Source: an uncultured Gammaproteobacteria bacterium
GTDB lineage: Bacteria; Patescibacteriota; Microgenomatia; Levybacterales; GWA1-39-11
NCBI GenBank assembly: GCA_964504535.1
Contig: CAZDED010000001.1
Coordinates: forward strand, 101,804 to 165,803
Direction: 5' to 3'
Length of the DNA: 64,000 nucleotides
In this document: positions 1 through 64,000 of the stretch, piece by piece
Numbering within the stretch: the first letter of the stretch is position 1
Layout: the number at the start of each line of letters is the position of its first letter
The notes under the pieces: model-generated
What the model saw: only the letters and a program-made list of their open reading frames with translations
Told to the model about the DNA's origin: nothing
Database searches by the model: none
Made by a program: the position numbers and the translations under genes

Positions 1-742
1 TGTTTGCTACAACAACACTGACGTTTGTCGTAAGATATGCATTGTTCAAAGATCCTTCCCCATTACCAGATATCATAAGAAGGCTATTTCCCAATCCATT
101 TGACCCGAAATATGCACTGTTGTTGATGTTTTTATTGTTTATTGTTGTTGAAGAGAAAATATTTCCCGTCGTGATACTTGTTGAACTACCATTATATGAA
201 GCTTTGTTATACCCGGTATTGGCGTTCGCTGTAATATTATTTGAAATATAGGCTGTATTATTTTGTCCAACAACAATGCTTGTCGAATTTGAGTTTACGG
301 CAACATTGGTAGAATCTGCACCATTACCAATTATATAGGTGGAGGAGTTATTTTGGCATCCACAATCGGTGTTTGCGTTGTTTGTATTGATATTTTGATT
401 GTTGACTGTTGTTGATGAATTTACTTCACCAGTTGTAACACTAGCACTTCCATTTGCATTATTTGATGTTGTGTTATTCCCAGTGTTTGAATTCGAGGTT
501 ACATTGTTATCAATGTTTGAATTATTGTTTTGCGATACCTGGGTATTATTTTGTGAGCTGACCTGAACTTGATTTGAAGAATCTGATCCATTTCCGTTGA
601 CTGTCACGACTATTTCGTCTGCTTTTACGTGGCTTGTTAACGTGAGATTTGCAACTAGGCAGATCAAAAATATGACTGCTTTTTTAGTCCATGAAATGGA
701 GAAGGTTTTTGGGACAGAAACTAGTCCCGAAAACTTCATCAT
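1..742 (-). CDS. Secreted Asn/Thr/Gly-rich repeat protein, paralog of the 3113-4387 protein. It is partial because the 3' end runs off the window start.
   Basis: I translated the minus strand by hand. It reads MMKFSGLVSVPKTFSISWTKKAVIFLICLVANLTLTSHVKA, which is a signal peptide, then VNGNGSDSS...NTGNN...CGCQNN...IIGNGADSTN... modules matching the GNGxxSxN / NTG repeat logic of the neighbouring genes. The ATG at 742-740 overlaps the TGA stop of the upstream gene (ctATGAtg). It is absent from the ORF track only because no stop codon falls inside the window. Confidence 0.6.
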   Translation of the reverse strand, partial: MMKFSGLVSVPKTFSISWTKKAVIFLICLVANLTLTSHVKADEIVVTVNGNGSDSSNQVQVSSQNNTQVSQNNNSNIDNNVTSNSNTGNNTTSNNANGSASVTTGEVNSSTTVNNQNINTNNANTDCGCQNNSSTYIIGNGADSTNVAVNSNSTSIVVGQNNTAYISNNITANANTGYNKASYNGSSTSITTGNIFSSTTINNKNINNSAYFGSNGLGNSLLMISGNGEGSLNNAYLTTNVSVVVAN

Positions 743-3000
743 AGGAAGAGATGTATTCCCCGGATTGCGAGTGTTCGGACAGGAACAAATGATTTTTTAG
801 CCAAGAATGCAATTCCAAAGAGTGGAAGTGCAAGGAGCAACCATGCGAGATTTAGAGAAATTGTCTTTTTAGCTACTGTCGCAGAACCGTCTTGCCCTAC
901 GCTTTTTGCAACAGTAGCGTCATTGTAAGTGGTCCCTCCTCCAGTAGTAATGCCTTGTACGCTTCCACCTGAGGTGTTTGTATTCCCGGTTGTTCGGACT
1001 ATATTTTGAGCTACTGCATTTCCGGTTGCTGCAGATACTATTGATGAACCGTTTGAATTTGAATTCCCATTATTATTATTGTTGTTTGATCCACCCGTAG
1101 ATCCACCTGATGTAGTGTTATGAGCTTGTTGCTGTTGGTTTGGCCCTACAAAGTCACCAATCCAGCTTCCGAAAACATTAACAACTGTGACTACTAGTTT
1201 TCCGCCGCCGGTTATATTGTTGTTGACGAAGTTAACGAGATTTGCGATGACATTTACATCTCCTGTTTTGATGTTTGAATTTCCGCCTGTGTTGTAATTT
1301 GCATCATTTCCACCAGTGTTGGCATCAAGGTTTACATTATTTTCAATCTTTGCGTTGTTGGTTTGGGTTGTTGTTGAGTTGTTGGTTGTGTTGTTATTTG
1401 CAGTATTTGTTGAATTGTCACCATTTCCTGAGTTTGAAGTATTGGCACCAAGTGCAGTAACTTCACCTGTTATTGGATCTACTTCAAATTCAGTCCCTGC
1501 GCTTCCAGCCATTGTTGCACCATCTGGGGATCCAACGATTTTTCCTATCCATTTGCCAGCTTGGTTTACGATAACCAACCACCATGTGCCCCCATCAATA
1601 TTCGTATTTGCGACATTGAGGACATTGGCAACTACATTTGATGCTCCTGTTTCGATTCCTGAATTTCCACCGGTGTTAAAACTTGAATCATTGTTTCCTG
1701 TTGTTCCATTTATGTTGACATTGTTGTCGATAGTGGCGTTATTGGTCTGGGTTGTTGTTGCGTTGTTAGTTGTGTTGTTACTTGCAGTATTTGTTGAATT
1801 GTCACCATTTCCTGAATTTGAGGTTGATGAAGATCCACACGTGGTACAAAGGAGTGAATCAATAGTTGATTGTGGCAAGAGTATATCTCCTACCAAGTTT
1901 CCATATATATTGACTACGTTGTAGAGCACATTCCCTGCGATATTATTGTTTGCCATCGTCAAGACATTTGCACTAACATTTGCATCCCCTGTCGTAATAT
2001 TTGAGTCTCCACCGGTGTTAAAGCTCGTGTCATTTCCTCCAGAATTTGCAGATAGATTGAGGGTGCTACCAATTACAGCGTCGTTTGACTGATCAGTTAC
2101 ACTATTATTTGTCGTGTTATTTGAAGCATTATTTGTGGAGTTTGCTCCATTTGCCGTGTTTGAAGTGTTGTTTGTTGCACCGCATCCGTTTGTACAACTA
2201 CTTGTTGCATTTCCTGGAGCAAGAACAATATCTCCCGTGTGATTATCAGCGATGTCAAATGTTGCAACCGCAACTCCATCAACATTTGTGTTAAGTGATG
2301 TAATTACGGTTCCTGTCGTATTTGCATCTCCTGTTGTAATAGAAGAATCACCAACATTGAAAGAAGCATTATTGTTTCCTGTATTGGTACCTGCTGTTAG
2401 ATTGTTTGCTACATTTGCACTATTGTGCTGGCCAGTGGTAGCTGAATTACTGTCTGTTGATGAGGCACTGTTATTTGATCCAATACCATTTTCTGAATTC
2501 GTAACTGATGCTCCACCTAAGCAGGTGTTGCACCCTCCATCAACAGCGGCGTTATTGTTACCAGTTGTTGTAATCCCAGAATTATTGGTAGCATCCCCAG
2601 TTCCAATTGTTGTGTCTCCTACATTGCCGCTTCCATTAGTTGCACCGGTTCCTGATGTCGTATTAGGATTAACTTCCTGATTTTGAGCAGGTGCATCTCC
2701 ACTATGTCCCTCATCGTTATTGTTTGGTGCTGGTGGTGGGGTAGGTGCACTAGGTGGTGTACTGTTGTTGTTCTGTGGAGGGGTTGGTGCGGATGGCGCT
2801 TGATGAGGTGCATCATTATGTTGTGGAGGTGTTGGTGCACTAGGTGCTGAAGGTGCGCTTGGAGCCGATGGAGCTGAAGGTGCGCTTGGAGCAGATGGAG
2901 CATCTTCTGCAAGAGCCGCAATCGGAGCTGCAAGCTTTCCTACAAAAATAACGAGTATTAATGTTAGCGACAGTAGTTGTTGTATTCTTTTGAGTGTCAT
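739..3000 (-). CDS. Large (753 aa) secreted surface protein with low-complexity repeat modules separated by Cys pairs and a C-terminal hydrophobic anchor.
   Basis: It has an N-terminal signal peptide (MTLKRIQQLLSLTLILVIFVGKLAAPIAALA), a (SAP)n and TPPQ/PAP proline-rich linker, and an Asn/Thr-rich body. The body carries a repeated ~75-aa module (SNSGNGDNSTNTA-NNTTNN-TTTQTNNA-I-NNVN-TGGND-FNTGGNS-I-TG--NV-ANV) separated by CxxC/CxC pairs (CNTC, CTNGC, CTTC). The C-terminus is hydrophobic with basic residues (ISLNLAWLLLALPLFGIAFLAKK). Confidence 0.75.
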   Translation of the reverse strand: MTLKRIQQLLSLTLILVIFVGKLAAPIAALAEDAPSAPSAPSAPSAPSAPSAPSAPTPPQHNDAPHQAPSAPTPPQNNNSTPPSAPTPPPAPNNNDEGHSGDAPAQNQEVNPNTTSGTGATNGSGNVGDTTIGTGDATNNSGITTTGNNNAAVDGGCNTCLGGASVTNSENGIGSNNSASSTDSNSATTGQHNSANVANNLTAGTNTGNNNASFNVGDSSITTGDANTTGTVITSLNTNVDGVAVATFDIADNHTGDIVLAPGNATSSCTNGCGATNNTSNTANGANSTNNASNNTTNNSVTDQSNDAVIGSTLNLSANSGGNDTSFNTGGDSNITTGDANVSANVLTMANNNIAGNVLYNVVNIYGNLVGDILLPQSTIDSLLCTTCGSSSTSNSGNGDNSTNTASNNTTNNATTTQTNNATIDNNVNINGTTGNNDSSFNTGGNSGIETGASNVVANVLNVANTNIDGGTWWLVIVNQAGKWIGKIVGSPDGATMAGSAGTEFEVDPITGEVTALGANTSNSGNGDNSTNTANNNTTNNSTTTQTNNAKIENNVNLDANTGGNDANYNTGGNSNIKTGDVNVIANLVNFVNNNITGGGKLVVTVVNVFGSWIGDFVGPNQQQQAHNTTSGGSTGGSNNNNNNGNSNSNGSSIVSAATGNAVAQNIVRTTGNTNTSGGSVQGITTGGGTTYNDATVAKSVGQDGSATVAKKTISLNLAWLLLALPLFGIAFLAKKSFVPVRTLAIRGIHLFL
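2822..2905. repeat. In-frame tandem DNA repeat: two near-perfect 27-nt units (tgaaggtgcgcttggagcNgatggagc) plus a degenerate leading copy, encoding the (SAP)n linker.
   Basis: Direct reading gives copies at 2848-2874 and 2875-2901 that differ at one base. The preceding 2822-2847 is a diverged copy. The translated product is SAPSAPSAPSAPSAPSAP. Confidence 0.6.
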
Positions 3001-3057
3001 ATTTATCTTTTTAAGTTTTATGTTTATAGTTTTAAGTTTTTTTTGTTTTCAAAACTT

Positions 3058-3097
3058 GTAGGGTGATCTTGTCGAAGTGCTAACAAAAGCACCCTAC
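3058..3097 (-). terminator. Candidate hairpin terminator downstream of the 3113-4387 gene.
   Basis: The arms GTAGGGTG (3058-3065) and CACCCTAC (3090-3097) form an 8-bp stem with an inner GTGCT..AGCAC stem. On the minus strand it is followed by a modest AAGUUUUG U-tract. Confidence 0.35.
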
Positions 3098-3112
3098 TTG
3101 TTCCGTATCAAA

Positions 3113-4387
3113 CTAAACGTGCATTCCGAAGAATGCCATTAAAGCTTGAAAGTTGAAAGAAACAGAAACACTTGAATTTCCAGGCATTGGAATTACAAAT
3201 GGTGCTCCTCCAACAGTGTTGACATTACCGCTGTTAGAAACATCGGTTACGTCAGTTGCTGCTCCGGTGTTGATAGCTGGATCAGATCCAGTTTCTCCGG
3301 TGTTAAGGTCAGCATCGTTACCTCCGGTCTTAGCAGTTGCTTCGACATCGTTATTGAGGTAAGAATTGTTTCCTTGTCCAACGTTATTAGCGTTAACTAA
3401 ATCAAGAAGGATAGTATTATCATTCTTGTTCCAGAAGTCATAACCATGATGGCCATGTCCTTGAGGTGTAGCGCCATTTCCGTCGATCTTAGCAAGAACG
3501 TCAGTGACGCATCCGCAGTCGAGGTTAGCTGAATTAAAGTTAACCATATTATCTACGTTTGCTTCTGACCAAGCAGCTCCGGTGCCGATCATTACATCGC
3601 CTCCGGTGTTAAACCCTGCATCGTTGTATCCTGTCTTCGCTTTTGATTCAACATCGTTATTAACGGTTGCTGAATTATTTTGTGAAACAGTGTTGGTATT
3701 AGCGAGTTTAGCGTCAATCCAGTTGTCGCTACCTGCACCATTACCAGAAATTACAAAAGAAGCAGAATTGTGTCCAGCTCCAGCTCCGCCTCCGATCATT
3801 GCAGAATTTGCATTCGCAACGGTCGTAACGTTTGCTACAGCTGTAGCAGCTCCAGCGCCGATCATTACATCGCCTCCAGTGTTGCTATTTGCTGTGTTGC
3901 CACCACTATTTGCCTTGTTCTCAACTTTGTTGGTAACGTTAGCAACGTTATTTTGTCCGATAGAATTTACATTCGTATCTTTCAAAGTAACGGTATTGTC
4001 AGAATAAGCTCCGTTTCCGGATATTTTGACATCAGTGTCTCCTTCACAATTGCATCCTGCAATTTGAGCAGCATTGCTGTTCAAAGTGTTGGTCACGTTT
4101 GCAACGGTTGTAGCTTTTCCAGTGCCGATTTGTACATCGCCGCCTGTGTTAAAACCAGCTTTATTGTTTCCTGTGTCTGCATTTGAGGTAACATTGTTGG
4201 TGACATTTGCTGTGTTATTCTGAGAAACAGTGTTTGTGTTGGTTTGATTAACTGTTGTGTAGTTATCTGAACCAGCTCCGTTTCCAGAAATTTGAATTGT
4301 AGTATCCGCAAGAACTGGAGATGCTACGCTTACGAGTAGAGATCCAGCTGCGACTACTGAGAAAATTTGTTTTTTGAAATTTGTCAT
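3113..4387 (-). CDS. Secreted Asn/Thr/Gly-rich repeat protein (424 aa) with four ~95-aa modules separated by CNC/CGC Cys pairs.
   Basis: The signal peptide is MTNFKKQIFSVVAAGSLLVSVASPVLA. The repeated module is I/VSGNGAxSDN...NTNTVSQNN-A-V-N-V-S-A-TG-N-AGFNTGGDV-IGTG-A---ANV-N. Cys pairs occur in IAGCNCEGD and LDCGCVTD. An AAAGGAGG RBS lies 8 nt upstream of the ATG at 4387. Confidence 0.75.
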   Translation of the reverse strand: MTNFKKQIFSVVAAGSLLVSVASPVLADTTIQISGNGAGSDNYTTVNQTNTNTVSQNNTANVTNNVTSNADTGNNKAGFNTGGDVQIGTGKATTVANVTNTLNSNAAQIAGCNCEGDTDVKISGNGAYSDNTVTLKDTNVNSIGQNNVANVTNKVENKANSGGNTANSNTGGDVMIGAGAATAVANVTTVANANSAMIGGGAGAGHNSASFVISGNGAGSDNWIDAKLANTNTVSQNNSATVNNDVESKAKTGYNDAGFNTGGDVMIGTGAAWSEANVDNMVNFNSANLDCGCVTDVLAKIDGNGATPQGHGHHGYDFWNKNDNTILLDLVNANNVGQGNNSYLNNDVEATAKTGGNDADLNTGETGSDPAINTGAATDVTDVSNSGNVNTVGGAPFVIPMPGNSSVSVSFNFQALMAFFGMHV

Positions 4388-4471
4388 ATATATTTCACCT
4401 CCTTTGGTTTAAGATTTCTTTTTCAAGAGCACTTCGTTTCTCCCGCCTAATTTTATTTCCGGTAGCCCCAA

Positions 4472-4530
4472 GAAACAAAAAAACGGAGACTTCCGCACAC
4501 AAAAATTGATTGTGTGAAGAAGCCTCCGTT
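4472..4530 (-). terminator. Rho-independent terminator for the 4609-4848 gene on the minus strand.
   Basis: The arms at 4484-4504 and 4509-4529 (aaacggagacttccgcacaca / tgtgtgaagaagcctccgttt) form a ~19-bp imperfect stem. On the transcribed minus strand it is followed by UUUUUUUGUUUCUU, the complement of the A-run at 4472-4483. Confidence 0.55.
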
Positions 4531-4608
4531 TGCGGTCAGCTCTATCTAATTACCCTAACTTATATACTATATAAATAGTAGTGTCAAGACCTATTTAGCT
4601 ACTTATAG

Positions 4609-4848
4609 CTATCTAATCTTTACAGAACTTTTTTGTATATGGGAATGGGTTTCCATGTGACTTGTAACACTATGCGATTCTTGCCTTTCAATATCCATAC
4701 TTGTCTTGTGGATATTCCTAACTATGATCTGAGTGATGACTTTATTTTGGACGAAAATTTCAATGCTACCGTATTTAACGCTTTCTAAAGCCGTCTTTAT
4801 TTCGGCTAGTAGATGGTTGGGGATATTATTCTGGTTTGAATTGGTCAT
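4609..4848 (-). CDS. Small DUF2292 (YezD-like) protein with a His-rich tail.
   Basis: The 79-aa product has a core (LLAEIKTALESVKYGSIEIFVQNKVITQIIVRNIHK) matching the GS-x-EI-x-V-x-N/DG-x-V-x-QI pattern of DUF2292. The tail is SHSVTSHMETHSHIQ. Confidence 0.5.
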   Translation of the reverse strand: MTNSNQNNIPNHLLAEIKTALESVKYGSIEIFVQNKVITQIIVRNIHKTSMDIERQESHSVTSHMETHSHIQKSSVKIR

Positions 4849-4890
4849 ACGAAGTCAAACGATCACTTAATTTGAATTTCGATTTAAAAT

Positions 4891-5496
4891 TTAGAACTTA
4901 AAGTTGAGATCGATATTTTGTTTTGATCCATCAATCTCTCCAACTTTCATATGGATTGTCTTTTTGGTATCTGCGTCGTCAAGTGCGATTCCTACTCTTG
5001 TGAATTTGGTTGATATTGCTTGTACTTCGACTGGGTCATTGTGGATGTCAGCTGCAAGTTGCTCATTTGCATCCCCTGCAGTAATGATCCTGATATAGTC
5101 TCTTGTATTTAGTTGAATTGTCTTCTTTAGATTGTTTGTAATTTTTAGATTTACGATAAGAAATTCCCGTCCAGAAACTGCAGTTGCACGTTGTCCTTGG
5201 ACAATGATCTGTTTTTGGATATTGACCGACTGGATCATGTATTCAAAATTACCAACAACTGCTCCTTTTTCATCTTTTAATGGGAACATGAATTTTCTGT
5301 CTAAATTAATGGTCGAAAGTGCATTTGGAGCTGCAACTTGATTTGAGTCAGCTGGTCTACTCTGTGCATCCGGAAGAGATTTCACAAGACTTACAATTGA
5401 AGCGAAAACTACAAAACCTAATATCAGAGGAAAGATAACTTTTAGATATTTTTTATCGAATTTAAATTTATTTCCGGACATTCGTGGAAATTTCAT
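4891..5496 (-). CDS. DUF4352-like membrane-anchored extracytoplasmic protein. The true start is probably the internal Met (MKFPRM), not the 5739 ORF start.
   Basis: Starting from MKFPRMSGNKFKFDKKYLKVIFPLILGFVVFASIVSLV gives a basic N-terminus plus a TM anchor. The C-terminal domain (FLIVNLKITNN...IQLNTRDYIRIITAGDANEQLAADIHNDPVEVQAISTKFTRVGIALDD) fits the DUF4352 pattern. The upstream 81 codons overlap the divergent gene and have no features. Confidence 0.55.
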   Translation of the reverse strand: MKFPRMSGNKFKFDKKYLKVIFPLILGFVVFASIVSLVKSLPDAQSRPADSNQVAAPNALSTINLDRKFMFPLKDEKGAVVGNFEYMIQSVNIQKQIIVQGQRATAVSGREFLIVNLKITNNLKKTIQLNTRDYIRIITAGDANEQLAADIHNDPVEVQAISTKFTRVGIALDDADTKKTIHMKVGEIDGSKQNIDLNFKF

Positions 5497-5801
5497 TCTT
5501 TGTGCGCGAGAAGTAGCTCCTTCTGACGCTTTGTTGATACCACTACTCATTGGGTTATAGATGCTTGAGAAAAGTTGGAAAGAGAAGTTTTTAATTTTTG
5601 CAAGAAGTACTTCAAAATTAACGCTTGGAAGGGTTAATGTGACTTCTACTTTTTTTGTTGTTGCCAGAGTTGTATGTTGTGACATATGAACGCGGGCAGT
5701 TGTATTGGGGATATTAACAAACGGTACAAACTGTGTCAAGAGGAAAATATACGAAAATATGTAATTCCCAAATTTATAGTAATGATGATAATATAATATG
5801 T

Positions 5802-7064
5802 ATGAAAAATAATTTAAAAAGCCTCAAAAATATTTTATTAACACCATTACGTCTATTTTTTAAACTTACGTTGAAGCGCAAGATTATAGTAATTATACTT
5901 GGCATTATAACCTTTGCAGCTATCTCTCAGACTGTATCAAACATCACAAAACCATCCCCCTATACTACTGAAAAAGTCAAAAGAGCAAATATTACTGAGA
6001 TAGTCACAGAGTCCGGTAACATCGTGGCCAGCGGAAAGAATGATGTTTATTCACCAACCAATGGGGTTGTGACTGAGACATATGTTGACAATGGTTCCCG
6101 CGTCACAGAAGGACAAAAATTATATATGGTAAAAAGCTCAGCGACAGATCAAGAAGCACAAGCGGCAAATGCAAATTACCTGTCAGCGGTTGCAACACTT
6201 AATGCGGCAGAGGCTGGTGCCAACACCCTAAGAGCTGATATGTATACAAAATGGGATACCTTCAGAAATCTCGCGACCAACTCCACCTACGAGAAAGGTG
6301 ATCAATCACCTAATACTGAGCAAAGGATGTCTGCTGAATTTCAATCAACCCAAGACACATGGTTGGCTGCTGAGAAAAAATTCAAAGATCAGCAAACCGC
6401 AATCCAACAAGCAAGGTCTCTCGTCGCATCAACATACAACCTGTACAAGGCAACTCAGGATGCAGTCGTCACTGCCCCAGTTGCAGGTACTATAGAAAAT
6501 TTGGCTGTTACGAAAGGGTCTACTGTTTCAATTAAAAGCTCGACACTTACTGGAGTTTCTTCTCCTACTCTTATTATATCTTCCGATTCAACTAGTGAGG
6601 TTGCAATAAAGTTATCCGAAACCGATATCTCAAAAGTGGAGCAAGGACAACGGGCGATTGTTTCGGTCAATTCAGTTTCTGATAAGACGTACAAAGGAAA
6701 AGTTGCCAGAGTTGACTCGATTGGAACCGACACTCAAGGTGTAGTTACATATAGTGTCTATGTTGAGATCACAAATCCAGACAACAAGATAAGACAAGGC
6801 ATGACGGTTGATGCGGACATAGTTACAAAGGAAATAAATAGCACCATAAGTGTGCCTAACTCTTCGATAAAACCTTATCAAGGAGGAAAAGCGGTAAGAA
6901 TACCTGATAGTAGTATAAAGGAAAAATACCGTTACGTTCCTGTTGTCGTTGGGATCAGAGGTACTGAAAGAACCCAAATAATAAAAGGAGTGAGTGAAGG
7001 ACAAACAGTTATTACCGCCGTATTAAATGAGAACATAAAAAGACCCGGATTGTTCGGAAATTAA
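5802..7064 (+). CDS. HlyD-family periplasmic adaptor (membrane-fusion protein), MacA-like. The likely start is MKNNLK at 5802.
   Basis: It has an N-terminal TM (KIIVIILGIITFAAISQ), a biotin-lipoyl-like hairpin (VYSPTNGVVTETYVDNGSRVTEGQKLYMV ... VTAPVAGTIENLAVTKGSTV), a long coiled-coil in between and a beta-barrel C-terminus. It is followed by ABC ATPase and permease genes. Confidence 0.8.
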   Translation: MKNNLKSLKNILLTPLRLFFKLTLKRKIIVIILGIITFAAISQTVSNITKPSPYTTEKVKRANITEIVTESGNIVASGKNDVYSPTNGVVTETYVDNGSRVTEGQKLYMVKSSATDQEAQAANANYLSAVATLNAAEAGANTLRADMYTKWDTFRNLATNSTYEKGDQSPNTEQRMSAEFQSTQDTWLAAEKKFKDQQTAIQQARSLVASTYNLYKATQDAVVTAPVAGTIENLAVTKGSTVSIKSSTLTGVSSPTLIISSDSTSEVAIKLSETDISKVEQGQRAIVSVNSVSDKTYKGKVARVDSIGTDTQGVVTYSVYVEITNPDNKIRQGMTVDADIVTKEINSTISVPNSSIKPYQGGKAVRIPDSSIKEKYRYVPVVVGIRGTERTQIIKGVSEGQTVITAVLNENIKRPGLFGN

Positions 7065-7074
7065 AGATCGTGAA

Positions 7075-7770
7075 ATGTCAAAAAGTGTCCCCCTCATTGA
7101 ACTTGCAGATATAACAAAAGAATATTTACTTGGTAATGGTGAAATTTATCACGCGATCAAAAAACTAAGCTTGAAGATATTTGAAGGTGAATTTGTTGCT
7201 ATCATGGGTCCTTCAGGAAGTGGCAAATCAACGACGATGCATATTTTAGGTGCTCTTGATATTCCTACCCGCGGAAAATATTTATTTAAAGGAAAAAACA
7301 TAGAAAATTATTCCGAAGATCGGCTTGCCGAAATTCGGAACCGCGAGATTGGATTTGTTTTTCAGTCTTTCAACCTACTCCCAAGGACTACCGTTCTAAA
7401 AAATGTTGAAAGACCCATGATCTATGCAGGCATTCACGAGTCGGAACGCAAAAAAAGGGCTATGGATGCCCTTAGAATGGTAGGTATTGAAGATAAAGCT
7501 AACAACCTATCCAATCAAATTTCTGGAGGCCAAATCCAACGGGTCGCTATCGCCCGTGCCCTGGTTATGAACCCTTCAATAATTCTTGCCGATGAACCGA
7601 CAGGAAATTTAGACAGCAAAACATCCCATGAAATCATGAAATTCCTAGATGGGCTCAATAAGAACGGAAGAACTATTGTAATAATCACTCACGAACCAGA
7701 CATCGCCGAATATGCAAAAAGAGTCATTAAAATCATGGACGGAACAATAATTTCTGACACAAAAAAATAA
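7075..7770 (+). CDS. ABC transporter ATP-binding protein, MacB/LolD family.
   Basis: Walker A is GPSGSGKST, the ABC signature is [15 protein letters not shown], Walker B is [11 protein letters not shown], and the H-loop is ITHEP. Confidence 0.9.
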
Positions 7771-7771
7771 C

Positions 7772-8983
7772 ATGGAATATAAGGAAATCTTTAAAAGCGC
7801 AATACAAGCATTGAAAAATAACGTTTTAAGGACGTCACTCACAATGCTTGGAATAATTATCGGAATTACAGCCGTAATACTGATTTATTCAATTGGCCAA
7901 GGAGCTGTTGCTTTCATCACTGGAGAGCTTGCTTCATTTGGAACTGACTATTTTCAAATAAATCCCGGTACGAGTCAATTAAGCACTTTTGCTGGATCCA
8001 AAGCTCTCTCTTTTGATGATCTAGACATGATAAAAGATGATAAATCTCTAACAAATATAAAAAGTGTTGCTCCATTTGCAATGACATCAGTCAAAATATC
8101 AGCGAATGGTGAGGAAAAAGACTTATTGGTGTACGGAAGCACACACGAGGCAGCTGAAATATTGAGACCGGACATCATAAGTGGAGAATTTATAACAGAA
8201 GAACAAGAACTCTCTTCAGAAAAAGTAATAGTTCTCGGAAAGGATACGGCAGAAACATTTTTTGGAGTTGATTCCTCTCCAATTGGCGAAACGGTTAGAA
8301 TAAATAACAAAATATTTCGTGTGACAGGAGTCCTGTCATCATCTAGTGCGCTTGCTGGAGGATTTATCAACAATTCCGTCTTTATCCCAATTGATGTAGT
8401 AACAAAAGAGATTGTTGGGGATGAAGTGCTTCAAGAAATTGACATAAGTGTCCATGACCAGAACATCATCAATCAAACGATGGAAGACGTCGAAACTCTT
8501 CTTCGCGACAATCACAACCTAAAAGAAGGTGATGAAAACGACTTTAGAATCTCAAGCGCTCAAGATATCCTAACCACGGTTCAGACAATAACCAGCCTAT
8601 TAACCGCAATGATTGCTGGAATCTCTGGAATCTCTCTTGTCGTTGGAGGAGTCGGGGTTATGAATATCATGCTTGTTTCAGTAACTGAACGCACCAAAGA
8701 GATAGGACTCTTAAAAGCGATTGGTGCAAAGCAAAAAGATATTTTAACCCAATTTCTAATGGAGTCAGTTGTCATGACTCTTATCGGGGGTCTTATAGGA
8801 ATAGCACTTGGTATCACTGGTGCTTTTGTTGTTTCAAAAGCCGCAAATATTCCGTTTGTCGTTAGTTTTCCTGCAATCCTAATTGCAGTTGGGGTCTCAA
8901 CTCTTGTGGGAATCGTATTTGGTCTTTACCCTGCAAGGCGTGCCGCTCGACTCTCACCAATTGACGCTCTCAGATATGAATAA
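7772..8983 (+). CDS. ABC transporter permease of the FtsX/MacB type, with a periplasmic domain plus a 4-TM FtsX domain.
   Basis: It has an N-terminal TM, a large extracytoplasmic domain and a C-terminal FtsX-like 3-TM bundle (LLTAMIAGISGISLVVGGVGVMNIMLVSVTERTKEIGLLKAIGA). It starts 2 nt after the ATPase gene. Confidence 0.85.
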   Translation: MEYKEIFKSAIQALKNNVLRTSLTMLGIIIGITAVILIYSIGQGAVAFITGELASFGTDYFQINPGTSQLSTFAGSKALSFDDLDMIKDDKSLTNIKSVAPFAMTSVKISANGEEKDLLVYGSTHEAAEILRPDIISGEFITEEQELSSEKVIVLGKDTAETFFGVDSSPIGETVRINNKIFRVTGVLSSSSALAGGFINNSVFIPIDVVTKEIVGDEVLQEIDISVHDQNIINQTMEDVETLLRDNHNLKEGDENDFRISSAQDILTTVQTITSLLTAMIAGISGISLVVGGVGVMNIMLVSVTERTKEIGLLKAIGAKQKDILTQFLMESVVMTLIGGLIGIALGITGAFVVSKAANIPFVVSFPAILIAVGVSTLVGIVFGLYPARRAARLSPIDALRYE

Positions 8984-9029
8984 ACCTCTTGCCTAATTGG
9001 CAGTTGACTGATACAATTGATAACAATAT

Positions 9030-10526
9030 ATGGCAAACCGTATCAAGCGGTTGCCAAGCTCAAAAAGATCTGCCCCGATCTACACTCGCTTTAAAAAGTT
9101 TGGTAATTTCTCAACATTCAAATTAAAGATAAAAAACCTTTTAAAAAGAGCTGGTAAAACAATTGACAGAAAACCTTTAACCTCATTCTTTGTTGTGCTT
9201 CTTGTGATTTTTGTTCTCATCGTGGCTGGTTCTTTTTTAAGAAAACCAAAGCAGGAAGCAACAGTTACCCCTCCTGAGAAAGAAGTTGCTGCCTATTCTA
9301 TAGGCTCTGCACCAACTATTAAGGTACAGGCACAAATTGAAAAAAGTGGAGTTATTAAAGTTGTAGCCCAGACTCCTGGAATCGTCAGTACTATAAACGT
9401 CAGCGAAGGCCAACAGGTCGGCAAAGGAACAACGCTCGTAAGTCTTTCCTCAAATTATCAGGGAGGAAATGCAGCTGGAGTTCAACGTGAAATCGCATAC
9501 GCTACCAACAAAAATGCGAAAGACACACTAGATACACAAAAAGATATCATCAAAAAACAAAGAGATTTAGCTAATAAGTCAGATGATAATTCAGATCAAC
9601 TAAGAGACATCACTTCAAAATCAATTGATGAAACAAAATCACTTTTAAGTCTCAATCAAGACATTGTTTCAAGTCTTAATTCGACCCTTTCAACTCTTGA
9701 ATCAACAAATGTTGGAGGAGCAAACGACGCTCAGATCCTACAGACAAAACAAATTATTTCTCAATATCAGTCAGCTGTCAATCAACTTCAGACAGGAGTA
9801 AGAGCATCTGAATATCAAGGAGCCGGTGACAAACCACCTGCAGATCTTTCTAATATGACCAAAGACCTTACTCAAAGACAGTTAGATCTTCAAGAAAAAG
9901 CACTTACCCTTTCAGTTGAGGTCTCGGCACTTCAATTAAAACTTGCCCAAATCCAGGAAGGAACCATGCATCCAGCCGCTCCATTTACAGGAGTCGTTGA
10001 CAGAATCTATGTCACTGAAGGAGAAGCAGTCAACCCTGGAACACCAATTGCTCTTATTCATGGCGCACAAAAGCTAAAGGCAGTAGCTCGAGTGCCAAGA
10101 GACATTGCGCAAAAATTATCCCAAGTTGATGAGGCTACCCTTTCAATTGATGGAAAAACATATAAGACTGCGCCGGTCTATATCTCAACAGAGGCAACTG
10201 ATGGATCACTATACTCCGTAATTTTTGATGTACCGACAGACTTTCAAGACAATCTGACTAACAACGAATTCATAACGGTTGAACTACCTGTTGGATACGC
10301 TGATACCTCAACAGCAGTTCCTTTTGTTCCGCTGGATGCCATCTATCAAAGCACAGATTCCTCATATGTTTTTGTAATCAAAAACGGCAAGGCAACTACT
10401 AAAAAGGTCAAATTAGGGTCTATCGTCGGACAATATGCACAAATAGAATCGGGTCTTACTTCGGGAGATGAGATTGTCCTGACAAGAACGGTTGTGGCAG
10501 GGGATAGTGTGCGCCGCACCAAATAA
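9030..10526 (+). CDS. Second HlyD-family membrane-fusion (periplasmic adaptor) protein, partner of the downstream RND pump.
   Basis: It has a TM anchor (FFVVLLVIFVLIVAGSF), a lipoyl-like hairpin (GVIKVVAQTPGIVSTINVSEGQQVGKG ... FTGVVDRIYVTEGEAVNPGTPI), a long coiled-coil and a beta-barrel C-terminus. Confidence 0.75.
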   Translation: MANRIKRLPSSKRSAPIYTRFKKFGNFSTFKLKIKNLLKRAGKTIDRKPLTSFFVVLLVIFVLIVAGSFLRKPKQEATVTPPEKEVAAYSIGSAPTIKVQAQIEKSGVIKVVAQTPGIVSTINVSEGQQVGKGTTLVSLSSNYQGGNAAGVQREIAYATNKNAKDTLDTQKDIIKKQRDLANKSDDNSDQLRDITSKSIDETKSLLSLNQDIVSSLNSTLSTLESTNVGGANDAQILQTKQIISQYQSAVNQLQTGVRASEYQGAGDKPPADLSNMTKDLTQRQLDLQEKALTLSVEVSALQLKLAQIQEGTMHPAAPFTGVVDRIYVTEGEAVNPGTPIALIHGAQKLKAVARVPRDIAQKLSQVDEATLSIDGKTYKTAPVYISTEATDGSLYSVIFDVPTDFQDNLTNNEFITVELPVGYADTSTAVPFVPLDAIYQSTDSSYVFVIKNGKATTKKVKLGSIVGQYAQIESGLTSGDEIVLTRTVVAGDSVRRTK

Positions 10527-10532
10527 CATCTC

Positions 10533-13500
10533 ATGGAACAAAAAAATTCATACCTGTCACGTCTTAAGTTTGATCCGACTTTGCTTTCATCCTTTAAAGC
10601 AAAATATTTATCTAATATCCGCATTGTTCTGTTGTTGCTTTTTTTGATCGTTGCAACTGGAGTATCAAGTTTTCTGACCCTTCCGAGAAGACTAAATCCT
10701 GAAGTCAAAATCCCAATCGTTGCCGTGACAACTATTTTGCCCGGTGCAAGCCCAAAAGATGTTGAGGAACTCGTCACAAACCCAATTGAAGACGCCATCA
10801 AAGGAACGAAGGGAATAACAACCCTTAACTCAAGTTCCAACGAATCAGCTTCAACAATAATTGTTGAGTTTAGCTCAAATATAAGTCCAGACAAAGCTGA
10901 GGCTGATTTAAAATCAGCAGTAGATACCGTAACAGATCTGCCTGAGGATGCAAAAGACCCAATTGTCAGAAAGTTTGATTTTGAGGACCAACCGATATGG
11001 ATATTTGCCGTAAAAAGTAATGATCCGGCATCACTTTATAGGTTTTCAAAGCAGTTAAGAGATAAGCTTGAGGATGATTCTATTATCGACAGAGTGACCG
11101 TGAGTGGCCTTGAGGATCAGGAAATCCAAATCCTTGCTGACGCTGAGGAAATAACCAACAACGGAATAAATCCCCTAATGCTGTCAGGAACCATCCGCTC
11201 ACTCTTGGCATCCTACCCGTCAGGAAATGTAAATTCACAAAGTCTCTCATTCCCAGTCGGCATTAATCCATCAATTGCTTCAACAAATGATCTTCGCAAT
11301 ATGACTCTTAAAGTAGAGGGAGAACAGGTAAAACTATCTGATATCGCCTCAGTCTCTGAAAAGACAAAACCAGGACTTCAGAAGGCGTTTATTGCTGACA
11401 ACGCTTCAAAAGCAGAAACGGTAGCTACCTTTTCAGTCTATAAAAACAGTTCAGCAACTATTGATGAAGGATCACAAAGGACAAAAAAGATTGTTGAGGA
11501 TATGATAAAACCATACAAAGACACGTTCAAAGTCGTTAGTATCACAGATTCTTCCCATCTTATAGATGATGAATTTGGAAATTTAACTGACAGTTTTCGT
11601 GACACATTAATACTTGTCTTTATTACATTTCTTATTTTCCTTGGTATCAGACAAGCGCTCATTGCTGTTCTTACCATCCCACTCACCTTTCTTGCTACTT
11701 TTACCGTCATCCACAGCGTTGGACTCTCACTAAATTTCTTGACTTTATTTTCACTTCTTCTGGCTCTTGGACTTTTAGTCGATGACACGATTGTTGTAGT
11801 AACCGGTATGACTTCTTACTACAGAACCAAAAAATTTACACCACATCAGACTGGTCTTTTGGTATGGCGCGATCTTATTGTTCCCATCTGGAGCACAACA
11901 ATTACAACATCATGGGCATTTTTACCTTTACTTCTTTCGACAGGAATCATAGGAGAATTCATAAAAACAATTCCAATAGTGGTCGCAACAACTCTCTATT
12001 CATCAACAGCAATTGCTGTTCTTATAACAATACCACTTATGATTGTTGTCTTGAAATTTAACATCCCCAGAAGAGTTGCCATCCTCATGAAGATCGTTAC
12101 TATTCTTCTTGTTGTATTTCTTATATTGACCCTATTTAAAGGCAACCCCTTTGTGATAGTGATTCTTTTATTGACCGCTCTTTTTGCATATATAACGATA
12201 AGGGAAAGGGCATTGCTATACTCGAAATTTGAAGATCTTATTGGCCGTACAAGAATCAGAAATACTAAAGTTCTTGCTACTCGCTTCAATGAACGGTTGA
12301 TAGATATAGAGCATCTAGCACTTTACTACAAACGGGTCATATTAAGGATTCTTTCATCGAAGTCTGCAAGGAAAAAAGTTCTGATAGCAGTTGTCATCTT
12401 CTCTATCTTTTCATATCTTTTGGTTCCTTTAGGATTTGTTACCAATGAATTCTTTCCTAAAAGCGAAAACGATTATATCTATGTGAATTTGGAGATGCCA
12501 AGCGGATCAAATACAACAACCGTCACAAATGCCACAAGTTCACTTCTTGAAAAATTGAGAAAAACAAACGGCATAGAATATGTGTCTGCTGAGGTCGGTA
12601 AAGGGATTGATGCCGGAGCACAAGACTTTAGATCAGGTGGAAATGTAGCACTATTTACATTGTCACTTCCTTCGAAAAATGAAAGAAAAATCGACTCGCT
12701 TGAAATTGCAAATAACATTCGGGAAGAACTAAAACACATCAAAAGTGAAGGAAAAATTTCAGTCGTTGAGTTGTCTGGAGGACCACCGGCTGGAGCTGAA
12801 GTTCAAGTGCAACTATTGGGGGATGATTTGGCGAAACTTGACAGTTATGCAGATCAGATAATGGCTTTTCTTCAAAAACAGCAAGGAATAATTAATGTAA
12901 CAAAATCAGTAAATCCCGGCACGTCAAAGATAGTATTTGTTCCTGATTCTTCAAAATTAGCTGCTTCGGGAATATCACAAGACTCACTTGGTATATGGCT
13001 CAGAACTTTCACAACGGGTCTCACGTTTAAAAGTGTTAAATTCGGGGAGAAAGAATCAAAAGACGTTGTGTTTCGTATGAATCAAGACACACAAAGCCCT
13101 GAGGATCTTTCCCGTCTTTCAGTTCCGGATAGCGACAAATCGTATGTGCCTTTACTCTCTTTGGGAGAACTGAAATTAGATACAAATCCAACCGCAATAA
13201 CGCATCTTGATACCAAAAGGACGATATCGGTGAGTGCTGGAGTGAGTAAAGGTTATTCTGTTTCAAAATCGAATGAAAGCTTGCTGAAATATGTAGATGG
13301 ACTAAAACTTACTGACGGATATGAGTATAGGACTGGTGGGGTTAATGAAGAAAATCAAAAATCAGTCACCTCAATCCTACAATCTATGATCCTTGCTGGG
13401 ATTTTGATTTTAGCAACTATGGTCATCCAGTTCAGAAGTTATAGAAAGGCTCTTATTGTCATGCTTGTTATTCCCCTTGCCGTCTCTGGAGTATTTATCG

Positions 13501-13880
13501 TATTTGCACTTACCGGTACGCCACTTTCTTTCCCAGCACTTATCGGGGTGCTTTCCCTCTTTGGAATAGTGGTAACACACGCCATGTTTTTAGTGGACAA
13601 ATTCAATAGAAACTTAGCAATAAATATGCCATTTAAAGAAGCTATTGCAGATGGTGCCGCAAGTAGGCTAGAGCCGGTCTTTATTGGGTCATTTACCACC
13701 ATTGTGGGACTTATCCCTATCTCTTTATCAAATCCTCTCTGGCGTGGACTTGGAGGGGCTATTATTGCAGGACTCGCTTTTTCAGGAATCATCATGTTAT
13801 TCTTCATTCCGGTAATGTACTATATCGTGTATAGGCACGACTATGAGAAGAAAACTTCTGGAACAAATCCCCGAGTTTAG
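10533..13880 (+). CDS. RND efflux transporter permease, AcrB/HAE family (1115 aa, 12 TM).
   Basis: It shows the typical N-terminus (TM1 then LPRRLNPEVKIPIVAVTTILPGASPKDVEELVTNPIEDAIKG), two large periplasmic loops, and 12 predicted TM helices in a 1+5/1+5 arrangement. Confidence 0.85.
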   Translation: MEQKNSYLSRLKFDPTLLSSFKAKYLSNIRIVLLLLFLIVATGVSSFLTLPRRLNPEVKIPIVAVTTILPGASPKDVEELVTNPIEDAIKGTKGITTLNSSSNESASTIIVEFSSNISPDKAEADLKSAVDTVTDLPEDAKDPIVRKFDFEDQPIWIFAVKSNDPASLYRFSKQLRDKLEDDSIIDRVTVSGLEDQEIQILADAEEITNNGINPLMLSGTIRSLLASYPSGNVNSQSLSFPVGINPSIASTNDLRNMTLKVEGEQVKLSDIASVSEKTKPGLQKAFIADNASKAETVATFSVYKNSSATIDEGSQRTKKIVEDMIKPYKDTFKVVSITDSSHLIDDEFGNLTDSFRDTLILVFITFLIFLGIRQALIAVLTIPLTFLATFTVIHSVGLSLNFLTLFSLLLALGLLVDDTIVVVTGMTSYYRTKKFTPHQTGLLVWRDLIVPIWSTTITTSWAFLPLLLSTGIIGEFIKTIPIVVATTLYSSTAIAVLITIPLMIVVLKFNIPRRVAILMKIVTILLVVFLILTLFKGNPFVIVILLLTALFAYITIRERALLYSKFEDLIGRTRIRNTKVLATRFNERLIDIEHLALYYKRVILRILSSKSARKKVLIAVVIFSIFSYLLVPLGFVTNEFFPKSENDYIYVNLEMPSGSNTTTVTNATSSLLEKLRKTNGIEYVSAEVGKGIDAGAQDFRSGGNVALFTLSLPSKNERKIDSLEIANNIREELKHIKSEGKISVVELSGGPPAGAEVQVQLLGDDLAKLDSYADQIMAFLQKQQGIINVTKSVNPGTSKIVFVPDSSKLAASGISQDSLGIWLRTFTTGLTFKSVKFGEKESKDVVFRMNQDTQSPEDLSRLSVPDSDKSYVPLLSLGELKLDTNPTAITHLDTKRTISVSAGVSKGYSVSKSNESLLKYVDGLKLTDGYEYRTGGVNEENQKSVTSILQSMILAGILILATMVIQFRSYRKALIVMLVIPLAVSGVFIVFALTGTPLSFPALIGVLSLFGIVVTHAMFLVDKFNRNLAINMPFKEAIADGAASRLEPVFIGSFTTIVGLIPISLSNPLWRGLGGAIIAGLAFSGIIMLFFIPVMYYIVYRHDYEKKTSGTNPRV

Positions 13881-14661
13881 GAAAAAAATCCGTTCCTTTT
13901 ATAAAGAAAACAAACGAGAATTTGCGTGGCGAAATACTTCTGACCCTTACGAAATACTCGTCTCGGAAATGATGCTTCAGCAAACCCAAACAGGACGGGT
14001 TATTGAAAAATATGCGTCATTTTTAAATGCCTTTCCAACCGTTTCACACCTTTCAAAAGCATCCACTTCAGAAGTCTTAAAGGCATGGCAGGGCTTGGGA
14101 TACAACAGAAGAGCACTATATCTGAAGCGCACAGCTGAGATAATTTGTGAAAAGCACGATGGTACTTTTCCCAAGCTCAAAGAGGAATTAGTAGAACTCT
14201 CCGGAATAGGTGAAAATACAGCTGGTGCGGTAATTGCATTTGCTTATAATGAACCGGTAATTTTTATCGAAACTAATATAAGACGTGTATTTATTCATGA
14301 ATTTTTCCGTGAAAAAGAAATTGTTGACGATCAGGAAATTTACCCACTCATTGAAGCCTCTTTAGACACCAAAAATCCACGCGAATGGTACTATGCGTTG
14401 ATGGATTATGGCGCCCATTTAGGAAAAACGGTAGTTAACCCAAACAGGAAAAGTAAGACGTATTCCAAACAATCAAAGTTTGAAGGATCACTGCGTCAAG
14501 TCCGCGGAAAGATATTAAAACTCCTTTTGGAAAAGCCTACGACTGAAACGTCACTATCAAAACGAATTGAGAACAAAGAGTTTTATGCAACAGCTCTTCA
14601 TCAATTAGAAAAAGAAGGTTTTATTGTAAGAAAATCAAATAATCTTTCTCTAAAGCCTTGA
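13843..14661 (+). CDS. HhH-GPD base-excision DNA glycosylase (MutY/Nth-like) lacking Fe-S cluster cysteines.
   Basis: The N-terminus aligns with MutY (PYEILVSEMMLQQTQ...VI.KY..F...FPT...LA.A...EVLKAWQGLGYNRRALYLKRTA) and there is an HhH motif (LVELSGIGENTAGAVIAFA). The C-terminal 80 aa contain no cysteines. It overlaps the RND gene 3' end by 38 nt. Confidence 0.65.
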   Translation: MRRKLLEQIPEFRKKIRSFYKENKREFAWRNTSDPYEILVSEMMLQQTQTGRVIEKYASFLNAFPTVSHLSKASTSEVLKAWQGLGYNRRALYLKRTAEIICEKHDGTFPKLKEELVELSGIGENTAGAVIAFAYNEPVIFIETNIRRVFIHEFFREKEIVDDQEIYPLIEASLDTKNPREWYYALMDYGAHLGKTVVNPNRKSKTYSKQSKFEGSLRQVRGKILKLLLEKPTTETSLSKRIENKEFYATALHQLEKEGFIVRKSNNLSLKP

Positions 14662-14692
14662 TTTTAAAAGTGTATTTTTCTAAGATATATAT

Positions 14693-15469
14693 ATGACAGA
14701 TCTAAAGAATTTCTTTAAAGAAAACAAACTTGTCCAAAATTACGCATGGATTCTTATTCTTACCGTTTTTTTCCTCTGGCTGGTCAATTATTTTAATATT
14801 TCCTATCCTCTCACCATAACCTCCCGCGCTGCATCTGGAGAATTAGCAGTTGTTGGCGAAGGAAAGGTCGATATAACTCCAAATAACGCATCTGTTGATC
14901 TTGGGATTGTAACCAATGATGCAAAGTCCGTTGATGATGCACAAAGTCAGATAAATAAAGTAAATAACGCAATTGTTGCAAATCTTACACAACTCGGGAT
15001 TGATAAAAAGGATATAAAGACTTCAAATTATTCGATAATGCCTAATTATGATTACTCCAAAGGTGGGGCTGGAACTATTACCGGATACAATGGCAACACA
15101 ACTGTTACAGTTAAAGTGAAAGACACTTCAAAGTTACCTGACGTAATTGCGGCCGCAACCAAGGGTGGCGCAAATCAAGTAATGGGCACCAACTACTCCG
15201 TCGAATCTCCGGAAAAATACAGAGAGCAAGCCCGCAATAAGGCCATAACAAATGCTAAAGAGCAGGCACAAAAATTGGCAGGAGAACTAGGAATTAGACT
15301 TGGAAAAGTCACAAACATTGTAGAGTCTACAAATGACAATGGATCTTATCCATTAATGTATAAAGCTGAAGCGGTAAGTATGGGCGGTGGAAATGCTCCT
15401 GTCCCAGATCTTCAACCAGGAACCCAAACAATCTCATCCTCAGTCACTCTCTACTTCGAAAAGAGATAG
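14693..15469 (+). CDS. SIMPL-domain (DUF541 / YggE-like) periplasmic protein.
   Basis: It has an N-terminal TM and a core matching the SIMPL pattern (GEGKVDITPNNASVDLGIVTNDAKSVDDAQSQINKVNNAIVANLTQLGIDKKDIKT...YSIMPNYDY). Confidence 0.65.
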   Translation: MTDLKNFFKENKLVQNYAWILILTVFFLWLVNYFNISYPLTITSRAASGELAVVGEGKVDITPNNASVDLGIVTNDAKSVDDAQSQINKVNNAIVANLTQLGIDKKDIKTSNYSIMPNYDYSKGGAGTITGYNGNTTVTVKVKDTSKLPDVIAAATKGGANQVMGTNYSVESPEKYREQARNKAITNAKEQAQKLAGELGIRLGKVTNIVESTNDNGSYPLMYKAEAVSMGGGNAPVPDLQPGTQTISSSVTLYFEKR

Positions 15470-15472
15470 TAA

Positions 15473-16645
<1,173 letters not shown>

Positions 16646-16738
16646 ATTTTTGCATTTCATGGCGGCGCCGTTTCAGAGGCCGAGATGACGCTTGCGCTAA
16701 ACTTGACACACTCACCTCTTTTTTACTATCATGGATAT

Positions 16739-17470
16739 ATGCGAAAAAGACTGCTCGTTATATTTTCTGTCTTAATTTTCGGAATTTCTCCATCCCTTGC
16801 TTTTGCTGAAGATTCTGCAACTACAAATACTATCACCTCTGATACTACCGTTACTGCTACCCCTACCACGACAAAAGAAAAACATAACGAAACATCAAAG
16901 GTCCGCCCTACTATCGCCTCCGCCATGAAAGATGCAAAAACTGAAATGCACGACAAGAAGGAAGAGGTAAGAACAGAATTTAAAACGAAACTGGCAGAAA
17001 TCAAAGACGCTAAGAAGCAATCTATAGTCACAAATATTGATGCCAGAATCAATACAATCAATAAGAACCGGACTGATGAAATGTCTAAAAGACTAGAAAG
17101 ACTTACTACTATTCTTACAAAAATATCTACAAAAGAGGCTACTCTTTCTTCCGAAGGAAAAAACACCACGACGTTGAAAAACGATATCACAGCAGCAACT
17201 ACTGCAATCAATGCAGCAATTACTGCAGTTAGTGATCAGGCTGCAAAAGACTATGTCGTAACACTAACAACTGATACTGCACTTAAAACCAACGTCTCAA
17301 CAGTAATAAAGCAATTCATGTCTGATATGAAGGCTGTGTATGCTAAAGTTGTCGCTGCCCAGTCAGCAGTACGTAAGGCTCATACGGATCTTGCAAAACT
17401 TATGGGTGTCACTCCATCCCCTACAACAACTACACCAACAGTGACGGCAACAACTACACCAACGCCATAA
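16739..17470 (+). CDS. Secreted Thr-rich coiled-coil protein of unknown function.
   Basis: A signal peptide (MRKRLLVIFSVLIFGISPSLAFA) is followed by Thr-rich segments and a charged helical core, with a TPTVTATTTPTP tail. I chose the internal Met start because the upstream 18 codons have no features and a TTGACA / TATCAT promoter-like pair sits at 16703-16732. Confidence 0.45.
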   Translation: MRKRLLVIFSVLIFGISPSLAFAEDSATTNTITSDTTVTATPTTTKEKHNETSKVRPTIASAMKDAKTEMHDKKEEVRTEFKTKLAEIKDAKKQSIVTNIDARINTINKNRTDEMSKRLERLTTILTKISTKEATLSSEGKNTTTLKNDITAATTAINAAITAVSDQAAKDYVVTLTTDTALKTNVSTVIKQFMSDMKAVYAKVVAAQSAVRKAHTDLAKLMGVTPSPTTTTPTVTATTTPTP

Positions 17471-17481
17471 CAATCTAAAAT

Positions 17482-17946
17482 ATGGAAAATAAAGACCAAA
17501 CAACACCAACAACACAAATCCCACCAACACCGGTTCAACCGGAAGCTACAACGCCAGCAACACCTCCTCCAACGACGGGCGCTCCTTCCGCAAGTCAGAC
17601 TACTGTACCTCCTACTCCCGTCCCACCAACACCTCCACCTGTTGCAGCAACAGCTCCTGTTGTTGCACCACCTTCTTCTGGAAAGAAAAATAACGGACTT
17701 CTTGTCGTGGCATTTATCCTTGTTACATTAATCATTATTCTAGGAGCACTTTATTACATCATCATGAAGCAATCCTCATCTCAACAGCAAGTTTCGCCAA
17801 CTCCTGTTCAAAAGATTGTCGTCACCCCAACAACGCCACCGGTAACTCCAACCATTACACCAACTGATGAGGATATACTAACTACTCCAGTCCCCAATCC
17901 TGAGGAGGACACCACCCAGCTTAATACAGAAATCCAAGGACTTTAA
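17482..17946 (+). CDS. Pro/Thr-rich single-pass membrane protein.
   Basis: It contains PTP/PPT low-complexity segments flanking one TM helix (LLVVAFILVTLIIILGALYYIIM). Confidence 0.4.
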   Translation: MENKDQTTPTTQIPPTPVQPEATTPATPPPTTGAPSASQTTVPPTPVPPTPPPVAATAPVVAPPSSGKKNNGLLVVAFILVTLIIILGALYYIIMKQSSSQQQVSPTPVQKIVVTPTTPPVTPTITPTDEDILTTPVPNPEEDTTQLNTEIQGL

Positions 17947-17947
17947 T

Positions 17948-18280
17948 TTACGAAAGACTTGAAAGAAGAGAAGAAACGAGAGAGACTACTATGCTAAAAA
18001 GTATGGCTGTCAAAATTCCACTCACATAAAATCCGGGTACGACTGATCCAACAAGCAGAACAAGAAGTCCATTTAAGATCAATAAGAACACTCCAAGTGT
18101 CAAAATCGTTAGCGGGATAGTCAAAATCACTAGAACCGGTTTTAGGAATGTATTAACAACACCCAAAACTATAGCTACTACCACAAGCGTTGTTATAGAG
18201 TCTATTGTTACACCCGGGATGAGAAATGCAGCCACAAATACCGAGATTGTCAGGATGATGAGTCGAAGTATCAAATTCAT
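17948..18280 (-). CDS. DUF360 / phage-holin-family 4-TM membrane protein (YvlD-like).
   Basis: The 110-aa product has four hydrophobic helices and matches the DUF360 pattern (AAFLIPGVTIDS...VLGVVNTFLKPVLVILTIPLTILTLGVFLLILNGLLVLLVGSVVPGF). Confidence 0.6.
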   Translation of the reverse strand: MNLILRLIILTISVFVAAFLIPGVTIDSITTLVVVAIVLGVVNTFLKPVLVILTIPLTILTLGVFLLILNGLLVLLVGSVVPGFYVSGILTAILFSIVVSLVSSLLSSLS

Positions 18281-18315
18281 TCTTTTATTATATCCCTATG
18301 CATAGATTTATCAAC

Positions 18316-19371
18316 TCATGCCGATCTTCTGAGATTGAATTCTAAAAGATTTTTTAGTATTTCTTTTTGATTTTTCTCCCCTTCCAAATTATTAAAAATT
18401 CTCCAGACGTTAACCATGATATTTTCGATATCCTGATCCAATAGTTCTACGATTTTATACTTAGAAATTAAATTCCGGATACTACTCATTTGTAGCATGG
18501 TAAGATCTGCATTTCCAAAAGCCTCATTGAGCATTTTTCTTTCATCACTATCAACTTTTTCATAAAGAAGAGAACGTATGAGTGTTTTTTTGTTCTCCCT
18601 GATATCTGACCCCACCGGTTTCCCAATAACATTTTCGTCACCTAAAATTCCGATGACATCATCTTTCATTTGAAATATCGTCCCGATATATTCACCCAGT
18701 TCTTCAAATTCATTTTTTATAGACTCCTGTTTTTCAGAAATAATACAAGCCAAAACAAACGGGAGCGAAAAAGTATATCTCGCAGTTTTATATTTATAGA
18801 CAGAATATATTTCATCGATTGCCGCTTCTTCAGGGGTCTGACCAAACTCTGAGTCAATTCCTTCAGCTAAGGCAACAGTTTTAATCTCTTTGGATAAGTA
18901 TGCTATTAGTTTGCCAACAGATTGTGATTCAACCCCTGAGATCAACTCCATCGCCAAATAAAAGGAAACGTCTGCAACCATCATTGCTATTGAAATTCCA
19001 TAATGCTTTGCTTCTGTGGCACCGAGACTTTTGCCTTTATCTTCATAGCTTGCAAATATTGTTTTTCCGCCACGTCTCATGTAATCATTGTCGATGATGT
19101 CGTCCTGAATCAAAAGGGATGAATGTATGAGTTCAATAGCACAAGCAACTTGTATGTGATCTTTTGTAATTTTTTGACCCAATAGTTCGACAGTCAATAA
19201 GAATAACGTTCCGCGGATCAGTTTTCCTTTAAATACAAATTCCTCTAATGAATCGATGATTCCTTGCTTCTGAAGAGAATCTGGTATTTCCTCTTTTTGT
19301 AACTGTAAAAATTGTTTTAAATTTTCTTCGATAAGATTTCTTGAAGAAATCGAATATTCTTGAAATGTCAT
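18316..19371 (-). CDS. Polyprenyl diphosphate synthase (IspA/GGPPS family).
   Basis: The first Asp-rich motif is LLIQDDIIDNDYMRRGG and the second is FQMKDDVIGILGD...GKPVGSDIRENKKT. Confidence 0.85.
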   Translation of the reverse strand: MTFQEYSISSRNLIEENLKQFLQLQKEEIPDSLQKQGIIDSLEEFVFKGKLIRGTLFLLTVELLGQKITKDHIQVACAIELIHSSLLIQDDIIDNDYMRRGGKTIFASYEDKGKSLGATEAKHYGISIAMMVADVSFYLAMELISGVESQSVGKLIAYLSKEIKTVALAEGIDSEFGQTPEEAAIDEIYSVYKYKTARYTFSLPFVLACIISEKQESIKNEFEELGEYIGTIFQMKDDVIGILGDENVIGKPVGSDIRENKKTLIRSLLYEKVDSDERKMLNEAFGNADLTMLQMSSIRNLISKYKIVELLDQDIENIMVNVWRIFNNLEGEKNQKEILKNLLEFNLRRSA

Positions 19372-19432
19372 AGTGGATTTGCTTGAACCATATTATACTT
19401 GAATTTGCAGCTTAAAAATAGTTTTGAGGCAA

Positions 19433-20443
19433 TTATTGTTGTTTTGGAGCAGGTACAATATTTAGAGGCATATTGCTCATAAATCCGGTTAGATTCTGAT
19501 GGGTGGTCTCTACAATCTTATGTAATGCTTCGTTACTATTAAAAGCATTGTGAGGCGTAACAATGACTTTTGGATGTTTTACCAACATGTGATCCTCCAG
19601 AATTGTCATTAACTTATCTTTTTCAAACGAGAGGGAAAGCAGGTCTTTCTCTTCTTCTAACAACGGCTCTTCTTCTAAAACATCAAGCCCTGCAGCTTTT
19701 ACTTTTCCGGCATCCAATGCCTTAAGAAGTGCCATACTGTCAATTAAAGCTCCCCTGGCTGTATTTATAATTACAACCCCATCCTTCATCATATTAAATT
19801 GTTCCTCCCCTATATAATGATGTGTTTCTTTCGTGTAGGGAATGTGTAGTGAAATAATATCTGATTGCTGATACAAAACAGGTAACTCCACGAATTTGCA
19901 TCCCAATTCTTTTTCGAGTGCATAATCTGGGGTTCTTTTGTAAACAATCGCGTTCATTCCAAATCCTCGCGCTATCCGTATTACGTTTGTTCCGATACTT
20001 CCAACTCCTATAACCCCAATTGTTTTTCCTCTCAGTTCAAATCCCGTTAGACCACTTGGCATAAAATTTCCTTCTTTCACCCGCTCAATGGATTCCGGAA
20101 GTCTTCTTGAGATTGCGAGAAGCAAAGCAAACGTATGCTCAGCAACAATGGTTTCGCCATATGTTGGAACATTTGAAATCAAAATGTTACGATTTTTACA
20201 TTCATCGGTATCAATATGATCAAAACCAGTGGACATTGTTGTAATAAATTTAAGATTTGGCATCTTGTCTAAAAGTTCTTTGTTAAATTGAGTATGAATG
20301 AAGGTAATTACTACGTTAAAAGTATCAAGTCCGGGGGTATTCTCATCGAGAGCTCCATCAAAAAAAACGAGTTCATTATCTTTAATTTCGTTTTGGAAAT
20401 ATTCTTTTTCCCAAGGTTCTAAGTCAAAAAAAGCTAACTTCAT
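19433..20443 (-). CDS. D-isomer-specific 2-hydroxyacid dehydrogenase (NAD-dependent, LdhA/SerA-like).
   Basis: It has a Rossmann fold (GKTIGVIGVGSIGTNVIRIARGFGMNAIVY) and a catalytic R/E/H arrangement (NTARGALID...TPHNAFNS). Confidence 0.85.
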   Translation of the reverse strand: MKLAFFDLEPWEKEYFQNEIKDNELVFFDGALDENTPGLDTFNVVITFIHTQFNKELLDKMPNLKFITTMSTGFDHIDTDECKNRNILISNVPTYGETIVAEHTFALLLAISRRLPESIERVKEGNFMPSGLTGFELRGKTIGVIGVGSIGTNVIRIARGFGMNAIVYKRTPDYALEKELGCKFVELPVLYQQSDIISLHIPYTKETHHYIGEEQFNMMKDGVVIINTARGALIDSMALLKALDAGKVKAAGLDVLEEEPLLEEEKDLLSLSFEKDKLMTILEDHMLVKHPKVIVTPHNAFNSNEALHKIVETTHQNLTGFMSNMPLNIVPAPKQQ

Positions 20444-20470
20444 GGCAGTTAATAAAGTATATGGAATTTA

Positions 20471-22819
20471 TCACCTAATAACAAGAGAATTGTTCTCGAC
20501 CGTTATTACCGCAGCCCCACCCTTCTGAAGGGTATTTGATAACAATAATTTTGACAACTGATTTTCGATTGTTTGCTCAATGAACCGTCTTACGTTTCTG
20601 GCACCAAATTCGGTGCTAAAAGAATTTTTAGCAATAAATTCAGTAACATCATCACTATATGTCAAAATGATTTGTTGCTCAGAGATTTTATCTATCGATT
20701 CCTGCAAGAATAACTTAGCAACAGAAACAGCATCTTTTTCTGAAAGCGGTCTAAATACAATTACATCATCAAATCTATTGATAAGCTCCGGTTTGTAGAC
20801 GCCTGATTGCTGAATTCTCTCAATAAGCTCTCTCTTAACATCCTCAACATTCACACCTTCTTTATATTTCTCTCTGATAAATTCGCTTCCGGCATTTGAA
20901 GTTGCAATGATAATGGCATTTTTAAATGAAACAACTCTTCCGAGATGGTCAGTCAGTCTTCCCTCATCCAAAACTTGCAAGAAAAGATCATGTACACCTT
21001 TTGATGCTTTTTCAAATTCATCCAGCAGTATCAATGAGAAGGGGTTATGTAATATTTTGTCGACTATGCCCTCTCCCAATAAGAGGTTAATAGCATCATC
21101 ATTTTGATACTCGCTCATGTCAAGCCGAATCATCGCACTTTCATCTCCGAAATACGATGAAGCAAGCGCTTTGGCTGTTTGTGTTTTTCCAACACCAGTT
21201 GGTCCTAAGAAAAGAAATGAAGCTATTGGTTTTCCTTCATTTTTCATACCACTCCGGACCCTTCTCATGGCATTAGAAATTGCAGAAACAGCTTCATCCT
21301 GGGAAATTACTCTTTTATGGATCATTGCCTCAAGTTCGAGTAGTTTTTCACTTTCTTGCGTGTCAGGCTTATCCAATAATAAATTTGTCTTCTCACCGAC
21401 AAAACTTCTGACTTCTTCTTCTGTAATTTCATTAACGCCATGAGTTTTGCAGTTAGCAATAACATCATCCAATAAGCGAATTGCCCGTCCTGGTAGAGCT
21501 GTTCCGTCGTTTTCGTATGAATCAGACAAACTAGATACCTCTTTCAGGCCGTTATATGAAATCGAAACATGATTTATTTTTTCTAAATCTTTAGATTTTT
21601 CCAGTATCATAAAAAGGGAAGTCTCAGGATCTGGTTCGGCTACCTCCACAACATCAAATAATTCCTTTACTTCTTGTTTTTGATAGATGAAAGTATTGAA
21701 TGCATCCTCGGTGGTACTGCCTATTATCTTGATTCTGCTACTTTTAAGATACTCAACCAATGATCCTGAAATATCCATATTTAGCCCTCCGCCCCCAAAA
21801 ATATTTTCAATATTAGGAATGTAAACAACAACATTCCCCGCATGCGTTAACTCAGAAAATAATTCAACAAAGCGCGCTTCCAGATCTCCTTGATTTTCGA
21901 TTCCAGCAAGAAGACGCTCAGAATAAAACTTAAAGACAATCTTGTTTGAAATATTTTTTGGGAGAACCCCCATATCTGAATCGAGGGCAAATTCTGCTAT
22001 CAATGCTGTCTTACCGACTCCCGCAGGTCCCACCAGAAGAACGTTACTTGAATGATTTTTTGAGAGCGCAGTAATTAATAAATCGTATTCTTTTTCGCGC
22101 CCGATTGGAGTTATAACTGTTTTTGAAAGTATTTCTCTCGTGAAATTGTATGCATATTGCAATAATTGTTGATTCCATCCAAACACAAAAAAGTCAAACG
22201 CACCACTGCCAGTAAATTTTAGATGATGCTGTTTTTTGCGATCAATACCGTACTGTTTTCTGACCCATGAGAGTATAGTTATAATATCTTTTTCATCGAT
22301 GCCTTTTTCAAACAAGGTCTTATTTTGACTATCGAGCAACAATAGATATGCTGCGTATACATCAACTCCATGAATGTATGAGCCCTCAACAGTGTGAACA
22401 AGTGCTGCTGCCTTCTGAAGCACATGTTCTTCAGATATATCTACTTCATTTTTTGCGTAAGAATACTGCAACAACTTATTAAAATATTTAACTTCACCCT
22501 CCCCCAGTAATTCTTTTATAACCTCTGCTACCGTTTTTTTTCTCTCCAAAATTGCACGTGTCTTAAAATCAGCGCATTCGATGACATGAAGAACGTTGTC
22601 TGAGATTTTTTTAGAAGGAATACTATTCTCGAGCTTAAAATGGATAAAGAATTCCTGAAGTATCAAAACGAAATACACCGGCAACAGATGCATAATAAAT
22701 GTCGGGTTCTTGAGATTGAAATAAACAATTACCCCAATTCCAAAAAAAATAAGGACACGTAACCACCGAATGACAGAATTGTCGAAAAAATAATAGAGAA
22801 AATAATAATTGTTTTTCAT
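20471..22819 (-). CDS. Membrane-anchored Hsp100/Clp-family AAA+ ATPase with a degenerate NBD1 Walker B. The likely start is MKNNYY at 22819.
   Basis: It has two N-terminal TM helices (WLRVLIFFGIGVIVYF, FIMHLLPVYFVLILQEFFI), a Clp_N-like region, and NBD1 Walker A LLVGPAGVGKT. NBD1 Walker B reads VVYIPNIENIFGGGG, with IPN in place of I/FDE. NBD2 is intact (FLFLGPTGVGKT, ILLDEFEKA, sensor and arginine-finger region). The first 46 codons of the 828-aa ORF overlap the upstream gene and were discarded. Confidence 0.7.
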   Translation of the reverse strand: MKNNYYFLYYFFDNSVIRWLRVLIFFGIGVIVYFNLKNPTFIMHLLPVYFVLILQEFFIHFKLENSIPSKKISDNVLHVIECADFKTRAILERKKTVAEVIKELLGEGEVKYFNKLLQYSYAKNEVDISEEHVLQKAAALVHTVEGSYIHGVDVYAAYLLLLDSQNKTLFEKGIDEKDIITILSWVRKQYGIDRKKQHHLKFTGSGAFDFFVFGWNQQLLQYAYNFTREILSKTVITPIGREKEYDLLITALSKNHSSNVLLVGPAGVGKTALIAEFALDSDMGVLPKNISNKIVFKFYSERLLAGIENQGDLEARFVELFSELTHAGNVVVYIPNIENIFGGGGLNMDISGSLVEYLKSSRIKIIGSTTEDAFNTFIYQKQEVKELFDVVEVAEPDPETSLFMILEKSKDLEKINHVSISYNGLKEVSSLSDSYENDGTALPGRAIRLLDDVIANCKTHGVNEITEEEVRSFVGEKTNLLLDKPDTQESEKLLELEAMIHKRVISQDEAVSAISNAMRRVRSGMKNEGKPIASFLFLGPTGVGKTQTAKALASSYFGDESAMIRLDMSEYQNDDAINLLLGEGIVDKILHNPFSLILLDEFEKASKGVHDLFLQVLDEGRLTDHLGRVVSFKNAIIIATSNAGSEFIREKYKEGVNVEDVKRELIERIQQSGVYKPELINRFDDVIVFRPLSEKDAVSVAKLFLQESIDKISEQQIILTYSDDVTEFIAKNSFSTEFGARNVRRFIEQTIENQLSKLLLSNTLQKGGAAVITVENNSLVIR

Positions 22820-22821
22820 TG

Positions 22822-23160
22822 TTATGAACTCTTGTAAAAAATAAGGGCTATAAGTGCAACTGGTATCAATATCAAAAAGACTCCAATTAAAAATTCGATA
22901 AGCAAAAGAAAAATAACAACAAGGAGAGACACTGAGATAAGAACGGACTTGATACACATCCCAAAAATAATGGAAAACAAGACCAATCCTTGCCTATATT
23001 CATTCTTAAGAGGTTTGAAGAACGTTTTAATAAGAAGAGGAAGGGACAGTAAAGAAGCTACATACCGGTTCAGATCAATGAAGAAATTAAGCAATCCTCC
23101 GAGAACATCCCTATACCAAAAAGTAATTAAATAAAATGGGTAATAGATAAAGGCAAGCAT
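22822..23160 (-). CDS. Small 3-TM membrane protein of unknown function, immediately upstream of the membrane-anchored Clp paralog (2-nt gap).
   Basis: The 112-aa product has three hydrophobic helices. Its TAA stop at 22822-22824 is followed 2 nt later by the Clp ATG. Confidence 0.35.
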   Translation of the reverse strand: MLAFIYYPFYLITFWYRDVLGGLLNFFIDLNRYVASLLSLPLLIKTFFKPLKNEYRQGLVLFSIIFGMCIKSVLISVSLLVVIFLLLIEFLIGVFLILIPVALIALIFYKSS

Positions 23161-23229
23161 TTATACATTTAGTTTACGGTAAGCTCGAATCATAAATCAA
23201 CAATAGGTCTTGTATGGTTGTTTGAGTCT

Positions 23230-23258
23230 TTGAAAATATTGTATGATTAGCTTATATA
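23230..23258 (+). promoter_or_regulatory. Sigma-70-like promoter upstream of pilB (TTGAAA-17-TATATA).
   Basis: The -35 TTGAAA is at 23230-23235 and the -10 TATATA at 23253-23258, with a 17-nt spacer, about 45 nt upstream of the pilB ATG. Confidence 0.4.
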
Positions 23259-23303
23259 GACTCGAAACCAATCGAGTTATATGTGTTTGTCTAACTGCCC
23301 TAT

Positions 23304-24995
23304 ATGATTCTGTCCGATGATCAAATAAAGGCACTGGTTTTAAAAACCGGCCTTGCTACACAACAAAGCCTTCAAGAGCTCGTCGAGTTCTCAAAAAACT
23401 CCAACGTAACCCTTGCTGATGCTCTCATTGAGAAAGATGTGATTTCAGATGAAAATTTAGGAATTCTGATAGCCGATTTTCTCCATATTCCCTTCATTGT
23501 CCTTTCAAAACTCTCTATTCCTGAAGAAGTCTTTCATGTTGTTCCTGAAAAGATAGCTCGAAAGCAAAAAGTAATACCATTTGAAAAAAATAGTGAAGGA
23601 TTAAAAGTGGCAACGGTTGATCCACGTAACAGTGAGGTTCTTCAAGCAATCAGTAAAAAAACAGGACTAAAAGTGATCCCGTATCTGACTACTGAACGGG
23701 ACGTTGATAATATCTTGCGTATATATAAGAGGGATCTTCAAAAATCCTTTGAACAACTCCTACAAAAAGAGCTTGGCATTTCAGATATCTCAAAAGTAAC
23801 TGATGCTGCTCCAATTGAAAAGATTGTGAATCTTCTGGTAGAGTTTGGATACAGTGACAAAGTTTCTGATATCCATATCGAGCCTGAAGAAAAAGATTCT
23901 CTCGTTCGGTTCAGGATTGATGGTATATTACATGATGTTTTATATCTTCCTAAAAACTTCCATGAAAGAATTATTTCTCGTATCAAAATACTTTCAAAAC
24001 TTCGAACAGATGAGCATCTGAGCCCACAGGATGGAAAGATGCGTATTAAGCTCGATGAAGAAAATCTTGATATCCGCGTGTCTGTACTTCCAATTGCTGA
24101 TGGCGAGAAAGCAGTTCTTAGGCTTCTTGCTTCACACTTCAGGCAATTTTCCCTGATAGATCTTGGTATGAGTGAACCGGATCTGAAGAAAGTAACCAAT
24201 GCTTATAGCAAATCGTATGGCATGGTACTTTCGACCGGACCTACCGGAAGTGGTAAAACTACCTCTATCTACGCTATTTTAAAGATTCTTAACACTCGAG
24301 AAAAAAATATCACAACAATCGAAGACCCTGTTGAATACAGAATTAAAGGGGTCAATCAAATCAATGTAAACCAAAAAACCGACCTTACGTTTGCTAATGG
24401 GTTGCGATCTATTCTACGGCAGGATCCGAATGTTGTTTTTGTGGGAGAAATCCGAGATGGAGAGACGGCTGGCATTGCAGTGAATGCTGCTTTGACTGGT
24501 CATTTAGTTCTCTCGACACTTCACACGAATGATGCAGCAACAGCACTCCCACGACTTATTGATATGAAGGTTGAGCCTTTTCTTGTCGCTTCAACCGTAA
24601 ATGTCATCATTGCACAACGTCTGATAAGAAAGATTTGTGATATGTGCAAAATGTCTTATGACATATTAAGAACTGATCTTGCTAAAAACTTACCACCTAC
24701 CATTATTTCAAAACACTTTGGAGACAGGGAAAATATTAAACTATATAAAGGAAAGGGTTGTAAAATTTGCCACTCGACGGGATATTCGGGTCGACTTGGG
24801 GTATTTGAGGTGTTGGAAGTGACAAAAGACATAAAAGAATTGATTACAGCAAAAAATGATTCTGACATCATTACAAAAAAAGCAGTAGAAGAAGGAATGA
24901 CCACTATGTTAAATGATGGACTGATAAAGGTATCAAAAGGAATTACAACTCTTGAAGAGGTTTTACGAGTAACGAGAGTAGAAACGTCATCATGA
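23304..24995 (+). CDS. pilB: Type IV pilus assembly ATPase (GspE/PilB family).
   Basis: It has an N-terminal T2SE_N domain, Walker A GPTGSGKTTS, Asp and His boxes, and a C-terminal tetracysteine motif (CDMCKMSYD ... CKGKGCKICHSTGYSGR). Confidence 0.9.
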   Translation: MILSDDQIKALVLKTGLATQQSLQELVEFSKNSNVTLADALIEKDVISDENLGILIADFLHIPFIVLSKLSIPEEVFHVVPEKIARKQKVIPFEKNSEGLKVATVDPRNSEVLQAISKKTGLKVIPYLTTERDVDNILRIYKRDLQKSFEQLLQKELGISDISKVTDAAPIEKIVNLLVEFGYSDKVSDIHIEPEEKDSLVRFRIDGILHDVLYLPKNFHERIISRIKILSKLRTDEHLSPQDGKMRIKLDEENLDIRVSVLPIADGEKAVLRLLASHFRQFSLIDLGMSEPDLKKVTNAYSKSYGMVLSTGPTGSGKTTSIYAILKILNTREKNITTIEDPVEYRIKGVNQINVNQKTDLTFANGLRSILRQDPNVVFVGEIRDGETAGIAVNAALTGHLVLSTLHTNDAATALPRLIDMKVEPFLVASTVNVIIAQRLIRKICDMCKMSYDILRTDLAKNLPPTIISKHFGDRENIKLYKGKGCKICHSTGYSGRLGVFEVLEVTKDIKELITAKNDSDIITKKAVEEGMTTMLNDGLIKVSKGITTLEEVLRVTRVETSS

Positions 24996-26065
24996 TGGAA
25001 TTATTTAACAGCAACAATCCAAAGTCATTGAGGATCTCAACAGCTGAGAAACTTGGCTTGATTAGTAATCTCGCAACAATGCTTTCTGCCGGCATCTCAA
25101 TTCTTGAAGTGGTTGACTCACTTCTTGAAGACGCAAAAGGTAACCAAAAAAAACTGCTTGATTCTTTAAAAGCAGATCTTGCTCAAGGAAATCATGTATC
25201 AGATGCGTTGGCAAAATTTCCGAAGATATTTGATAAAATCACGGTCAATCTTATCAAGGCATCCGAGGAAGCAGGAACCCTTGACGTAACACTGGTAGAC
25301 CTAAAATCTTCGATCAAAAAAGACGCAGAATTCATGGACAAAATTAAAGGTGCCTTAACCTATCCGGTTCTTATCCTTTTTGTCTTTGTGGGGGTGCTTG
25401 TTATGATTTTAATTGTTGTTATCCCTAAAATTTCCAGTGTTTTCCTTCGACTCAACGTTGACCTACCACTTCCAACACAAATACTCATCGGGATGTCGCA
25501 GGTCTTAACACAATACACGATATTTGTCTTTCTCGGGCTAGCAGTCATAGGAATTGGTGGTTTTCTTTTCTATCGGGAGAAAAAAAGAACATTTCTGCAC
25601 TTTCTTTTCATGCTCCCGCTTGTATCTACCCTCTCTCAGCAGATAGATCTAACACGGTTCTCAAGGAGTCTATATTTATTACTGAATGCCGGAATTCCTA
25701 TTGCTGCTGCTCTTGAGCTTGCCCAGGAAGTTGTTCTTAAAAAAGAAGTCAGTGACGCGATTGGTCACTGTAAAGATGTTGTTTTGGCGGGTAGTGAGTT
25801 GTCAGACGGCCTGAAAAATGCAAAAAATATTTTTCCAAATATCATGATAAAAATCACCGAAGCTGGGGAAAAAAGCGGATCGTTGGATAAATCGATGCAG
25901 GATGTTTCCGAATACCTAGACTACCAAGTTGAAAACACATTAAAGACACTAACAACACTTCTTGAACCTCTCATGCTTATTTTTGTAGGAGTACTTGTGG
26001 GTGGAATGATGCTTTCAATAATAGCACCTATATACGGACTGATTGGACAAGTAAGTTCTCACTAG
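24992..26065 (+). CDS. pilC: Type IV pilus platform protein (GspF/PilC family).
   Basis: It has two GspF-like repeats with 3 TM helices and overlaps pilB by 4 nt (ATGA). Confidence 0.85.
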   Translation: MMELFNSNNPKSLRISTAEKLGLISNLATMLSAGISILEVVDSLLEDAKGNQKKLLDSLKADLAQGNHVSDALAKFPKIFDKITVNLIKASEEAGTLDVTLVDLKSSIKKDAEFMDKIKGALTYPVLILFVFVGVLVMILIVVIPKISSVFLRLNVDLPLPTQILIGMSQVLTQYTIFVFLGLAVIGIGGFLFYREKKRTFLHFLFMLPLVSTLSQQIDLTRFSRSLYLLLNAGIPIAAALELAQEVVLKKEVSDAIGHCKDVVLAGSELSDGLKNAKNIFPNIMIKITEAGEKSGSLDKSMQDVSEYLDYQVENTLKTLTTLLEPLMLIFVGVLVGGMMLSIIAPIYGLIGQVSSH

Positions 26066-26156
26066 CATGCATCATCTAATAGAAAATAGACAGAAGGCAA
26101 TAGACAGAAGTACTGGAAACAAAAAAAATAATCTAATGTCTAATGTCTTTTTTCTA

Positions 26157-26636
26157 ATGTCTTCTAACCGTGGCCTGACATTAATAGAGCTGCTTCTTGT
26201 TATAGGAATTCTTTCTATTCTTTTTGCGATAGGCATCGTTAGTCTTACCAATATCAGAGTTATTTCCGGTAACAATAGTGCAAGTGTTGTCCTAATTTCT
26301 GACCTCAAAACTCAACAAATAAAGGCAATGACCGGAGATACTGAAGGGCGTGGGGTTCCTGATAATTATGGTGTCAAAATCCTATCAAATAGATATATTC
26401 TGTTTCATGGAATTACATATAACCCACTAGACACATCAAATTTTTCAGTACCGGTAGACAATGGATATATACTGAGTACAACATTCCCCAACAGTACAAT
26501 ACTCTTTGCGTCAGAAAGTGGTCAGTTGGTCGGATTTGTTCCTAACCAAAATACAATCGCTCTAACAAGCACACCGTCTGGGCAAGTCAAAACCATCCAA
26601 TTCAATGCTTATGGAACAGTTACAAATATTAATTAA
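26157..26636 (+). CDS. Prepilin-type pseudopilin / minor pilin (GspH/FimT-like).
   Basis: It has a class III signal (MSSNRG|LTLIELLLVIGILSILFAIGIV). The ORF-track start at 26067 adds 30 residues that do not look like a leader. Confidence 0.65.
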   Translation: MSSNRGLTLIELLLVIGILSILFAIGIVSLTNIRVISGNNSASVVLISDLKTQQIKAMTGDTEGRGVPDNYGVKILSNRYILFHGITYNPLDTSNFSVPVDNGYILSTTFPNSTILFASESGQLVGFVPNQNTIALTSTPSGQVKTIQFNAYGTVTNIN

Positions 26637-29586
26637 CAGTATTAAGAATCGACAGGAAGGACAACTTCTGATTGAGATTATCCTTGCTATCGCGATAACG
26701 GCAATCATGCTCCCCGCGCTTTTGACCGGACTTTTTTCATCAAAACAAGGAAAGGCGCAACAAGGGCAAAGGGTTCAAGCTGTTGCTCTTATGAAAGAGG
26801 CAGAGGAAGTAGTAAGAAATGTTCGAGAACAGGGGTGGACACTTTTCTCTGTCAATGGTACGTATCATCCGTTAATTTCGGGGACTACGTGGTCGTTTGC
26901 ATCCGGAAGTGAAAACGTTAATGGATTGACAAGAACAATAACGGTAAGCGATGTGTATCGGGATAGTAATGGGGTAGTTGTAACAAGCGGAGGAAGCCTA
27001 GATCCATCAACGAAAAAAGTTTACATACAAATAACATGGGGACAACCGTATGCTTCTTCGGTTGATTCTACTATTTATGTAACCCGATATTTGCAAAATA
27101 ATGCGTCAACCCAAACAAGTATCGCGGATTTTAATGCCGGCACAACTATCGATACTGCCGTTACCAATACGTCAGGAGGAGAGATAACGCTTGCACCAAA
27201 TACAAAAGGTAAATGGTGTTCTCCGAGTTTTTCAAGTGCAACCATTACTCTTCCCGATGGACCCCCTGTTGCAGTTGCGGCAACAGCAAGCGCTTCCTCA
27301 ATATCCACGCCAAACGATGTCTTTGTGGCAACCTCACCGACAACTACGAACACCTACAAGCTCGCCCATATAAAAGTGCCAGCAGATATTGATCCTCCGG
27401 TTCCTACACTTCGTGGCACTTTCACCCTTAACGCAGCAAGTTATAGTAACGCATCCCTTGTTCCAGTCAGCCCAGGGATTGATAACAGCTTCATCACAAA
27501 TGCTGTTAAATACTACAAATCATCTAGCGGTAAATTGTATGCGCTTCTTGCAACAACCAAACCTGATCGTGAAGTCATAGCAATACTTGTTGACGATGGA
27601 ATTACCGGCAACGATAACACAAATAATGGAGAGTATCAGGATTATATAAATAAGATCTATAAATATTGGACTTTTTTCGACACAAAGATTTACGGAACAG
27701 CTTCGGGACTTGATACTGGATTTTTGAGTCCGACCGCAAATGCCGCAGACACTGGTGGGGATGGAAATGGTTTTGAATCAAACCCAACTAGGGCGTATTC
27801 GTCTAACTCTTCGTATGCTACTGACTCCAATAGTGGCAATGGCAATGGGACAAACTGCACGGGATCTGATAAAGACAAACATAGGTTCTATAATTACGGG
27901 ATCTCTTTGCCATCCGGCGGGACTATTGATGGAATAGAAATACGACTGGATGGTAGAGCTGACAGTACTACCGGAAGTCCTAAATTTTGCGTACAACTAT
28001 CATGGGACGGTGGCACAACCTGGACAAGTGCAAAATCTTCAAACAATTTAACTACTAATAATGCAACATATACGCTTGGTGGATCGTCAGATACCTGGGG
28101 AAGAACCTGGACGGATAGCGATATGAATGATACAAATTTCCGAGTACGGATAATTGATGTCTCAAGCTCTACCCGTACGTTTTCCCTTGATTGGATTGCA
28201 ACAAAAGTATATTTCAGTGGGGGCACCCTCACGACATCTGATCAAGCACCCTATGGAGCGGGGGCATCATCCATAGCGGTTCTTGACGACAGAGGATATG
28301 TTACCTCTGGTGGATTCTTATATGCCTTTGACCTGAGCAATATCGACAATAAAAGTCAAAGCAGTGGCCTTGATATGATTGGGTGCAGAATAGAACTTGA
28401 CGGTGATGACTGTAACGCCTCAACAAGCAGAATTAGAAAATATGCTGCAGGAAATACTGGCACTAATTGGGGAAGTGAATCTGCAGGACAAACCGCTTGT
28501 GTTGACGGTGGAAATACGCAAATTTATGCAGAAAATGACATCTATCCGGTCAGAGTTGGTAACAATATATATGTGTATGCAGCGGTTGGCGCAGGAACTG
28601 ATCCAGAGCTTGATATAGCAAATGTAAGCACCCCTCCAACGGGGGCTTCGAGTCCTTCGATTACAGCAAGTACTTGTGGAACAATAGCAAGCGGAAATGC
28701 TTCATGGAAAAGAGGAGGATCTTTGGATTTCAATTCAGCGAGCAACACGCAAGAAACTGCTAACTCGGTGTTTGCCAGCCCTGATGGGACACGTGCATAT
28801 ATCTCATCCAACGGTACAGTGGACGCCAATAGTGATGGGATTCCGGACAGTTGGCAGTTTTATATAATAAATACAACTTCAAAAACAGCTCCTGCTTTTC
28901 TCTCAGGAACTCCCGCAACCGGAGCCACAAGCGGATACTATTATGGATCGGGTGCTAATGCAGAATTATATCCAAGAAGATCACTTACCGTATTTAATGG
29001 CTCTCGTGCGATTGTTGTCGGGAAAGATGGACTGACAAATGGCAATAATGCTGCCGAATATCAAGTGGTAAATATTACGAATGAGTCTTCACCTTCTTTC
29101 TGTGGAAGTCTTGATTTCAACCAAGGGTTTAGTGATTTAGCATCAGTAACTGAAGCTGATAATGATAAATTTGCTTATCTTGTTTCAAATACCGGGGTGA
29201 ACGAGCTAAAGATTATTCAGGGAGGACCGGATGGAACATATCTTGACACCGGAACATATGAATCTAGTCCTCTCGATCTTGGGGCGAGCGTACAGCTAAA
29301 TAGGCTTACTTCAAATGCCACAGTCTCTGCCAGTACAACACTGCAGTATAGAGTTGCAGCCACAATACCGGTAAATGGTTCGTGTGCAAATGCAACCTAC
29401 ACATACGTAGGACCCGATGGGACAGCAGGAACATTCTTTCCTGCAACCGGAGGAGCTATTCCATTGAGTGGTATTACAGGTTTTCAAAATCCAGCACAAT
29501 GCGTGAGATACAAGGCGTATCTTTCAACAACAGATTTTAACGTAACGCCAACTCTTTTAGATGCTTCAATCAATTATTCACCATGA
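26605..29586 (+). CDS. Giant (993 aa) modular pilin: a prepilin-type N-terminus fused to large Asn/Thr/Gly-rich beta-rich domains. It is a putative pilus-tip adhesin.
   Basis: The N-terminus is MEQLQILINSIKNRQEG|QLLIEIILAIAITAIMLPALLTGL (G-1, E+5 and a hydrophobic helix). About 930 residues follow with no further TM, containing many G/T/S/N beta-strand-like segments and several Cys. The gene overlaps the neighbouring pilin genes at both ends. Confidence 0.6.
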   Translation: MLMEQLQILINSIKNRQEGQLLIEIILAIAITAIMLPALLTGLFSSKQGKAQQGQRVQAVALMKEAEEVVRNVREQGWTLFSVNGTYHPLISGTTWSFASGSENVNGLTRTITVSDVYRDSNGVVVTSGGSLDPSTKKVYIQITWGQPYASSVDSTIYVTRYLQNNASTQTSIADFNAGTTIDTAVTNTSGGEITLAPNTKGKWCSPSFSSATITLPDGPPVAVAATASASSISTPNDVFVATSPTTTNTYKLAHIKVPADIDPPVPTLRGTFTLNAASYSNASLVPVSPGIDNSFITNAVKYYKSSSGKLYALLATTKPDREVIAILVDDGITGNDNTNNGEYQDYINKIYKYWTFFDTKIYGTASGLDTGFLSPTANAADTGGDGNGFESNPTRAYSSNSSYATDSNSGNGNGTNCTGSDKDKHRFYNYGISLPSGGTIDGIEIRLDGRADSTTGSPKFCVQLSWDGGTTWTSAKSSNNLTTNNATYTLGGSSDTWGRTWTDSDMNDTNFRVRIIDVSSSTRTFSLDWIATKVYFSGGTLTTSDQAPYGAGASSIAVLDDRGYVTSGGFLYAFDLSNIDNKSQSSGLDMIGCRIELDGDDCNASTSRIRKYAAGNTGTNWGSESAGQTACVDGGNTQIYAENDIYPVRVGNNIYVYAAVGAGTDPELDIANVSTPPTGASSPSITASTCGTIASGNASWKRGGSLDFNSASNTQETANSVFASPDGTRAYISSNGTVDANSDGIPDSWQFYIINTTSKTAPAFLSGTPATGATSGYYYGSGANAELYPRRSLTVFNGSRAIVVGKDGLTNGNNAAEYQVVNITNESSPSFCGSLDFNQGFSDLASVTEADNDKFAYLVSNTGVNELKIIQGGPDGTYLDTGTYESSPLDLGASVQLNRLTSNATVSASTTLQYRVAATIPVNGSCANATYTYVGPDGTAGTFFPATGGAIPLSGITGFQNPAQCVRYKAYLSTTDFNVTPTLLDASINYSP

Positions 29587-30155
29587 TTTTTTTTAAACAA
29601 AAAATAATAGTTATTAGTCAAAAGTTATTAGTTATTAAAAAAAAACTACCAGCTACTAACTACCAGCTACTAACTTCTAAACGTGGGTTCACTCTCGTCG
29701 AACTCCTTATTTACATGGGGCTTCTAACAGTTTTGATTCTAATATTTACTGACATATTCACTTCAATAATTGATAATCAATTAAGCTCAAGAAACACATC
29801 AAATGTTGCTGATGATGGACGCTATATTTACTCACGATTCATCTATGATGTAGGGCGGGCACAAGCAATTACACAGCCTTCAACCTATGGCAGTTCTTCT
29901 GCAGTACTTGATCTTACAATCGGTGGACAAAACTATAGTTACTCTCTTCTAAATAATAATCTTGTTGTGACAAGCCCGGCAGGGGCATATGCCCTTAATG
30001 GGTATGGGTCATCAATATCGGGATTACTATTCACCAAGGTAGGGACAACAAGCGCAAAAAGCACTGTTCAGATTAATTTCACAGTAAAGGGGGTCGTGAC
30101 AAGCAGGGGAATAAAAGATCAACAGATATTCCAAACTACAGCCGGACTACGATGA
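29583..30155 (+). CDS. Prepilin-type minor pilin (PilW/GspJ-like).
   Basis: KRG|FTLVELLIYMGLLTVLILIF is a pilin N-terminus with E+5. From the only in-frame ATG the leader is unusually long (35 aa). Confidence 0.6.
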   Translation: MIFFKQKIIVISQKLLVIKKKLPATNYQLLTSKRGFTLVELLIYMGLLTVLILIFTDIFTSIIDNQLSSRNTSNVADDGRYIYSRFIYDVGRAQAITQPSTYGSSSAVLDLTIGGQNYSYSLLNNNLVVTSPAGAYALNGYGSSISGLLFTKVGTTSAKSTVQINFTVKGVVTSRGIKDQQIFQTTAGLR

Positions 30156-30535
30156 AAATATCACCTACAAATCAACAAGGACAAACACTAATTATTCTTC
30201 TCATTTATATGGTTATTGCTATTATCGTAACAACCGCTTCAATTGCCCTTGTAATCAATAGCTCTCGAGGTACAGATAAATTATACCAAGGCGCAAATTC
30301 TTTAGATATTGCAGAAAGTGGAGCCGAAACTGCTATGATTAAATTATTAAGAGATCCCAACTACATTGGCGAGACAGTGACAGTCGGAAATGGACAAGCG
30401 GTAATAACGGTAAATGGCACCAATCCTAAAATAGTAGTCTCAAAAGGAACTCTTAATAACTTTACGAGAACAATTCAAGTGATTGTTGATACAAGTAATA
30501 ATGTGTTAACAGCTACATCCTGGAAAGAAATCTGA
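30152..30535 (+). CDS. PilX/GspK-like minor pilin that lacks Glu+5.
   Basis: After QQGQ|TLIILLIYMVIAIIVTTASIAL comes ANSLDIAESGAETAM, which matches the QA..AEAG.E.A motif of PilX-type pseudopilins. Confidence 0.5.
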   Translation: MKISPTNQQGQTLIILLIYMVIAIIVTTASIALVINSSRGTDKLYQGANSLDIAESGAETAMIKLLRDPNYIGETVTVGNGQAVITVNGTNPKIVVSKGTLNNFTRTIQVIVDTSNNVLTATSWKEI

Positions 30536-30536
30536 T

Positions 30537-31229
30537 ATGGAAAATGTAAAAAAACTACCAGCAATACTATATTTAGATAAAAATGGATTTTACTTTTATG
30601 AGGAGGGGTTTCCTAGTGTTGTAAGTCTTGCGTTCCTTGCTACATCCGTAAAAGATATGGATGTAATAAATGGCGCTTCGATTATGACTCAGGTTAAGTC
30701 ATTTATTGACCAATATAAAATACCCCCAGCGATAATAAATATCATTGTTTCACCAAATATCACATTTGAGAAGGACTTTGTAGACCTTACATCAGAGGCT
30801 TTGGAGGAAAAAACAAAAAATTTTGTTGATACGATCCCTTTCGAAAGTGTCATGAGCAAAAGGTACCCAATTGATAAAGGTGTCAAGGGCATCGGATGGA
30901 ATGAAGAACTCTATTTAGAATTAAAGATGAGTTTTGAAAAAAATTCTTTTATAGTTGACCAGGTGATACCATACCAACTTCTGGGCTCTGACCAGACCCT
31001 CATCCAGAATTTTACCCAAGAAAATGCAGCACAACTACTAAGACGAATGGATCATCTTAAGCAATTTACCATGCTAACTGTTTTAAAAGAAAAACCACAA
31101 GTAACTCAAAATGCTGATGATAAAAAGTCATCAAAACCAAAACAGAGCAAAACCAGACTGTATGTCATGGGTGGAATATTTGTGATTCTTTTCATTATTC
31201 TTGGATACATGCTTCTCAATCAAAAATAG
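30537..31229 (+). CDS. Hypothetical protein with a C-terminal TM anchor inside the pilus operon.
   Basis: The 230-aa product has a single C-terminal TM (LYVMGGIFVILFIILGYMLL) and no recognisable pilin N-terminus or ATPase motif. Confidence 0.35.
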   Translation: MENVKKLPAILYLDKNGFYFYEEGFPSVVSLAFLATSVKDMDVINGASIMTQVKSFIDQYKIPPAIINIIVSPNITFEKDFVDLTSEALEEKTKNFVDTIPFESVMSKRYPIDKGVKGIGWNEELYLELKMSFEKNSFIVDQVIPYQLLGSDQTLIQNFTQENAAQLLRRMDHLKQFTMLTVLKEKPQVTQNADDKKSSKPKQSKTRLYVMGGIFVILFIILGYMLLNQK

Positions 31230-31344
31230 ATTTTGATATATTCAGGTTCAAAATACCCTACGAACAATAAATTTTCGATGTTTGCGACCAATTAAAAATT
31301 GGTGCTTGACAAGATTTTTTGGATATGATTAAGTGAATACAGAT

Positions 31345-31827
31345 ATGAAAACTGCCCAGTTGAAAAATCAAAAAGGTTTCACACTCATCGAGTTACTCGT
31401 TGTTATCGGTATACTCGCTGTTCTTCTTGCAATCACTCTTATAGCTATCAATCCAGCAAGACAATTTGCTCAAGCAAATAATACTAAAAGATCATCAGAT
31501 GTTAATGCAATATTAAATGCTGTTGGTCAATATGCTGCAGATAACCATGGATCACTTCCTGCTGGACTTACTGCTAATTGTTCTGCTGCTGCTTGCGACA
31601 TCACGGGAGTTGTCGCTGCAGGAAATATTGATTTGTGTCCAGCGCTTGTAACTTCATACCTTGCTGCTCTTCCAGTAGATCCTTTAACTAATAATGGAAC
31701 TCCAGTATCTACTTGCAATGCAACATATGTAGCAGGTTACACAATTCAAGTAAGCGCAGCTGACAATAGAGTCACCGTTACAGCTCCTGCAGCAGAACTT
31801 AGCCAAGTTATATCAGTAACCAGATAA
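31345..31827 (+). CDS. pilA: Type IV major pilin (PilA-like).
   Basis: MKTAQLKNQKG|FTLIELLVVIGILAVLLAITLIAI is a canonical type IVa prepilin with F+1 and E+5. A C-terminal Cys pair (CSAAAC...C...C) would form the disulfide loop. I chose the ATG at 31345 over the GTG at 31333. Confidence 0.8.
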   Translation: MKTAQLKNQKGFTLIELLVVIGILAVLLAITLIAINPARQFAQANNTKRSSDVNAILNAVGQYAADNHGSLPAGLTANCSAAACDITGVVAAGNIDLCPALVTSYLAALPVDPLTNNGTPVSTCNATYVAGYTIQVSAADNRVTVTAPAAELSQVISVTR

Positions 31828-31845
31828 AATTAAATTAATCTAAAA

Positions 31846-31872
31846 TAAAACACACTGCGGTGTGTTTTTTTG
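31846..31872. terminator. Bidirectional Rho-independent terminator between pilA (+) and dnaJ (-).
   Basis: The stem aaacacac (31848-31855) / gtgtgttt (31860-31867) has a tgcg loop. It is flanked by an A-run upstream and a T-run downstream. Confidence 0.6.
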
Positions 31873-31880
31873 TGGGTAAA

Positions 31881-32753
31881 TTAGAACCAGTGCTTCTTTT
31901 TTGATTCACGGTCAAACTCTTCAAGAAGTTCCTTTTGTTTTGATGAGAGTTTTGTTGGGATTTCAATTTCAACTCTTACATAATGATCTCCATGTTGCGA
32001 ACTATTTACATGCTTTACGCCTTTACCTTTTATTCTAATAAGAGTTCCTGGCTGAGTCCCTTGCGGAATCTTGAGTTTAACTTTTCCAACTACTGTCTCT
32101 ACCTCTTTGATACTCCCGACAGCAGCCTCCACCATCGTTAACTTGAGATCGGAAACGATATCGTATCCTTCTCTATGAAATTTACTATTTGAAGAAACTG
32201 AAATCACAATATCAAAATCTGAAAACTGTATTCTTGATCCATCATTGACTCCCGCAGGAACCTTTATGTCTTTCCTTGTCCCGTCTAATGAAACGGATTT
32301 TGTTGTTCCTTTAACTGCCTCCATAAAATCGATTCTGAGTGAGTACGAAGGTTTTCTTCTTCCGAAAGGTGTCCCTCCCCCCCCACCAAAAAATTGCTCA
32401 AAAATGTCGAAGGGGTCTGAAAAACCACCAAAATCCTGTGCGCCACCATTTGTTGAATATGAATAAGTAAATGGACCCTGTTGGCCGCCAAACCCTCCAA
32501 ATGGTCCCCCAGCACCCGATCCACGGCCACCATTTTCAAATGAAGCACTCCCGAATTGATCATATTGCTTTCTTTTTTGATCATTACCCAATATCTCGTA
32601 TGCTTGGTTTATTTCCTTAAATTTCTCTTCTGCTTCTTTTGACTTATTTTTGTCAGGATGATACTGCACCGCAAGTTTTCTATAAGCGCTTTTTAGCTCT
32701 GCAGCAGTTGCAGTCTTACTGACACCCAAAACTTTATAAAGATCATTACTCAT
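31881..32753 (-). CDS. dnaJ: DnaJ-family co-chaperone of type B, with a J domain and a G/F region but no zinc-finger domain.
   Basis: The J domain is [32 protein letters not shown] Gly/Phe-rich region ([21 protein letters not shown]) follows, and C-terminal beta-sandwich domains. There are no CxxCxGxG repeats. Confidence 0.8.
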
Positions 32754-32800
32754 ATGTTGTATTTTAGCAGTTTATAGCCTCAATTGCCAGATTCAACTTA

Positions 32801-35074
32801 TCATTGTGGGGTACATTTGAGAGGACATAATTGAATCTTCTTTCCAGACGCCACGCACGTCGGATCTGGGGTACACGTATAATATTGCTCTGGCGTCGGA
32901 GTTGGAGTACCAAGAGGTTCGAATTTACCACTTCCGCCTGGAACCGTCGTTGTTGTTGGAATGAGGGTCGGGGTTGGTGTTGGGGCAATAATAGTAGGTT
33001 GTAAAACAACTGGAGTTGGTGTTGTTTGAAGAGGATTTAGGGCAATAAATAATTTCATCGTCGTTGGTGAACCACTTGGTATAGTAAATGTTCCTTGTCC
33101 AACTATAGAACCTGATACTTTAACAACCAGAGTATACCCACCAGAAGGAACAGTATGAAAAGCGAAGTTACCGCTCGTATCCGTTGTAGCACTTGAATTC
33201 AGTGCTCCAGTTGTCGTAATTTGTGCACCCGAAAATCCTGATTCTCCTGGATCAAAAGTAGAATTACTATTCGTATCAGTATATACCGTACCTATGATTT
33301 CATTTATGATTACCCCTGGAGTAGATCCACCCGGAACTGGACTTGATGTAACAGTGGGAGTAATTGATGACGTTGGATTTGGCGAAGGGTTACCGGATGT
33401 TGCACAGGTTGCAGGTTGCAAGGTTGCTCCAGAACATGTAGGACTTTTTGAAACTCCAAGTGGTTGCTGGTCGATAAGTGTTGCTTGCATTGCTCGGTTA
33501 ACATTGTCACACTCTGTTGAGGAGGCACCATATATGTCACTACAAGCTTGTAAAAAAGAGGTGTATGCGTCTTTGAAATTTGAGGTTGCTGATAAATATT
33601 TTGTTAATGCCAAATATATAATTGGGTAACTTTTAATTCTCCCAATACCGCTCACAGAACACCCGTTAAAATTTCCCCCATCTGTCATAAGATAAAAAGT
33701 TTTATTTATTATTCCGCTATTTATGTGTACTCCACCAAAATCTGCAGCAGTACAAGCAAACGATGAAAGCTTGTCAGGCTGATCTCTTAATAATGGATTA
33801 CTCATTGATCTCAGCGGTACGGGAAGACCAGATGAAGGTGGCAAATTTTCTCCTAATTCCCAATTGTTATCCATCGCACTTCCAAAAATATCAGATACTG
33901 CCTCATTAAGAGCACCTGACTCATTTGAATATATAAGCCCAGCAGTTTCACCAGTTATAGCATGTGTCAATTCGTGACCAGTTACATCAAGAACCACAAG
34001 ACCAGTACAAAAAACCATTTCACTGCCATTCCATTGAGCATTTGGACAACTGTTTCTTGGGGCTCCTCCGGTACCAATATTTGGAGGAACTCTAACATAC
34101 CCATTATAGGAAGCACCCCTATTGTCATAACTGTCTCTATTGAAGTTGAGCTTGAAATAATCATATGCCGTATAAAAATAGTTATATAGATTATCAGACT
34201 CTGTATCTCCAGAAGCAGCTGATCCTTCAGCCCTCACCTTGGGGCATGATGTAGTACCACTACAATTAAAGATGTTTCTATTTAGTAGGTCTCTTGTTTG
34301 AGACTCCGAATAAATAAGTTTTCCATCACTAAGGCTTATGACATATTCTGTCCGAAAAATTGTTGGTTTTCCTTCTGACTTTATCATGATTCTCAATGCA
34401 ATTTGATTTTTTGGATTATCTGAAATACCAAGGAGTTGCTCATTTATATAAATTTTCTTTGCTCCCTCAACCTCAAGATTTGCAGTTTTACTTTCTCCTT
34501 TTGCTATATCTAATGCAAGTTGGATAGCTTTGGATTCCTGGATATTTTGAGAAGTGACTTCTTTTGTTGAAGAAACATTCCCGCTTATGGAATATACTTC
34601 ACTTTCATTTTTAATATGAACTGCAACGGATGACTTATAAATAGGAATGCCATTTAGAGATTGGGTAAAGAAATAATGTTCATTATTGATCACTATCCCG
34701 TTTTTCTTTAGATAACTATCATCCTTGTCTTGAGCTTGACGGGTAGGATTGGCATTTTTCGAAAAACCATCCGGGAACAATGGACCTGAATTTCCAATAG
34801 ATGGATTTTTTTGAATAAACTCTTTAGCTGCATCCAATCCTTTTTTATTCGATTTATAAAGATAAGTGTTTGTCGTGTTGATGGAAAATATTGTTCTTCC
34901 GGTATCTCTTGTTATACTTGAGTAAGGCGTTATTTCTAATGCATCAGTATTCGATTTCCCATTGAGGTATGTTATCAAAAAGCTAGCAAAAAAAACTACA
35001 ATAATAATTACTAATGCTACTAGTTTTGAATGCTTTTTGATTATTTTTTTGGGGGCTCTCAAGAACTCACTCAT
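32801..35074 (-). CDS. Membrane-anchored secreted zinc metalloprotease of family M4 (thermolysin-like), with a Pro/Thr-rich C-terminal region.
   Basis: It has an N-terminal TM (KLVALVIIIVVFFASFLITYL) and a propeptide-like region. The catalytic motif is HELTHAITGETAGLIYSNESGALNEAVSDIFG, i.e. HExxH plus the NEAxSD third zinc ligand. A C-terminal PT-rich linker ends in CTPDPTCVASGKKIQLCPLKCTPQ. Confidence 0.8.
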   Translation of the reverse strand: MSEFLRAPKKIIKKHSKLVALVIIIVVFFASFLITYLNGKSNTDALEITPYSSITRDTGRTIFSINTTNTYLYKSNKKGLDAAKEFIQKNPSIGNSGPLFPDGFSKNANPTRQAQDKDDSYLKKNGIVINNEHYFFTQSLNGIPIYKSSVAVHIKNESEVYSISGNVSSTKEVTSQNIQESKAIQLALDIAKGESKTANLEVEGAKKIYINEQLLGISDNPKNQIALRIMIKSEGKPTIFRTEYVISLSDGKLIYSESQTRDLLNRNIFNCSGTTSCPKVRAEGSAASGDTESDNLYNYFYTAYDYFKLNFNRDSYDNRGASYNGYVRVPPNIGTGGAPRNSCPNAQWNGSEMVFCTGLVVLDVTGHELTHAITGETAGLIYSNESGALNEAVSDIFGSAMDNNWELGENLPPSSGLPVPLRSMSNPLLRDQPDKLSSFACTAADFGGVHINSGIINKTFYLMTDGGNFNGCSVSGIGRIKSYPIIYLALTKYLSATSNFKDAYTSFLQACSDIYGASSTECDNVNRAMQATLIDQQPLGVSKSPTCSGATLQPATCATSGNPSPNPTSSITPTVTSSPVPGGSTPGVIINEIIGTVYTDTNSNSTFDPGESGFSGAQITTTGALNSSATTDTSGNFAFHTVPSGGYTLVVKVSGSIVGQGTFTIPSGSPTTMKLFIALNPLQTTPTPVVLQPTIIAPTPTPTLIPTTTTVPGGSGKFEPLGTPTPTPEQYYTCTPDPTCVASGKKIQLCPLKCTPQ

Positions 35075-35598
35075 TGTTTTTTAATTGACACCTGGGCAGT
35101 TGAATCGGTAGAGTTTTCCAGAGTTACTTCCAACCCATACTCAATGATTTTATCAGTACATTTCCCGGCAATACCCCCACAGGAATAACTTAAAATTTTT
35201 CTTATATCATCTTTTACTAAAGCGATGTCGGTTGTTGCAATACAGTCAAAACATTTCGAATCGGGTAATATTGCTCCTACATATTCTATAGTCACGCTCG
35301 TTGTAGGGACAGTGACGACCTTTCCTTTTATAAGGCTCATTTTAATCGGGGCAGTAGAGGAAGATATTGTGGGAACCGGGGTAATTACTGGAGCTTTCAC
35401 GCCCGGAGTAACCGTTGGAACCACATTGGAGTTATTGCTGTAGATAAAAAATGATCCAAAAATTATAACAAGCGTAATACATACTATGATCGCAATAAGA
35501 ATTATTTTTTTTGTATTTTTTTGACTTGTAGGACTGATCATAGCATTTTGATCAACAACAATGGGAGATTGTGATTGATCAAGTATATTATTTTCCAT
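35071..35598 (-). CDS. Small membrane-anchored extracytoplasmic Cys-containing protein, translationally coupled (ATGA overlap) to the M4 protease gene.
   Basis: It has a TM (KIILIAIIVCITLVIIFGSFFIY), a PT-rich linker and a ~90-aa domain with four Cys (CFDC ... SCGGIAGKC). Confidence 0.4.
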   Translation of the reverse strand: MENNILDQSQSPIVVDQNAMISPTSQKNTKKIILIAIIVCITLVIIFGSFFIYSNNSNVVPTVTPGVKAPVITPVPTISSSTAPIKMSLIKGKVVTVPTTSVTIEYVGAILPDSKCFDCIATTDIALVKDDIRKILSYSCGGIAGKCTDKIIEYGLEVTLENSTDSTAQVSIKKQ

Positions 35599-35609
35599 AC
35601 AAAACTTAT

Positions 35610-38468
35610 TTACTGGATTGCAGTTGTAGGATCTTTTTGCATCTGTGTGCCATCAGATCCTAAGGTTGGCATCGGGTTTGGAGCAGTTGACCCTCCTCCT
35701 ATTCCATCAGCATTAAATGGATTGAACGGCGGAGGTGCCATAGGGTTTTGGATAGGTGTATAAGGATCTACAATCATACTGTTTGTGGGTGTTGGAACCG
35801 GTTGCGTAACACCATTTGCTGGGGGGAAACCTGGTTGTTGTTGAATTGTTGTCCCGTCTGGCGCAACTGGATTTGCCCCAGGAACAGCTGCAGGCGTTGC
35901 ACTTTTAATAAATGTGTACTCACCCTTTGCCATATCGTAATCAATTTTTACGGTATCTCCAACGACAAACTTCTGTCCAATGATTTGAATACTTATTGGA
36001 TTCTCAATGACATTTTGAATAAGTCGTCTCAATGGTCTTGCTCCATAGACTGGGTCAAAACCTTCACCACCAAGCATCTCAAGCGCTTTATCACTAACCT
36101 CTAAATTAAACCCTTGTTCCTTTAAGAGTTTGGCAGTATGACCAATATTAATTTTTGCTATCAATTTCATGTCTTGCTTTCTTAACGGTTTGAAAATAAC
36201 TACTCCATCAAATCTGTTAACAAGCTCCGGTCTAAAGAATTTTGTCAATTCATCCATAAGCTTTTTAGATAAATCTGCAAATACCTTTTGCATATGGGGA
36301 TCTTGATTTGCAACTTTTGGAACCGCAGCAACCGCTCCATTCGCACTAACAACTGAAGCTGTAGTTGTAGCTGTAACCGGTGCTGCTGTAACTGGTTGTG
36401 GCTCTACACCAGGAATTGGAATTTCAGTTGCTCCTATAGGCGCTGTTCCTGTTAGAAGGGTAGTTGTGGATACTGCCTCTGCCTTGGCGTTTGCATCTCC
36501 TTGCTGCTTTGCATTTACTAATGCTTCTTGTATAAGTCCACTTCCAATATTTGATGTTGCAATAACGATTGTATTTTTAAAAGAAATTGTATTTCCTTTG
36601 TTGTCAGTCAGTCTTCCATCCTCAAGGAGCTGAAGAAGAATATTAAACACGTCCGGATGAGCTTTTTCAACCTCATCAAGCAGTACTATTGAATAAGGCT
36701 TTGCACGCACTGCCTCAGTTAATTGACCTCCTTCTTCGTAACCCACATATCCTGGGGGCGCACCTATGAGTTTTGCAACTTCGTGCTTTTCCATATATTC
36801 AGACATATCGAGTCTGATCATCGCATCATCTTTTCCAAATAATATTTCGGCCAAAGTTTTTGCAAGCTCTGTCTTTCCAACTCCTGTTGGTCCTAAGAAA
36901 ATAAATGACGCAATAGGCCTATTGGCGCTGGCAAGACCAATTCTTCCACGCCTAACTGCTTCGGCAACAGCTGAAACCGCCTCCTCTTGATCAATAAGTC
37001 TTTTATGGATGAGGTCCTCAAGCTGTAGCAACTTTTTGCCTTCATCCTCAGTAAGTCTTGTTATAGGAATTCCTGTCCAGTCAGAAACTACTTTCTCTAT
37101 GTCTGCTCTTGATACATTCGAATCTTGCCTTTGACCCTCAGCCTTTTTTAGCTTAACCTCAGCAGCAGCTTCGTCAAGAAGGTCAATCGCCTTGTCGGGA
37201 AGGTACCGCTCTCCAACATATTTCTTAGACAATGTAACAGAAAATTTTATAGCATCAGGAGTCAGAACAACCTCATGAAACTTTTCGTATTTTTCCTTTA
37301 ATACTTCAAGCATTTTCATTGCCGTCTCCTCATTTGGTTCATCAACGATTACAGACTGAAAACGCCTCTGAAATGCCTTGTCTTTCTCAAAATACTTTCG
37401 ATATTCGGCTGTCGTTGTGGTTCCGATCAATTGTAATTGACCGCGAGCAAGATATGGTTTTATTATGTTTGAAGCATCCATGGCTCCTCCACCTTCTTCT
37501 CCTGCCCCTATCAATGTGTGGATTTCATCAATAAAGAGAAGGATCTTCCCGCCACTGACCTGAACTTCTTTTATGACATTTTTGAGTCTTTCTTCAAATT
37601 CTCCCCGGTGAGATGCTCCGGCAATAAGGGCAGCCAAATCAAGCTGGATAATCTTTTTATCTTTCAACTGATCAGGAACTGTTCCTGCAATTATTTTTTG
37701 AGCAAGTCCTTCAATAACAGCAGTCTTACCTACCCCTGCTTCTCCAATAATGATGGGGTTATTTTTTGTGCGCCTCAACAGAATATGAACAAGTCTCTCT
37801 ATTTCCTTATCGCGACCAATCACCGGATCCAATTTCCCATCTTTTGCTTCGTTGGTAAGATCAATCCCAAATTGCTCAAGAACAGATTTTTTTCCGGCTG
37901 CCTGAAAGGTAGGATTTTTAGAAAGATTTTTTTCAAGACCCTCCTTCTGTACACCTTTGGAGGAGAGGTATTGAGATGTAGTATCAGAATTAAAAAGTGA
38001 CAAAAGGATATCTTCAGGAGTTATAAAACTAGATCCTCTATTTTTAGCCATGGTAAATGCATCATCAAATATTTTTTGAGAAACAGGGGAAAGAACGGGT
38101 GGGCCTTCAAATGTTCCTGGAGTTTGTTTTTGCTGCAGCTCACGAGCCAGATCCCCTGCATTAACAGTAAACTCTTGAAGTGTCTTATATACTTCTTTGT
38201 CATAAAGAAGCCCTAGCAAAACAATATCGGGCTCAATGAGGGCTAGTTTTGCTTTTTTTGCTTCATTTTGAGCTTGTTGAAGAACTTGATTTGCCCGTGC
38301 GTCTAAATGCGTTAGACTCTCCACATTTTGTCTTTTTACGGGATCCATGCCAGCAGGCTGTATAGGACTTTCCACAACCTGTTGTGGTTGATTAGCATTT
38401 TGAGCTACTTGATCTCCAGGCCCTTCACCTTCTCCGTATTTTTTTGTACTAAATAAATTTCCAAACAT
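35610..38468 (-). CDS. ClpB/ClpC-type Hsp100 AAA+ chaperone ATPase with two intact NBDs, an insertion in NBD2 and a long Pro-rich C-terminal tail.
   Basis: It has Clp_N repeats. NBD1 has IIIGEAGVGKTA and LLFIDEIHTLIGAG. NBD2 has FIFLGPTGVGKTE and IVLLDEVEKAHPDVFNILLQLLEDGRLTD. A ~75-aa Ala/Thr/Pro-rich insertion follows NBD2 Walker B. The C-terminal ~110 aa are P/G/Q-rich. Confidence 0.85.
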   Translation of the reverse strand: MFGNLFSTKKYGEGEGPGDQVAQNANQPQQVVESPIQPAGMDPVKRQNVESLTHLDARANQVLQQAQNEAKKAKLALIEPDIVLLGLLYDKEVYKTLQEFTVNAGDLARELQQKQTPGTFEGPPVLSPVSQKIFDDAFTMAKNRGSSFITPEDILLSLFNSDTTSQYLSSKGVQKEGLEKNLSKNPTFQAAGKKSVLEQFGIDLTNEAKDGKLDPVIGRDKEIERLVHILLRRTKNNPIIIGEAGVGKTAVIEGLAQKIIAGTVPDQLKDKKIIQLDLAALIAGASHRGEFEERLKNVIKEVQVSGGKILLFIDEIHTLIGAGEEGGGAMDASNIIKPYLARGQLQLIGTTTTAEYRKYFEKDKAFQRRFQSVIVDEPNEETAMKMLEVLKEKYEKFHEVVLTPDAIKFSVTLSKKYVGERYLPDKAIDLLDEAAAEVKLKKAEGQRQDSNVSRADIEKVVSDWTGIPITRLTEDEGKKLLQLEDLIHKRLIDQEEAVSAVAEAVRRGRIGLASANRPIASFIFLGPTGVGKTELAKTLAEILFGKDDAMIRLDMSEYMEKHEVAKLIGAPPGYVGYEEGGQLTEAVRAKPYSIVLLDEVEKAHPDVFNILLQLLEDGRLTDNKGNTISFKNTIVIATSNIGSGLIQEALVNAKQQGDANAKAEAVSTTTLLTGTAPIGATEIPIPGVEPQPVTAAPVTATTTASVVSANGAVAAVPKVANQDPHMQKVFADLSKKLMDELTKFFRPELVNRFDGVVIFKPLRKQDMKLIAKINIGHTAKLLKEQGFNLEVSDKALEMLGGEGFDPVYGARPLRRLIQNVIENPISIQIIGQKFVVGDTVKIDYDMAKGEYTFIKSATPAAVPGANPVAPDGTTIQQQPGFPPANGVTQPVPTPTNSMIVDPYTPIQNPMAPPPFNPFNADGIGGGSTAPNPMPTLGSDGTQMQKDPTTAIQ

Positions 38469-38493
38469 AGTTAATTATATGCAGATATCAACT

Positions 38494-40617
38494 CTAAACT
38501 CCAGGAGCACCTCCAGGCTGACTTCCCGGCTCATCTTTTGGCTCGTCAGTTGGCAATTCTTGTTGCATTGCCATCTCGGCATGTCCAGCCTTACTTACAT
38601 CATCAGCTCTATCAACCATTGTGTCTTCCTCTTCTTTCTTTTGATCTACGGCTGTTAATACAGACTTGGCAGCTTCCATTTTTGCCTTAAGATATGAGAT
38701 AACTTCAGTCTTTGAGAATCCACCCAAAAGTAAGAATGGCAAGATATTTGCTACCCGCTCCATTCCCCTATCAACATTATCCTGGTTCTCAGAACTGAGA
38801 AGATTGATGGTCTCAGTTATGTTTTCTACATCTTGCTGTATAAATGAATGCTTGTCTGATGGAATTCCGTTTGGTCCGACTGGAGTTTCCATATTTTGAT
38901 AATTTTCTTGCCACATTTTCTTAACATCTTCATATTCTTCTATGCTTACCTGCTGAACCTGATTCGTTTGTGGCAACTTTACATCCTTAATATTTGCGAG
39001 TGATTCTTTTTTCTGTCCTGGTAATACTGCCTTGGTTTTGTTATTTACTTCTTCAGATACTTTAGAAGCAGATAAAACGTTGTCGGCCAATTTGTCTCCT
39101 TGTTTTTGTTGAGCAACAAGCTTTTCTTTAATTGTTGTGAATTTCTCCCTATCATGTGTGGCGGTCGCAGTGGTCGGCTTTGAGATCTTTTCGAGTGTTT
39201 CATGGAACTTGTTTACCTCGGTTCTTGAAACACTATCATGCTTCATCATTGATGTCTCATATCGCGCGATGTCTCTCATCTTAGGAACAGTAAGATTTGC
39301 AAGGCGCAATACGTCACGAGTCTCCCTTACAGATTGCAGACTACTTAGTGATGCCCGCTCCAATGTACTTGTTGTTCTTGAGGCAGGAATTTCCATCGAA
39401 CGTTTGTTGAAGAATGGAATGCTCTTAGCAAGTCCAAATGGTGAAGGTTGCTGCGGTGGCTGGCCCGGGGCAGGGGACGGTCCACCATACGCCTTATTAA
39501 ACCAGGAGTTTGAGGTAATTTTTTTAACAACCGGGCTTTCTCCAATTGACATCCCGGAAAGATAATCAAGAAATATTTGGAGCAATAAGAATGGCAAGAG
39601 AATTACCACCCAAAGCATGAGAAGAGCGACAACATACAGGGCAAAGGTATCATTAACATTTACCGAATTATCCAATCCAATTTGCTGGCCAGGCCCTCCA
39701 AGCAAGATATTTATAGCGGTCTTGTACCTGACTTGATCAGGAACATTTTTTGAAAAATCAAAAAACATCGGTATCCCACTTCTCCAAACATTCACAAGAC
39801 CGTGAAGAAATAGCGCAAACAATGGAGCGTATAGTAGCCAACGGAAAAACTCTCCTATCCAAATTTTTGCTGTATTTTTGACGGGTCGGAAAAATAAAAG
39901 GAGCGGAAATATTGGAGAAACGATAATAAAAAACCACAAGATGATTTTTCTTATGATAAGAAGTCCTGTCATGACATAGTAGGTTATTGCCGTAAGTTTT
40001 ACTAAAAGAAGAGATATAAATGCGGACTCGTCATATTCTATACCGACCTTCCTAAAACCAAGGAAATCGTATTGGAACGCAATATAGAGAAGATCTCTTG
40101 AATCAATATTTCGATTTGTTCCATCTAGGGGATCTTTTATGTTGAGGAAAAATCCTTGTAAAACATCCGTCGCTTGGTACAGAAACCTGATAATAGCAAA
40201 AGACAGTACAACAAGAACTACAATAAAGATGAAACGGGGAATAAATTTCATAATTGTCAGATTTTGACCGCGGGTTATGATCATTACAAAGGCAGATCCC
40301 AAAACAAATAGAGCCAAAAGTACAAAAACGATATTTCTAACAAGTGCCCAAAATGTTTGAATAGGATTTTCACCCGTAGAAGGCAATACAATCCATTTAT
40401 AATTTTGACTTTGAAGTGTCCAATCAAGAAAATTGTTGGCTCGGGTTGCAGTTTTACCGACAAAGGTAACTTCCTGATCTTTTACCCATCCTGTTGTGAC
40501 ATCAGGGGCTGTTGTAGGAACTGCTTGTGCATGGGTGGGACGACTAAAAGAGAAAAAGCCAACAAAAAGTATTGAAAATAAAAGGACTTTGATAAATCTG
40601 GGCAGTTTGTTATGCAT
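38494..40617 (-). CDS. Polytopic membrane protein (signal peptide, ~6 TM, then a ~380-aa hydrophilic coiled-coil/acidic C-terminal domain) with a VirB6/TrbL-like architecture. The likely start is MHNKLPRF at 40617.
   Basis: MHNKLPRFIKVLLFSILFVGFFSFSRPTHAQA is a signal peptide. Multiple long hydrophobic helices lie between residues ~120 and 400. The C-terminal half is charged, K/E/Q-rich, and ends in a DEPKDEPGSQPGGAPGV tail. Its ATG lies 1 nt after the stop of the upstream small gene. Confidence 0.5.
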   Translation of the reverse strand: MHNKLPRFIKVLLFSILFVGFFSFSRPTHAQAVPTTAPDVTTGWVKDQEVTFVGKTATRANNFLDWTLQSQNYKWIVLPSTGENPIQTFWALVRNIVFVLLALFVLGSAFVMIITRGQNLTIMKFIPRFIFIVVLVVLSFAIIRFLYQATDVLQGFFLNIKDPLDGTNRNIDSRDLLYIAFQYDFLGFRKVGIEYDESAFISLLLVKLTAITYYVMTGLLIIRKIILWFFIIVSPIFPLLLFFRPVKNTAKIWIGEFFRWLLYAPLFALFLHGLVNVWRSGIPMFFDFSKNVPDQVRYKTAINILLGGPGQQIGLDNSVNVNDTFALYVVALLMLWVVILLPFLLLQIFLDYLSGMSIGESPVVKKITSNSWFNKAYGGPSPAPGQPPQQPSPFGLAKSIPFFNKRSMEIPASRTTSTLERASLSSLQSVRETRDVLRLANLTVPKMRDIARYETSMMKHDSVSRTEVNKFHETLEKISKPTTATATHDREKFTTIKEKLVAQQKQGDKLADNVLSASKVSEEVNNKTKAVLPGQKKESLANIKDVKLPQTNQVQQVSIEEYEDVKKMWQENYQNMETPVGPNGIPSDKHSFIQQDVENITETINLLSSENQDNVDRGMERVANILPFLLLGGFSKTEVISYLKAKMEAAKSVLTAVDQKKEEEDTMVDRADDVSKAGHAEMAMQQELPTDEPKDEPGSQPGGAPGV

Positions 40618-40618
40618 A

Positions 40619-40936
40619 TCAAGAAAATCCTGGAATATGTAGAATATTCGTCGCGACAACCTGAATAAATACAAACCCAAAAATCGCAAGCAAAATCCCA
40701 ATGATGGCGTATGTTATATATGATTTACCTGTTTGAAGCTGCGCAGGATCCCCCCGAGATATAAGAATGTGGTATCCACCTATAATAAGAAAAAGTAATC
40801 CAACCAAGCCAATGAGTCCAAGCCCCCACGTATAAAATTTGCCTACAAAACCCGCAGGAGAACTAGGAAGACATCCAAAATCTGTCAGTATTTCGTTAGG
40901 CAAGCAGGTTAGAGCCATACTCATTAATACTAGCAT
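40619..40936 (-). CDS. Small (105 aa) two-helix membrane protein resembling the TrbC/VirB2-type (T4SS pilin-like) fold.
   Basis: An N-terminal hydrophobic, signal-like segment is followed by GKFYTWGLGLIGLVGLLFLIIGGYHILISRGDPAQLQTGKSYITYAIIGILLAIFGFVFIQVVATNIL. This is two hydrophobic helices flanking a short polar loop, as in VirB2/TrbC pilins. It lies 34 nt downstream of dnaK. Confidence 0.4.
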   Translation of the reverse strand: MLVLMSMALTCLPNEILTDFGCLPSSPAGFVGKFYTWGLGLIGLVGLLFLIIGGYHILISRGDPAQLQTGKSYITYAIIGILLAIFGFVFIQVVATNILHIPGFS

Positions 40937-40970
40937 TTTTTATGCTTGCAAGGCAATGTTTTTGGAAAAA

Positions 40971-42896
40971 TTAACTAACTACTTCGCCTTCTTCGGCGTC
41001 TTCTTTCTTTGAGGAACTGTCGTCGGTGTTGTCGTCCGATTTTGGCTCTTCCGAACCTGTATTTTTATGTTCTTCCGTACCCTGTCCACTGTCTCCTGTC
41101 CCTTGATTCGCATACATCTTTTCTCCGACCTTTGAGATTTTCTCTGAGAGATCCTTTGTTTTTGATTCGATCTCATCCTTGTCTTCTCCATCTTTTACCT
41201 TTTTTAACTCGGAAATTGCCTCTTCTACTTCCTTTTTGTCCGCCTCTTCAATTTTCCCTTCCATATCTTTCATTGATTTTTCTGCCGTAAAGATGAGATT
41301 ATCAGCACTATTTTTTACCTCAATAAGTTCTTTCTTTTTCGCATCCTCATCTGCATGCATTTCTGCATCCTGGGTCATCTTTTTGATTTCATCATCTGTA
41401 AGCCCAGTTGAACCTGTTATTTTGATGCTTTGCTCTTTCCCAGTTGCCTTATCTTTTGCTGTTACAGACAAGATTCCTGACGCATCGATGTCAAAAGTTA
41501 CCTCAACTTGCGGTACTCCCCGAGGTGCAGGTGGAATTCCATCCAATATAAATCGTCCGAGTGACTTGTTGTCGTTTGCCATTGGACGCTCTCCCTGAAC
41601 AACATTAATTTCGACTTGTGTTTGATTATCAGCTGCTGTTGAGAATACTTGTGATTTTTTACTTGGAATTGTTGTATTTTTCTCAATTAATGGAGTTGCA
41701 ACTCCACCCATTGTTTCGATTCCAAGCGTCAAAGGTGTAACGTCTAACAAAAGCACATCTTTCACTTCTCCACCCAGAACCCCAGCCTGTACTGCAGCAC
41801 CAACTGCAACAACTTCGTCCGGATTTACTGATTTATTTGGTTCTTTGCCAAAGAATTTTGATACTTCCTCAATTATTTTTGGCATTCTCGTCATACCTCC
41901 AACAAGAATTACCTCATCAATTCCTGATGTTTCAACCTTAGCATCTTTTAAAGCCTGCTTGACTGGTCCAAATGATTTTTCAACAAGGGGGGAAACCAAT
42001 TGCTCCAACTTTGATCGTGGGATTTTAACCGTTAAGTGAAGTGGTCCATTTGGTCCTTGAGTTATAAATGGTTGATTGATCTCAGCTTCCATTGATGAAG
42101 ATAACTCAATTTTTGCTTTCTCAGCAGACTCTTTAAGTCTTTGTAGAGCTTGAGGATCGGACCGAAGATCAATATTATTGTCCTTCTTAAATTCATCTGC
42201 TAGGTAATCGATAAGTACTTGATCAAAATCATCTCCACCAAGATGAGTGTCTCCGTTCGTTGCTTTTACCTCATATACTCCTTCTCCCAATTCGAGGACT
42301 GAAATATCAAATGTTCCTCCTCCAAGATCATAAACTGCTACTGTATGTGCATGTTTTTTGTCTAACCCATAAGCTAGTGCTGCTGCTGTTGGTTCGTTAA
42401 CGATTCGGAGTACTTCAAGTCCAGCAATTTCTCCAGCCTGTTTTGTGGCTTGTCTTTGGGCATCGTCAAAATATGCAGGAACGGTAATAACAGCTTGAGT
42501 TATTTTGTCTCCCAAATAATCCTCGGCATCCTTTTTTAGTTTTTGAAGAATTTGTGCAGAAATTTCTTGTGGAGTAAATGTTTTACCATCAACCTCAACA
42601 ACAGCCATGCCTTCGCGCCCAGACTTTACATCGTATGGCAAAAGCTTAAGGTCTTTTTGGACAGACTCGTCTTTCAATTTTCGACCCATAAGTCTTTTTA
42701 CTGAAAAGACAATCTTTTTTGGTTTTAGAACCATCTGACGCTTTGCAACATCACCAACAACTCTCTCGATTGGATCGACAACCGAAGGAGTAGTGTTTCT
42801 TCCTTCAGATGAAAAGATGACTTTTGGAGAGCCTCCCTCCATTACAGCCATACATGAATTTGTTGTTCCTAAATCTATTCCTATAATTTTTCCCAT
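40971..42896 (-). CDS. dnaK: Molecular chaperone DnaK (Hsp70).
   Basis: It begins [22 protein letters not shown] and contains [13 protein letters not shown] and [13 protein letters not shown]. It has an acidic, Gly-poor C-terminal tail. Confidence 0.95.
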
Positions 42897-42947
42897 ATGT
42901 TTTTAATTATTTAATAAACTTTATACTTTATTCTATATTCTATATTC

Positions 42948-43454
42948 TTAATTCTTAAGGTCTTCCCCGTTACCAACTTTTACCTGTGCTGGACGGATCA
43001 GTCTTCCATTTATCATAAATCCCGGTCTTACTTCTTCAATTACGGTGTCTTTGGCTCCAGGTACCACTTCTATCACTTCCATTGAGTCTGCATTATATTT
43101 TACATTCTCACACTGTATCTTATCAATACCATTTTGTTGTAAGACTTCAAGTATTCTTCCGATTGTCAATTTTACACTCTCATCTGTTGTATATTTTCCT
43201 GCCAAAAAGAGTGTATCAAATGCAGGCAAAAGTGCTTCTATTAATTGCTTGTTTGCAAATTTGACTGCCTCACTTCTTTCATCAAAACTTCTTCTTTCTA
43301 AGTTTCTATAGTCTGCTACTGCCCGTTTTAGTTGCTCATCAAGTTCTTGTATCTTTACATCCCGTTCGTCTACCTCTTCGGTAATCTCCTCAATAATTTC
43401 TTCTTCGTCCTTTTTATCTTGTTTTATCTTATTATTATCCATCGCACTAATCAC
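42948..43454 (-). CDS. grpE: Nucleotide exchange factor GrpE.
   Basis: It has an acidic N-terminus and a coiled-coil (DYRNLERRSFDERSEAVKFANKQLIEALLPAFDTL). The C-terminal beta domain reads EVVPGAKDTVIEEVRPGFMINGRLIRPAQVKV. Confidence 0.9.
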   Translation of the reverse strand: MISAMDNNKIKQDKKDEEEIIEEITEEVDERDVKIQELDEQLKRAVADYRNLERRSFDERSEAVKFANKQLIEALLPAFDTLFLAGKYTTDESVKLTIGRILEVLQQNGIDKIQCENVKYNADSMEVIEVVPGAKDTVIEEVRPGFMINGRLIRPAQVKVGNGEDLKN

Positions 43455-43480
43455 TATTTACTAATTCCTAATCACTGATT

Positions 43481-44203
43481 TTACCATCCTGCAACTTCTT
43501 CTATTAAAGAGCCGTAGTATCTTACTAGTGGTACGATATTTTCGTATCGAAGTCTTGCAGGCCCGATAACTCCAATAGTACCATCATGATTTCCTCGCGT
43601 GTGGAATTTAGAAAACACAAAACTGTATGGTTTGAATAGTTCTAATTCCAAATCTTCTCCCAAAATTACTGAAAATTTCTCATGAATATTTCCAAAAATC
43701 GTATCAAAATAAGTTGAATTATCTAATAAATTTAATAAATTCTTCGTGACATCGATGTCATAAAATTCTGGCATATCCAAAATGTGAGAGTATCCAGAAC
43801 AGTAAAAGTCACCCATGTCATTTCTCGCAACCGCCAATGTTCCTGTTTTATCAGCTAGTCTCTGAGTTGCTGTACGCATGAATTCTCCTTCTTTTTCCCG
43901 TACATCCCAAACCTTTTCTTTTGCTTCAACCTCCTCAGCAACTGAAAGATCCTTCTCTTTCATTAATTCATTGACGTACAGTTTCATCGCTTTTGAAGTC
44001 GGAATACGGCCAGCCGATGTATGAGGTTTTGCAAGATATCCCTTTTTGACCATTACGGCCATCTCGTTCCTTATCGTAGCGGGGCTCACACCTACATCAT
44101 ACTTTTTCTCCAATGTTTCGGAGCCGACTGGGTTTGCCGTATCGATATATTCTTTAACTATCTGCTTTAATATCTCGATTTGTCTCTGTGTTAAATCGTA
44201 CAT
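43481..44203 (-). CDS. hrcA: Heat-inducible transcription repressor HrcA (short form).
   Basis: It has an N-terminal winged helix (LTQRQIEILKQIVKEYIDTANPVGSETLEKKYDVGVSPATIRNEMAVMVKKGYL), and a CIRCE operator lies immediately upstream. Confidence 0.85.
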   Translation of the reverse strand: MYDLTQRQIEILKQIVKEYIDTANPVGSETLEKKYDVGVSPATIRNEMAVMVKKGYLAKPHTSAGRIPTSKAMKLYVNELMKEKDLSVAEEVEAKEKVWDVREKEGEFMRTATQRLADKTGTLAVARNDMGDFYCSGYSHILDMPEFYDIDVTKNLLNLLDNSTYFDTIFGNIHEKFSVILGEDLELELFKPYSFVFSKFHTRGNHDGTIGVIGPARLRYENIVPLVRYYGSLIEEVAGW

Positions 44204-44268
44204 AATAAGATTGTAATGAAGTTAATGAATTCAATCTCATATAACCTTCCGTTTGGTGATATACGAGA

Positions 44269-44295
44269 TTAGCAATACTATATCACGAGTGCTAA
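44269..44295. promoter_or_regulatory. CIRCE operator (HrcA binding site): TTAGCAATA-N9-GAGTGCTAA.
   Basis: The half-sites are at 44269-44277 (7 of 9 matches to TTAGCACTC) and 44287-44295 (a perfect GAGTGCTAA), separated by a 9-nt spacer. It lies 66 nt upstream of the hrcA ATG. Confidence 0.8.
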
Positions 44296-44305
44296 ATTAT
44301 GTCAA
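44277..44305 (-). promoter_or_regulatory. Sigma-A-type promoter for the hrcA operon that overlaps CIRCE (TTGACA-17-TATAGT).
   Basis: On the minus strand the -35 TTGACA is at 44305-44300 and the -10 TATAGT at 44282-44277, with a 17-nt spacer. CIRCE occupies the spacer and the -10, which is the classic arrangement. Confidence 0.5.
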
Positions 44306-44334
44306 GCCCCTCCTATTTATGGTACTCTAGACGC

Positions 44335-44670
44335 ATGCAGAAAAGGAAAAAATTGATCCCACATTTGATTATTGCCATACTTGCACTTCTTGGCGTAACA
44401 CTGTTAGTTATTACTTTTAGTCCCGCCCGTCACATAGATTTATCTTTTACAAAACTTTCCCCAGTCATACCATTTTTCTTATGCGTCTTTCTCTCAATAG
44501 CCGGAATATTAGGGTTTATTTTGAATAATTTGAGACACGGTATCCTCGCAGCACTATTTGCAGTTGCTTTTTTCCTTTTGCAAATGATGCGGTACAACAA
44601 TATTTTTTACACAATAATACTCATTATTATCTTTGTTCTTCTTGAATTTCTTTTTTGGAAAAAGAAGTGA
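44335..44670 (+). CDS. Small 4-TM membrane protein. The ORF-track start at 44299 would overlap the hrcA promoter, so the Met at 44335 is preferred.
   Basis: Hydrophobic helices are found at LIPHLIIAILALLGVTLLVITF, VIPFFLCVFLSIAGILGFIL, GILAALFAVAFFLLQMM and FYTIILIIIFVLLEFLFW. There is no recognised motif. Confidence 0.35.
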   Translation: MQKRKKLIPHLIIAILALLGVTLLVITFSPARHIDLSFTKLSPVIPFFLCVFLSIAGILGFILNNLRHGILAALFAVAFFLLQMMRYNNIFYTIILIIIFVLLEFLFWKKK

Positions 44671-44705
44671 TTTTCTTTTAGCCTCAAAAATTGGTATAAT
44701 ATCGT

Positions 44706-46121
44706 ATGAATAAATATTTTATTACAACTGCAATTCCTTATGTAAATGGCAAACCACACATTGGTCATGCTCTTGAATATTTCCAGGCAGATACGATAAG
44801 AAATTATCGAAAACTTTTAGGAGATGATACTCTATTTCTATCTGGAGCTGATGAGAACGCATTAAAGAATGTTCAGGCAGCAGAAAAAGAAAATATTCCG
44901 ATACAGGAATTCTTAGACAAGAACTCTCAGGTTTTTAAAGACTCATACAAAAAACTTGGAATTCATCTTGATGTTTTTGAAAGAGGCTCTGACCGAGAAA
45001 AGCATTGGCCTGGAGTCCAAAAATTATGGGAACTCTGCGATAAGAATGGAGATATCTACAAAAAATCATACACAGGTCTATACTGTGTTGGATGCGAGAG
45101 TTTTAAAACTGAAAAGGAACTCGTTGATGGAAAATGTCCAGATCATTTAACAGAACCTGAAAAAATCACTGAAGAAAATTACTTTTTCAAACTCTCAAAT
45201 TATCAAGAAAAGCTTTTAGAATTAATCGAATCTAATAAACTACAAATAATTCCTGAAAATAAACGGAATGAAATTATTTCTTTTATCAAACAAGGGCTTG
45301 ATGACTTTTCCATTTCAAGATCTACTGAACGAGCCCGCGGTGTTGGGGTTCCAGTTCCCGGTGATGATTCACAAGTAATGTATGTTTGGTTTGATGCTTT
45401 GGCAATTTACATAACTGGCATTGGATACGGATATGATGAAGAGAATTTTAATAAATGGTGGCCGGCAGATATTCATGTTATTGGAAAAGACATAAATCGT
45501 TTTCATACTGTTTATTGGCCCGCGATGTTAATGTCTGCTGGGCTTGATATTCCAAAAACAATTTTAATTCACGGCTTCATAACGTCGAAAGGACAAAAAA
45601 TGTCAAAAACACTTGGCAATGTTATTGATCCATTTGAAATTGCCCAAAGATATGGGCTTGAACCATTCCGCTATTTTATGCTTTCTCAAATTCCAACTGA
45701 TGATGATGGAGACTTTACAGAAGAAAGATTTCGGGAAATTTACAATGCACACTTAGCAAATGGTATTGGAAATCTTGTCGCAAGAATCGCAAAACTATGT
45801 GAAAATGTTGGATTTGTAAACGAGAACACACAATACGAGCTTAATACTAAAGTGACAGCTACTATTGAAGAATATAAATTTAATGTAGCACTAGAACATA
45901 TTTGGGGGAAGATTTCTGATTTGGATCGAGAAATAAATGAGAAAAAACCATGGACTCTTGAAGGAGATGAATTAATTAATTTTCTGAAGGATGCAACTCA
46001 TACGATTGGTCTTATCGGGTATCATCTTCAACCATTTTTACCGGAAACTGCTGCGAAAATTTTAAAACAATTTAGTGGAGAGATAAAAAGTTCAGATTCC
46101 CTTTTCCCCCGGATTTCATAA
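44706..46121 (+). CDS. metG: Methionyl-tRNA synthetase (minimal form, lacking the C-terminal tRNA-binding domain).
   Basis: It has the HIGH motif (PHIGHALEY), a zinc knuckle (CVGCESFKTEKELVDGKCPDH), YVWFDAL, and the KMSKS motif (KMSKTLGN). Confidence 0.9.
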   Translation: MNKYFITTAIPYVNGKPHIGHALEYFQADTIRNYRKLLGDDTLFLSGADENALKNVQAAEKENIPIQEFLDKNSQVFKDSYKKLGIHLDVFERGSDREKHWPGVQKLWELCDKNGDIYKKSYTGLYCVGCESFKTEKELVDGKCPDHLTEPEKITEENYFFKLSNYQEKLLELIESNKLQIIPENKRNEIISFIKQGLDDFSISRSTERARGVGVPVPGDDSQVMYVWFDALAIYITGIGYGYDEENFNKWWPADIHVIGKDINRFHTVYWPAMLMSAGLDIPKTILIHGFITSKGQKMSKTLGNVIDPFEIAQRYGLEPFRYFMLSQIPTDDDGDFTEERFREIYNAHLANGIGNLVARIAKLCENVGFVNENTQYELNTKVTATIEEYKFNVALEHIWGKISDLDREINEKKPWTLEGDELINFLKDATHTIGLIGYHLQPFLPETAAKILKQFSGEIKSSDSLFPRIS

Positions 46122-46153
46122 AAAAACCTCCCGTAGCGAACGAGAGGTTTTTT
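46121..46153. terminator. Bidirectional Rho-independent terminator between metG (+) and hsp20 (-).
   Basis: The stem cctcccg (46127-46133) / cgagagg (46141-46147) has a 7-nt loop. An A7 tract precedes it and a T6 tract follows it. Confidence 0.55.
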
Positions 46154-46180
46154 AAAGCCTAAGCTTAAACAGTTAAAAGA

Positions 46181-46618
46181 TTACTTTTTTGATTTTGCAG
46201 AAATTTTGATTTTTCGGGGCTCTTTCTTTTCTGCCTTTTTGAAGACTAACTTTAATACCCCATTTTCAAGTTCTGCGACCGGTTCTTGATCGGCAACTAT
46301 TCCTTCAGGAATTCTAAATGAGTAGTTAAATGTATTTGCCATCGAAGTCATGAAGTATCTTCTCTTAGTAGACTCTTCGTCATGCTGTTCAGCTGATCCA
46401 CTAATTCTGACTACTCCATTCTCAAATGTTATATCTATTTTTTCTTCAGGAATTCCAGGAACATGAGCTTCGGCTACCAAAGAGTCCTCAGTCTCATAAA
46501 GATTTAATCCTTGTGACATGAATTTTGATACACCAGGAAACGTAGGGAACTCAAAATCATCATCCAAAATTCTGTCTAGATTCCATGGATTTAATCGCAT
46601 TAATGACATATTGTTCAC
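46181..46618 (-). CDS. Small heat-shock protein (Hsp20/alpha-crystallin family).
   Basis: The alpha-crystallin domain reads EDSLVAEAHVPGIPEEKIDITFENGVVRISG...FRIPEGIVADQEPVAELENGVLKLVFKK. Confidence 0.9.
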   Translation of the reverse strand: MNNMSLMRLNPWNLDRILDDDFEFPTFPGVSKFMSQGLNLYETEDSLVAEAHVPGIPEEKIDITFENGVVRISGSAEQHDEESTKRRYFMTSMANTFNYSFRIPEGIVADQEPVAELENGVLKLVFKKAEKKEPRKIKISAKSKK

Positions 46619-46742
46619 CTCCTTTACATTATAATGATGAACTATTCAAGTTCAAATCATTCAATTTCTATCAGTATAGCACCGAGAGTGCTAATTTGTC
46701 AATACTTCCTATCTCTGGTATGATTGGTTTACTTTAACCCCT

Positions 46743-47606
46743 ATGAAAAGGCGTCTTCTTTTGGCTCTATCTATAATCCTTGTCGCATCAGGTCTCTTTC
46801 TTCTAGTGCGTGTCATCTATAGTTTTAAAGATATTGAAAAGGGAGGTCTACAAGTTACATCAAATGTAAAAGGTCGTGTTCTTTTGGATAATAAATATAT
46901 AGGTGATATCCCCGTTAGAAAGATCAATCAACCCGATACTGTTGCAGTTGGGAATTATGAATTACGTATCGAGCCGGAGGACAAAACACTTACTGCATAC
47001 ACAGCACGAGTGAGAGTAAATGGAGGAGTACTCACGGCAGTTGACAAGACTTTTCTCCCTGGATCTTTAGGAAGCTCCTATGTTCTAACTCTTGAGAAGT
47101 CGTCAAGCCCAAAACCACAAATTGAGATCACCACAATTCCTGATGGCGCCCTCGTTACAATTGACAGTGTTGCATTAGGAGCAACACCTTTCAAAACAGA
47201 TTCCCTGTCAGCATCAGAGCATGAGGTGGAAATACAAAAAGAGGGTTTTGCAAAAAAAACAATACGAATAAGGACAGTCGACAATCATATTCTCGTAGTA
47301 AGCGCGAGCTTGGGAACTGGTGATATCGGCACCATTCCGCAAATTACACCAAGTCTCTCACATGCATTAACCGGAACGCCTGCCGCTTCTCCTTCACCGG
47401 AAGTTACAGGCAAAGTTACAATACTCCCAACACCGAATGGATTTTTGAGAGTTAGAAGTGGAGCGGGAACTTCTTTTAGTGAAGTGGGAAGGGTCAAACC
47501 AAATGAAACGTACGATATTCTATCAGAACAATCTGGGTGGTTTGAAATTCAACTTGATGCAACAACTACCGGATGGGTAACTTCCCAATATTCTAAAAAA
47601 GAATAG
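46743..47606 (+). CDS. Membrane-anchored PEGA-domain plus SH3b-domain protein.
   Basis: It has an N-terminal TM, a PEGA-like repeat (IEITTIPDGALVTIDSVALGATPFKTDSLSASEHEVEIQKEGF) and a C-terminal bacterial SH3 (GFLRVRSGAGTSFSEVGRVKPNETYDILSEQSGWFEIQL...GWV). Confidence 0.6.
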   Translation: MKRRLLLALSIILVASGLFLLVRVIYSFKDIEKGGLQVTSNVKGRVLLDNKYIGDIPVRKINQPDTVAVGNYELRIEPEDKTLTAYTARVRVNGGVLTAVDKTFLPGSLGSSYVLTLEKSSSPKPQIEITTIPDGALVTIDSVALGATPFKTDSLSASEHEVEIQKEGFAKKTIRIRTVDNHILVVSASLGTGDIGTIPQITPSLSHALTGTPAASPSPEVTGKVTILPTPNGFLRVRSGAGTSFSEVGRVKPNETYDILSEQSGWFEIQLDATTTGWVTSQYSKKE

Positions 47607-47680
47607 TTAGTGTAGCGACTGCATAGGAGCGGAACCAAGACTTTCTACTATAGCTTAGATTTATAATCCTGAAGAAAGGC

Positions 47681-48640
47681 TTATCCTCCTACGAAATAAA
47701 TTATAAATATAACAAGAAATCCCCAGATGATAACGGATGCGAGAAGTGGTCTATCTGTAAGAAGTACTTTGTCAGGACTTTCTCCCTCTTTTTTCTCATA
47801 AATATCTTGCAAATATCTCATGACTCCATAAATTACCGGAATAATTGTTACCATGAGCCACTTTCTGTTGAAATATGTCGGAAGATATTCTGGCAGTAAA
47901 ACGTCTAGTCCAATATGGAGTCCTTTTGGAGTTGCAAGAAAAGTAAACAATCCATAAAAGACAAATGTTGATGTAGCAAAAATTGTTGAGAAAGAATCAA
48001 GTAATGCTTCTGAATAATGAGATAACGTCTTTCTGACCTCATCAATTTTTGCACCTTTAACATTTTGCAGAAGCGTTAACTCAGATCTTCTCTTTCCAAC
48101 TGCAAGAAAAAGAGATAGAGAAACTGCAGTCAAGAGTAACCAAATTGACGTATGGAAATTTGAGATAGCTTCCCCCGCGAGTATTCTTAAAATGTATCCG
48201 GTCGCAATAAAAAGGATGTCAAATATTGTTATCGATTTAAACACGGTAGAATACAATATTTGAAGCAATATATATGAAATAGCGATAACAGTAAAAAGAT
48301 AACTGGTGTTTAGCGCTATAATAAAGGCTGCAGTAAGGATCAATGCTAATAAAAATACAGCTTCCGGAACTGAAATAATTCCGCTGGCAATTGGTCTCAT
48401 CTTTTTAAATGGATGGAGCCTATCTTTTTTTACATCTAAAATATCGTTGAATATGTATGTTGCTGATGCGAACATGCAAAAAGCAATAAACCCACTAACA
48501 ACCTGGGAAAGGAGATCTAATTCAAATAATTTACCAGCAAAGGTAACGCCCGCAAACAATGCAAAATTCTTAATCCATTGCCTTGGACGCAATAACTTCA
48601 ATATATAATATCCGTGTCGTAACATAATTTTACCAATCAT
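47681..48640 (-). CDS. UbiA-family prenyltransferase (decaprenyl-phosphate phosphoribosyltransferase-like).
   Basis: The Asp-rich motif is NDILDVKKDRLHPFKKMRPIASG and the product has ~8 TM helices. Confidence 0.75.
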   Translation of the reverse strand: MIGKIMLRHGYYILKLLRPRQWIKNFALFAGVTFAGKLFELDLLSQVVSGFIAFCMFASATYIFNDILDVKKDRLHPFKKMRPIASGIISVPEAVFLLALILTAAFIIALNTSYLFTVIAISYILLQILYSTVFKSITIFDILFIATGYILRILAGEAISNFHTSIWLLLTAVSLSLFLAVGKRRSELTLLQNVKGAKIDEVRKTLSHYSEALLDSFSTIFATSTFVFYGLFTFLATPKGLHIGLDVLLPEYLPTYFNRKWLMVTIIPVIYGVMRYLQDIYEKKEGESPDKVLLTDRPLLASVIIWGFLVIFIIYFVGG

Positions 48641-48664
48641 CGCTCGACTAAAATCGGAACGATT

Positions 48665-49717
48665 TTAGTCGTAGTCTTCTTTCTTGCCAGCTACTCGCAA
48701 CATAAATACAAACCCCAATACGACAACTCCCACCAACATTATAACAAAAAGTTTTCCACGACTAGAGACACTTAAAGCAACAACCCCCAAAAGTAATGAC
48801 ATGAACCAATAAAAAACGGCTATGCTTCTATGCCCCATCCCATAATTTAATAGAAGGTGGTGGAGATGTCCTCGGTCATGCCAGAAGGGAGATTTTTTTG
48901 CTAACAATCTTCTGATTATTGTTATAGCAGCATCAACACTTGGCACTCCCATAACTAGTACTGCGGTTGCCAGTTTCACCCCTGAAGTTATAGAAAGTAT
49001 TCCAATAAAATAACCAAGTATAGTGGCACTGTAGCCAGGGAATATTTTTGCTGGATAAAAATTGTAGACTAAAAATCCTAGAGACGCACCACCTACAATA
49101 AAAGAGATCATTGATGTTGCGTAGCTTAATTGCTCAGTTGAAACAAATCTAAAAGCCGCAATACCAATAACAAAAGCCGAGATTGCAGCAATGCCTGGCA
49201 TTTGTCCATCAACTCCCTTACTCCAATTCAACATATTCATAACCCACACGATCCAAATGATTGCTAAGAGATCTCCCAGATGAAAGGTTTGAGACAAAAT
49301 GACAAATTGAAAATTAGTAAAATGCAAAATTCCTCCTAATGGATTTGTGATAAAGGGAACAGTAACTCCTGCATATACAGCAATGGCTGCTGTTAGAATA
49401 TTGATTCCAAACCGTATATATGGAGACAGATCAAATTTGTCATCCAAAACTCCGGTAATAACTACGATAAGGCCTCCAACAAATATGGTCTTGATGAAGT
49501 TATCAAACGGAACAAAAATAATCGCTGCCAGTGCAATTCCAATATAAATAGCAAGACCTCCTGCCCTTGGGATTGGTTTTTTATGTAGAATTGCAGGATG
49601 AATATGTTTTTTGGGATCATCCATCAATTTGGCTTTCTTTGCGAATTTAATGATAAAAGGAACTGCAACTACTGTAATGAGAAAAGCAATAATAGGAGCT
49701 AAAATTAAATTTTGCAT
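48665..49717 (-). CDS. Polyprenyl-phosphate N-acetylhexosamine-1-phosphate transferase (MraY/WecA family, GT4 superfamily). The likely start is the Met at 49717.
   Basis: It is a multi-TM protein. FVGGLIVVITGVLDDKFDLSPYIRFG has the conserved DDxxD-like loop, and HRSIAVFYWFMS is present near the C-terminus. Confidence 0.7.
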   Translation of the reverse strand: MQNLILAPIIAFLITVVAVPFIIKFAKKAKLMDDPKKHIHPAILHKKPIPRAGGLAIYIGIALAAIIFVPFDNFIKTIFVGGLIVVITGVLDDKFDLSPYIRFGINILTAAIAVYAGVTVPFITNPLGGILHFTNFQFVILSQTFHLGDLLAIIWIVWVMNMLNWSKGVDGQMPGIAAISAFVIGIAAFRFVSTEQLSYATSMISFIVGGASLGFLVYNFYPAKIFPGYSATILGYFIGILSITSGVKLATAVLVMGVPSVDAAITIIRRLLAKKSPFWHDRGHLHHLLLNYGMGHRSIAVFYWFMSLLLGVVALSVSSRGKLFVIMLVGVVVLGFVFMLRVAGKKEDYD

Positions 49718-50085
49718 TAAAATGTTAGAAATAATATCTGCAAATAAGCAAGCAATCCAAGTAATAAAATCAGAAAACAATTAAACAAAACAATCCTTGA
49801 GATAAGAACATATTTAGTATAAACAAAAGTCGCCAATAAAACATTCCCAACAAATATAGCAACAAGTAGCATAGGCAAGATAATTGTAATATTGGAACCA
49901 ATCAGTCTTTGTTCACCCCAAGGCATGCTATTAAAAAATGGGATCAGCGGAGGAAGACTTCCATATGTGACAATTATTATGGTTATGAGAGGAACAATAA
50001 AAAGAATAGACAACAATAACGATATCCTTACAAATTGGTCACTCAATACTGTACTAAATTTCTCTTTCATAAATTTTGGTTCCAT
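49717..50085 (-). CDS. Small 3-TM membrane protein of unknown function.
   Basis: It has hydrophobic helices only. It is wedged between two glycan-pathway genes with overlapping ends. Confidence 0.3.
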   Translation of the reverse strand: MEPKFMKEKFSTVLSDQFVRISLLLSILFIVPLITIIIVTYGSLPPLIPFFNSMPWGEQRLIGSNITIILPMLLVAIFVGNVLLATFVYTKYVLISRIVLFNCFLILLLGLLAYLQILFLTF

Positions 50086-51520
50086 CCATGATATACCTCA
50101 ATTGATACGATGATAGTATGTTGTCGACAACAGGTACATCCATTGTTTGTATTATATATTTTGGTTGTTCTTTATCAATCTGCTGTTTCGTTATTGTGTC
50201 TGCATTTTTATAGAATGTGATGTGATAAGCAACCACATATTTTCCAATAGGAAGCCTGTTGGAGAGTGCATATATCTGTGCGCTGTCAGACCAGAGAAAA
50301 ACTCTTTCATTGCTTTTTATATTCATACGGATAAAATTTGCTATGTCATAATCCCGAGGGGTATTCCGGTCAAAAAATGCCTCGTACTCAACGATGTGCT
50401 CTTTGTTCATTATAAATTTTAAATAATTACTGTAATAAGGAATAGAACGGAGATAGATCTGAAAATGGAAATACGCAAAATAACAAATGACTACAATTGC
50501 AACCACGTTAACTATGCGTAATTTTACTTTCTCAAATAATTGTCCTATCAAAAGAGAAAAAACCGGAAGAATTACAAGTGAATAATGTATATAAGGTCTT
50601 TCCGAAAAGAATGCGTTATACAAAGAAAATATCAACCAGAGATAAATAAACAAAGAAGTCTTTGATATCCTCGTTCGATTCACGAAGATTATCATCAAAC
50701 CAACGGATAATAAAATGGTTTTAATAACGAGTATCCCCATCGGGAATATAAATCTATTTTGCTCTCCTACGTACGAAACATTCTGCAGAAATACAGCGCC
50801 GATAAATTCCTTTGGGATTCCCAAAAATAAGAAAAATACAAAACATATCACAAGAAGTAAAATGGTTGATAGAAAAAAATCTAAGAAACGCCTAACGTTT
50901 TGATTTGAAATCACAACTCTACTTGAAAATAAAATGAATGTCATAAATGCTGCAAAGTCAAAAACGGCAACTATCTTTGTGATGACAGCAATTGACAAAA
51001 GCAACCCTGCATAAATAAGTTTTTTCCTTTGTTTGTTTTCGAGATAAGAATAAATCAAATAAGCTGCGCTTATAATAGGAAGTAACATAAAATTCTCCGC
51101 GTTGGCTATATTTCCTTCCAAGATAGGTAGACCAAAAAGTATCGAAAATACCGTTGTCGAAATGTAAAATGACAGAGGATTTTCAAACATTTTTTTTGAC
51201 AACAGAAAAAAGATTACCGTTGAAAATAAACCGGCAAATAAAGATAAAAGTTTTATCAAATAAAGATTCCCATTTACTAATGCGTAAATAATGTAAAGAA
51301 GTGGCGGCTTATTATCCCAAATATCTTTATATAATGTCTTTCCTGAAAGCAAAGCTCTTCCAATCACTTGATATATTCCCTCATCGCCGTACCAATGAGG
51401 CTCTATAAGAGAGGGGATTCTAAGAACTACAAAAACAGTGCAAATAACGAGTAAAAACCAGGCATCGCGATACTGGTAGAAAGATTTTGACTTATAAATT
51501 CTCAAAAAAAAACTTTTCAT
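50054..51520 (-). CDS. GT-C fold membrane glycosyltransferase (family 39/83, ArnT/PMT-like).
   Basis: There are about 11 TM helices and an N-terminal loop (PHWYGDEGIYQVIGRALLSGKTLYKDIWDNKPPLLY) matching the PMT_2 / ArnT N-terminal motif. Confidence 0.65.
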   Translation of the reverse strand: MKSFFLRIYKSKSFYQYRDAWFLLVICTVFVVLRIPSLIEPHWYGDEGIYQVIGRALLSGKTLYKDIWDNKPPLLYIIYALVNGNLYLIKLLSLFAGLFSTVIFFLLSKKMFENPLSFYISTTVFSILFGLPILEGNIANAENFMLLPIISAAYLIYSYLENKQRKKLIYAGLLLSIAVITKIVAVFDFAAFMTFILFSSRVVISNQNVRRFLDFFLSTILLLVICFVFFLFLGIPKEFIGAVFLQNVSYVGEQNRFIFPMGILVIKTILLSVGLMIIFVNRTRISKTSLFIYLWLIFSLYNAFFSERPYIHYSLVILPVFSLLIGQLFEKVKLRIVNVVAIVVICYFAYFHFQIYLRSIPYYSNYLKFIMNKEHIVEYEAFFDRNTPRDYDIANFIRMNIKSNERVFLWSDSAQIYALSNRLPIGKYVVAYHITFYKNADTITKQQIDKEQPKYIIQTMDVPVVDNILSSYQLRYIMDGTKIYEREI

Positions 51521-51525
51521 GTAGA

Positions 51526-53025
51526 TTAGACTTTCTCAGTGACTTTGTACTCTAATCTTTTTCCTATAATAAGCTGTATGTGGGAAATTAAAGCAGGAAG
51601 TGCTGACAAGAAAAATCCAGCAACTGGCATGAAAAGAAATTCTACGGGAAAAAGCATCTTTCTAATTCGTGAATGTTTTTCTTGGTTTTTCTTTGGCCCT
51701 AAAGAATAATCTACATAGATCATAGCCAAAATGGAGACAAGACAAAGAGTCAATATGAAAGCAGAGATATGAGGTAGTGTATACCCCAGATTTGTTCTCG
51801 TAAAAACCGGGTTAATTAACGCTACTAAATTTGCAGAAATTGTAATAATAAACCAGTTCACCGGCCACAAGATATGGTCTACAATGACATTTGTAACAAG
51901 CATCGTTTTTCTCCAGAATGGAACATTGGGTACTGTGAGATACCATTTGATGTACGTTGCGTCATCTGCAATTCCCCATGACCATCTCCTCTCTTGATGA
52001 TACTTATTCATCAAACTTCTTCTGTATGAATGTGACATGGCTGCATCCATTGAAGTTTTGAGAAATATCGGCTCTACAACAACTCTTCCCTTCGTTTTGA
52101 AAAAGGCTTTAAAAAATACTCGATAGTCCTCTGGGATCACATCCACATCCCAATTCCCAATGTCCATGAGTAATTTAAATGAAAGTGAATAAACTGAATT
52201 TGGAACTAGACGAGTATGCTGTACAAGAACCGATGTCCTCCAAAGACTTCCAAAGAATGAAATTACTCTTGTAAAAGATGGCACTTGCCAAAAATTGTTG
52301 TATGTTACATTTGCTGATTGCCAAAAAGTGAACAATGGATCTTTAACAGTAAGAAAAGAATATGAAAGATAAGAGAAGAATGATTTATCAAAGAGTACAT
52401 CAGCATCTGCAGATGTCACTGTCATACAATTGATATCAAGCTTACCTGATTCAACTAACTTTTTGTATGCATCAGCGGCAGCAAATGCTTGATTAGACGA
52501 CTTTCCTTTCACTTCATCTGGTAGATCTGGATGGAGCGTATAGTCAAACCCCCCAAATATTTTTTCGTACTCTTTTTTTAACCTATCTCCCTTTGCTGAA
52601 ACGTCTTCTTCTCTCTTCTCAAAAGCCATATAGATATAGATCTGATGCATTGGAAATGTTTGATCATGAATGCTCTCGAGTGTCTCTTTTATTTTTTCAT
52701 AACTTTCCTTATAGCTTGGAATGACGATAAGATGGTGAACTTTAGAGAAATCCGGAAATGCTTTTGCTTTTGCTAACCAGTCAGTCCGCTCTGCACTCCT
52801 GATCTTTCGTGCTGCAACATATGAAGTACCCACTAAATGTACAGATTTATAGAACCAATACACGTCAAAAAAGATTATAAAATAGGAAAGAGCTATCGGG
52901 AAAAAATACGCACCCCACACCGGCATTGTAATCAAAAAAAGTCCTATAACAGGAGGAATGATCTCAAGTGCCCTTCGGGATTTGATAGGATATCTGGTAA
53001 ATAATCTGTCGAGTGTTGTATGCAT
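51526..53025 (-). CDS. Processive family-2 glycosyltransferase (membrane-integrated synthase-type, with a QxxRW motif).
   Basis: It has N-terminal TMs and a cytoplasmic GT-A domain with D, DxD-like (TSADADVLFD) and QERRWSWG motifs. Multiple C-terminal TM helices follow. Confidence 0.65.
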   Translation of the reverse strand: MHTTLDRLFTRYPIKSRRALEIIPPVIGLFLITMPVWGAYFFPIALSYFIIFFDVYWFYKSVHLVGTSYVAARKIRSAERTDWLAKAKAFPDFSKVHHLIVIPSYKESYEKIKETLESIHDQTFPMHQIYIYMAFEKREEDVSAKGDRLKKEYEKIFGGFDYTLHPDLPDEVKGKSSNQAFAAADAYKKLVESGKLDINCMTVTSADADVLFDKSFFSYLSYSFLTVKDPLFTFWQSANVTYNNFWQVPSFTRVISFFGSLWRTSVLVQHTRLVPNSVYSLSFKLLMDIGNWDVDVIPEDYRVFFKAFFKTKGRVVVEPIFLKTSMDAAMSHSYRRSLMNKYHQERRWSWGIADDATYIKWYLTVPNVPFWRKTMLVTNVIVDHILWPVNWFIITISANLVALINPVFTRTNLGYTLPHISAFILTLCLVSILAMIYVDYSLGPKKNQEKHSRIRKMLFPVEFLFMPVAGFFLSALPALISHIQLIIGKRLEYKVTEKV

Positions 53026-53027
53026 TA

Positions 53028-53891
53028 TTAGACTGAAAAAACAGTGCGAAAATTACGCTCGATTTGAGCCTCAAGAGTATTATATGAAATTCCCTTAACC
53101 TTAGCAATGAACTCTAAGATGATAGGGATGTTGGCAGGAGTATTCCTTTGACCTCGCAATGGATTCGGAGACAGAAAGGGACTATCAGTTTCGGTCAAGA
53201 TCATATCCTCTGGAACAAATTTCACAAGATCAACAAGTGGTGTTGTCTCACCGGGTGGAACCCCATCATATGTTATGTTTCCATCAAATCCTACCTTAAA
53301 TCCCATGTCCAAAACCTTTTTCGTAAAATCGATATTTCCTGAAAAACAATGAAACATCCCAGGCGCACCCCGCAACCGATCTTCATAGTCCCCAAGTATA
53401 TTAAGAGTTTCATCCCAAGCAAGTCGTGTATGAATCTGTAAAGGCAAACCAAGCCGTATAGATAGTTCTATTTGTTTTCTAAAAGCATCTTCCTGAAGAT
53501 CGACGGGAACAACTCCATTGGTTCGGTAATTCCAGAAATCCATTCCTATTTCACCAATTCCTATCACTTTGGGCTGCTTTGCCAACTCCTCAAGCTGTTC
53601 TAGCCAGTCCTCTGGCATGAGACCTTCATATTGCGCGTCAGATTTGTCTGCATGATGCGGGTGGATGCCAACAATTGCATAAAGCTCTTCGTATTTTTGA
53701 GCCAATTTGACTGCCTTTTGGGAAGAGTCTATCGATGTCCCAGTGTTTACGATTGTAGAAACTCCTTTTGAGACAGCGTCAGCAATAACAACATCGTAGT
53801 CGTCTTCGAATTTATGAAATTGCATGTGACAATGCGCATCAAGCATAGAGTAAGTATAAAGAATTAAGTATCGAGTATAAAGTGGAAACAA
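53028..53891 (-). CDS. tatD: TatD-family metal-dependent hydrolase/DNase.
   Basis: The N-terminus is MLDAHCHMQF (an HxH motif) and the product has a conserved His/Glu/Asp scaffold (IGEIGMD, LQIHTR, CFSG). Confidence 0.85.
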   Translation of the reverse strand: MFPLYTRYLILYTYSMLDAHCHMQFHKFEDDYDVVIADAVSKGVSTIVNTGTSIDSSQKAVKLAQKYEELYAIVGIHPHHADKSDAQYEGLMPEDWLEQLEELAKQPKVIGIGEIGMDFWNYRTNGVVPVDLQEDAFRKQIELSIRLGLPLQIHTRLAWDETLNILGDYEDRLRGAPGMFHCFSGNIDFTKKVLDMGFKVGFDGNITYDGVPPGETTPLVDLVKFVPEDMILTETDSPFLSPNPLRGQRNTPANIPIILEFIAKVKGISYNTLEAQIERNFRTVFSV

Positions 53892-53919
53892 CTAAAAACT
53901 GAGGACTACAAACTGTTAA

Positions 53920-55605
<1,686 letters not shown>

Positions 55606-55647
55606 CTATCTTTTCGTGCTTCGAATTTAGTGCTTAGTGCTTCCACC

Positions 55648-55953
55648 CTAATTTAGGATGGCTAATATATCTTTTTGTTCAACAATTGTCCACTCTTCAT
55701 TTTCGACCTTTACCTCATTTCCACCCCATTTTTTGTACATTACACGGTCTCCAACTTTTACGACCATTTTTTCTTGTTCACCTTTCGGCGAGACATTTCC
55801 TTCACCAATTGCCATAACAATTCCCTCTGCTGGTTTTTCTTTTGCACTATCCGGGAGAATAATTCCGCTTGCAGTCTTGGTTTCAGGAACAACTGGTCTA
55901 ACCAAAACGTTGGAAAAGAGTGGTTTTATAGTAATATTAGCTGCCTTTGTCAT
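55648..55953 (-). CDS. groS: Co-chaperonin GroES (Hsp10).
   Basis: IKPLFSNVLVRPVVPETKTASGIILPDSAKEKP is the mobile loop, and the product is ~100 aa. Confidence 0.9.
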   Translation of the reverse strand: MTKAANITIKPLFSNVLVRPVVPETKTASGIILPDSAKEKPAEGIVMAIGEGNVSPKGEQEKMVVKVGDRVMYKKWGGNEVKVENEEWTIVEQKDILAILN

Positions 55954-55995
55954 AGAAAATGTCCAAACAAGTCAAACTTGATTGGACTATTTGCA

Positions 55996-56024
55996 TTTAT
56001 ACAAAACCGTTATCAATTTGTCAA
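55996..56024 (-). promoter_or_regulatory. Sigma-70-like promoter for groES-groEL (TTGACA-17-TATAAA).
   Basis: On the minus strand the -35 TTGACA is at 56024-56019 and the -10 TATAAA at 56001-55996, with a 17-nt spacer, ~45 nt upstream of the groES ATG. Confidence 0.5.
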
Positions 56025-56130
56025 GTAGTCTGCTAATTTAGCAGTAGATACGCTTGCAAAAGTAAGCAAAATCTTCTACGCTAATATCATCTTGTATTGC
56101 AGGCTATTAGGCTTGTGACCTTGAGATGGA

Positions 56131-57315
56131 ATGAACATTTTTAAAAATAAATATTTTCTCCTTGGCAATCTGGCTTTCTTATTAATAGTTATTCCTGTCG
56201 TTCTCTTTTTCGTGAAGAATCAAACTTCTACCCGAGGGAGCGCTGCACCCACAAGCACTCTTTCATTTATTGATCCTACAGTGATAGCCGACCAATGCGA
56301 TAATACCAAAACCGCACGACTAGTCCTTAATCCTGGGCAAAATGTGGTCAATAGAATCGCACTAGCCCTGAAGTGGGATAAGACAAAATTTGACGTCGTA
56401 TTTACTCCCAACAAGACTGCGTTCCCTGATATAGCAAAAGACGCTACTCCAACAGCCGATGGCATGACAATTACACTTGCTATCGGTCCTGATGTAACAA
56501 AAGCTATAAATACTACAACTGATGTCGGGACTGTGCAGATAAAACCAATTGCTCCAACAACCAAAGTTGATCTTGAAGTTGACCCGGTCAATACAAAAAT
56601 CTTTTCACTTTCAAGTCAAGATGGAGCAGCCGAAAACGTACTCAATCCCGGAGGACTTGTACCGCTTCAAGTTGCTATAACTGCAAAGGTCTGTACGGAT
56701 GCTACTATTACACCAACAGTCACAAGCACTCAGTCTCAAACATCAATAACACCTACAGTTACCACACAACCAACAATAACTACTGCGGTCACACCAACAA
56801 CTGCACCAATAGCGACAGCTACCCCAACCTCTGGTGTTGCTAACCAGTCACCAACTTGTCTCAATCTAACATCTTCTACGTCTTCGGGTTCAGCACCACT
56901 TTCAGTAACCTTGACAGCAACGGGAAGAGATACTGACGGAACCGTTTCAAAAGCTACATTTAATTTCGGTGATGGATCTCAGCAAGATGTCACCACCGGA
57001 CTTGGGACAGCATCTGTCTCAGCGCAACTGGCACACACATACAATTCTGGAGGGAACTTTACATCTACCGCAGTATTTACGGATAATTCAGGCGCAGTAA
57101 GCGCGACATGCTCACAAGTCATTGCAGTCAGCGGAGCAATTGCGACCATTCCACCCACTGCTACTCCAACCATTGAGCTTGGGAGCTTGAGCCCAACAGA
57201 TACTCCAACAGCAACTCCAACCATCTCAAATCCTGGTGGAGTTAGTGTCACCTTCGGTCTGATTGGTGGAATTGTTCTTGCAATAATCGCCGGCATCTTC
57301 TTACTAGCACTTTAA
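56131..57315 (+). CDS. Secreted/anchored surface protein with a PKD domain and a C-terminal hydrophobic anchor.
   Basis: It has an N-terminal TM/signal sequence and Thr-rich linkers (TPTVTSTQSQTSITPTVTTQPTITTAVTPTTAPIATATPT). A PKD-like domain (FNFGDGSQQDVTTGLGTASVSAQLAHTYNSGGNFTSTAVFTDNSGAVSATCSQVI) is followed by a C-terminal GGVSVTFGLIGGIVLAIIAGIFLLAL segment. Confidence 0.55.
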   Translation: MNIFKNKYFLLGNLAFLLIVIPVVLFFVKNQTSTRGSAAPTSTLSFIDPTVIADQCDNTKTARLVLNPGQNVVNRIALALKWDKTKFDVVFTPNKTAFPDIAKDATPTADGMTITLAIGPDVTKAINTTTDVGTVQIKPIAPTTKVDLEVDPVNTKIFSLSSQDGAAENVLNPGGLVPLQVAITAKVCTDATITPTVTSTQSQTSITPTVTTQPTITTAVTPTTAPIATATPTSGVANQSPTCLNLTSSTSSGSAPLSVTLTATGRDTDGTVSKATFNFGDGSQQDVTTGLGTASVSAQLAHTYNSGGNFTSTAVFTDNSGAVSATCSQVIAVSGAIATIPPTATPTIELGSLSPTDTPTATPTISNPGGVSVTFGLIGGIVLAIIAGIFLLAL

Positions 57316-57440
57316 AGTTTACAATTCTCATTTTTCAATTCACAGTTAGTTTTCACTGAATAATTAAAATAATTAAAGTCAATGAAAATTAAATGGAAAC
57401 TGAAAATTGGAAACTGGAAACTATATTCTGTTTATCCTGA

Positions 57441-59201
57441 TTAAACTTTTAAGATGCTCATGAAAGCTTCTTTGGGGACGTTGACGCGACCGATACTTTT
57501 CATCTTTTTCTTTCCTTCTTTTTGTTTGTCGAGTAACTTATCTTTTCTCGTTCTATCCCCTCCATATAGTTTCCCGGTAACATCTTTCATATAAGCACCA
57601 ATCTTTTCAGATGCTATTACCTTCGCTCCGATCTGAGCCCTTACCGCAATTTGGAAGGAATGCTTGGGAATTGATTTGGAAAGAGTCTCAACAATTCTTC
57701 TTGAGAAAGACTCTGTGTTTGATTTGTGAACTATAAATGACAATTCAGGAACCACTACATCATTTACTGAAATGTCTACCCTTTCCAAGTCAGAATTTCT
57801 GTAGTCTAAAAAGTCGTAGTCAAATGATGCATATCCTGCTGATGCAGATTTTAATTTGTCATAGAAATCGTAGACAATATTTGAAAGTGGCATTTCGAAA
57901 GTCACTTTTACTTGTGATCCAAAATAAGAAACGTCTCCCTCTGTCCCACGTCCTTTATAGACAAGATCTAAAATTCCACCGAGATATTGTGATGGTGTAT
58001 ATACTTCCCCTAAAATGAATGGCTCCTTGATATCATTTTTTGAGATATCAAAATCCTTAGGACTTGAGACCTCAACACCATCTACTAGATAAAGTATGGA
58101 AGGAGGCGCACTGAATACATCAAGATTGTATTCCCGTTCTATCCGCTCCATCACAATTTGTGAGTGTAATAGTCCTAGAAATCCGCAGCGAAAACCACTA
58201 CCAAAAACTGTTGAATAATCAGGAGCAATAACAAGTGCAGCATCGGTTAACTTTAATGAATAAATTGCTTTTCTTAAATTTTGAAAATCTGATGAATCAG
58301 TTGGGTAGATAGACAGGTAAACAAAAGACTTTTGCTCTTTGTATCCCGGTAGACTTTCTCCTGGATTTTTTGACAGCGTCATTGTGTCTCCAACTTTTGC
58401 TTGGGTTATATCTTTGATGTTTGTGATCACATACCCTACGTCTCCATTTTTAAGAATTTGGGAAGAAGTAAAATTGGGGGTCATAAAACCCACGTCCATG
58501 ACAAGAGCTTTAGAATTATCTGACAAAAAGGTTATCTCATCGCCCTTTTTAATATCACCATTTCTAACCCTTACAAAGATGACAATTCCTCTATGCTCAT
58601 CGTATTTACTGTCAAATATGAGTGCTTGCGTTTTATCTCCATCTACAATTGTTGGCGGCGGAACTTTCTCAATTAAAACTTCTATCAACTTTTCTACACC
58701 AAGCCCTGACTTTGCGCTGATTCTTAATATTTCAGATCGGTCAAAACCAAATGATTCAACAATTTCGTTTTCTACTTTTTCAACCTCTGCGCTATCAAGG
58801 TCTACTTTATTGATAACAGGAATAATAGTAAGTCCCAAACTTTTTGCCACATTGAAATGACTGACGGTTTGCGCCTGAATACCTTTTGTGGCATCAACAA
58901 CTAATATTGCTCCTTCGCAAGCATAAAGAGTACGAACAACTTCATATGAAAAGTCTACGTGTCCTGGAGTATCGATGAGATTAAGAATATAATCCTGACC
59001 GTTCAAATTATATTTCATGTGAACTGGGGCAAGCTTTATTGTTATTCCCCGTTCCCGAGAGATTGGATTGCTATCCAAATATTGCTCTTGTTCTAGTTGA
59101 GAACGGGTAAGAGTACCTGTTATTCCCATAAATCTGTCGGCAAGCGTTGACTTGCCATGATCAACATGGGCAATAATTGCGAAATTCCTTATATTATTTA
59201 T
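57441..59201 (-). CDS. lepA: Translation elongation factor 4 (LepA), extended upstream of the ORF-track Met to an apparent non-canonical ATA (or ATT) start.
   Basis: The ORF-track protein starts at MGITGT, but the conserved G1 motif NIRNFAIIAHVDHGKSTLADRF is encoded in-frame immediately upstream with no ATG, GTG or TTG. An AAAGGAGG RBS sits at 59213-59206, 4 nt before the ATA at 59201-59199. The aligned E. coli N-terminus is MKNIRNFSIIAHIDHGKST. Confidence 0.8.
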   Translation of the reverse strand: MNNIRNFAIIAHVDHGKSTLADRFMGITGTLTRSQLEQEQYLDSNPISRERGITIKLAPVHMKYNLNGQDYILNLIDTPGHVDFSYEVVRTLYACEGAILVVDATKGIQAQTVSHFNVAKSLGLTIIPVINKVDLDSAEVEKVENEIVESFGFDRSEILRISAKSGLGVEKLIEVLIEKVPPPTIVDGDKTQALIFDSKYDEHRGIVIFVRVRNGDIKKGDEITFLSDNSKALVMDVGFMTPNFTSSQILKNGDVGYVITNIKDITQAKVGDTMTLSKNPGESLPGYKEQKSFVYLSIYPTDSSDFQNLRKAIYSLKLTDAALVIAPDYSTVFGSGFRCGFLGLLHSQIVMERIEREYNLDVFSAPPSILYLVDGVEVSSPKDFDISKNDIKEPFILGEVYTPSQYLGGILDLVYKGRGTEGDVSYFGSQVKVTFEMPLSNIVYDFYDKLKSASAGYASFDYDFLDYRNSDLERVDISVNDVVVPELSFIVHKSNTESFSRRIVETLSKSIPKHSFQIAVRAQIGAKVIASEKIGAYMKDVTGKLYGGDRTRKDKLLDKQKEGKKKMKSIGRVNVPKEAFMSILKV

Positions 59202-59274
59202 AATGCCTCCTTTCGCGGTTATATGAGCGACAGCGAAATATGATTACTACGTTGCGAATATTGTTCATGTAGAG

Positions 59275-59280
59275 ATTATA
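59275..59280 (-). promoter_or_regulatory. Candidate -10 box (TATAAT) for lepA.
   Basis: There is a perfect TATAAT on the minus strand about 75 nt upstream of the lepA start. No good -35 was found. Confidence 0.3.
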
Positions 59281-59375
59281 TCATCATAGATGCTACAAGC
59301 TTCGCATATACCTTTGCCAATGGTGTACCAGTTGCCTCTGTTAGAGAAAAGGGGGATTGTTTCAAATATATTCTA

Positions 59376-61028
59376 CTAGGGGTTGAGTTTTGATCCGTCG
59401 AGGAGTTCGCTGATTTGCTTTATTATTTTGTCATGATACTTAAATTGTTTTATGACGGCAATTATATAGAAAGCTTCTTTGATATCAAGTAACCATGTGA
59501 AAAAAATATAGGCAACAATTCCAGTTGTTGATGCAATTCCGGTTAAAATAAGCAGATTTATGGTTCTTGTTGTGTCAAAAACTAATTGATCCAAGAGCTT
59601 TATCGGAATATATAAAGCTACTCCCATAACCAAAGTTGCTGTCAGAATTTTTAACGTTGTTATAACTATCTCAAGTTTTGGCAAGGTGATTTTTGCGTTA
59701 AGGGTTATGAGTAAAAGTATAAAACTCATAATATTACCTATTGTGAACGATACCCCAAGATAATAGACAGGAAGCTTTAGGAACAAAATAAAATAATAAG
59801 AAAGGGCAATATTAATAATTACGGAAAACAGTGTTATAAAAAATGGTGTTTGTGAATCTTTCAATGCAAAAAATGCTCTTGAAAAAAGATAGATTGCACT
59901 TTGGGCTGCTATTGAAATCCCAAGAAGTGCCAGCGTAAGACCTGTTGCAACAGTAGCATCCCAATCAAACCGTGATGCTCCAAAAAACAACCGAACAATT
60001 GGGATCCTCAAAACAACAAGAAGCGCACTTATCGGAAGCGTAAGATACATGATTTGATTGAGAGAGCTAACAAAAATCGAAACAAATTCCTGAGGTTCTT
60101 TTGACTTAAGAGAAAGTGATGGGAAGGAAGCCTGTGCAATTGATTGGCCAAACAATAGTACTGGGGCAAGCATTAATGTTTGCGCTAACTCAAGTATTAC
60201 AAGTCCGCGGGCTGTCGTAAAGGAAGCAAAGAAAACGTTAGCAGTAATTGCAATCTGCGCGATGAGTAATGTTAAAGACCGTGGAACCATTAAGGCTGCG
60301 ATTTTTCTCACTGCATAATCACGATGGAGAGTGAACCGAAAACGAAAGCCAGTTCCTCGAAGCAATGGAAGCTGTGCCGCAAAAAAGAAAAATGCTCCGA
60401 TGACTACTCCAAAAGTCGCTCCGTATATACCCAAATGAAAAATTCCAGAAAGAACAGTTATCCCAATTATTATCCCAAGATTATATAAGGCAGATGCTAT
60501 CCCTGGAACCAAAAAATGTTGAAAAGACTGCAAAACTCCGGAAAATACAGTTCCTACAACAAAAAACACCTCAGATATCTGGATTATGATCATGAGATTT
60601 GCCATAAGCTCTATCTCACGGTCAGAAAATCCTGGAGCAACAGCGCGGGCTAGGGGGTGAGCAAATACAACTATAAAAACAGAAATGATCACAAAAACAA
60701 GAACCCCGTAGGATAGAATGGCAGAGGTAAATCTATTTGCCTCATCTTTTTTGTTTTGGGATACAAATTCAGAAAAAATTGGAATAAATGAGGTAGAAAG
60801 TGCGCCCGTTATAAATATCTGAAAAAGAAAATCAGGAACCCTAAAAGATGCTAAAAATACACCCAGATCACTTGATGCTCCAAATATGGCAACAAGAAGC
60901 CTATATTTGAATAGTCCCAGAACTTGACCAAATATTGTTGTTGCCACAATAAAAAAAGCAGCTGTAAAAATATTTGACTGCTTTAATGTTAACGCTTGTA
61001 GTCCCTTTTTAAAAATGTCTTTTACCAT
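59376..61028 (-). CDS. murJ: Lipid II flippase MurJ (MviN family).
   Basis: The product has 14 predicted TM helices. The N-terminus (FFIVATTIFGQVLGLFKYRLLVAIFGASSDLGVFLASFRVPDFLFQ) matches the MurJ signature, and it has conserved Arg/Asp in the central cavity helices. Confidence 0.85.
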   Translation of the reverse strand: MVKDIFKKGLQALTLKQSNIFTAAFFIVATTIFGQVLGLFKYRLLVAIFGASSDLGVFLASFRVPDFLFQIFITGALSTSFIPIFSEFVSQNKKDEANRFTSAILSYGVLVFVIISVFIVVFAHPLARAVAPGFSDREIELMANLMIIIQISEVFFVVGTVFSGVLQSFQHFLVPGIASALYNLGIIIGITVLSGIFHLGIYGATFGVVIGAFFFFAAQLPLLRGTGFRFRFTLHRDYAVRKIAALMVPRSLTLLIAQIAITANVFFASFTTARGLVILELAQTLMLAPVLLFGQSIAQASFPSLSLKSKEPQEFVSIFVSSLNQIMYLTLPISALLVVLRIPIVRLFFGASRFDWDATVATGLTLALLGISIAAQSAIYLFSRAFFALKDSQTPFFITLFSVIINIALSYYFILFLKLPVYYLGVSFTIGNIMSFILLLITLNAKITLPKLEIVITTLKILTATLVMGVALYIPIKLLDQLVFDTTRTINLLILTGIASTTGIVAYIFFTWLLDIKEAFYIIAVIKQFKYHDKIIKQISELLDGSKLNP

Positions 61029-61098
61029 TGTTTGTTTATCAGATACTACTAAACAAACAATGTCGAAACATTAATTTCTTAATGTTGTCCCATTGTTT
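61026..61098. promoter_or_regulatory. Cluster of three inverted repeats spanning the murJ start codon and the region upstream of the rpsT promoter.
   Basis: A 12-bp IR (CATTGTTTGTTT, 61026-61037) pairs with AAACAAACAATG (61051-61062). An 8-bp IR pairs AAACAATG (61055-61062) with CATTGTTT (61091-61098). A second 8-bp IR pairs AACATTAA (61067-61074) with TTAATGTT (61079-61086) across a 4-nt loop. Confidence 0.4.
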
Positions 61099-61118
61099 AT
61101 TTTTTGAGGCTTCTTTTC

Positions 61119-61147
61119 TTGTAATTGGTCTTTATCCATGTTAGAAT
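61119..61147 (+). promoter_or_regulatory. Sigma-70-like promoter for rpsT (TTGTAA-17-TAGAAT).
   Basis: The -35 is at 61119-61124 and the -10 at 61142-61147, with a 17-nt spacer, ~33 nt upstream of the rpsT ATG. Confidence 0.5.
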
Positions 61148-61179
61148 AACCAAGTTCCGAATACAATACATTTAAATTT

Positions 61180-61506
61180 ATGCCAGTAATTAAATCAGCA
61201 ATTAAGAAATTGCGACAAGATAAAAAAAGAGAAAAAGCTAATGACGCGCTCCGAGACTCATTGAAAAACGCCGTCAGAAGCGCTAAAAAAACCAAAACAG
61301 GTAAGTCTGTTGCTAAAGCTGTTGCTATAGTCGATAAAGCAGCAAAGCAAAACATAATTCACGGAAATAAGGCATCCCGCCTCAAATCTTCACTAAACAA
61401 ACTAGCAAAACCTGTGTCAGTAAAAAAGGCTGACATTAAAGAAACGAAAGCCGTCAAGAAAACTGCTCCAGTCAAAAAAACAGCAGTCAAAAAAGCTTCT
61501 AAGTAG
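61180..61506 (+). CDS. rpsT: 30S ribosomal protein S20 with a Lys-rich C-terminal extension.
   Basis: MPVIKSAIKKLRQDKKREKANDALRDSLKNAVRSAKK...AAKQNIIHGNKASRLKSSLNKLAK matches the S20 pattern. Confidence 0.85.
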   Translation: MPVIKSAIKKLRQDKKREKANDALRDSLKNAVRSAKKTKTGKSVAKAVAIVDKAAKQNIIHGNKASRLKSSLNKLAKPVSVKKADIKETKAVKKTAPVKKTAVKKASK

Positions 61507-61606
61507 TTTTTGATATAGCCTCATTTTTTCCGCATTTTGCTTTGACAATCCCTCAAAAAAACTCTACACTGAGATAAGTACCAGTGCAATTACTGGCTTA
61601 TTAGCT

Positions 61607-62179
61607 ATGGCAAAAAAAGCGGCTCCAAAAATAAATATCAACCTTAGCTCGGCTGGAAAAGCAACGGTAGGAAAAGTTGTCTACGGGTGGACCATTGATG
61701 CTGGACGCGCAATAATTGTTGGGATAGAACTAATTGCTCTGGCTGCCTTGGGATATCGATTTATTATCGACAGACAAATAGTCGATCTCCATGATCAAAT
61801 AAAAACACAAGAAGTCTACATTGCAGCTCAATCAAGCGATGAAAAAAGATTCAGAAGTATTCAAGAACGTCTTAAAAACATAAAGACAACAAATGAACAA
61901 ACTGAAGCCAAAGTTCAAATCATGAACGAAATCCTAAAAGTAATTTCATCAGGAACATTTTTCGCAACTAATTTGTCCATCAATAACAACAGTATTCTCG
62001 TAGACGGTAGTACTTTTTCTATCTATACACTTACCGATTTTCTCAATAATCTCAAGAAATTTCCTTCAGTTGCAGCCATATCAATTGACGAGATCAATAC
62101 TGCCGATGAAGGGGTGAGATTTAAGACACGCATTGATATTAAAGATATCGCACCAACACCAAAAGTAAAAACTAAATAA
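61607..62179 (+). CDS. PilN-like bitopic membrane protein (type IV pilus alignment subcomplex candidate).
   Basis: The 190-aa product has an N-terminal TM (GRAIIVGIELIALAALGYRFI), a coiled-coil and a C-terminal alpha/beta region. It sits immediately upstream of a PilO-like gene. Confidence 0.4.
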   Translation: MAKKAAPKININLSSAGKATVGKVVYGWTIDAGRAIIVGIELIALAALGYRFIIDRQIVDLHDQIKTQEVYIAAQSSDEKRFRSIQERLKNIKTTNEQTEAKVQIMNEILKVISSGTFFATNLSINNNSILVDGSTFSIYTLTDFLNNLKKFPSVAAISIDEINTADEGVRFKTRIDIKDIAPTPKVKTK

Positions 62180-62180
62180 T

Positions 62181-62804
62181 ATGTTTAAAGACAAAGATAA
62201 ATTGAAAACTGAAATAAAGAGCCTCATAGACAAAGGGAATGCGATGTTAAATGCTAGTCAAAATAAGCAACGGGTGACTGCATATCTCTATATAATTTTT
62301 TCCCTTTTCGCATTATCATTCTTTGGTATATTTGCCATCGGCCCCACAATCACAACGATTTCAAATCTCAACAAACAACTTGAAGAGGATAAGTCTGCAC
62401 TAAAACAACTTCAAGATAAAAATGCCGCCTTAAAATCTCTAAGCGCTCAATATCTTGAAATAGAACCACAGCTCGAACTGATAGAAAACGCCATTCCACA
62501 GAGTTCGAAAGTTGCTGATATTTCCAGACAACTAGAACTATTAACGGTTAAGCACAATCTTATCGTTCAAAAATTAGATAGTGGGCTTATGGAATTGTAT
62601 CCGGCTAAAAATACGAATAGCCCAATATTTTCCTTCTTATTTTCTATTGGCGTAAGTGGTACCGAGCAAGATATCAATGCATTTATTGGCGACCTTATTA
62701 ATATGGGGAGAATTATAGGAATTGAGAAGCTTACAACCGGAAAACAACAAAACAATCAATTCTCAGCATCAATAACCGGTCGTGCCTTTTTCTATAAGGA
62801 GTAG
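62181..62804 (+). CDS. PilO-like bitopic membrane protein.
   Basis: It has an N-terminal TM (VTAYLYIIFSLFALSFFGIFAIGP), a long coiled-coil (SNLNKQLEEDKSALKQLQDKNAALKSLSAQYLEIEPQLELIENAIP) and a C-terminal globular domain. The size and topology are typical of PilO. Confidence 0.45.
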   Translation: MFKDKDKLKTEIKSLIDKGNAMLNASQNKQRVTAYLYIIFSLFALSFFGIFAIGPTITTISNLNKQLEEDKSALKQLQDKNAALKSLSAQYLEIEPQLELIENAIPQSSKVADISRQLELLTVKHNLIVQKLDSGLMELYPAKNTNSPIFSFLFSIGVSGTEQDINAFIGDLINMGRIIGIEKLTTGKQQNNQFSASITGRAFFYKE

Positions 62805-62884
62805 TTTAACTTTCTTGAATTAAACTACTCCGCATATGAGCAAGTGCTAACGAGCGAAATACAGAGAATGAGCTTTTAAAAAAT

Positions 62885-63220
62885 ATGTTAAAAAATCTTT
62901 TACTATTGGCAGGATTTAGCACATTTGTTGTCATTGTTATTGTTGGCTTGAATGTATTCCATGATCATGAAGTTTCTTCTTTACCTTCTTCCACTCAAAT
63001 ACATATAACTGCTATTACGCCAAATTTCGATGTCAAAACCCTCAATAATTTGAAAAAAAGATCAGCAATCTCAGTAAGTCTCCAAGAAAAAAGTGCCGTA
63101 GTTTCTGAAGACTCGAAGCAAACAACAACGCTTCCGACCCCATCAATTAGTCTTACTCCAGTTACTGCAACAAAAAGTGCCATTCCTATCATTACTATTA
63201 CGCCCGTTGTGCAACCGTAA
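62885..63220 (+). CDS. Small membrane-anchored Ser/Thr-rich protein (PilP-like position).
   Basis: The 111-aa product has an N-terminal TM (LLLAGFSTFVVIVIVGLNVF) and a Ser/Thr/Pro-rich tail. Confidence 0.3.
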   Translation: MLKNLLLLAGFSTFVVIVIVGLNVFHDHEVSSLPSSTQIHITAITPNFDVKTLNNLKKRSAISVSLQEKSAVVSEDSKQTTTLPTPSISLTPVTATKSAIPIITITPVVQP

Positions 63221-63223
63221 AAT

Positions 63224-64000
63224 ATGAAAAAAGGTTTATTTAATAAAAGAATCCCAACCATGGTTGCTCTCCTTATCCTCGTGGCGGTTATAGGAATATC
63301 AACTTATCTTATTCAGAAAGGGGTTTTTTATGTCGGAAAAGCCGCTCCTGATACTCAACCACAAAATGTATCAATCAACAATGTCACTGACACCTCCTTT
63401 ACTGTTGTTTTTACGACTGCTGGGCTTACAGACTCTGTTATTGGTATGAATGATGCGACTGCGGGCAATTCTATAATATTTGACGATAGAGATAAAAAAA
63501 CTGGAACACATAATAAATATTATTCTCACCACATAACTGTTCCTAACTTATCGCCAAATACTTCCTATACTTTTAAACTAATAGTTGGAGGAAAAGATTA
63601 TCTTAGTAGTGGATATTCTGTCAAAACCGGTGGACAAATAACTACTCCACCCCCTAGCCAAAACCCGATTTTTGGAAAGATAATCCTTCCCGATGGAACT
63701 CCGGGCAGCGATTCCGTAGTTGTGTTCAAGACTGGAGGAGCTGGACAAGTTTCAGCAGTAACGGATCTTAAAGGAGAATTTATAATCCCCACTAATTCAA
63801 TACGGGATACCACAAACAGTTCGTATGTGATTCTTGACAATGACTCAACCATAACAATTACTGCTTATCGTGAATTGATGAGCGCGTCTGTTACAACGAA
63901 TTTTAGGGTAGCACAAAATCTACCCCCCATAACTCTACAACAGCAATACATATTCACCCAGGCAGAAGAAAAAATATCAACTATGAGTTCTCAGCTTACT
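63224..64000 (+). CDS. Membrane-anchored secreted protein with an FN3/PAP-N-like domain and a CarboxypepD-reg-like beta-sandwich. It is partial and runs off the window end.
   Basis: My own translation from the ATG at 63224 gives MKKGLFNKRIPTMVALLILVAVIGISTYLI (a signal anchor). PQNVSINNVTDTSFTVVFTT...NTSYTFKLIVGG is an FN3-like strand pattern. GKIILPDGTPGSDSVVVFKTGG...GEFIIP is a CarboxypepD_reg-like pattern. There is no stop before position 64000. Confidence 0.5.
   Translation, partial: MKKGLFNKRIPTMVALLILVAVIGISTYLIQKGVFYVGKAAPDTQPQNVSINNVTDTSFTVVFTTAGLTDSVIGMNDATAGNSIIFDDRDKKTGTHNKYYSHHITVPNLSPNTSYTFKLIVGGKDYLSSGYSVKTGGQITTPPPSQNPIFGKIILPDGTPGSDSVVVFKTGGAGQVSAVTDLKGEFIIPTNSIRDTTNSSYVILDNDSTITITAYRELMSASVTTNFRVAQNLPPITLQQQYIFTQAEEKISTMSSQLT

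Follow-up and report, generated by a model that had tools for sequence, protein, structure and literature searches.

Clp/Hsp100 proteins are the textbook polypeptide-threading machines, and aromatic pore loops are needed for threading by Clp/Hsp100, FtsH and Msp1. Type II AAA+ unfoldases with a single active ring are well established. In NSF (D2) and Pex1/Pex6 (D1), one ring does not hydrolyse ATP and serves structure or assembly, leaving the work to the other ring. Torsin associates with the membrane by means of an N-terminal hydrophobic segment; its one AAA+ module has no Arg finger of its own, and a cofactor supplies it. The Patescibacteria form a very large radiation, most of it uncultivated, in which few lineage-specific systems have been characterised.

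Torsin has been described as a membrane-associated Clp/Hsp100 relative without aromatic pore loops that is controlled by TM cofactors (PMC5425593). For Patescibacteria, we found no description of a TM-anchored Clp/Hsp100 in the literature, and Méheust et al. 2019 (PMC6744442) mention neither a Clp nor an AAA family.

Here we analyse a stretch of 64 kb (the window) in which such a gene directly follows a gene for a small membrane protein. The pair is a conserved two-gene unit of the ultrasmall CPR/Patescibacteria. With about even confidence, we propose that it forms an obligate two-component membrane AAA+ module in which D1 would be a dead scaffold and D2 the sole motor of a non-threading remodeller or switch.

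A Clp-like ATPase with an N-terminal membrane hairpin

The following features describe the ATPase gene and the N-terminal part of its product:

20471..22819, minus strand: TM-anchored Clp/Hsp100-like ATPase gene, 782 aa plus stop (Pfam domains, PDB match, AF2, orthologs)
22637..22774, minus strand: predicted N-terminal membrane hairpin, TM1 residues 16-36, TM2 residues 41-61, 4-residue loop (hydropathy, AF2, conservation)
22220..22630, minus strand: eight-helix N-domain, residues 64-200 (AF2 helices at 79-190; alignment to the NCBIfam ClpA model begins at residue 86)
22175..22210, minus strand: family-specific aromatic linker motif GSGAFDFFVFGW, residues 204-215 (conservation)

Pfam matches on the ATPase are AAA_2 (1.4e-40), ClpB_D2-small (2.1e-18) and AAA_lid_9 (5e-05). 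With tandem AAA+ modules, an AAA_2-type D2, ClpB_D2-small and AAA_lid_9 as the D1 lid, the protein has the make-up of a class I (two-module) Clp/Hsp100. Its top PDB match is ClpC (4e-94), and in Foldseek the AF2 model (pLDDT 85) reaches a TM-score, normalised by target length, of 0.8-0.85 against the ClpC, ClpB and ClpA protomers (about 0.85 for ClpC). Nevertheless, its NCBIfam scores (377-389 bits) fall far below the cut-offs for ClpA (993) and ClpB (1232): the ClpB model TIGR03346 gives 388.7 bits (cut-off 1232.1) and the ClpV/TssH model TIGR03345 gives 307.5 (cut-off 884.95). The ClpA HMM covers the protein in one continuous stretch, the ClpB HMM only in two separate stretches. The M-domain is absent: residue 457 aligns with ClpC 402 and residue 463 with ClpC 469, leaving ClpC 403-468 unmatched.

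The enclosing open reading frame spans 20471-22957 (minus strand). The favoured start is the ATG at 22819, from which the protein begins MKNNYY; the equivalent start is common to all orthologs. A GTG start at 22957 (828 aa) was considered and rejected; it would share 136 nt with the small gene in a different frame, and the extension is seen in no ortholog.

The preliminary description had predicted two N-terminal TM helices, and hydropathy, AF2 and 87 orthologs all agree with it. The Kyte-Doolittle mean over 19 residues is 1.6 or more for both segments, AF2 places helices at residues 15-34 and 39-63, and the hairpin helices are kept across the 87 orthologs, with R21, E56, F58 and P68 invariant. 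No alternative start removes the helices, since the only internal methionines are M43 (within TM2) and M283 (within D1). The predicted number of TM helices is two in nearly all full-length family members and zero in canonical Clp. For both proteins of the pair, TM topology was taken from hydropathy and AF2 only.

The N-domain is probably a very diverged Clp_N. Aligned by hhalign, it gives a weak match to Clp_N (E 4e-4, probability 35%), and the N-domain of the broader TM-anchored family matches Clp_N at 98.8%; Pfam Clp_N has no match on the ATPase or on the isolated N-domain even at E 10. In the linker that follows, conservation reaches 95% or more at G204, G206, G214 and W215, and AF2 has a low-confidence stretch at residues 199-212.

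The gene had first been treated as a one-off. Instead, Levybacteria have about 95 full-length orthologs (35-89% identity) and the module extends across the Patescibacteria. The roughly 95 orthologs share the predicted TM hairpin, the degenerate D1, the altered D2 pore loop and the absence of an M-domain and a ClpP-binding loop.

A degenerate but conserved first ring

Motif states were read from an alignment to ClpC, from a 33-sequence alignment and from a 118-sequence motif table that covers the family and canonical Clp. The D1 Walker B was placed by HMMER alignment to B. subtilis ClpC. The positions in D1 are:

21434..22114, minus strand: D1, residues 236-462, predicted pseudo-ATPase ring module (ClpC and 118-sequence alignments)
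22007-22030, minus strand: D1 Walker A GPAGVGKT, intact
21878-21907, minus strand: D1 pore-loop position, AGIENQGDLE
21785-21832, minus strand: degenerate D1 Walker B and conserved NIENIFGGGG
21653-21673, minus strand: D1 Arg-finger position, EVKELFD

The alignment puts VVYIPN on ClpC ILFIDE, so that both the catalytic Glu and the Walker B Asp are gone while Walker A is intact, exactly as had been read by eye. Further losses, beyond those noted at the outset, are the D1 pore-loop Tyr (KYRG to ENQG), both D1 Arg fingers (RRF to ELF) and the M-domain. In the 118-sequence table, none of the TM-anchored members has the catalytic Glu, the RR fingers or the Tyr of D1, or the GYVG of D2, and every canonical Clp with no TM helix has all of them.

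Mean identity among the 87 orthologs is 53% for the D1 large domain compared to 60% for D2, which argues that D1 is under selection. K270 in D1 is at least 95% conserved and NIENIFGGGG is invariant among orthologs.

A catalytically complete second ring without its pore loop

Features of D2 are as follows:

20474..21433, minus strand: D2, residues 463-782, the sole catalytically complete module (alignments)
21182-21205, minus strand: D2 Walker A
21062-21085, minus strand: site of the D2 pore-loop deletion
21005-21034, minus strand: D2 Walker B, LILLDEFEKA
20888-20911, minus strand: D2 sensor-1
20840-20875, minus strand: ClpP-loop position in D2, tripeptide absent
20768-20785, minus strand: D2 Arg finger
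20585-20605, minus strand: D2 sensor-2, GAR

Walker A, Walker B, sensor-1, the Arg finger and sensor-2 are all kept, and the Arg finger R682 (LINRFD) is invariant. This second domain had been called canonical. That holds for the catalytic motifs only: the pore loop APPGYVGYEEG has been deleted, and residues 579-586 now read LLLG-EGIV. The same deletion is found in independent assemblies and in P0002-P0005 (82-89% identity). Outside this clade the D2 pore loop is shortened and non-aromatic, with an aromatic residue near the loop in some family members (for example, G.Y.ET and GY-LTE). Taken over the 118-sequence table, both pore-loop tyrosines (D1 KYR and D2 GYVG) are missing throughout the subfamily.

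The suggestion that there is no ClpP-binding loop also bears out. After D2 sensor-1 the [LIV]G[FL] tripeptide is absent, the sequence there being REKYKEGVNVED, and the insertion of about 9 aa which bears LGF in ClpC-type sequences is missing from the family. A tblastn search of the 64-kb window with an approximate E. coli ClpP query found no ClpP.

These results bear on the function first suggested for the protein, the extraction or disaggregation of membrane proteins by a membrane-tethered unfoldase with one active ring. As a threading machine driven by its D2 ring it would resemble Msp1, or FtsH without the protease, with the small protein as adaptor or substrate. The N-terminal TM anchor, the complete D2 catalytic site, the D2-small oligomerisation domain and the Clp-type position of the N-domain are all as expected for such a machine. 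The subfamily-wide loss of both tyrosines is not, nor is the deletion of the D2 loop here and in P0002-P0005, and the protein has neither the M-domain for Hsp70 coupling nor the ClpP loop. Since the D2 loop has been lost in a clade otherwise conserved at 82-89% identity, it appears to be dispensable. We accordingly retain the membrane-tethered Clp with a single active ring; extraction or disaggregation by an unfoldase is not supported, and we consider it unlikely.

A small membrane protein encoded directly upstream

The partner gene and its main segments are:

22822..23160, minus strand: small membrane partner gene, 112 aa (homologs upstream of Clp-like genes, AF2, hhalign)
22993-23025, minus strand: invariant loop TFFKPLKNEYR of the small protein, residues 46-56
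22831-22989, minus strand: hydrophobic C-terminal part of the small protein, residues 58-110

Its TAA is followed by CA and then by the ATG of the ATPase, confirming the 2-nt gap reported for this 112-aa reading frame. The protein had been described as having three TM helices; strong hydrophobicity is found only at residues 58-110, and AF2 (pLDDT 88.5) predicts helices at 2-37, 40-47 and 57-111. It also has a conserved N-terminal FWY motif. Pfam and NCBIfam searches (E up to 10) with this protein, with its Parcubacteria-type homologs and with the isolated N-domain of the ATPase returned nothing meaningful. The Foldseek matches of the small-protein model in the PDB were generic long helical hairpins, none of them below E 4.

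The pairing with the ATPase gene recurs in all 35 Levybacteria loci, each with a homolog of the small protein directly upstream of the Clp-like gene. Stop and start codons overlap in 22 of 28 pairs, with the 4-nt type in 17 of the 28, and P0097 is a natural fusion of the two proteins. This coupling of the genes suggests that the small protein is a genuine partner of the ATPase, with which it may interact physically.

Gene neighbourhood and a possible link to type IV pili

Several other genes in the window are relevant to the module:

19433..20443, minus strand: D-isomer-specific 2-hydroxyacid dehydrogenase gene (Pfam 2-Hacid_dh), 27 nt downstream of the ATPase gene
18316-19371: polyprenyl (prenyl-diphosphate) synthase, two genes downstream of the ATPase gene
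48665-49780: WecA-like GT4, 26 kb from the module and not adjacent to it in this window
23304-31229: type IV pilus genes pilB, pilC and pilins, divergent from the module
35610-38468: canonical ClpB-like gene within a hrcA-grpE-dnaK...dnaJ cluster

The 2-hydroxyacid dehydrogenase is directly downstream in 29 of 35 Levybacteria loci and is missing from only two with enough downstream sequence to tell. It is thus a conserved third gene of the Levybacteria cluster, with a putative functional tie. Its NCBIfam matches are generic and under their cut-offs. A promoter and terminator scan of 17800-23400 found no terminator-like site between the ATPase and dehydrogenase genes, but its counts equal those expected from shuffled sequence, which makes it uninformative. 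The ClpB-like gene, in its heat-shock cluster, is distinct from the anchored ATPase, as the preliminary description had stated.

On the other side, pilB is the divergent neighbour across a 143-nt intergenic region, an arrangement shared by about 18 of 35 Levybacteria loci. This adjacency could point to an accessory factor of the pilus machinery, for example in ATP-dependent assembly or quality control of pilus membrane components. Pilus genes nonetheless do not adjoin the module at about half of the Levybacteria loci or in any distant relative examined, and the pilB adjacency follows the overall synteny of close relatives. We regard a role in pilus function as improbable.

A widespread module in Patescibacteria

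We define the module as a gene for a small (about 108-135 aa) membrane protein immediately upstream of a TM-anchored degenerate Clp, homologous across lineages. The two genes described here are adjacent in just this way. Profile comparison relates the small protein to a Patescibacteria family of about 122 aa with at least 1575 clusters (hhalign probability 95.7%, E 9.8e-9). A shallow comparison of the same two groups with only 3 sequences gave a probability of 12.5%; deeper alignments were needed for the link across subfamilies to reach significance.

Among the metagenome loci found via the 122-aa protein, a TM-anchored degenerate Clp-like gene is next in 59 of 63 testable cases. After the gene for the distant small protein P0282 comes a TM-anchored Clp-like gene of 820 aa. 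Directly after the Clp-like gene, 34 of 38 wider-family loci have a WecA-like glycosyltransferase (GT4), where the present window has the dehydrogenase. At one locus the module is flanked by an ftsL-like gene and GT4 and comes after mraZ-rsmH. The pair belongs to a large, unnamed, Patescibacteria-wide module. In public annotation it appears as 'ATP-dependent Clp protease ATP-binding subunit' and 'hypothetical protein', and neither the ATPase nor the small protein is covered by a Pfam or NCBIfam family or described in the literature searched.

Could the module serve anti-phage defence or a mobile element, as a ClpB homolog of the Dodola DolB kind? The PADLOC DolB model does match residues 368-646 of the ATPase (E 1.5e-37). 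This match reflects the similarity of AAA_2 and lid domains in general; a DolA-like partner is absent, and the small protein has no PADLOC match. The module sits in stable housekeeping synteny across the whole phylum, and a scan of 2.9 million viral contigs found no relatives. We find this reading very improbable.

Decay into a functionless Clp paralog beside a chance reading frame, which the loss of several catalytic and pore-loop motifs and the absence of the small gene from public gene calls of the identical locus (and of its exact sequence from the protein collection) might suggest, is scarcely credible and is effectively refuted by conservation: about 95 full-length orthologs at 35-89% identity, a D1 at 53% with new invariant motifs, and a small gene that is present at each of the 35 loci, keeps 15-18 residues invariant and has hundreds of homologs.

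Proposed function

The two-component module would comprise a Clp/Hsp100-derived two-tier ATPase held by its N-terminal hairpin at the cytoplasmic face of the membrane, translationally coupled to the small membrane protein. D1 would not hydrolyse ATP but would serve as a scaffold in assembly or regulation, leaving D2 as the only motor. Because the aromatic pore loops are absent, we favour, over a processive threading unfoldase, a conformational switch or remodeller that is driven by ATP and acts on a partner embedded in the membrane. The conserved cytosolic motif of the small protein (TFFKPLKNEYR here, PM[FY]GQxDW in the wider family) may be a docking or regulatory element, or mark the protein as a client. 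We infer hexamer formation, ATPase activity and contact with the small protein. With one working ring and the pulling loops lost, the ATPase probably has another mode of action than its known relatives. Contacts with substrates could still be made by non-aromatic loops or by the N-domain.

As to the process served, a more speculative proposal is the synthesis of polyprenyl-phosphate-linked envelope glycans, based on the WecA-like GT4 that directly follows the ATPase gene in the wider family and, in this window, on the prenyl-diphosphate synthase two genes downstream of it. The GT4 of this window is distant from the module, and the Levybacteria neighbours (the 2-hydroxyacid dehydrogenase and, at about half of the loci, pilus genes) point elsewhere or nowhere. 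In a fuller version, the pair would be the Levybacterial form of an undescribed membrane machine found throughout the Patescibacteria: a bacterial Torsin-like, non-threading Hsp100 derivative which, with its obligate small TM cofactor, would use D2 hydrolysis to switch or remodel a membrane enzyme complex of this glycan synthesis, namely the WecA-like GT4 that most lineages encode beside it. We give this version a low probability and advance it only tentatively.

In this subfamily, a ring predicted to work has been kept while the pore-loop tyrosines, the catalysis of one ring, the Hsp70-coupling domain and the protease-docking loop have been lost. What has been gained is anchoring in the membrane and an obligate partner, itself a small membrane protein. 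Such a combination would show how, in nature, an Hsp100 scaffold can be turned to work other than threading. The strong synteny with a WecA-like transferase gives a concrete lead into envelope biogenesis in Patescibacteria that can be tested.

Comparison with known systems

ClpA and ClpC are the closest in architecture, with the same order of N-domain, D1, D2 and D2-small and identical D2 catalytic motifs. ClpC is the nearest overall, and ClpA likewise has no long M-domain. Unlike either, the ATPase has a TM hairpin, a dead D1 and a small membrane partner, and is without aromatic pore loops and the ClpP tripeptide. With ClpB/Hsp104 it shares two AAA+ tiers, ClpB_D2-small and independence of ClpP, but it is membrane-anchored, lies outside the heat-shock cluster and has neither the coiled-coil M-domain for DnaK coupling nor the pore-loop tyrosines. 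ClpV (TssH) differs in that the ATPase scores under its equivalog cut-off and that no T6SS genes are found in the 64-kb window. Dodola DolB differs by its DolA-like neighbour, absent here, and by the housekeeping synteny of our module.

FtsH and Msp1/ATAD1 resemble the ATPase in their N-terminal TM anchor and an AAA+ ring at the cytoplasmic face, and FtsH also has two N-terminal TM helices. Theirs is, however, a single classical AAA module with essential aromatic pore loops, joined in FtsH to a protease domain; the ATPase has neither such loops nor a protease domain. NSF and Pex1/Pex6 likewise have one inactive ring, but they are soluble members of the classical AAA clade whose active ring keeps its pore loops.

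Finally, Torsin with LAP1/LULL1 offers an analogy of design, for which we claim no evolutionary link: aromatic pore loops are absent, the ATPase is associated with the membrane and it has a TM partner. In contrast to Torsin, our ATPase has two modules and its own D2 Arg finger, R682, so that a cofactor need not complete the active site, and its small partner is not AAA+-like.

Gene structure and pairing of the two proteins

The interval 20471-23160 encodes two genes on the (-) strand:

20471-22819 (-), ATPase gene, 782 aa; ATG at 22819, protein begins MKNNYY
22822-23160 (-), small gene, 112 aa; C-terminal end IFYKSS, stop TAA

As described previously, the small ORF ends 2 nt before the ATPase start (TAA, then CA, then ATG). 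A GTG start at 22957 (828 aa) was rejected: its first 46 codons overlie the upstream ORF in another frame and all orthologs start at the ATG at 22819, which together set the ATPase gene at 20471-22819. The exact small-protein sequence was not found in a collection of 15 billion proteins, and public gene calls of the identical locus omit the small gene, which is thus unannotated here. Public calls of the identical locus (L001/L002) likewise lack a PF04020 holin-like gene of 110 aa at 17948-18280 (-); small membrane genes, these two included, are systematically missed in public calls of this genome.

Scanning genomes with the N-terminal half of the ATPase family yielded 35 loci, all from Levybacteria or Patescibacteria MAGs (taxonomy from MAG labels). 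An ORF of 108-124 aa ends at or overlaps the ATPase start in every one (35/35), confirming the proposed pairing of the ATPase with an adjacent small membrane protein. Of 28 pairs, 22 have overlapping stop and start codons, the overlap being 4 nt in 17; this is a signature of translational coupling. Across the 35 loci, Y7, Y33, S39, L43, P50, K52, E54, Y55, R56, L59, F62, S63, G67, K71 and P100 of the small protein are invariant. Many of the MAG records beginning CAZ or CAY (loci L003-L036) are labelled 'uncultured Gammaproteobacteria bacterium' despite Levybacteria-type loci (57-86% identity), and this label looks like a placeholder or wrong.

The AF2 model of the small protein (pLDDT 88.5) has helices at 2-37, 40-47 and 57-111, with an invariant KPLKNEYR loop between helices. 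Strong hydrophobicity is confined to residues 58-110, and neither hydropathy nor AF2 establishes the three transmembrane (TM) segments first assigned to the protein.

Membrane anchor and motif losses of the ATPase

Kyte-Doolittle hydropathy places the only TM-length segments of the ATPase at residues 16-36 and 41-61, matching AF2 helices at 15-34 and 39-63 (pLDDT 85, pTM 0.74); R21, E56, F58 and P68 of this hairpin segment are each at least 95% conserved among orthologs. These three lines agree on the two predicted N-terminal TM helices. An alternative start, raised earlier as a way to exclude them, cannot delete the helices, since further Met codons occur only at M43, within TM2, and at M283, within D1. 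The N-domain is modelled as an eight-helix bundle with weak similarity to Clp_N (hhalign E 4e-4, probability 35%); in the wider set of TM-anchored relatives the N-domain clearly matches Clp_N (98.8%).

Of the relatives with known structures, B. subtilis ClpC (4e-94) matches best, along with T. thermophilus ClpB and E. coli ClpA. Pfam matches comprise AAA_lid_9 (400-476), AAA_2 (530-685) and ClpB_D2-small (692-769), with only P-loop-level matches in D1. In the HMMER alignment, D1 GNVVVYIPNIENIFGGGG sits opposite ClpC GNIILFIDELHTLIGAGG, so that the Walker B Asp-Glu pair is replaced by Pro-Asn; both this substitution and the intact Walker A (GPAGVGKT) had been noticed by eye. In the alignments the D1 pore-loop motif KYRG reads ENQG and the Arg-finger pair ERRFQ reads KELFD. 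An M-domain of the ClpC/ClpB type is absent from the ATPase: its residues 457 and 463 align with ClpC 402 and 469, respectively. The ClpA HMM covers the protein in one stretch.

D2, earlier called canonical, retains its catalytic motifs (Walker A GPTGVGKT, Walker B LILLDEFEKA, sensor-1 TSN, Arg finger R682 and sensor-2 GAR) but has wholly lost the pore loop APPGYVGYEEG, leaving LLLG-EGIV at residues 579-586. We rejected an assembly artefact: the deletion is real, as independent assemblies contain the identical protein and homologs P0002-P0005 (82-89% identical, other samples) share it. As suspected, the ATPase has no ClpP-binding loop (no [LIV]G[FL]), and the insertion bearing this loop in ClpC-type sequences is missing from the family.

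Conservation and novelty of the subfamily

Among 5.8 billion proteins searched, about 95 are full-length orthologs (780-800 aa, 35-89% identity), and those bearing a source name are all from Candidatus Levybacteria. We tabulated motifs in 118 sequences, comprising TM-anchored members and canonical Clp proteins from the same search. The D1 catalytic Glu (P/E/Q/D then N), D1 Arg fingers, D1 Tyr and D2 GYVG are missing from all members with predicted N-terminal TM helices, and all of these members keep the D2 catalytic motifs; every canonical Clp sequence (0 TM) has all motifs.

Among 87 orthologs, mean pairwise identity is 53% in the D1 large subdomain versus 60% in D2, and K270 of D1 is at least 95% conserved. 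Two new invariant motifs are present: NIENIFGGGGxxxD, after the former D1 Walker B strand, and GSGxFDFFxxGW, in the N-D1 linker. Judged from sequence conservation, D1 is under selection and not in decay.

NCBI names the ATPase and the small protein 'ATP-dependent Clp protease ATP-binding subunit' and 'hypothetical protein', respectively. NCBIfam scores of the ATPase lie far under every curated cut-off, among them those for ClpB (389 vs 1232) and ClpA (377 vs 993), and do not reach those for ClpV, ClpG and ClpK either. PADLOC gave only a generic DolB match, with no DolA-like partner gene and no match for the small protein. Neither the ATPase nor its small partner is covered by any Pfam, NCBIfam or PADLOC family or described in the literature searched.

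A wider module in Patescibacteria

With a profile of the Levybacterial small protein, exhaustive searching yielded just 49 representatives, every one of them short. P0282 and P0284, the weakest of these, bear the variant WHY...LLRTLFxPWxR. The protein encoded immediately after P0282 has 820 aa and a TM-rich N-terminus; it reads LVIENL at the D1 Walker B and lacks GYVG in its D2 loop. Three distant TM-anchored Clp-like proteins of about 900-925 aa from the 5.8-billion-protein search (P0101, P0104, P0105) are each preceded by a membrane protein of 122-135 aa with the motif FPxWWY...NxFxPM[FY]GQxDWxGRxISFFxR. The family with this motif has at least 1575 clusters, whose source-named members are all hypothetical proteins of Patescibacteria or Falkowbacteria. 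Once the alignments were deepened, hhalign showed homology between the two small-protein families across 103 columns (probability 95.7%, E 9.8e-9).

In P0097 (801 aa, L039 5001-7406) an N-terminus resembling the small protein is naturally fused to a TM-anchored Clp-like body. The gene lies beside a Y1 transposase in a MAG that carries the label Marinimicrobia; this is either a binning error or a rare instance from beyond Patescibacteria.

Scanning metagenomes from the small protein found 563 relatives, and 80 loci were examined:

Gene neighbours at the examined loci
Clp-like gene directly downstream of the small gene: 59/63 testable loci
Clp-like gene within 4.3 kb of the small gene: 61/63
GT4 (WecA-like glycosyltransferase) gene after the ATPase: 34/38
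Canonical Clp divergently upstream: 23/47

Three additional loci fit the small gene/Clp-like/GT4 pattern. The downstream GT4 proteins score best against WecA, under its cut-off, and a YkuD gene is frequently next. One locus reads mraZ, rsmH, ftsL-like gene, small gene, Clp-like gene, GT4. A scan of viral contigs found no module relatives.

In many Parcubacteria-type loci GT4 is fused to QueH (epoxyqueuosine reductase, PF02677), for example at L044 6739-8355, L045 8104-9705, L046 8085-9617 and L047 5703-7280. This joining of a membrane glycan-initiating transferase to a tRNA-modification-type domain is unexplained; an L,D-transpeptidase (YkuD) gene is commonly downstream.

Genomic neighbourhood

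Levybacteria conserve the gene order small gene, ATPase, D-2-hydroxyacid dehydrogenase: in 29 of 35 loci the dehydrogenase directly follows the ATPase, and only two loci with sufficient downstream sequence are without it. A short-chain trans-prenyl-diphosphate synthase is next in about 10 Levybacteria loci, and about 18 have a type IV pilus operon divergently upstream. No clpP was found within the 64-kb window, which also contains:

16685-17946 (+), two adjacent genes for Thr/Pro-rich (mucin-like) proteins with a signal or TM segment
26605-29586 (+), 993-aa protein in the type IV pilus operon, after pilB, pilC and a 189-aa pilin-like gene
31881-44203 (-), heat-shock cluster: hrcA, grpE, dnaK, 735-aa ORF, clpB-like, 175-aa ORF, M4 peptidase, dnaJ
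47681-49780 (-), adjacent UbiA-family prenyltransferase and WecA-like GT4

The GT4, 26 kb from the module, is of the type found immediately after the Clp-like module in other Patescibacteria. The canonical ClpB-like gene (35610-38468, (-)) belongs to the hrcA-grpE-dnaK...dnaJ cluster. In its product, a low-complexity stretch of about 75 aa with much Ala/Thr/Pro/Val (QQGDANAKAEAVSTTT...VANQDPHMQKV) is inserted just after sensor-1 of D2, the position of ClpP-loop insertions in ClpA/ClpC; none of the other aligned canonical Clp sequences has it. A metallopeptidase (secreted, thermolysin-like) and two unknown genes inside a chaperone operon are unusual; the 735-aa (38494-40701) and 175-aa ORFs have no Pfam match. 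The hydrophobic N-terminus of the 993-aa protein resembles that of pilins, and its long body is rich in Ser/Thr/Gly/Asn; the protein may be a tip adhesin or a giant minor pilin. The mucin-like genes have no family in public gene calls and are kept beside the small gene/ATPase/dehydrogenase cluster in many Levybacteria loci.

Functional interpretation

The ATPase represents a conserved subfamily of Clp/Hsp100 that is distinct and anchored in the membrane. Its D1 is catalytically dead yet under selection, its D2 is catalytically complete, its small membrane partner is obligate, and it has no aromatic pore loops, M-domain or ClpP loop. The earlier reading as a membrane-protein extractase or disaggregase is possible but disfavoured. 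Threading in ClpB, Hsp104, ClpA and ClpX requires pore-loop aromatics, and in type II AAA+ proteins with one dead ring that ring serves as a scaffold. On this established AAA+ mechanism, D2 would be the sole driver of the machine and processive unfoldase activity is unlikely. As to the process that the ATPase serves, gene association tentatively points to polyprenyl-phosphate-linked envelope glycan synthesis as the strongest lead.

The nearest design precedent for the ATPase/small-protein module is Torsin, a membrane-associated Clp/Hsp100 relative without aromatic pore loops that is governed by transmembrane cofactors (PMC5425593). Unlike Torsin, the ATPase carries its own Arg finger in D2.

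Follow-up and report, generated by a model that had tools for sequence, protein, structure and literature searches.

What is a protein of 993 residues with a prepilin-like N-terminus doing in a type IV pilus locus? The locus lies in a 64,000-nt stretch of DNA (hereafter the window), where eight co-directional ORFs, all on the + strand, occupy positions 23304–31827, as initially annotated. They encode PilB, PilC, three small pilins, the 993-aa pilin, a tail-anchored membrane protein and the major pilin. Together they make up a core cassette for a type IVa-like pilus in an uncultured, ultrasmall bacterium of the Microgenomatia (CPR/Patescibacteria), and the cassette's synteny extends across ~76 Microgenomatia species genomes. 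Pfam and NCBIfam matches bear out the initial description of a type IV pilus locus with PilB, PilC and pilins. The genes are as follows, with an arrow at the leader boundary.

23304–24995, + strand: pilB, PilB/GspE-type assembly ATPase with an MshEN N-terminal domain (Pfam T2SSE 1.8e-127, MshEN 6.3e-16)
24992–26065, + strand: pilC, polytopic platform protein (Pfam T2SSF, two stretches, 2e-47)
26067–26636, + strand: minor pilin, 189 aa as called, leader ...NRG↓LTLIE (Pfam N_methyl 6.8e-06, TIGR02532)
26605–29586, + strand: giant modular minor pilin, 993 aa, whole gene (ORF, homologs, AlphaFold2)
29583–30155, + strand: minor pilin, 190 aa, leader ...KRG↓FTLVE (Pfam N_methyl 7.3e-06)
30152–30535, + strand: minor pilin-like protein, 127 aa, G↓QTLII, without Glu at +5 (sequence)
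30537–31229, + strand: conserved bitopic/tail-anchored membrane protein, 230 aa (C-terminal TM helix)
31333–31827, + strand: pilA, major pilin, leader ...NQKG↓FTLIELLVVIGILAVLLA (Pfam N_methyl 1e-09; GspG-like 3e-08)
61607–62179, + strand: pilN-like gene, detached (Pfam PilN 4.3e-04, 20.7 bits, under the 22.8-bit gathering score)
62181–62804, + strand: pilO, detached (Pfam PilO 1.8e-08, 35.1 bits, above the cut-off of 22)

PilB scored 533 bits against NCBIfam type_IV_pilB versus 174 bits against pilT_fam, and among 78 related loci, 62 have pilB in syntenic position. Gene junctions had been described as mostly 4-nt overlaps; pilB and pilC do overlap by 4 nt, but a 1-nt gap (position 26066) separates pilC from the gene for the 189-aa pilin. 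The start codon of pilA is GTG 31333 or ATG 31345, and the spacer upstream, given as ~115 nt, measures 103 nt to the former and 115 nt only to the latter. Orthologs of PilA have a nearly invariant N-terminus. A hairpin (31847–31868) lies 3' of pilA. PilM, PilT and PilD were not found among the ORFs of the 64-kb window, in agreement with the reported lack of pilM and pilT from the block. At the distant site, the PilO assignment stands, whereas PilN falls short of its threshold. Linkage of pilN and pilO to the cassette was not found in related loci within ±8 kb.

The small pilins had been labeled GspH-like, PilW-like and PilX-like. Nothing supports these labels except the N-terminal helix, which is generic, and, in the 127-aa protein, the absence of Glu5. 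Compared with solved pilins, the family profile of the 189-aa pilin matched only in the N-terminal helix, and matches of the 190-aa pilin were likewise N-terminal only. The 127-aa protein had no match in Pfam, NCBIfam or PDB; it is GspK/PilX-like in one respect only, the missing Glu+5, which had been correctly noted. Among the orthologs inspected, none carries a Glu at that position, and G-Q is followed by ALxTL in the family consensus. The true start of the 189-aa pilin is probably downstream of the called start, and its orthologs carry G↓FTL(I/V)E. The 190-aa pilin, encoded downstream of the large pilin gene, is kept in 73 of 78 loci. The 230-aa protein, which occupies its own place in the cassette in 59 of 78 loci, consists of a cytoplasmic domain, a K-rich linker and a C-terminal TM and matches no Pfam or NCBIfam family. 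Long orthologs (345–400 aa) gain an extracellular LytR_C domain (9/38, best 1.5e-08), and one of 38 family members gave a weak PilM_2 match (0.0034). This family is a candidate for the missing platform component.

Whether the 993-aa protein is a pilin at all depends on its N-terminus, which reads MLMEQLQILINSIKNRQEG↓QLLIEIILAIAITAIMLPALLTGLF, with Gly at –1 and Glu at +5 (G19↓QLLIE24). Cleavage is predicted after G19.

26605–26832, + strand: class III signal peptide (aa 1–19) plus α1 helix (aa 20–76) (motif conservation, AlphaFold2 helix 20–76)

Homologs number more than 684. The best 120 (53–93% identity, ~965–1035 aa) were scored for a class III signal, defined as G-x4-E plus at least 12 hydrophobic residues. 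The signal is kept in 110 of these, with Gln at +1 in 97, and 8 of the remaining 10 are gene calls beginning inside the helix. The initial proposal of a genuine prepilin N-terminus is thus upheld, and the doubt attached to it, that the segment might not be conserved in homologs, falls away. E24 is invariant among 48 family members, 16 of which gave an N_methyl match in the Pfam scan (E ≤ 0.01); the 993-aa pilin itself fell under every N_methyl and TIGR02532 threshold. None of the alternative starts would remove the signal. Such N-termini exceed chance expectation: among all ORFs of the 64-kb window only five, all in the cassette, have class-III-like ones, and the sole additional regex hit falls on an antisense ORF within the 993-aa gene. 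The more probable start of the gene is the third codon, ATG 26611, giving MEQLQ..., the beginning that homolog P0002 also has. The annotated 32-nt overlap with the 189-aa pilin gene (26605–26636) is therefore correct for the gene as called, but would shrink to 26 nt with this start.

The remainder of the protein had been described as a large G/T/S/N-rich, Cys-containing extension, and its composition agrees: G+T+S+N make up 42% of residues 77–993, and the protein has 10 Cys, all invariant across 74 homologs. Gly/Ala/Ser/Thr account for 42% of the 993-aa pilin versus 24% of PilB; high levels of these residues have been published for exposed pilins (PMC11623550). Ten invariant Cys would be compatible with an extracellular disulfide-bonded protein, and CPR genomes are enriched in an MdbA-like oxidoreductase (PMC6744442).

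An AlphaFold2 model of the protein (mean pLDDT 84.5) has a 57-residue N-terminal helix, then a β-sheet and then all-β domains. The fold check that had been suggested for the ~900 extra residues thus returned a confident all-β prediction, with a propeller and a CBM-like jelly roll.

26857–27084, + strand: pilin head β-sheet, aa ~85–160 (AlphaFold2 strands 85–92, 95–100, 108–119, 131–145, 151–160)
27097–27225, + strand: split β-sandwich, N-terminal part, aa ~165–207, approximate boundaries (~300-aa relatives)
27226–27699, + strand: β-propeller, first part, aa ~208–365 (all-β in AlphaFold2; Foldseek)
27700–28239, + strand: mobile jelly-roll, 180 aa, aa 366–545, CBM/GEVED-like (indels, cross-phylum relatives, AlphaFold2)
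28240–29244, + strand: β-propeller, second part, aa ~546–880 (AlphaFold2 strands throughout; generic propeller fold matches)
29245–29586, + strand: split β-sandwich, C-terminal part, aa ~881–993 plus stop codon (AlphaFold2 strands 882–992)

The model and the architectures of homologs point to nested domains: beyond the pilin helix and sheet, a split β-sandwich encloses a propeller, which in turn encloses the jelly-roll. The nesting is read from relatives that lack exactly aa 364–545, or aa ~275–640, or aa ~210–880. The smallest, of ~300 aa (P0174, P0224, P0237 and P0261), correspond to only q13–210 plus q~880–993 of the 993-aa query. The head sheet is common to the ~300-, ~645- and ~815-aa relatives, and the C-terminal sandwich part is kept in every size class, the ~300-aa one included. 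W204 and C205, both invariant, lie in the N-terminal sandwich part, while the second propeller part holds many invariant Arg/Tyr/Glu/Asp and six invariant Cys. Whole-model Foldseek searches returned β-propellers, as weak and generic matches (TM 0.1–0.3), and weak LVIVD repeat matches were seen in 4 of 48 members and most ~645-aa relatives. The predicted modules are nested insertions, not a C-terminal graft. Together, the conserved signal and modeled folds support the original idea that large non-pilin modules are fused to a true pilin. The large-pilin slot is itself conserved in the cassette and holds variants of ~645, ~815 or ~990 aa; a 642-aa variant was found in the same slot.

The jelly-roll, modeled with a pLDDT of 93.7, contains an Asp-box-like motif, SWDGGTTW, and an invariant pair of Cys (C418 and C462). 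It is present in 44 of 65 complete orthologs (species genomes) and cleanly absent in 20; orthologs of 827, 824, 815 and 802 aa cleanly miss it. Modules 55–65% identical to it occur in hundreds of non-pilin secreted proteins of other phyla, as a C-terminal accessory module of secreted subtilases, isoamylases, galactose-oxidase-like proteins and M14 peptidases. Across phyla, the alignment columns average 52% identity, an unusually high conservation. Judged by its sequence relatives, the jelly-roll is a promiscuous, mobile extracellular domain that crosses phyla. The nearest solved folds in Foldseek are CBMs and lectins (E ~1e-4, TM 0.4–0.5), with matches to CBM4/16/22/32/35, an alginate-binding CBM and BcsB. 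Weak HMM matches to its members (GEVED, 13/50; Reelin subrepeat B, 6/50) are all under family thresholds, so the module lacks a curated Pfam or NCBIfam model of its own. With GEVED (PF20009), Reelin subrepeat B and CBM-type jelly rolls, the module shares a β-jelly-roll of ~165 aa, a usual place at the C-terminus of secreted multidomain proteins and an Asp-box-like motif.

Several known systems bear comparison. GspK of type II secretion, CofB and ComZ are large tip minor pilins with extra domains (an α-domain, a β-repeat/sandwich and a β-solenoid, respectively). That of GspK is inserted in the pilin fold, the same topological trick as here. Glu5 is missing from GspK; here it is present in the 993-aa protein and missing from a separate pilin, the 127-aa one. 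The tip adhesins PilY1/PilC of Pseudomonas and Neisseria type IVa pili, ~1000 aa long and with a β-propeller, are encoded alongside the minor pilins, on whose tip complex they are believed to rest; PilY1 carries a Sec signal, is no pilin and attaches without a covalent link. The propeller and minor-pilin context are common to both cases, but here the propeller is covalently part of the pilin. Modular type IV pilins were described in Streptococcus sanguinis, namely PilB-vWA and PilC-lectin, by Raynaud et al. 2021 (PMC8179133), who predicted many more with modules lacking database signatures. There, as here, a small pilin module presents a module not specific to pilus biology, and the expected roles are tip exposure and adhesion. 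Yet the S. sanguinis modules are InterPro-recognisable C-terminal grafts on a short linker, whereas those of the 993-aa pilin are mutually inserted and have no Pfam/NCBIfam model. At 993 aa, the protein exceeds the largest modular pilin cited in that study (860 aa).

The suggested comparison with Saccharibacteria revealed the same modular logic in PilX1 and PilX2 of Nanosynbacter lyticus TM7x (PMC11623550), both proposed tip adhesins (PMC11623550 / PMC12206443). Along with the S. sanguinis pilins, they are the nearest parallels described. Deletion of pilX2, which encodes a propeller-bearing minor pilin, halved host binding and left the filament in place (PMC11623550). By description, these proteins and the 993-aa pilin are alike in belonging to CPR bacteria, being the largest pilins of their loci and having a non-canonical signal peptide; also by description, a pilin module is joined to a β-propeller in PilX2 or to a lectin/CBM-like jelly roll in PilX1. 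The 993-aa pilin differs in carrying both module types in one chain, where they are nested and not appended C-terminally. LVIVD repeats match its propeller weakly, whereas RCC1 matches are reported for PilX2, and the protein comes from Microgenomatia, a different class from Saccharibacteria. Because modular pilins are already known, the window protein is a new example, not a new kind of system.

The reading we favor, with moderate confidence, is that the 993-aa minor pilin of this type IVa-like cassette is a tip-displayed host adhesin, probably glycan-binding; we infer each element, from cleavage and tip location to adhesin role and glycan ligand. Its N-terminus would insert in the membrane, where prepilin peptidase would cut after Gly19. 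The α1 helix would then join those of the three small minor pilins in a priming complex, with the Glu5-lacking pilin topmost, and PilB would polymerise PilA beneath, carrying the complex to the pilus tip. A head of ~100 kDa would have room only there, and the jelly-roll, being inserted in a propeller loop, would be the most distal element. Propeller and jelly roll would together form the adhesin, most likely for a surface glycan of the epibiont's host. Against this reading, the protein falls short of the N_methyl and TIGR02532 models, residue +1 is Gln rather than Phe or Met, no PilD, PilT or PilM turned up in the window, and the fold matches are weak and generic and point to no particular binding site or ligand. 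Cleavage is also questioned by the TM7x authors' statement that their own large pilins are not predicted PilD substrates.

Alternatively, the protein could be mainly structural or priming, a PilY1 equivalent fused to a minor pilin that starts assembly or counters retraction, with adhesion secondary or absent. Like pilY1 in Pseudomonas, the gene lies among minor pilins; in three relatives (L018, L022 and L031) it follows three small pilins, as pilY1 follows pilX, and its propeller core, averaging 59% identity per column and with numerous invariant residues, is much more conserved than is usual for a diversifying adhesin. We nonetheless think this unlikely: PF05567 matches 0 of 48 members, leaving no sequence relationship to the PilY1 propeller; filaments still form in the TM7x pilX2 deletion (PMC11623550); and the slot accepts proteins of ~300 to ~1030 aa, a range that speaks for an accessory insert and not for a component of the assembly core. 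Quite unlikely, in our view, is that the head is a pilus-displayed enzyme, such as a glycoside hydrolase or lyase that attacks the host envelope and is directed to its substrate by the jelly roll, serving as a CBM. Whole-model fold matches do include Vibrio cholerae neuraminidase, GH74 and GH43 xylosidase, the jelly roll is attached to enzymes elsewhere and has its Asp-box-like motif, and the propeller is rich in invariant Arg/Tyr/Glu/Asp. But identity to those enzymes is 8–10%, phage nozzle proteins, DDB1 and WD40 match equally well, Pfam, NCBIfam and PDB sequence profiles assign no glycosidase family, and no catalytic constellation could be mapped.

Two further possibilities place the protein outside the pilus or the pilus in another process. 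An uncleaved N-terminal anchor, making the protein a cell-surface adhesin that merely shares the operon, would account for the failure of N_methyl HMMs to detect the query, the unusual Gln at +1, the 8 of 120 homologs called from starts inside the helix and the lack of a peptidase gene nearby. This seems very unlikely, as Gly–1 and Glu+5, needless in a simple anchor, are nearly invariant, the basic leader is retained, N_methyl is passed by 16 of 48 homologs and the gene lies between bona fide pilins in ~76 genomes. That the cassette builds a competence (DNA-uptake) pilus, with the large pilin as DNA receptor like ComZ of Thermus, we regard as highly improbable. A link between DNA uptake and the type IV pili of CPR bacteria has been drawn (PMC6744442), and one relative (L001) has dprA ~3 kb downstream of the cassette, yet no competence genes flank the cassette within the window, the added modules resemble carbohydrate-binding rather than DNA-binding folds, and the head is acidic and polar, its sequence lacking an obvious basic patch.

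Across the family, sequence comparison portrays the slot of the proposed tip adhesin as plastic: it may be without an insert, or it may house a small propeller of the LVIVD type, a large propeller alone, or a large propeller together with the jelly roll. Such plasticity fits adaptation to different hosts.

Eight co-directional ORFs occupy the + strand from 23304 to 31827, at exactly the positions reported in the initial annotation:

23304-24995, +: pilB, PilB/GspE-type ATPase with MshEN (Pfam T2SSE, 1.8e-127; NCBIfam type_IV_pilB, 533 bits versus 174 for pilT_fam)
24992-26065, +: pilC (T2SSF, 2e-47)
26067-26636, +: 189-aa pilin, above the Pfam N_methyl threshold
26605-29586, +: 993-aa ORF (the big gene), without curated family match
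29583-30155, +: 190-aa pilin, above the Pfam N_methyl threshold
30152-30535, +: 127-aa ORF, G↓QTLII, without Glu at +5
30537-31229, +: 230-aa ORF, without family match; C-terminal TM helix
31333-31827, +: pilA, 164 aa, above the Pfam N_methyl threshold

The junction between pilC and the 189-aa pilin had been described as a 4-nt overlap and is in fact a 1-nt gap. The spacer of ~115 nt before pilA measures 115 nt if the gene starts at ATG 31345, and 103 nt if it starts at GTG 31333. The true start of the big gene is probably ATG 26611. When all ORFs of at least 80 aa in the 64-kb window were scanned by regular expression, class-III-like N-termini were found in five cassette ORFs only, plus one antisense artefact inside the big gene; their clustering is therefore not due to chance. 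The window contains no second copy (paralogue) of the big gene, and no tRNA or Rfam features were found in it. A promoter and terminator scan of the block gave 25 sites versus 24.1 expected, i.e. chance level. Between the convergent pilA and dnaJ genes lies a hairpin (31847-31868) with a 9-bp stem, AAAACACAC-CGCA-GTGTGTTTT, a plausible bidirectional terminator from a scan that is overall at chance level.

The 993-aa protein begins ...IKNRQEG19↓Q, continuing NRQEG↓QLLIEIILAIAITAIMLPALLTGLF, with Gly at –1, Glu at +5 and a hydrophobic stretch in α-1 (LLIEIILAIAITAIMLPALLTGLF). The residue at +1, Gln, is atypical. More than 684 homologs emerged when 5.8 billion proteins were searched; the top 120 share 53-93% identity and are 955-1035 aa long apart from four shorter ones. 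The motif G-x4-E followed by at least 12 hydrophobic residues is kept in 110 of these 120, with Gln at +1 in 97 of the 110. The exceptions at Gly(–1) are two homologs with Ala and eight gene calls that start at a Met inside the helix; E24 is invariant in a 48-sequence alignment. This conservation bears out the class III pilin N-terminus proposed initially, and argues against a different start or a fortuitous N-terminal segment. The query itself has no match to PF07963 or TIGR02532 at E ≤ 0.1; PF07963 (N_methyl) alone is matched by 16 of 48 homologs at E ≤ 0.01 (best 8.1e-06). Some homologs carry the NCBI/JGI names 'type II secretion system protein', 'PilV family protein' or 'pseudopilin PulG'. 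The AlphaFold2 model (74-sequence alignment, mean pLDDT 84.5) shows a helix (20-76) and then a beta-sheet (85-160), the lollipop of a pilin. The gene is placed between pilB/pilC and pilA with N_methyl pilins on both sides, and this is conserved in ~76 genomes. By its Gly at –1, Glu at +5, predicted helix on sheet and machinery context, the 993-aa protein is very probably a pilin, with cleavage predicted after Gly19.

To what are its extra ~900 residues related? HMMER, run exhaustively over 1.84 billion cluster representatives, found 5966 matches, and the best 150 were mapped onto the query. Relatives of ~300 aa correspond to query residues ~13-210 and ~880-993 alone. Those of ~645 aa keep ~17-273 and ~650-993, with LVIVD propeller repeats between, and those of 802-827 aa match 16-363 and 546-993, so that exactly 364-545 is missing, with a clean junction (...FFNTRIYQ/QDQSPYG...) in the multiple alignment. 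Because relatives of these three sizes miss matching segments, the protein is, as judged from the alignments, a nested build: a pilin module leads into a split beta-sandwich (~165-207 and 881-993), which holds a large all-beta domain (~208-880), which in turn holds a 180-aa domain (366-545). Foldseek with the whole model against the PDB returned beta-propellers only (phage nozzle proteins, V. cholerae neuraminidase, DDB1, GH74, WD40), and the fold search suggested earlier for the extra residues points to a propeller fold. Identities were 7-10% and TM-scores low, as expected for a multidomain query. A profile of the whole family matched nothing significant among PDB sequences, and scans of the query and 48 homologs yielded some weak LVIVD and PD40 matches over the propeller. 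All ten cysteines of the protein are invariant, and Gly+Ala+Ser+Thr make up 42% of its residues versus 24% in PilB; both features fit an exposed, disulfide-stabilised extracellular protein.

The 180-aa domain, a predicted jelly roll (27700-28239), is mobile. Searched alone, it matched 854 proteins at E ≤ 1e-5, from Chloroflexota, Acidobacteriota, Actinomycetota and other groups. Across these three phyla and CPR, identity is 50-65%, typically 55-65% (including homologs P0270-P0389). The recurrence of residues 366-545 at 55-65% identity outside pilus proteins upholds the initial claim of a genuine pilin fused to large non-pilin modules. In other proteins the jelly roll is usually the last domain and sometimes in tandem, and its partners include S8 subtilase, M14 carboxypeptidase, isoamylase with CBM20/CBM48, galactose/glyoxal-oxidase Kelch propellers, PKD, Big_2 and Big_5. 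Non-pilin carriers have Sec-type N-termini. No Pfam model covers the jelly roll among its matches, most of which lack any Pfam domain, the rest having partner domains only (PKD, Big_2, M14); nor is there an NCBIfam model for it. Among 50 members scanned, there were only sub-threshold matches to GEVED (13/50) and Reelin subrepeat B (6/50). One jelly-roll protein has a weak match to NCBIfam 'CPR_pilus_PamR', and a link to Pam pili was considered and rejected: Pam is an unrelated donor-strand-exchange pilus, as described for CPR (10.64898/2026.03.03.709456), and no Pam-like genes were found among the unannotated ORFs of the window.

Features of the jelly roll include an Asp-box-like SWDGGTTW, GGDGNG, an invariant Cys pair and invariant Trp residues. 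Modelled alone, it reaches a pLDDT of 93.7. Its nearest solved folds are an alginate-binding CBM, CBM4/16/22/29/32/35, the chitosan-binding DD1, the carbohydrate-binding domain of BcsB and the BC2L-C lectin (E ~1e-4, TM 0.4-0.5), and its profile matched nothing significant among PDB sequences. From the model, we read it as a divergent, so far undescribed member of the CBM-like jelly-roll group; its fold and domain company suggest that it may bind glycans.

We analyzed how the cassette varies among genomes, with one genome per GTDB species. The scan found 76 cassette loci; where the record titles are informative, they give Levyibacteriota, Woesebacteria, Gottesmanbacteria, Shapirobacteria and Microgenomates. 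A labelling artefact affects many TPA MAGs among loci L003-L078: they are clearly Microgenomatia, with the same cassette and as much as 91% identity to the window, yet their titles read 'uncultured Gammaproteobacteria bacterium' or 'Pseudomonadales'. By tblastn with the window's proteins, most loci have the order pilB-pilC-pilin-BIG-pilin-pilin(no E5)-bitopic-pilA, BIG being the big gene. In a closed 0.93-Mb genome, pilB/pilC lie 7 kb upstream. Three loci (L018, L022 and L031; match at 8001-10934 etc.) have instead pilin-pilin-pilin(no E5)-BIG-pilA, with no homologue of the 230-aa protein detected and with the big gene where Pseudomonas has pilY1.

The content of this slot differs between species. 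Among 65 species with a completely covered orthologue, the jelly roll is present in 44 and absent in 20. One orthologue without it reaches 72% identity over its best-matching segment, above most carriers, and the jelly roll must therefore have been gained or lost more than once. In a rough neighbor-joining tree, pilin copies of the jelly roll fall into two nearly pure clades (97 and 21), compatible with one or several acquisitions. In Levybacteria JACOXU010000001.1 (L079:8001-9929), the same slot holds a 642-aa LVIVD-propeller pilin, and further variants are ~300, ~815 and ~1015-1027 aa long. By these sequence comparisons, the slot is a hotspot of domain-level variation.

Orthologues of the small pilins keep G↓FTL(I/V)E, and the absence of Glu at +5 from the 127-aa protein, noted at the outset, extends to the orthologues examined, in which the consensus after G-Q is ALxTL. 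For this protein no Pfam, NCBIfam or PDB-profile match points to GspK/PilX. The labels GspH-like, PilW-like and PilX-like given initially to the three small pilins did not hold up: when specific names (GspH/FimU, GspJ/PilW, GspK/PilX) were sought with family profiles, these matched solved pilins in the PDB over α-1 only, and the GspH, PilW and PilX names are therefore no more than analogies. The 230-aa protein is one of a family that recurs in the cassette; its members combine a cytoplasmic domain with a K-rich linker and a single TM helix (e.g. L001:14044-15084, L030:11876-13018). Nine of 38 members, long orthologs of 345-400 aa, add an extracellular LytR_C domain that is lost in the window's copy. 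Searched against the PDB, the profile of this family matched only DotF, through low-complexity sequence, and the match was discarded. One of the 38 members has a weak PilM_2 match; as a lead only, the 230-aa protein may belong to the platform or act as an anchor, in which case the statement that the block has no PilM-like gene would need softening.

That statement, and its counterpart for PilT, can be extended, since neither gene was found anywhere in the 64-kb window; no PilD gene was found there either. Of the set PilB, PilC, PilM, PilN, PilO, PilD and, variably, PilT, the block supplies PilB and PilC. Of the PilN and PilO genes placed ~30 kb away, PilO (62181-62804) scores above the Pfam cut-off and stands; PilN (61607-62179), beside it, falls below. 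The literature describes CPR type IV pili and their components well, and PilM, PilD and PilT are reported to be widespread in CPR genomes (PMC6744442). The pilN-like/pilO pair (61607-63220 region) is isolated, directly 3' of rpsT (61180-61506); next comes a 111-aa ORF whose product has a single TM helix and a tail rich in Ser, Thr and Pro, and no pilM adjoins.

Several other genes of the window were recorded. Two genes downstream of pilA, beyond the convergent dnaJ (31881-32753), is a 757-aa secreted thermolysin-like M4 metalloprotease (32801-35074, –) with an FTP propeptide motif, a CarboxypepD_reg/SdrD-B-like domain and Pro/Thr-rich linkers. Two Clp/Hsp100-type double-AAA+ proteins are encoded at 20471-22957 (–) and 35610-38468 (–); the 828-aa one adjoining pilB has a long hydrophobic/aromatic N-terminal extension in place of Clp_N, unusual for ClpB/ClpC. 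Two efflux sets (5733-13880, +), HlyD-like/MacB ATPase/FtsX permease and HlyD-like/1115-aa AcrB-type RND pump, lie in what is presumed to be a single-membrane CPR cell, with no outer-membrane factor gene evident. Six ORFs of 282-753 aa have no Pfam or NCBIfam match (739-3000, 3113-4387, 4891-5739, 38494-40701, 50054-51520 and 51526-53025).

Modular pilins are an established class, with >1,200 proteins in 264 architectures, CPR examples included, and many more with signature-less modules have been explicitly predicted (PMC8179133). The 993-aa protein shares a module with non-pilins, as modular pilins do (Raynaud et al. 2021). In these, however, the module is C-terminal on a short linker, whereas here the propeller (~210-~880) and the jelly roll (364-546) are nested insertions, topologically nearer the inserted domain of GspK than a C-terminal graft. 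The nested insertions, the union of propeller and jelly roll in one pilin and the variable slot are unusual among modular pilins. Our literature search found no paper on this Microgenomatia family.

What might this pilin do? Minor pilins are generally known to prime assembly and to end at the tip, where a subunit without Glu5 is topmost, as GspK is (see also PMC8179133). If this pilus works like the type IV filaments already characterised, the four minor pilins would make up a tip complex, beneath which PilB would polymerise PilA; the 993-aa subunit would extend its ~100-kDa head outward from the tip, the jelly roll being the most distal part. By analogy, the 993-aa protein is probably, on balance, a glycan-binding host adhesin. 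We favor this reading because of the precedent of TM7x (Nanosynbacter lyticus, Saccharibacteria), whose two largest minor pilins have non-canonical signals and resemble lectins, PilX1 carrying a jelly roll and PilX2 a seven-bladed propeller (PMC11623550). Without pilX2, TM7x still makes filaments but binds its host half as well, and sugars of the host cell wall modulate TM7x binding (PMC11623550). The PilX2 propeller has RCC1 repeats; the 993-aa family is not detectably of that type, as the query and 48 homologs have no RCC1 match.

A PilY1-like priming role would accord with the position of the big gene in the three reordered loci, yet we consider it unlikely. PilY1/PilC adhesins are Sec-signal non-pilins that dock on minor pilins, whereas the 993-aa protein has a class III-type N-terminus. 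Neither the query nor 48 homologs match the PilY1 propeller model PF05567 (IPR008707). Two sub-threshold PF05567 matches (0.013) occur in the jelly-roll alignment of 50 sequences (49 non-pilin proteins and the window's jelly roll, which itself matches only Nup120); coming from that set, they have no bearing on the pilin's propeller. Because it lacks a PF05567 match and is itself a pilin, the family is, on sequence grounds, not a PilY1 homologue. A displayed enzyme is a less probable reading still, although the jelly roll accompanies enzyme domains elsewhere. We see only a slim chance that the protein is an uncleaved surface anchor; Gln at +1 is atypical, and Gly(–1) is conserved. That a head of propeller and jelly roll serves as a DNA receptor seems very improbable.

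Beyond the preferred adhesin reading, a broader one is possible, if doubtful: that the fourth cassette slot is a plug-in site re-targeting the tip to new hosts, and that the jelly roll is effectively a new carbohydrate-binding module family. Under its first half, whole domains would be swapped in loops of a constant pilin/sandwich scaffold, from none through a small LVIVD propeller and a large propeller to a large propeller with jelly roll. Under its second, the captured ~165-aa jelly roll would be an undescribed and exceptionally conserved cross-phylum extracellular binding domain, distantly akin to GEVED and reelin-subrepeat domains. We hold the two halves together only tentatively.

Whatever its ligand, the jelly roll is widespread and highly conserved without a Pfam or NCBIfam model, and merits its own family definition; this unmodelled mobile extracellular domain is a by-product of the analysis. 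Its presence or absence (44 versus 20 species genomes) and the size classes of the slot provide a natural experiment on the evolution of pilus specificity by domain insertion. To our knowledge, no Microgenomatia bacterium has been cultured, and next to nothing is known of their hosts. Should the 993-aa pilin prove to be the tip adhesin, the head, and above all the 180-aa jelly roll as a separable part of it, could be expressed as probes of the host surface, for glycan arrays, staining of environmental cells and pull-downs, and would offer a tangible way into host recognition for a lineage without a cultured member. If the broader reading also holds, the ligand of the jelly roll would identify the attachment target of these uncultured epibionts.

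Follow-up and report, generated by a model that had tools for sequence, protein, structure and literature searches.

Introduction

A described system close to the locus reported here is the heptacistronic dnaK operon of Bacillus subtilis, ordered hrcA-grpE-dnaK-dnaJ-prmA-yqeU-yqeV, which carries non-chaperone genes and has both a heat-inducible promoter ahead of hrcA and a constitutive internal promoter giving heat-independent expression of the distal genes (PMC2952846). A second point of comparison is the patescibacterial type IV secretion system (T4SS), which is related to MPF-FATA and comprises VirB4, VirB3/PrgI, VirB6 and arrays of VirB2-like pilins (Quinonero-Coronel et al., 2025; PMC12102498). 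In Patescibacteria the VirB2-like pilins are often encoded apart from virB4, and a recognisable VirB6 is 'scarce' in Microgenomatia; DnaK, Clp and proteases go unmentioned in that study (PMC12102498).

Here a locus from an uncultivated, ultra-small member of the Levybacteria (CPR/Patescibacteria) is compared with these systems, the window being the whole 64,000-nucleotide stretch of DNA analysed. With somewhat better than even confidence we read it as a composite locus of three units rather than one operon, together with a proposed mechanism linking an Hsp100 ATPase to a VirB6-like protein. No dnaK operon of such composition, nor any description of the envelope module or its linkage to dnaK, was found in the literature searched, in keeping with the original prediction.

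Organisation of the locus

The minus strand carries nine co-directional genes, tightly packed as originally described, with successive intergenic gaps of 26, 51, 34, 1, 25, 11, -4 and 47 nt. Gene identities were checked with Pfam and NCBIfam, and together with a motif search for the HrcA operator CIRCE this bore out the predicted gene content and order:

43481..44203, minus strand: hrcA, short 240-aa form (Pfam HrcA 71.9 bits, cut-off 22.2)
42948..43454, minus strand: grpE (Pfam GrpE, E = 2.4e-29)
40971..42896, minus strand: dnaK (NF001413 DnaK 970 bits, cut-off 648)
40619..40918, minus strand: VirB2-like pilin (PF18895 T4SS_pilin 27.5 bits, cut-off 26.6)
38494..40617, minus strand: TrbL/VirB6-like polytopic protein, 707 aa (hydropathy; PF04610 matches of homologues)
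35610..38468, minus strand: two-ring Clp/Hsp100 ATPase, 952 aa (Clp_N, NBD1, NBD2, D2-small)
35071..35598, minus strand: small anchored protein, 175 aa (one TM helix, Pro/Thr linker, beta domain of ~85 aa)
32801..35074, minus strand: membrane-anchored M4 (thermolysin-type) metalloprotease (Pfam Peptidase_M4_C, E = 7.5e-42; Peptidase_M4, E = 1.1e-13; FTP)
31881..32753, minus strand: dnaJ, class B type (Pfam DnaJ and DnaJ_C)
31847..31868, minus strand: terminator-like hairpin directly 3' of dnaJ (9-bp stem and T-run)

The GC content of the block equals that of its flanks. Type IV pilus genes converge on the block, facing the hairpin on the dnaJ side.

As in B. subtilis, hrcA comes first, a CIRCE element lies over a sigma-A/sigma-70-type promoter and extra co-directional non-chaperone genes are present; an additional internal promoter is also common to both, here as a prediction. 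The extra genes differ, encoding membrane or extracytoplasmic proteins and an Hsp100 in place of methyltransferases and lying, in this clade, between dnaK and dnaJ. The chaperone genes differ too, with dnaJ having a CIRCE-like operator of its own. HrcA, 240 aa in the relatives also, scores 189.3 against TIGR00331 (cut-off 197.2), its match being split in two, with no counterpart to the central part of the model. The 290-aa DnaJ has a J-domain, G/F region and C-terminal domains but no zinc finger; it reaches 240 against TIGR02349 (cut-off 377), again in two stretches, while the 291-aa PRK14299 model is matched over its full length.

The Clp/Hsp100 ATPase

In ClpB the M-domain mediates coupling to DnaK, while ClpA and ClpL are Hsp100s in which this domain is absent or short. 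ClpV/TssH of the type VI secretion system (T6SS) and HSP101 of the Plasmodium PTEX translocon are Hsp100 ATPases dedicated to transport machines; both are paralogues that stand outside general proteostasis, tied by gene location or by assembly to an apparatus at the membrane.

The ATPase of the locus resembles the ClpB-DnaK bichaperone in having Clp_N, two AAA+ modules and a D2-small domain and in being encoded beside dnaK, dnaJ and grpE; its NBD2 carries a low-complexity insertion and its C-terminal tail is Pro-rich. Its closest sequence matches are ClpB and ClpC, as the label 'ClpB/C-like' implied, but that label fits only in part, the protein having neither M-domain nor ClpP loop and falling below cut-off against the ClpB equivalog (888 bits, cut-off 1232), ClpA (725 bits, cut-off 993) and TIGR03345 ClpV (694 bits, cut-off 885) models. 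The alignment with E. coli ClpB skips ClpB residues ~407-527, so the whole M-domain is missing, and nearly all of ~60 orthologues have a spacing of 36 aa from LPDKAID to GIP. The N-NBD1-NBD2 arrangement without an M-domain is common to ClpA. The protein is nonetheless nearer ClpB/ClpC than ClpA, and it differs from ClpA and ClpL in lacking the IGL/IGF ClpP-docking loop, [ILVM]G[FL] being absent from that position in all ~60 orthologues. A further departure from ClpB is the NBD1 pore loop, where SH replaces KY (Tyr-to-His); 54 of the 55 orthologues compared have SH or AH there, and all 55 retain GYVGY. The earlier description of this protein as a disaggregase does not sit well with an ATPase lacking the very domain through which ClpB couples to DnaK. 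ClpV and HSP101 act on the T6SS sheath and the EXP2 pore respectively, whereas the partners here are others and no component of the T6SS or PTEX is present.

The pilin, VirB6-like and extracytoplasmic proteins

The search for protein families identified the small ORF after dnaK as a T4SS_pilin, and an NCBIfam match to the Mbov_0395 pilin-like protein lies under cut-off (E = 1.6e-6). The ORF of 105 aa begins at 40936, but if M7 is the start the pilin has ~99 aa, with two TM helices. It adjoins the VirB6-like gene on the upstream side in 78/78 loci.

For the large ORF, whose true start is the ATG at 40617, the same search was less direct. The window protein has no Pfam match, while 14 of 26 aligned homologues match PF04610 TrbL (best E = 4.6e-6) and many more did so in a further Pfam search. 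Its N-terminus is hydrophobic and by eye resembles a signal peptide. A further ~5 TM helices and a Pro-rich linker are present, and the C-terminal ~300 aa form a conserved helical domain that we infer to be cytoplasmic. The AF2 model is all helical (pLDDT 65), and a search of folds and the PDB gave no match to this protein. The homology to VirB6 is weak.

A PF18895 VirB2-like pilin adjoining a TrbL/VirB6-like polytopic protein is what the locus has in common with the patescibacterial T4SS, and related loci also have pilin arrays and a cell-wall hydrolase (SpoIID-like in L057). The differences are that the ATPase here is a Clp/Hsp100 and the genes stand at the dnaK locus and not in the dnaA/virB4 region; VirB4, VirD4 and VirB3 are absent from the block and from the Pfam scans of window ORFs.

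The small anchored protein has four invariant Cys (CFDC...SCGGIAGKC) in its beta domain. The protease has an FTP propeptide motif, the HEXXH site (HELTH...NEAVSD), a CarboxypepD_reg-like domain and a Cys-rich C-terminus; S8 or M4-M28 proteases take the place of M4 in relatives.

Conservation across Levybacteria and Microgenomates

The comparison set comprised 80 species-level loci. The module is linked to the dnaK locus in ~64/68 assessable Levybacteria species loci, but in six loci (L057, L061, L062, L082, L089 and L091) it occurs without dnaK nearby. The insertion between dnaK and dnaJ is likewise present here but is just one of two equally common arrangements, with dnaJ following the module at 26 dnaK loci and preceding it at 29, so that about half of the species have a canonical hrcA-grpE-dnaK-dnaJ followed by the module. 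Among the 62 loci whose downstream sequence is long enough, the M-domain-less ATPase gene lies 3' of the VirB6-like gene in 57 and upstream of it in two more.

Since the wider neighbourhood (hsp20, metRS, PEGA-SH3, UbiA, GT4) is also syntenic in relatives, unrelated flanking genes included, linkage to dnaK could be inheritance without selection. A rather unlikely reading is that the genes are neighbours by history only, without shared function, kept together in compact CPR genomes with few rearrangements: Clp would be the general stress unfoldase of the lineage beside DnaK/DnaJ, the pilin and VirB6-like protein would belong to the cell's T4SS apart from virB4, and the protease would serve nutrition or host attack. 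The frequent separation of VirB2-like pilins from virB4 and the scarcity of VirB6 (PMC12102498) are compatible with this, as are a Daviesbacteria locus with pilins and a VirB6-like gene in which the Clp gene is absent, and a protease that varies in type or goes undetected, an M4 or S8 enzyme being detected in 37/53 loci. Protease and small protein are variable or undetected in ~30% of loci, which also tells against the composite reading. Against a bond of history only, the triad of pilin, VirB6-like and Clp genes outlasts rearrangements that part it from dnaK (L057, L061, L062, L089, L091; in the first three it stands beside pilin arrays and a SpoIID-like hydrolase) or that move dnaJ, and the ATPase is a distinct subfamily, without M-domain or ClpP loop and with the pore-loop Tyr-to-His change, that accompanies the module in 59/62 loci.

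Promoters and CIRCE elements

Three promoter-like elements were located on the minus strand:

44269..44305, minus strand: P1, sigma-70-type promoter with CIRCE (-35 TTGACA 44305-44300; extended -10 TGaTATAGT 44285-44277)
40927..40956, minus strand: P2, promoter-like element (-35 TTGCCT 40956-40951; 18-nt spacer; extended -10 TGcTAGTAT 40935-40927)
32761..32790, minus strand: P3, CIRCE-like operator and promoter (CTGGCAATT-N9-AACTGCTAA at 32790-32764)

The predicted promoter overlapping CIRCE before hrcA was recovered as P1 (TTGACA-17-TGaTATAGT, 44305-44277), with 11/12 consensus matches. The operator, TTAGCACTC-N9-TATTGCTAA (44295-44269), is the sole match with <=3 mismatches in the 64 kb scanned, against 0.04 expected, and 53 related loci also carry CIRCE 5' of hrcA, its spacer containing the -10.

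The extended -10 of P2 ends 8 nt 5' of the pilin ATG at 40918. The motif TGnTAC(T/G)AT stands 3-12 nt (mostly 6-8) before an in-frame pilin start in 64/75 loci, compared with about 0-10% at control genes (dnaK 0/56, VirB6-like 1/65, S8 0/18), and it is a DNA-level signal because its reading frame relative to the pilin gene varies. CIRCE was found before neither the pilin nor the Clp gene in the loci compared. P2 matches the E. coli consensus at 8/12 positions, under the threshold of a simple promoter scan, and by such a scan terminator-like and promoter-like matches inside the block are not commoner than in shuffled sequence. Conservation and consensus suggest that P2 is the module's own promoter, without CIRCE, and its spacing to the ATG suggests a leaderless module mRNA.

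In P3 the left CIRCE-like arm doubles as the -35 and the right arm enters the extended -10 TGcTAAAAT (32769-32761; hexamer 32766-32761), 7 nt 5' of the dnaJ ATG, with a 9/12 consensus match with TG. A relaxed CIRCE pattern gave six matches in the window (both strands counted) against 0.21 expected, and in 1.37 Mb it fell before hrcA 53 times, dnaJ 23 times, hsp20 14 times and elsewhere twice. The P3-type element is kept in 23 loci, in all of which dnaJ lies 3' of the module, a pattern that, with the consensus, suggests that dnaJ stands behind its own putative CIRCE-like promoter.

The original prediction was of one nine-gene transcript from a single HrcA/CIRCE-controlled promoter, through which the cytoplasmic chaperones would be induced jointly with an envelope quality-control or surface-remodelling system. 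Tight co-directional packing, the strong P1/CIRCE, a terminator only after dnaJ and the dnaK linkage kept in most species all fit such a transcript, and heat-shock induction would be plausible for both a Clp/Hsp100 ATPase and a J-protein. The super-operon is nevertheless weakened by P2 and P3, conserved across species, because independent promoters inside the block were what the prediction itself had set against a single transcript. With the pilin preceded by an element lacking CIRCE and dnaJ by its own CIRCE-like site, the module found also away from dnaK, dnaJ directly after dnaK in half of the species and the DnaK-coupling M-domain missing from the ATPase, one transcript now appears improbable.

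A proposed composite locus and a possible envelope machine

Mobile DNA as the origin of the module, such as what is left of an integrative conjugative element (ICE) inserted between dnaK and dnaJ, is scarcely credible. Conjugative elements do typically carry VirB2-like and VirB6-like genes, and the NCBIfam match of the pilin is to a pilin-like protein from an ICE of Mycoplasma. Pfam scans of 49 window ORFs, among them all predicted proteins >=110 aa, nevertheless turned up no integrase, relaxase, VirB4 or VirD4, and the block has none of these. A search for defence-system or phage signatures found none, GC content does not set the block apart, and in dozens of species, down to ~40% protein identity, the module occupies one and the same place in the chromosome.

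In the composite locus that we favour, hrcA-grpE-dnaK would form one unit behind a promoter occluded by the CIRCE operator, the five-gene envelope module a second on its own extended -10 promoter without CIRCE, and dnaJ a third behind its own CIRCE-like promoter. Since the stretch from dnaK to the pilin gene contains no predicted terminator, the module would probably be expressed at a basal level from P2 and boosted by read-through once HrcA repression is lifted; heat-inducible transcription could thus run on from the hrcA promoter into the module. At the membrane the Hsp100 hexamer might dock on the VirB6-like protein, at its large C-terminal domain, and supply the unfolding or extraction force, the role that VirB4 has in the T4SS. 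This force could drive assembly or turnover of the pilin-like subunit, or protein movement at the membrane, while the anchored protease and the small Cys protein may act on the outer face.

The core of pilin, VirB6-like protein and M-domain-less ATPase is an autonomous, conserved Microgenomates unit made from type IV secretion parts without VirB4, and the module built around it is probably an envelope machine driven by the Hsp100.

Gene content of the dnaK block

The interval 44203-31881 is filled by nine minus-strand ORFs separated by gaps of 26, 51, 34, 1, 25, 11, -4 and 47 nt, bearing out the nine co-directional genes, the gene order and the short gaps of the original prediction. Protein identities were taken from Pfam and NCBIfam scans, with hydropathy and inspection of the sequences used for TM and motif details:

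HrcA, minus strand, 240 aa; Pfam HrcA, 71.9 bits, above cut-off
GrpE, minus strand; Pfam/NCBIfam
DnaK, minus strand; 970 bits
Pilin ORF, minus strand, 105 aa; PF18895 T4SS_pilin, 27.5 bits with the cut-off at 26.6
Membrane protein, minus strand, 707 aa from its true start at ATG 40617
Clp/Hsp100 ATPase, minus strand, 952 aa; Pfam Clp_N, AAA, AAA_lid_9, AAA_2 and ClpB_D2-small
Small anchored Cys protein, minus strand, 175 aa
M4 metalloprotease, minus strand; FTP, M4, M4_C and CarboxypepD_reg-like domains
DnaJ, minus strand, 290 aa; J, G/F and DnaJ_C regions only

HrcA falls slightly under the TIGR00331 cut-off (189.3 against 197.2) because around 100 central residues are absent. The pilin ORF also matches the Mycoplasma ICE pilin-like family (NCBIfam), with its paralogues in L057, a related locus, additionally matching PF04956 TrbC/VirB2. 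The protease is anchored at its N-terminus and retains HELTH...NEAVSD intact, corresponding to HEXXH and the downstream Glu ligand, and with Peptidase_M4 and M4_C both above their cut-offs it is a Peptidase M4 (thermolysin) family member. DnaJ has no CxxCxGxG zinc-finger domain, with zero Cys in the whole sequence and a TIGR02349 score of 240 against 377, and is classified on its sequence as a class B (CbpA-like) J-protein, not class A. The GC content of the block is no different from that of its flanks, and neither Rfam nor tRNA scanning of the window gave matches.

The VirB6-like membrane protein

The 707-aa protein has at its N-terminus a hydrophobic segment resembling a signal peptide. Some five more TM helices and a Pro-rich linker precede the C-terminal domain, which is hydrophilic and spans ~300 aa. 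The window's own copy had no family match in the Pfam and NCBIfam scans, including none to PF04610 (TrbL/VirB6); PF04610 was matched by 14 of 26 aligned homologues (E <= 0.1; best 4.6e-6), and precomputed annotation places the domain in many more. A fold search of an AF2 model (pLDDT 65) against the PDB returned helical-bundle noise only (best E = 0.2) and no relative emerged when PDB sequences were searched with a profile, such that VirB6 homology rests on the Pfam matches in homologues, from which the protein is probably VirB6-like. HMM searches placed the VirB2-like orf105 of the original prediction in PF18895, but gave no family for its orf700 (the 707-aa protein) and no Pfam match for its orf175 (the small Cys protein).

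The VirB4 ATPase is the signature protein of type IV secretion systems (T4SS). No VirB4 was present in the block or in Pfam scans of 49 window ORFs, with all predicted proteins of at least 110 aa included.

The Clp/Hsp100 ATPase

The ATPase has the features of the Hsp100/Clp class I AAA+ proteins, namely two AAA+ modules with located Walker A sites and, by inspection, DE Walker B motifs. Its closest alignments were to ClpB and ClpC, in keeping with the ClpB/C-like ATPase originally described, but it lacks both the M-domain of the former and the ClpP loop of the latter. Aligned to E. coli ClpB, it skips residues ~407 to ~527, the stretch that forms the coiled-coil M-domain between NBD1 and NBD2, and the LPDKAID-to-GIP spacing is 36 residues in nearly all of ~60 orthologues. 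The [ILVM]G[FL] ClpP-docking loop was absent from all ~60 orthologues in the NBD2 region from sensor-1 to RPE(F/L)xNR, with ATPases of the window clade carrying a 50-65-residue low-complexity insertion where the loop would sit. The NBD1 pore loop is SH (or AH), not KY, in 54 of 55 orthologues, with the GYVGY of NBD2 retained in 55/55. Identity as ClpA or ClpC, the partners of ClpP, was rejected on the missing docking loop and on scores under the curated cut-offs, ClpB was ruled out by the missing M-domain and by a score of 888 bits where the cut-off is 1232, and ClpV fell under its curated cut-off. The absence of the M-domain and of the ClpP loop, together with the SH/AH pore loop, assigns the ATPase to a distinct Hsp100 subfamily. 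An anti-phage defence system was discarded, PADLOC giving only generic AAA+ matches to the NBD2 region and no specific match of module proteins.

A second ATPase gene of this type is present in the window:

20471-22957, minus strand, second Clp-type ATPase, probable start 22819

The protein is membrane-anchored through two hydrophobic helices at its N-terminus and contains two AAA+ modules, with no IGF loop and apparently no M-domain, the last judged only from the spacing of Pfam domain matches. Relatives carry the gene directly behind dnaJ or the module, and it may be part of the same conserved neighbourhood.

Conservation and arrangement of the locus

Homologues of the 707-aa protein occur in Candidatus Levybacteria and other Microgenomates (CPR/Patescibacteria), and contigs with homologues at 80%, 64%, 50% and 44% identity all have hrcA-grpE-dnaK-pilin-membrane protein-Clp-(small ORF)-protease-dnaJ, the protease in these four being M4, S8 or an M4-M28 fusion. 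One genome per species was scanned, giving 80 loci onto which the window proteins were mapped by tblastn. The pilin gene lies immediately 5' of the membrane-protein gene in 78/78 loci, 57 of 62 loci have the Clp gene downstream and two have it upstream, and an M4 or S8 protease was detected in 37/53. Synteny was upheld, with the module kept beside the dnaK locus in most of the 80 loci. The window's gene order, and with it the insertion between dnaK and dnaJ originally proposed, is found in 26 loci (plus 8 partial), but in 29 others (plus 1) the canonical hrcA-grpE-dnaK-dnaJ is followed by the same module. The 'insertion' is one of two equally common arrangements, the module adjoining the dnaK locus in both. 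In 4 loci there is no dnaK within 6 kb of the module.

A constant tie between module and dnaK did not hold, the module being found away from dnaK in the related loci L057, L061, L062, L089 and L091. Three of these (L057, L061, L062) have Clp-pilin-x-pilin-pilin-pilin-VirB6-like-SpoIID-like hydrolase, the order in L089 is pilin-pilin-VirB6-like-Clp-pilin, an S8 protease gene being close by, and L091 has pilin-VirB6-like-Clp beside greA. The Clp genes of these loci are all without the M-domain, as is that of L092, which has the dnaJ-before-module arrangement and a VirB6-like protein of 1339 aa. Loci without a Clp gene are exceptions, L007 having a VirB6-like gene and two S8 proteases, and L090 (Daviesbacteria; 5679-11165 of that locus) having three pilin genes and a VirB6-like gene directly upstream of groES-groEL. 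The triad of pilin, VirB6-like and Clp genes persists away from dnaK with few Clp-less exceptions, and its internal linkage is therefore stronger than the linkage of the module to dnaK. With L090, the module is seen next to an operon of the HrcA regulon for a second time.

Gene tables of relatives show that the entire neighbourhood is syntenic within the lineage, and as such the dnaK linkage alone is no proof of shared function. A mobile-element origin was rejected on the conserved position, a GC content equal to that of the flanks and the lack of mobility genes. Five loci with the window's arrangement (L011, L013, L014, L017, L019) have an extra insert of ~2.7 kb between dnaK and the pilin gene, with the pilin promoter motif still beside the pilin gene. 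The title 'uncultured Gammaproteobacteria bacterium' on dozens of Levybacteria/Microgenomates MAG records (L009-L088) is a labelling artefact and unreliable as taxonomy.

Hydropathy gives the 175-aa protein a single TM helix, and the protein is fast-evolving, with just 12 homologues found, among which four Cys are invariant. A profile of the protein located a counterpart 3' of the Clp gene in both arrangements, also beside S8 proteases. Its beta domain gave a confident model that matches generic beta-sandwiches only.

Other features of the window include:

23304-31827, plus strand, type IV pilus cluster (PilB, PilC and several prepilin-like ORFs, one of them of 993 aa and without Pfam match) between dnaJ and the second Clp gene
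5733-13880, plus strand, HlyD-MacB(ABC)-FtsX and HlyD-AcrB efflux-type genes, the organism being presumed a single-membrane CPR cell
17948-18280, minus strand, Phage_holin_4_2 family ORF

Three related loci (L002, L004, L005) have no pilus cluster at this position, their order being dnaJ-x-Clp-2-Hacid_dh-polyprenyl synthase, and the cluster therefore resembles an insertion specific to the clade, running convergent to dnaJ.

Transcription signals

Candidate signals assigned in the window were as follows:

44305-44277, P1, promoter before hrcA, TTGACA-17-TGaTATAGT
44295-44269, CIRCE overlapping P1, TTAGCACTC-N9-TATTGCTAA
40956-40951 (-35, TTGCCT) and 40935-40927 (-10, TGcTAGTAT), minus strand, P2, promoter-like element before the pilin gene
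32790-32761, minus strand, P3, CIRCE-like promoter in the 47-nt protease-dnaJ gap
46668-46694, minus strand, CIRCE-like site before hsp20 (46618-46181), kept in 14 related loci
56010-56036, minus strand, CIRCE-like site before groES (55953-55648), relaxed pattern
8997-9023, plus strand, CIRCE-like site at the HlyD/AcrB pump operon, TTGGCAGTT-N9-AATTGATAA with an internal -10 TGATACAAT

P1 is the best promoter match of the region and its overlap with a CIRCE operator agrees with the original prediction. The operator differs from the consensus TTAGCACTC-N9-GAGTGCTAA by 2 mismatches and is the only window match at <=3 mismatches, with 0.04 expected in 64 kb. The CIRCE before hrcA is kept in 53 related loci, essentially all of them, with an extended -10 within the spacer. 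A second site precedes hsp20, and degenerate copies are found 5' of dnaJ, hsp20 and groES. Where loci share the window's order, alignment of the sequence 5' of dnaJ revealed a conserved 9-N9-9 inverted repeat, CT(A/G)GCAAT-N-(A/T)TTGCTAA followed by AAT, of which the left arm is -35-like and the right arm enters an extended -10, TGcTAAAAT, ending ~7 nt from the ATG.

A relaxed CIRCE pattern, [ACT]T[AG]GCA-N15-TG[CA]TA[AG], searched over 1.37 Mb of loci gave coding-strand matches at hrcA (53), dnaJ (23), hsp20 (14) and elsewhere (2), with the dnaJ matches limited to loci in which dnaJ is downstream of the module. No CIRCE was found before the pilin or Clp genes. In the window the pattern has 6 matches, counting both strands, against 0.21 expected. 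The candidate HrcA regulon appears small and clearly delimited, consisting of hrcA-grpE-dnaK, dnaJ, hsp20 and groES-groEL with lineage-specific CIRCE variants and promoters of leaderless type. The 8997-9023 site lies 7 nt before the HlyD-like ORF (9030) heading the AcrB-type RND transporter gene (10533-13880), and the operon may be an unexpected member of the regulon or the site a chance match. Divergent from hrcA is a 123-aa ORF (44299-44670, plus strand) for a small multi-TM protein, present in at least ~20 related loci at 30-81% identity and missed by gene callers in several relatives, which may share the hrcA operator, its ATG abutting the CIRCE.

Both arrangements have a motif TGnTAC(T/G)AT upstream of the pilin gene, usually 6-8 nt from the start codon, and it is likewise present in loci whose pilin gene is set apart from dnaK/dnaJ by 1-6 kb of other genes. 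The motif keeps no constant frame with the gene and is therefore a signal in the DNA rather than coding sequence. At control genes the frequency of the extended -10 was 0-13%.

Extended -10 motifs located 3-12 nt 5' of the in-frame start codon (loci with the motif/loci counted)
Pilin: 64/75
dnaJ: 22/57
dnaK: 0/56
Membrane-protein gene: 1/65
S8 protease: 0/18
Second Clp gene: 0/14
hrcA, grpE and Clp: 5-7 of 52-61 each

The pilin start codon is likely ATG 40918 (M7 of the 105-aa ORF), and the same promoter-to-ATG geometry is found at metRS and tgt. Extended -10 motifs lie 5-12 nt before the start codons of metRS (44706), tgt (15509) and ORF 9030. A Shine-Dalgarno sequence is absent from most genes here, such that its presence cannot tell operon-internal from operon-leading genes; taken with the promoter-to-ATG geometry, this makes it plausible that leaderless transcripts are frequent in this organism.

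A simple promoter/terminator scan gave counts at shuffled-sequence level and missed P2, and being uninformative leaves cross-species conservation as the only informative guide to promoters. Terminator-like matches in the block numbered 13 against 10.1 +/- 2.6 in shuffles, with none within an intergenic gap, and a terminator-like hairpin follows dnaJ at 31868-31847. The single promoter and nine-gene super-operon originally proposed are not supported, given the conserved pilin -10 (64/75) and the CIRCE-like dnaJ promoter (23 loci). The conserved motifs instead suggest three promoter-bearing units, two of the three promoter-like elements having CIRCE-type operators. The 34-nt gap between dnaK and the pilin gene has no predicted terminator, so that transcription from the hrcA promoter may read through into the module.

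Relation to known systems and possible function

In B. subtilis the dnaK operon includes non-chaperone genes as well as a constitutive promoter within it (PMC2952846), and the block shares with it both non-chaperone genes and an internal promoter-like element. A 2025 survey of patescibacterial T4SS described VirB2-like pilins and found VirB6 to be scarce in Microgenomatia, making no mention of DnaK, Clp or proteases (PMC12102498). The VirB2-type pilin is common to these systems and the module, but VirB4 was not found among the window ORFs. Literature searches on Levybacteria/dnaK, Patescibacteria/hrcA, PF18895, M-domain-less Hsp100 and leaderless Patescibacteria promoters gave nothing relevant beyond PMC12102498, in agreement with the original view that no such dnaK operon is known to have been described. 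The locus brings together variants of two things already known, an extended dnaK locus and a T4SS-derived module, and is not categorically new. The module within it is real and conserved, and uncharacterised in the literature. The locus has a composite architecture and conserved synteny, and a distinctive Hsp100 subfamily is tied to T4SS-type membrane proteins.

The module would have basal expression from its own promoter and heat-inducible read-through. The Hsp100 would act on or with the VirB6-like protein, functionally replacing VirB4, while the protease and small Cys protein would work outside the membrane. It is a speculative and rather unlikely reading that the pilin-like protein, the VirB6-like channel and the M-domain-less Hsp100 form an unrecognised AAA+-driven Microgenomates membrane machine in which a Clp unfoldase replaces VirB4, either to build a VirB2-type surface filament or to thread cytoplasmic or membrane proteins outward to the anchored M4/S8 protease. 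Threading, if true, would be an 'extrude-and-degrade' quality-control route wired to a heat-shock locus.

The CPR/Patescibacteria make up a large, mostly uncultivated share of the diversity of bacteria, with surface machinery that is considered the basis of their dependence on host cells. The locus reveals a conserved, unreported partnership of T4SS-type membrane parts with a distinctive Hsp100 subfamily, the stable attachment of which to the dnaK locus spans a candidate phylum. If the ATPase does not power the module, the finding is still corrective in that tight co-directional packing here does not equate to one operon; if it truly does, an apparatus derived from a T4SS would be energised in a new way, which may also partly account for the reported scarcity of recognisable VirB6 homologues in Microgenomatia.
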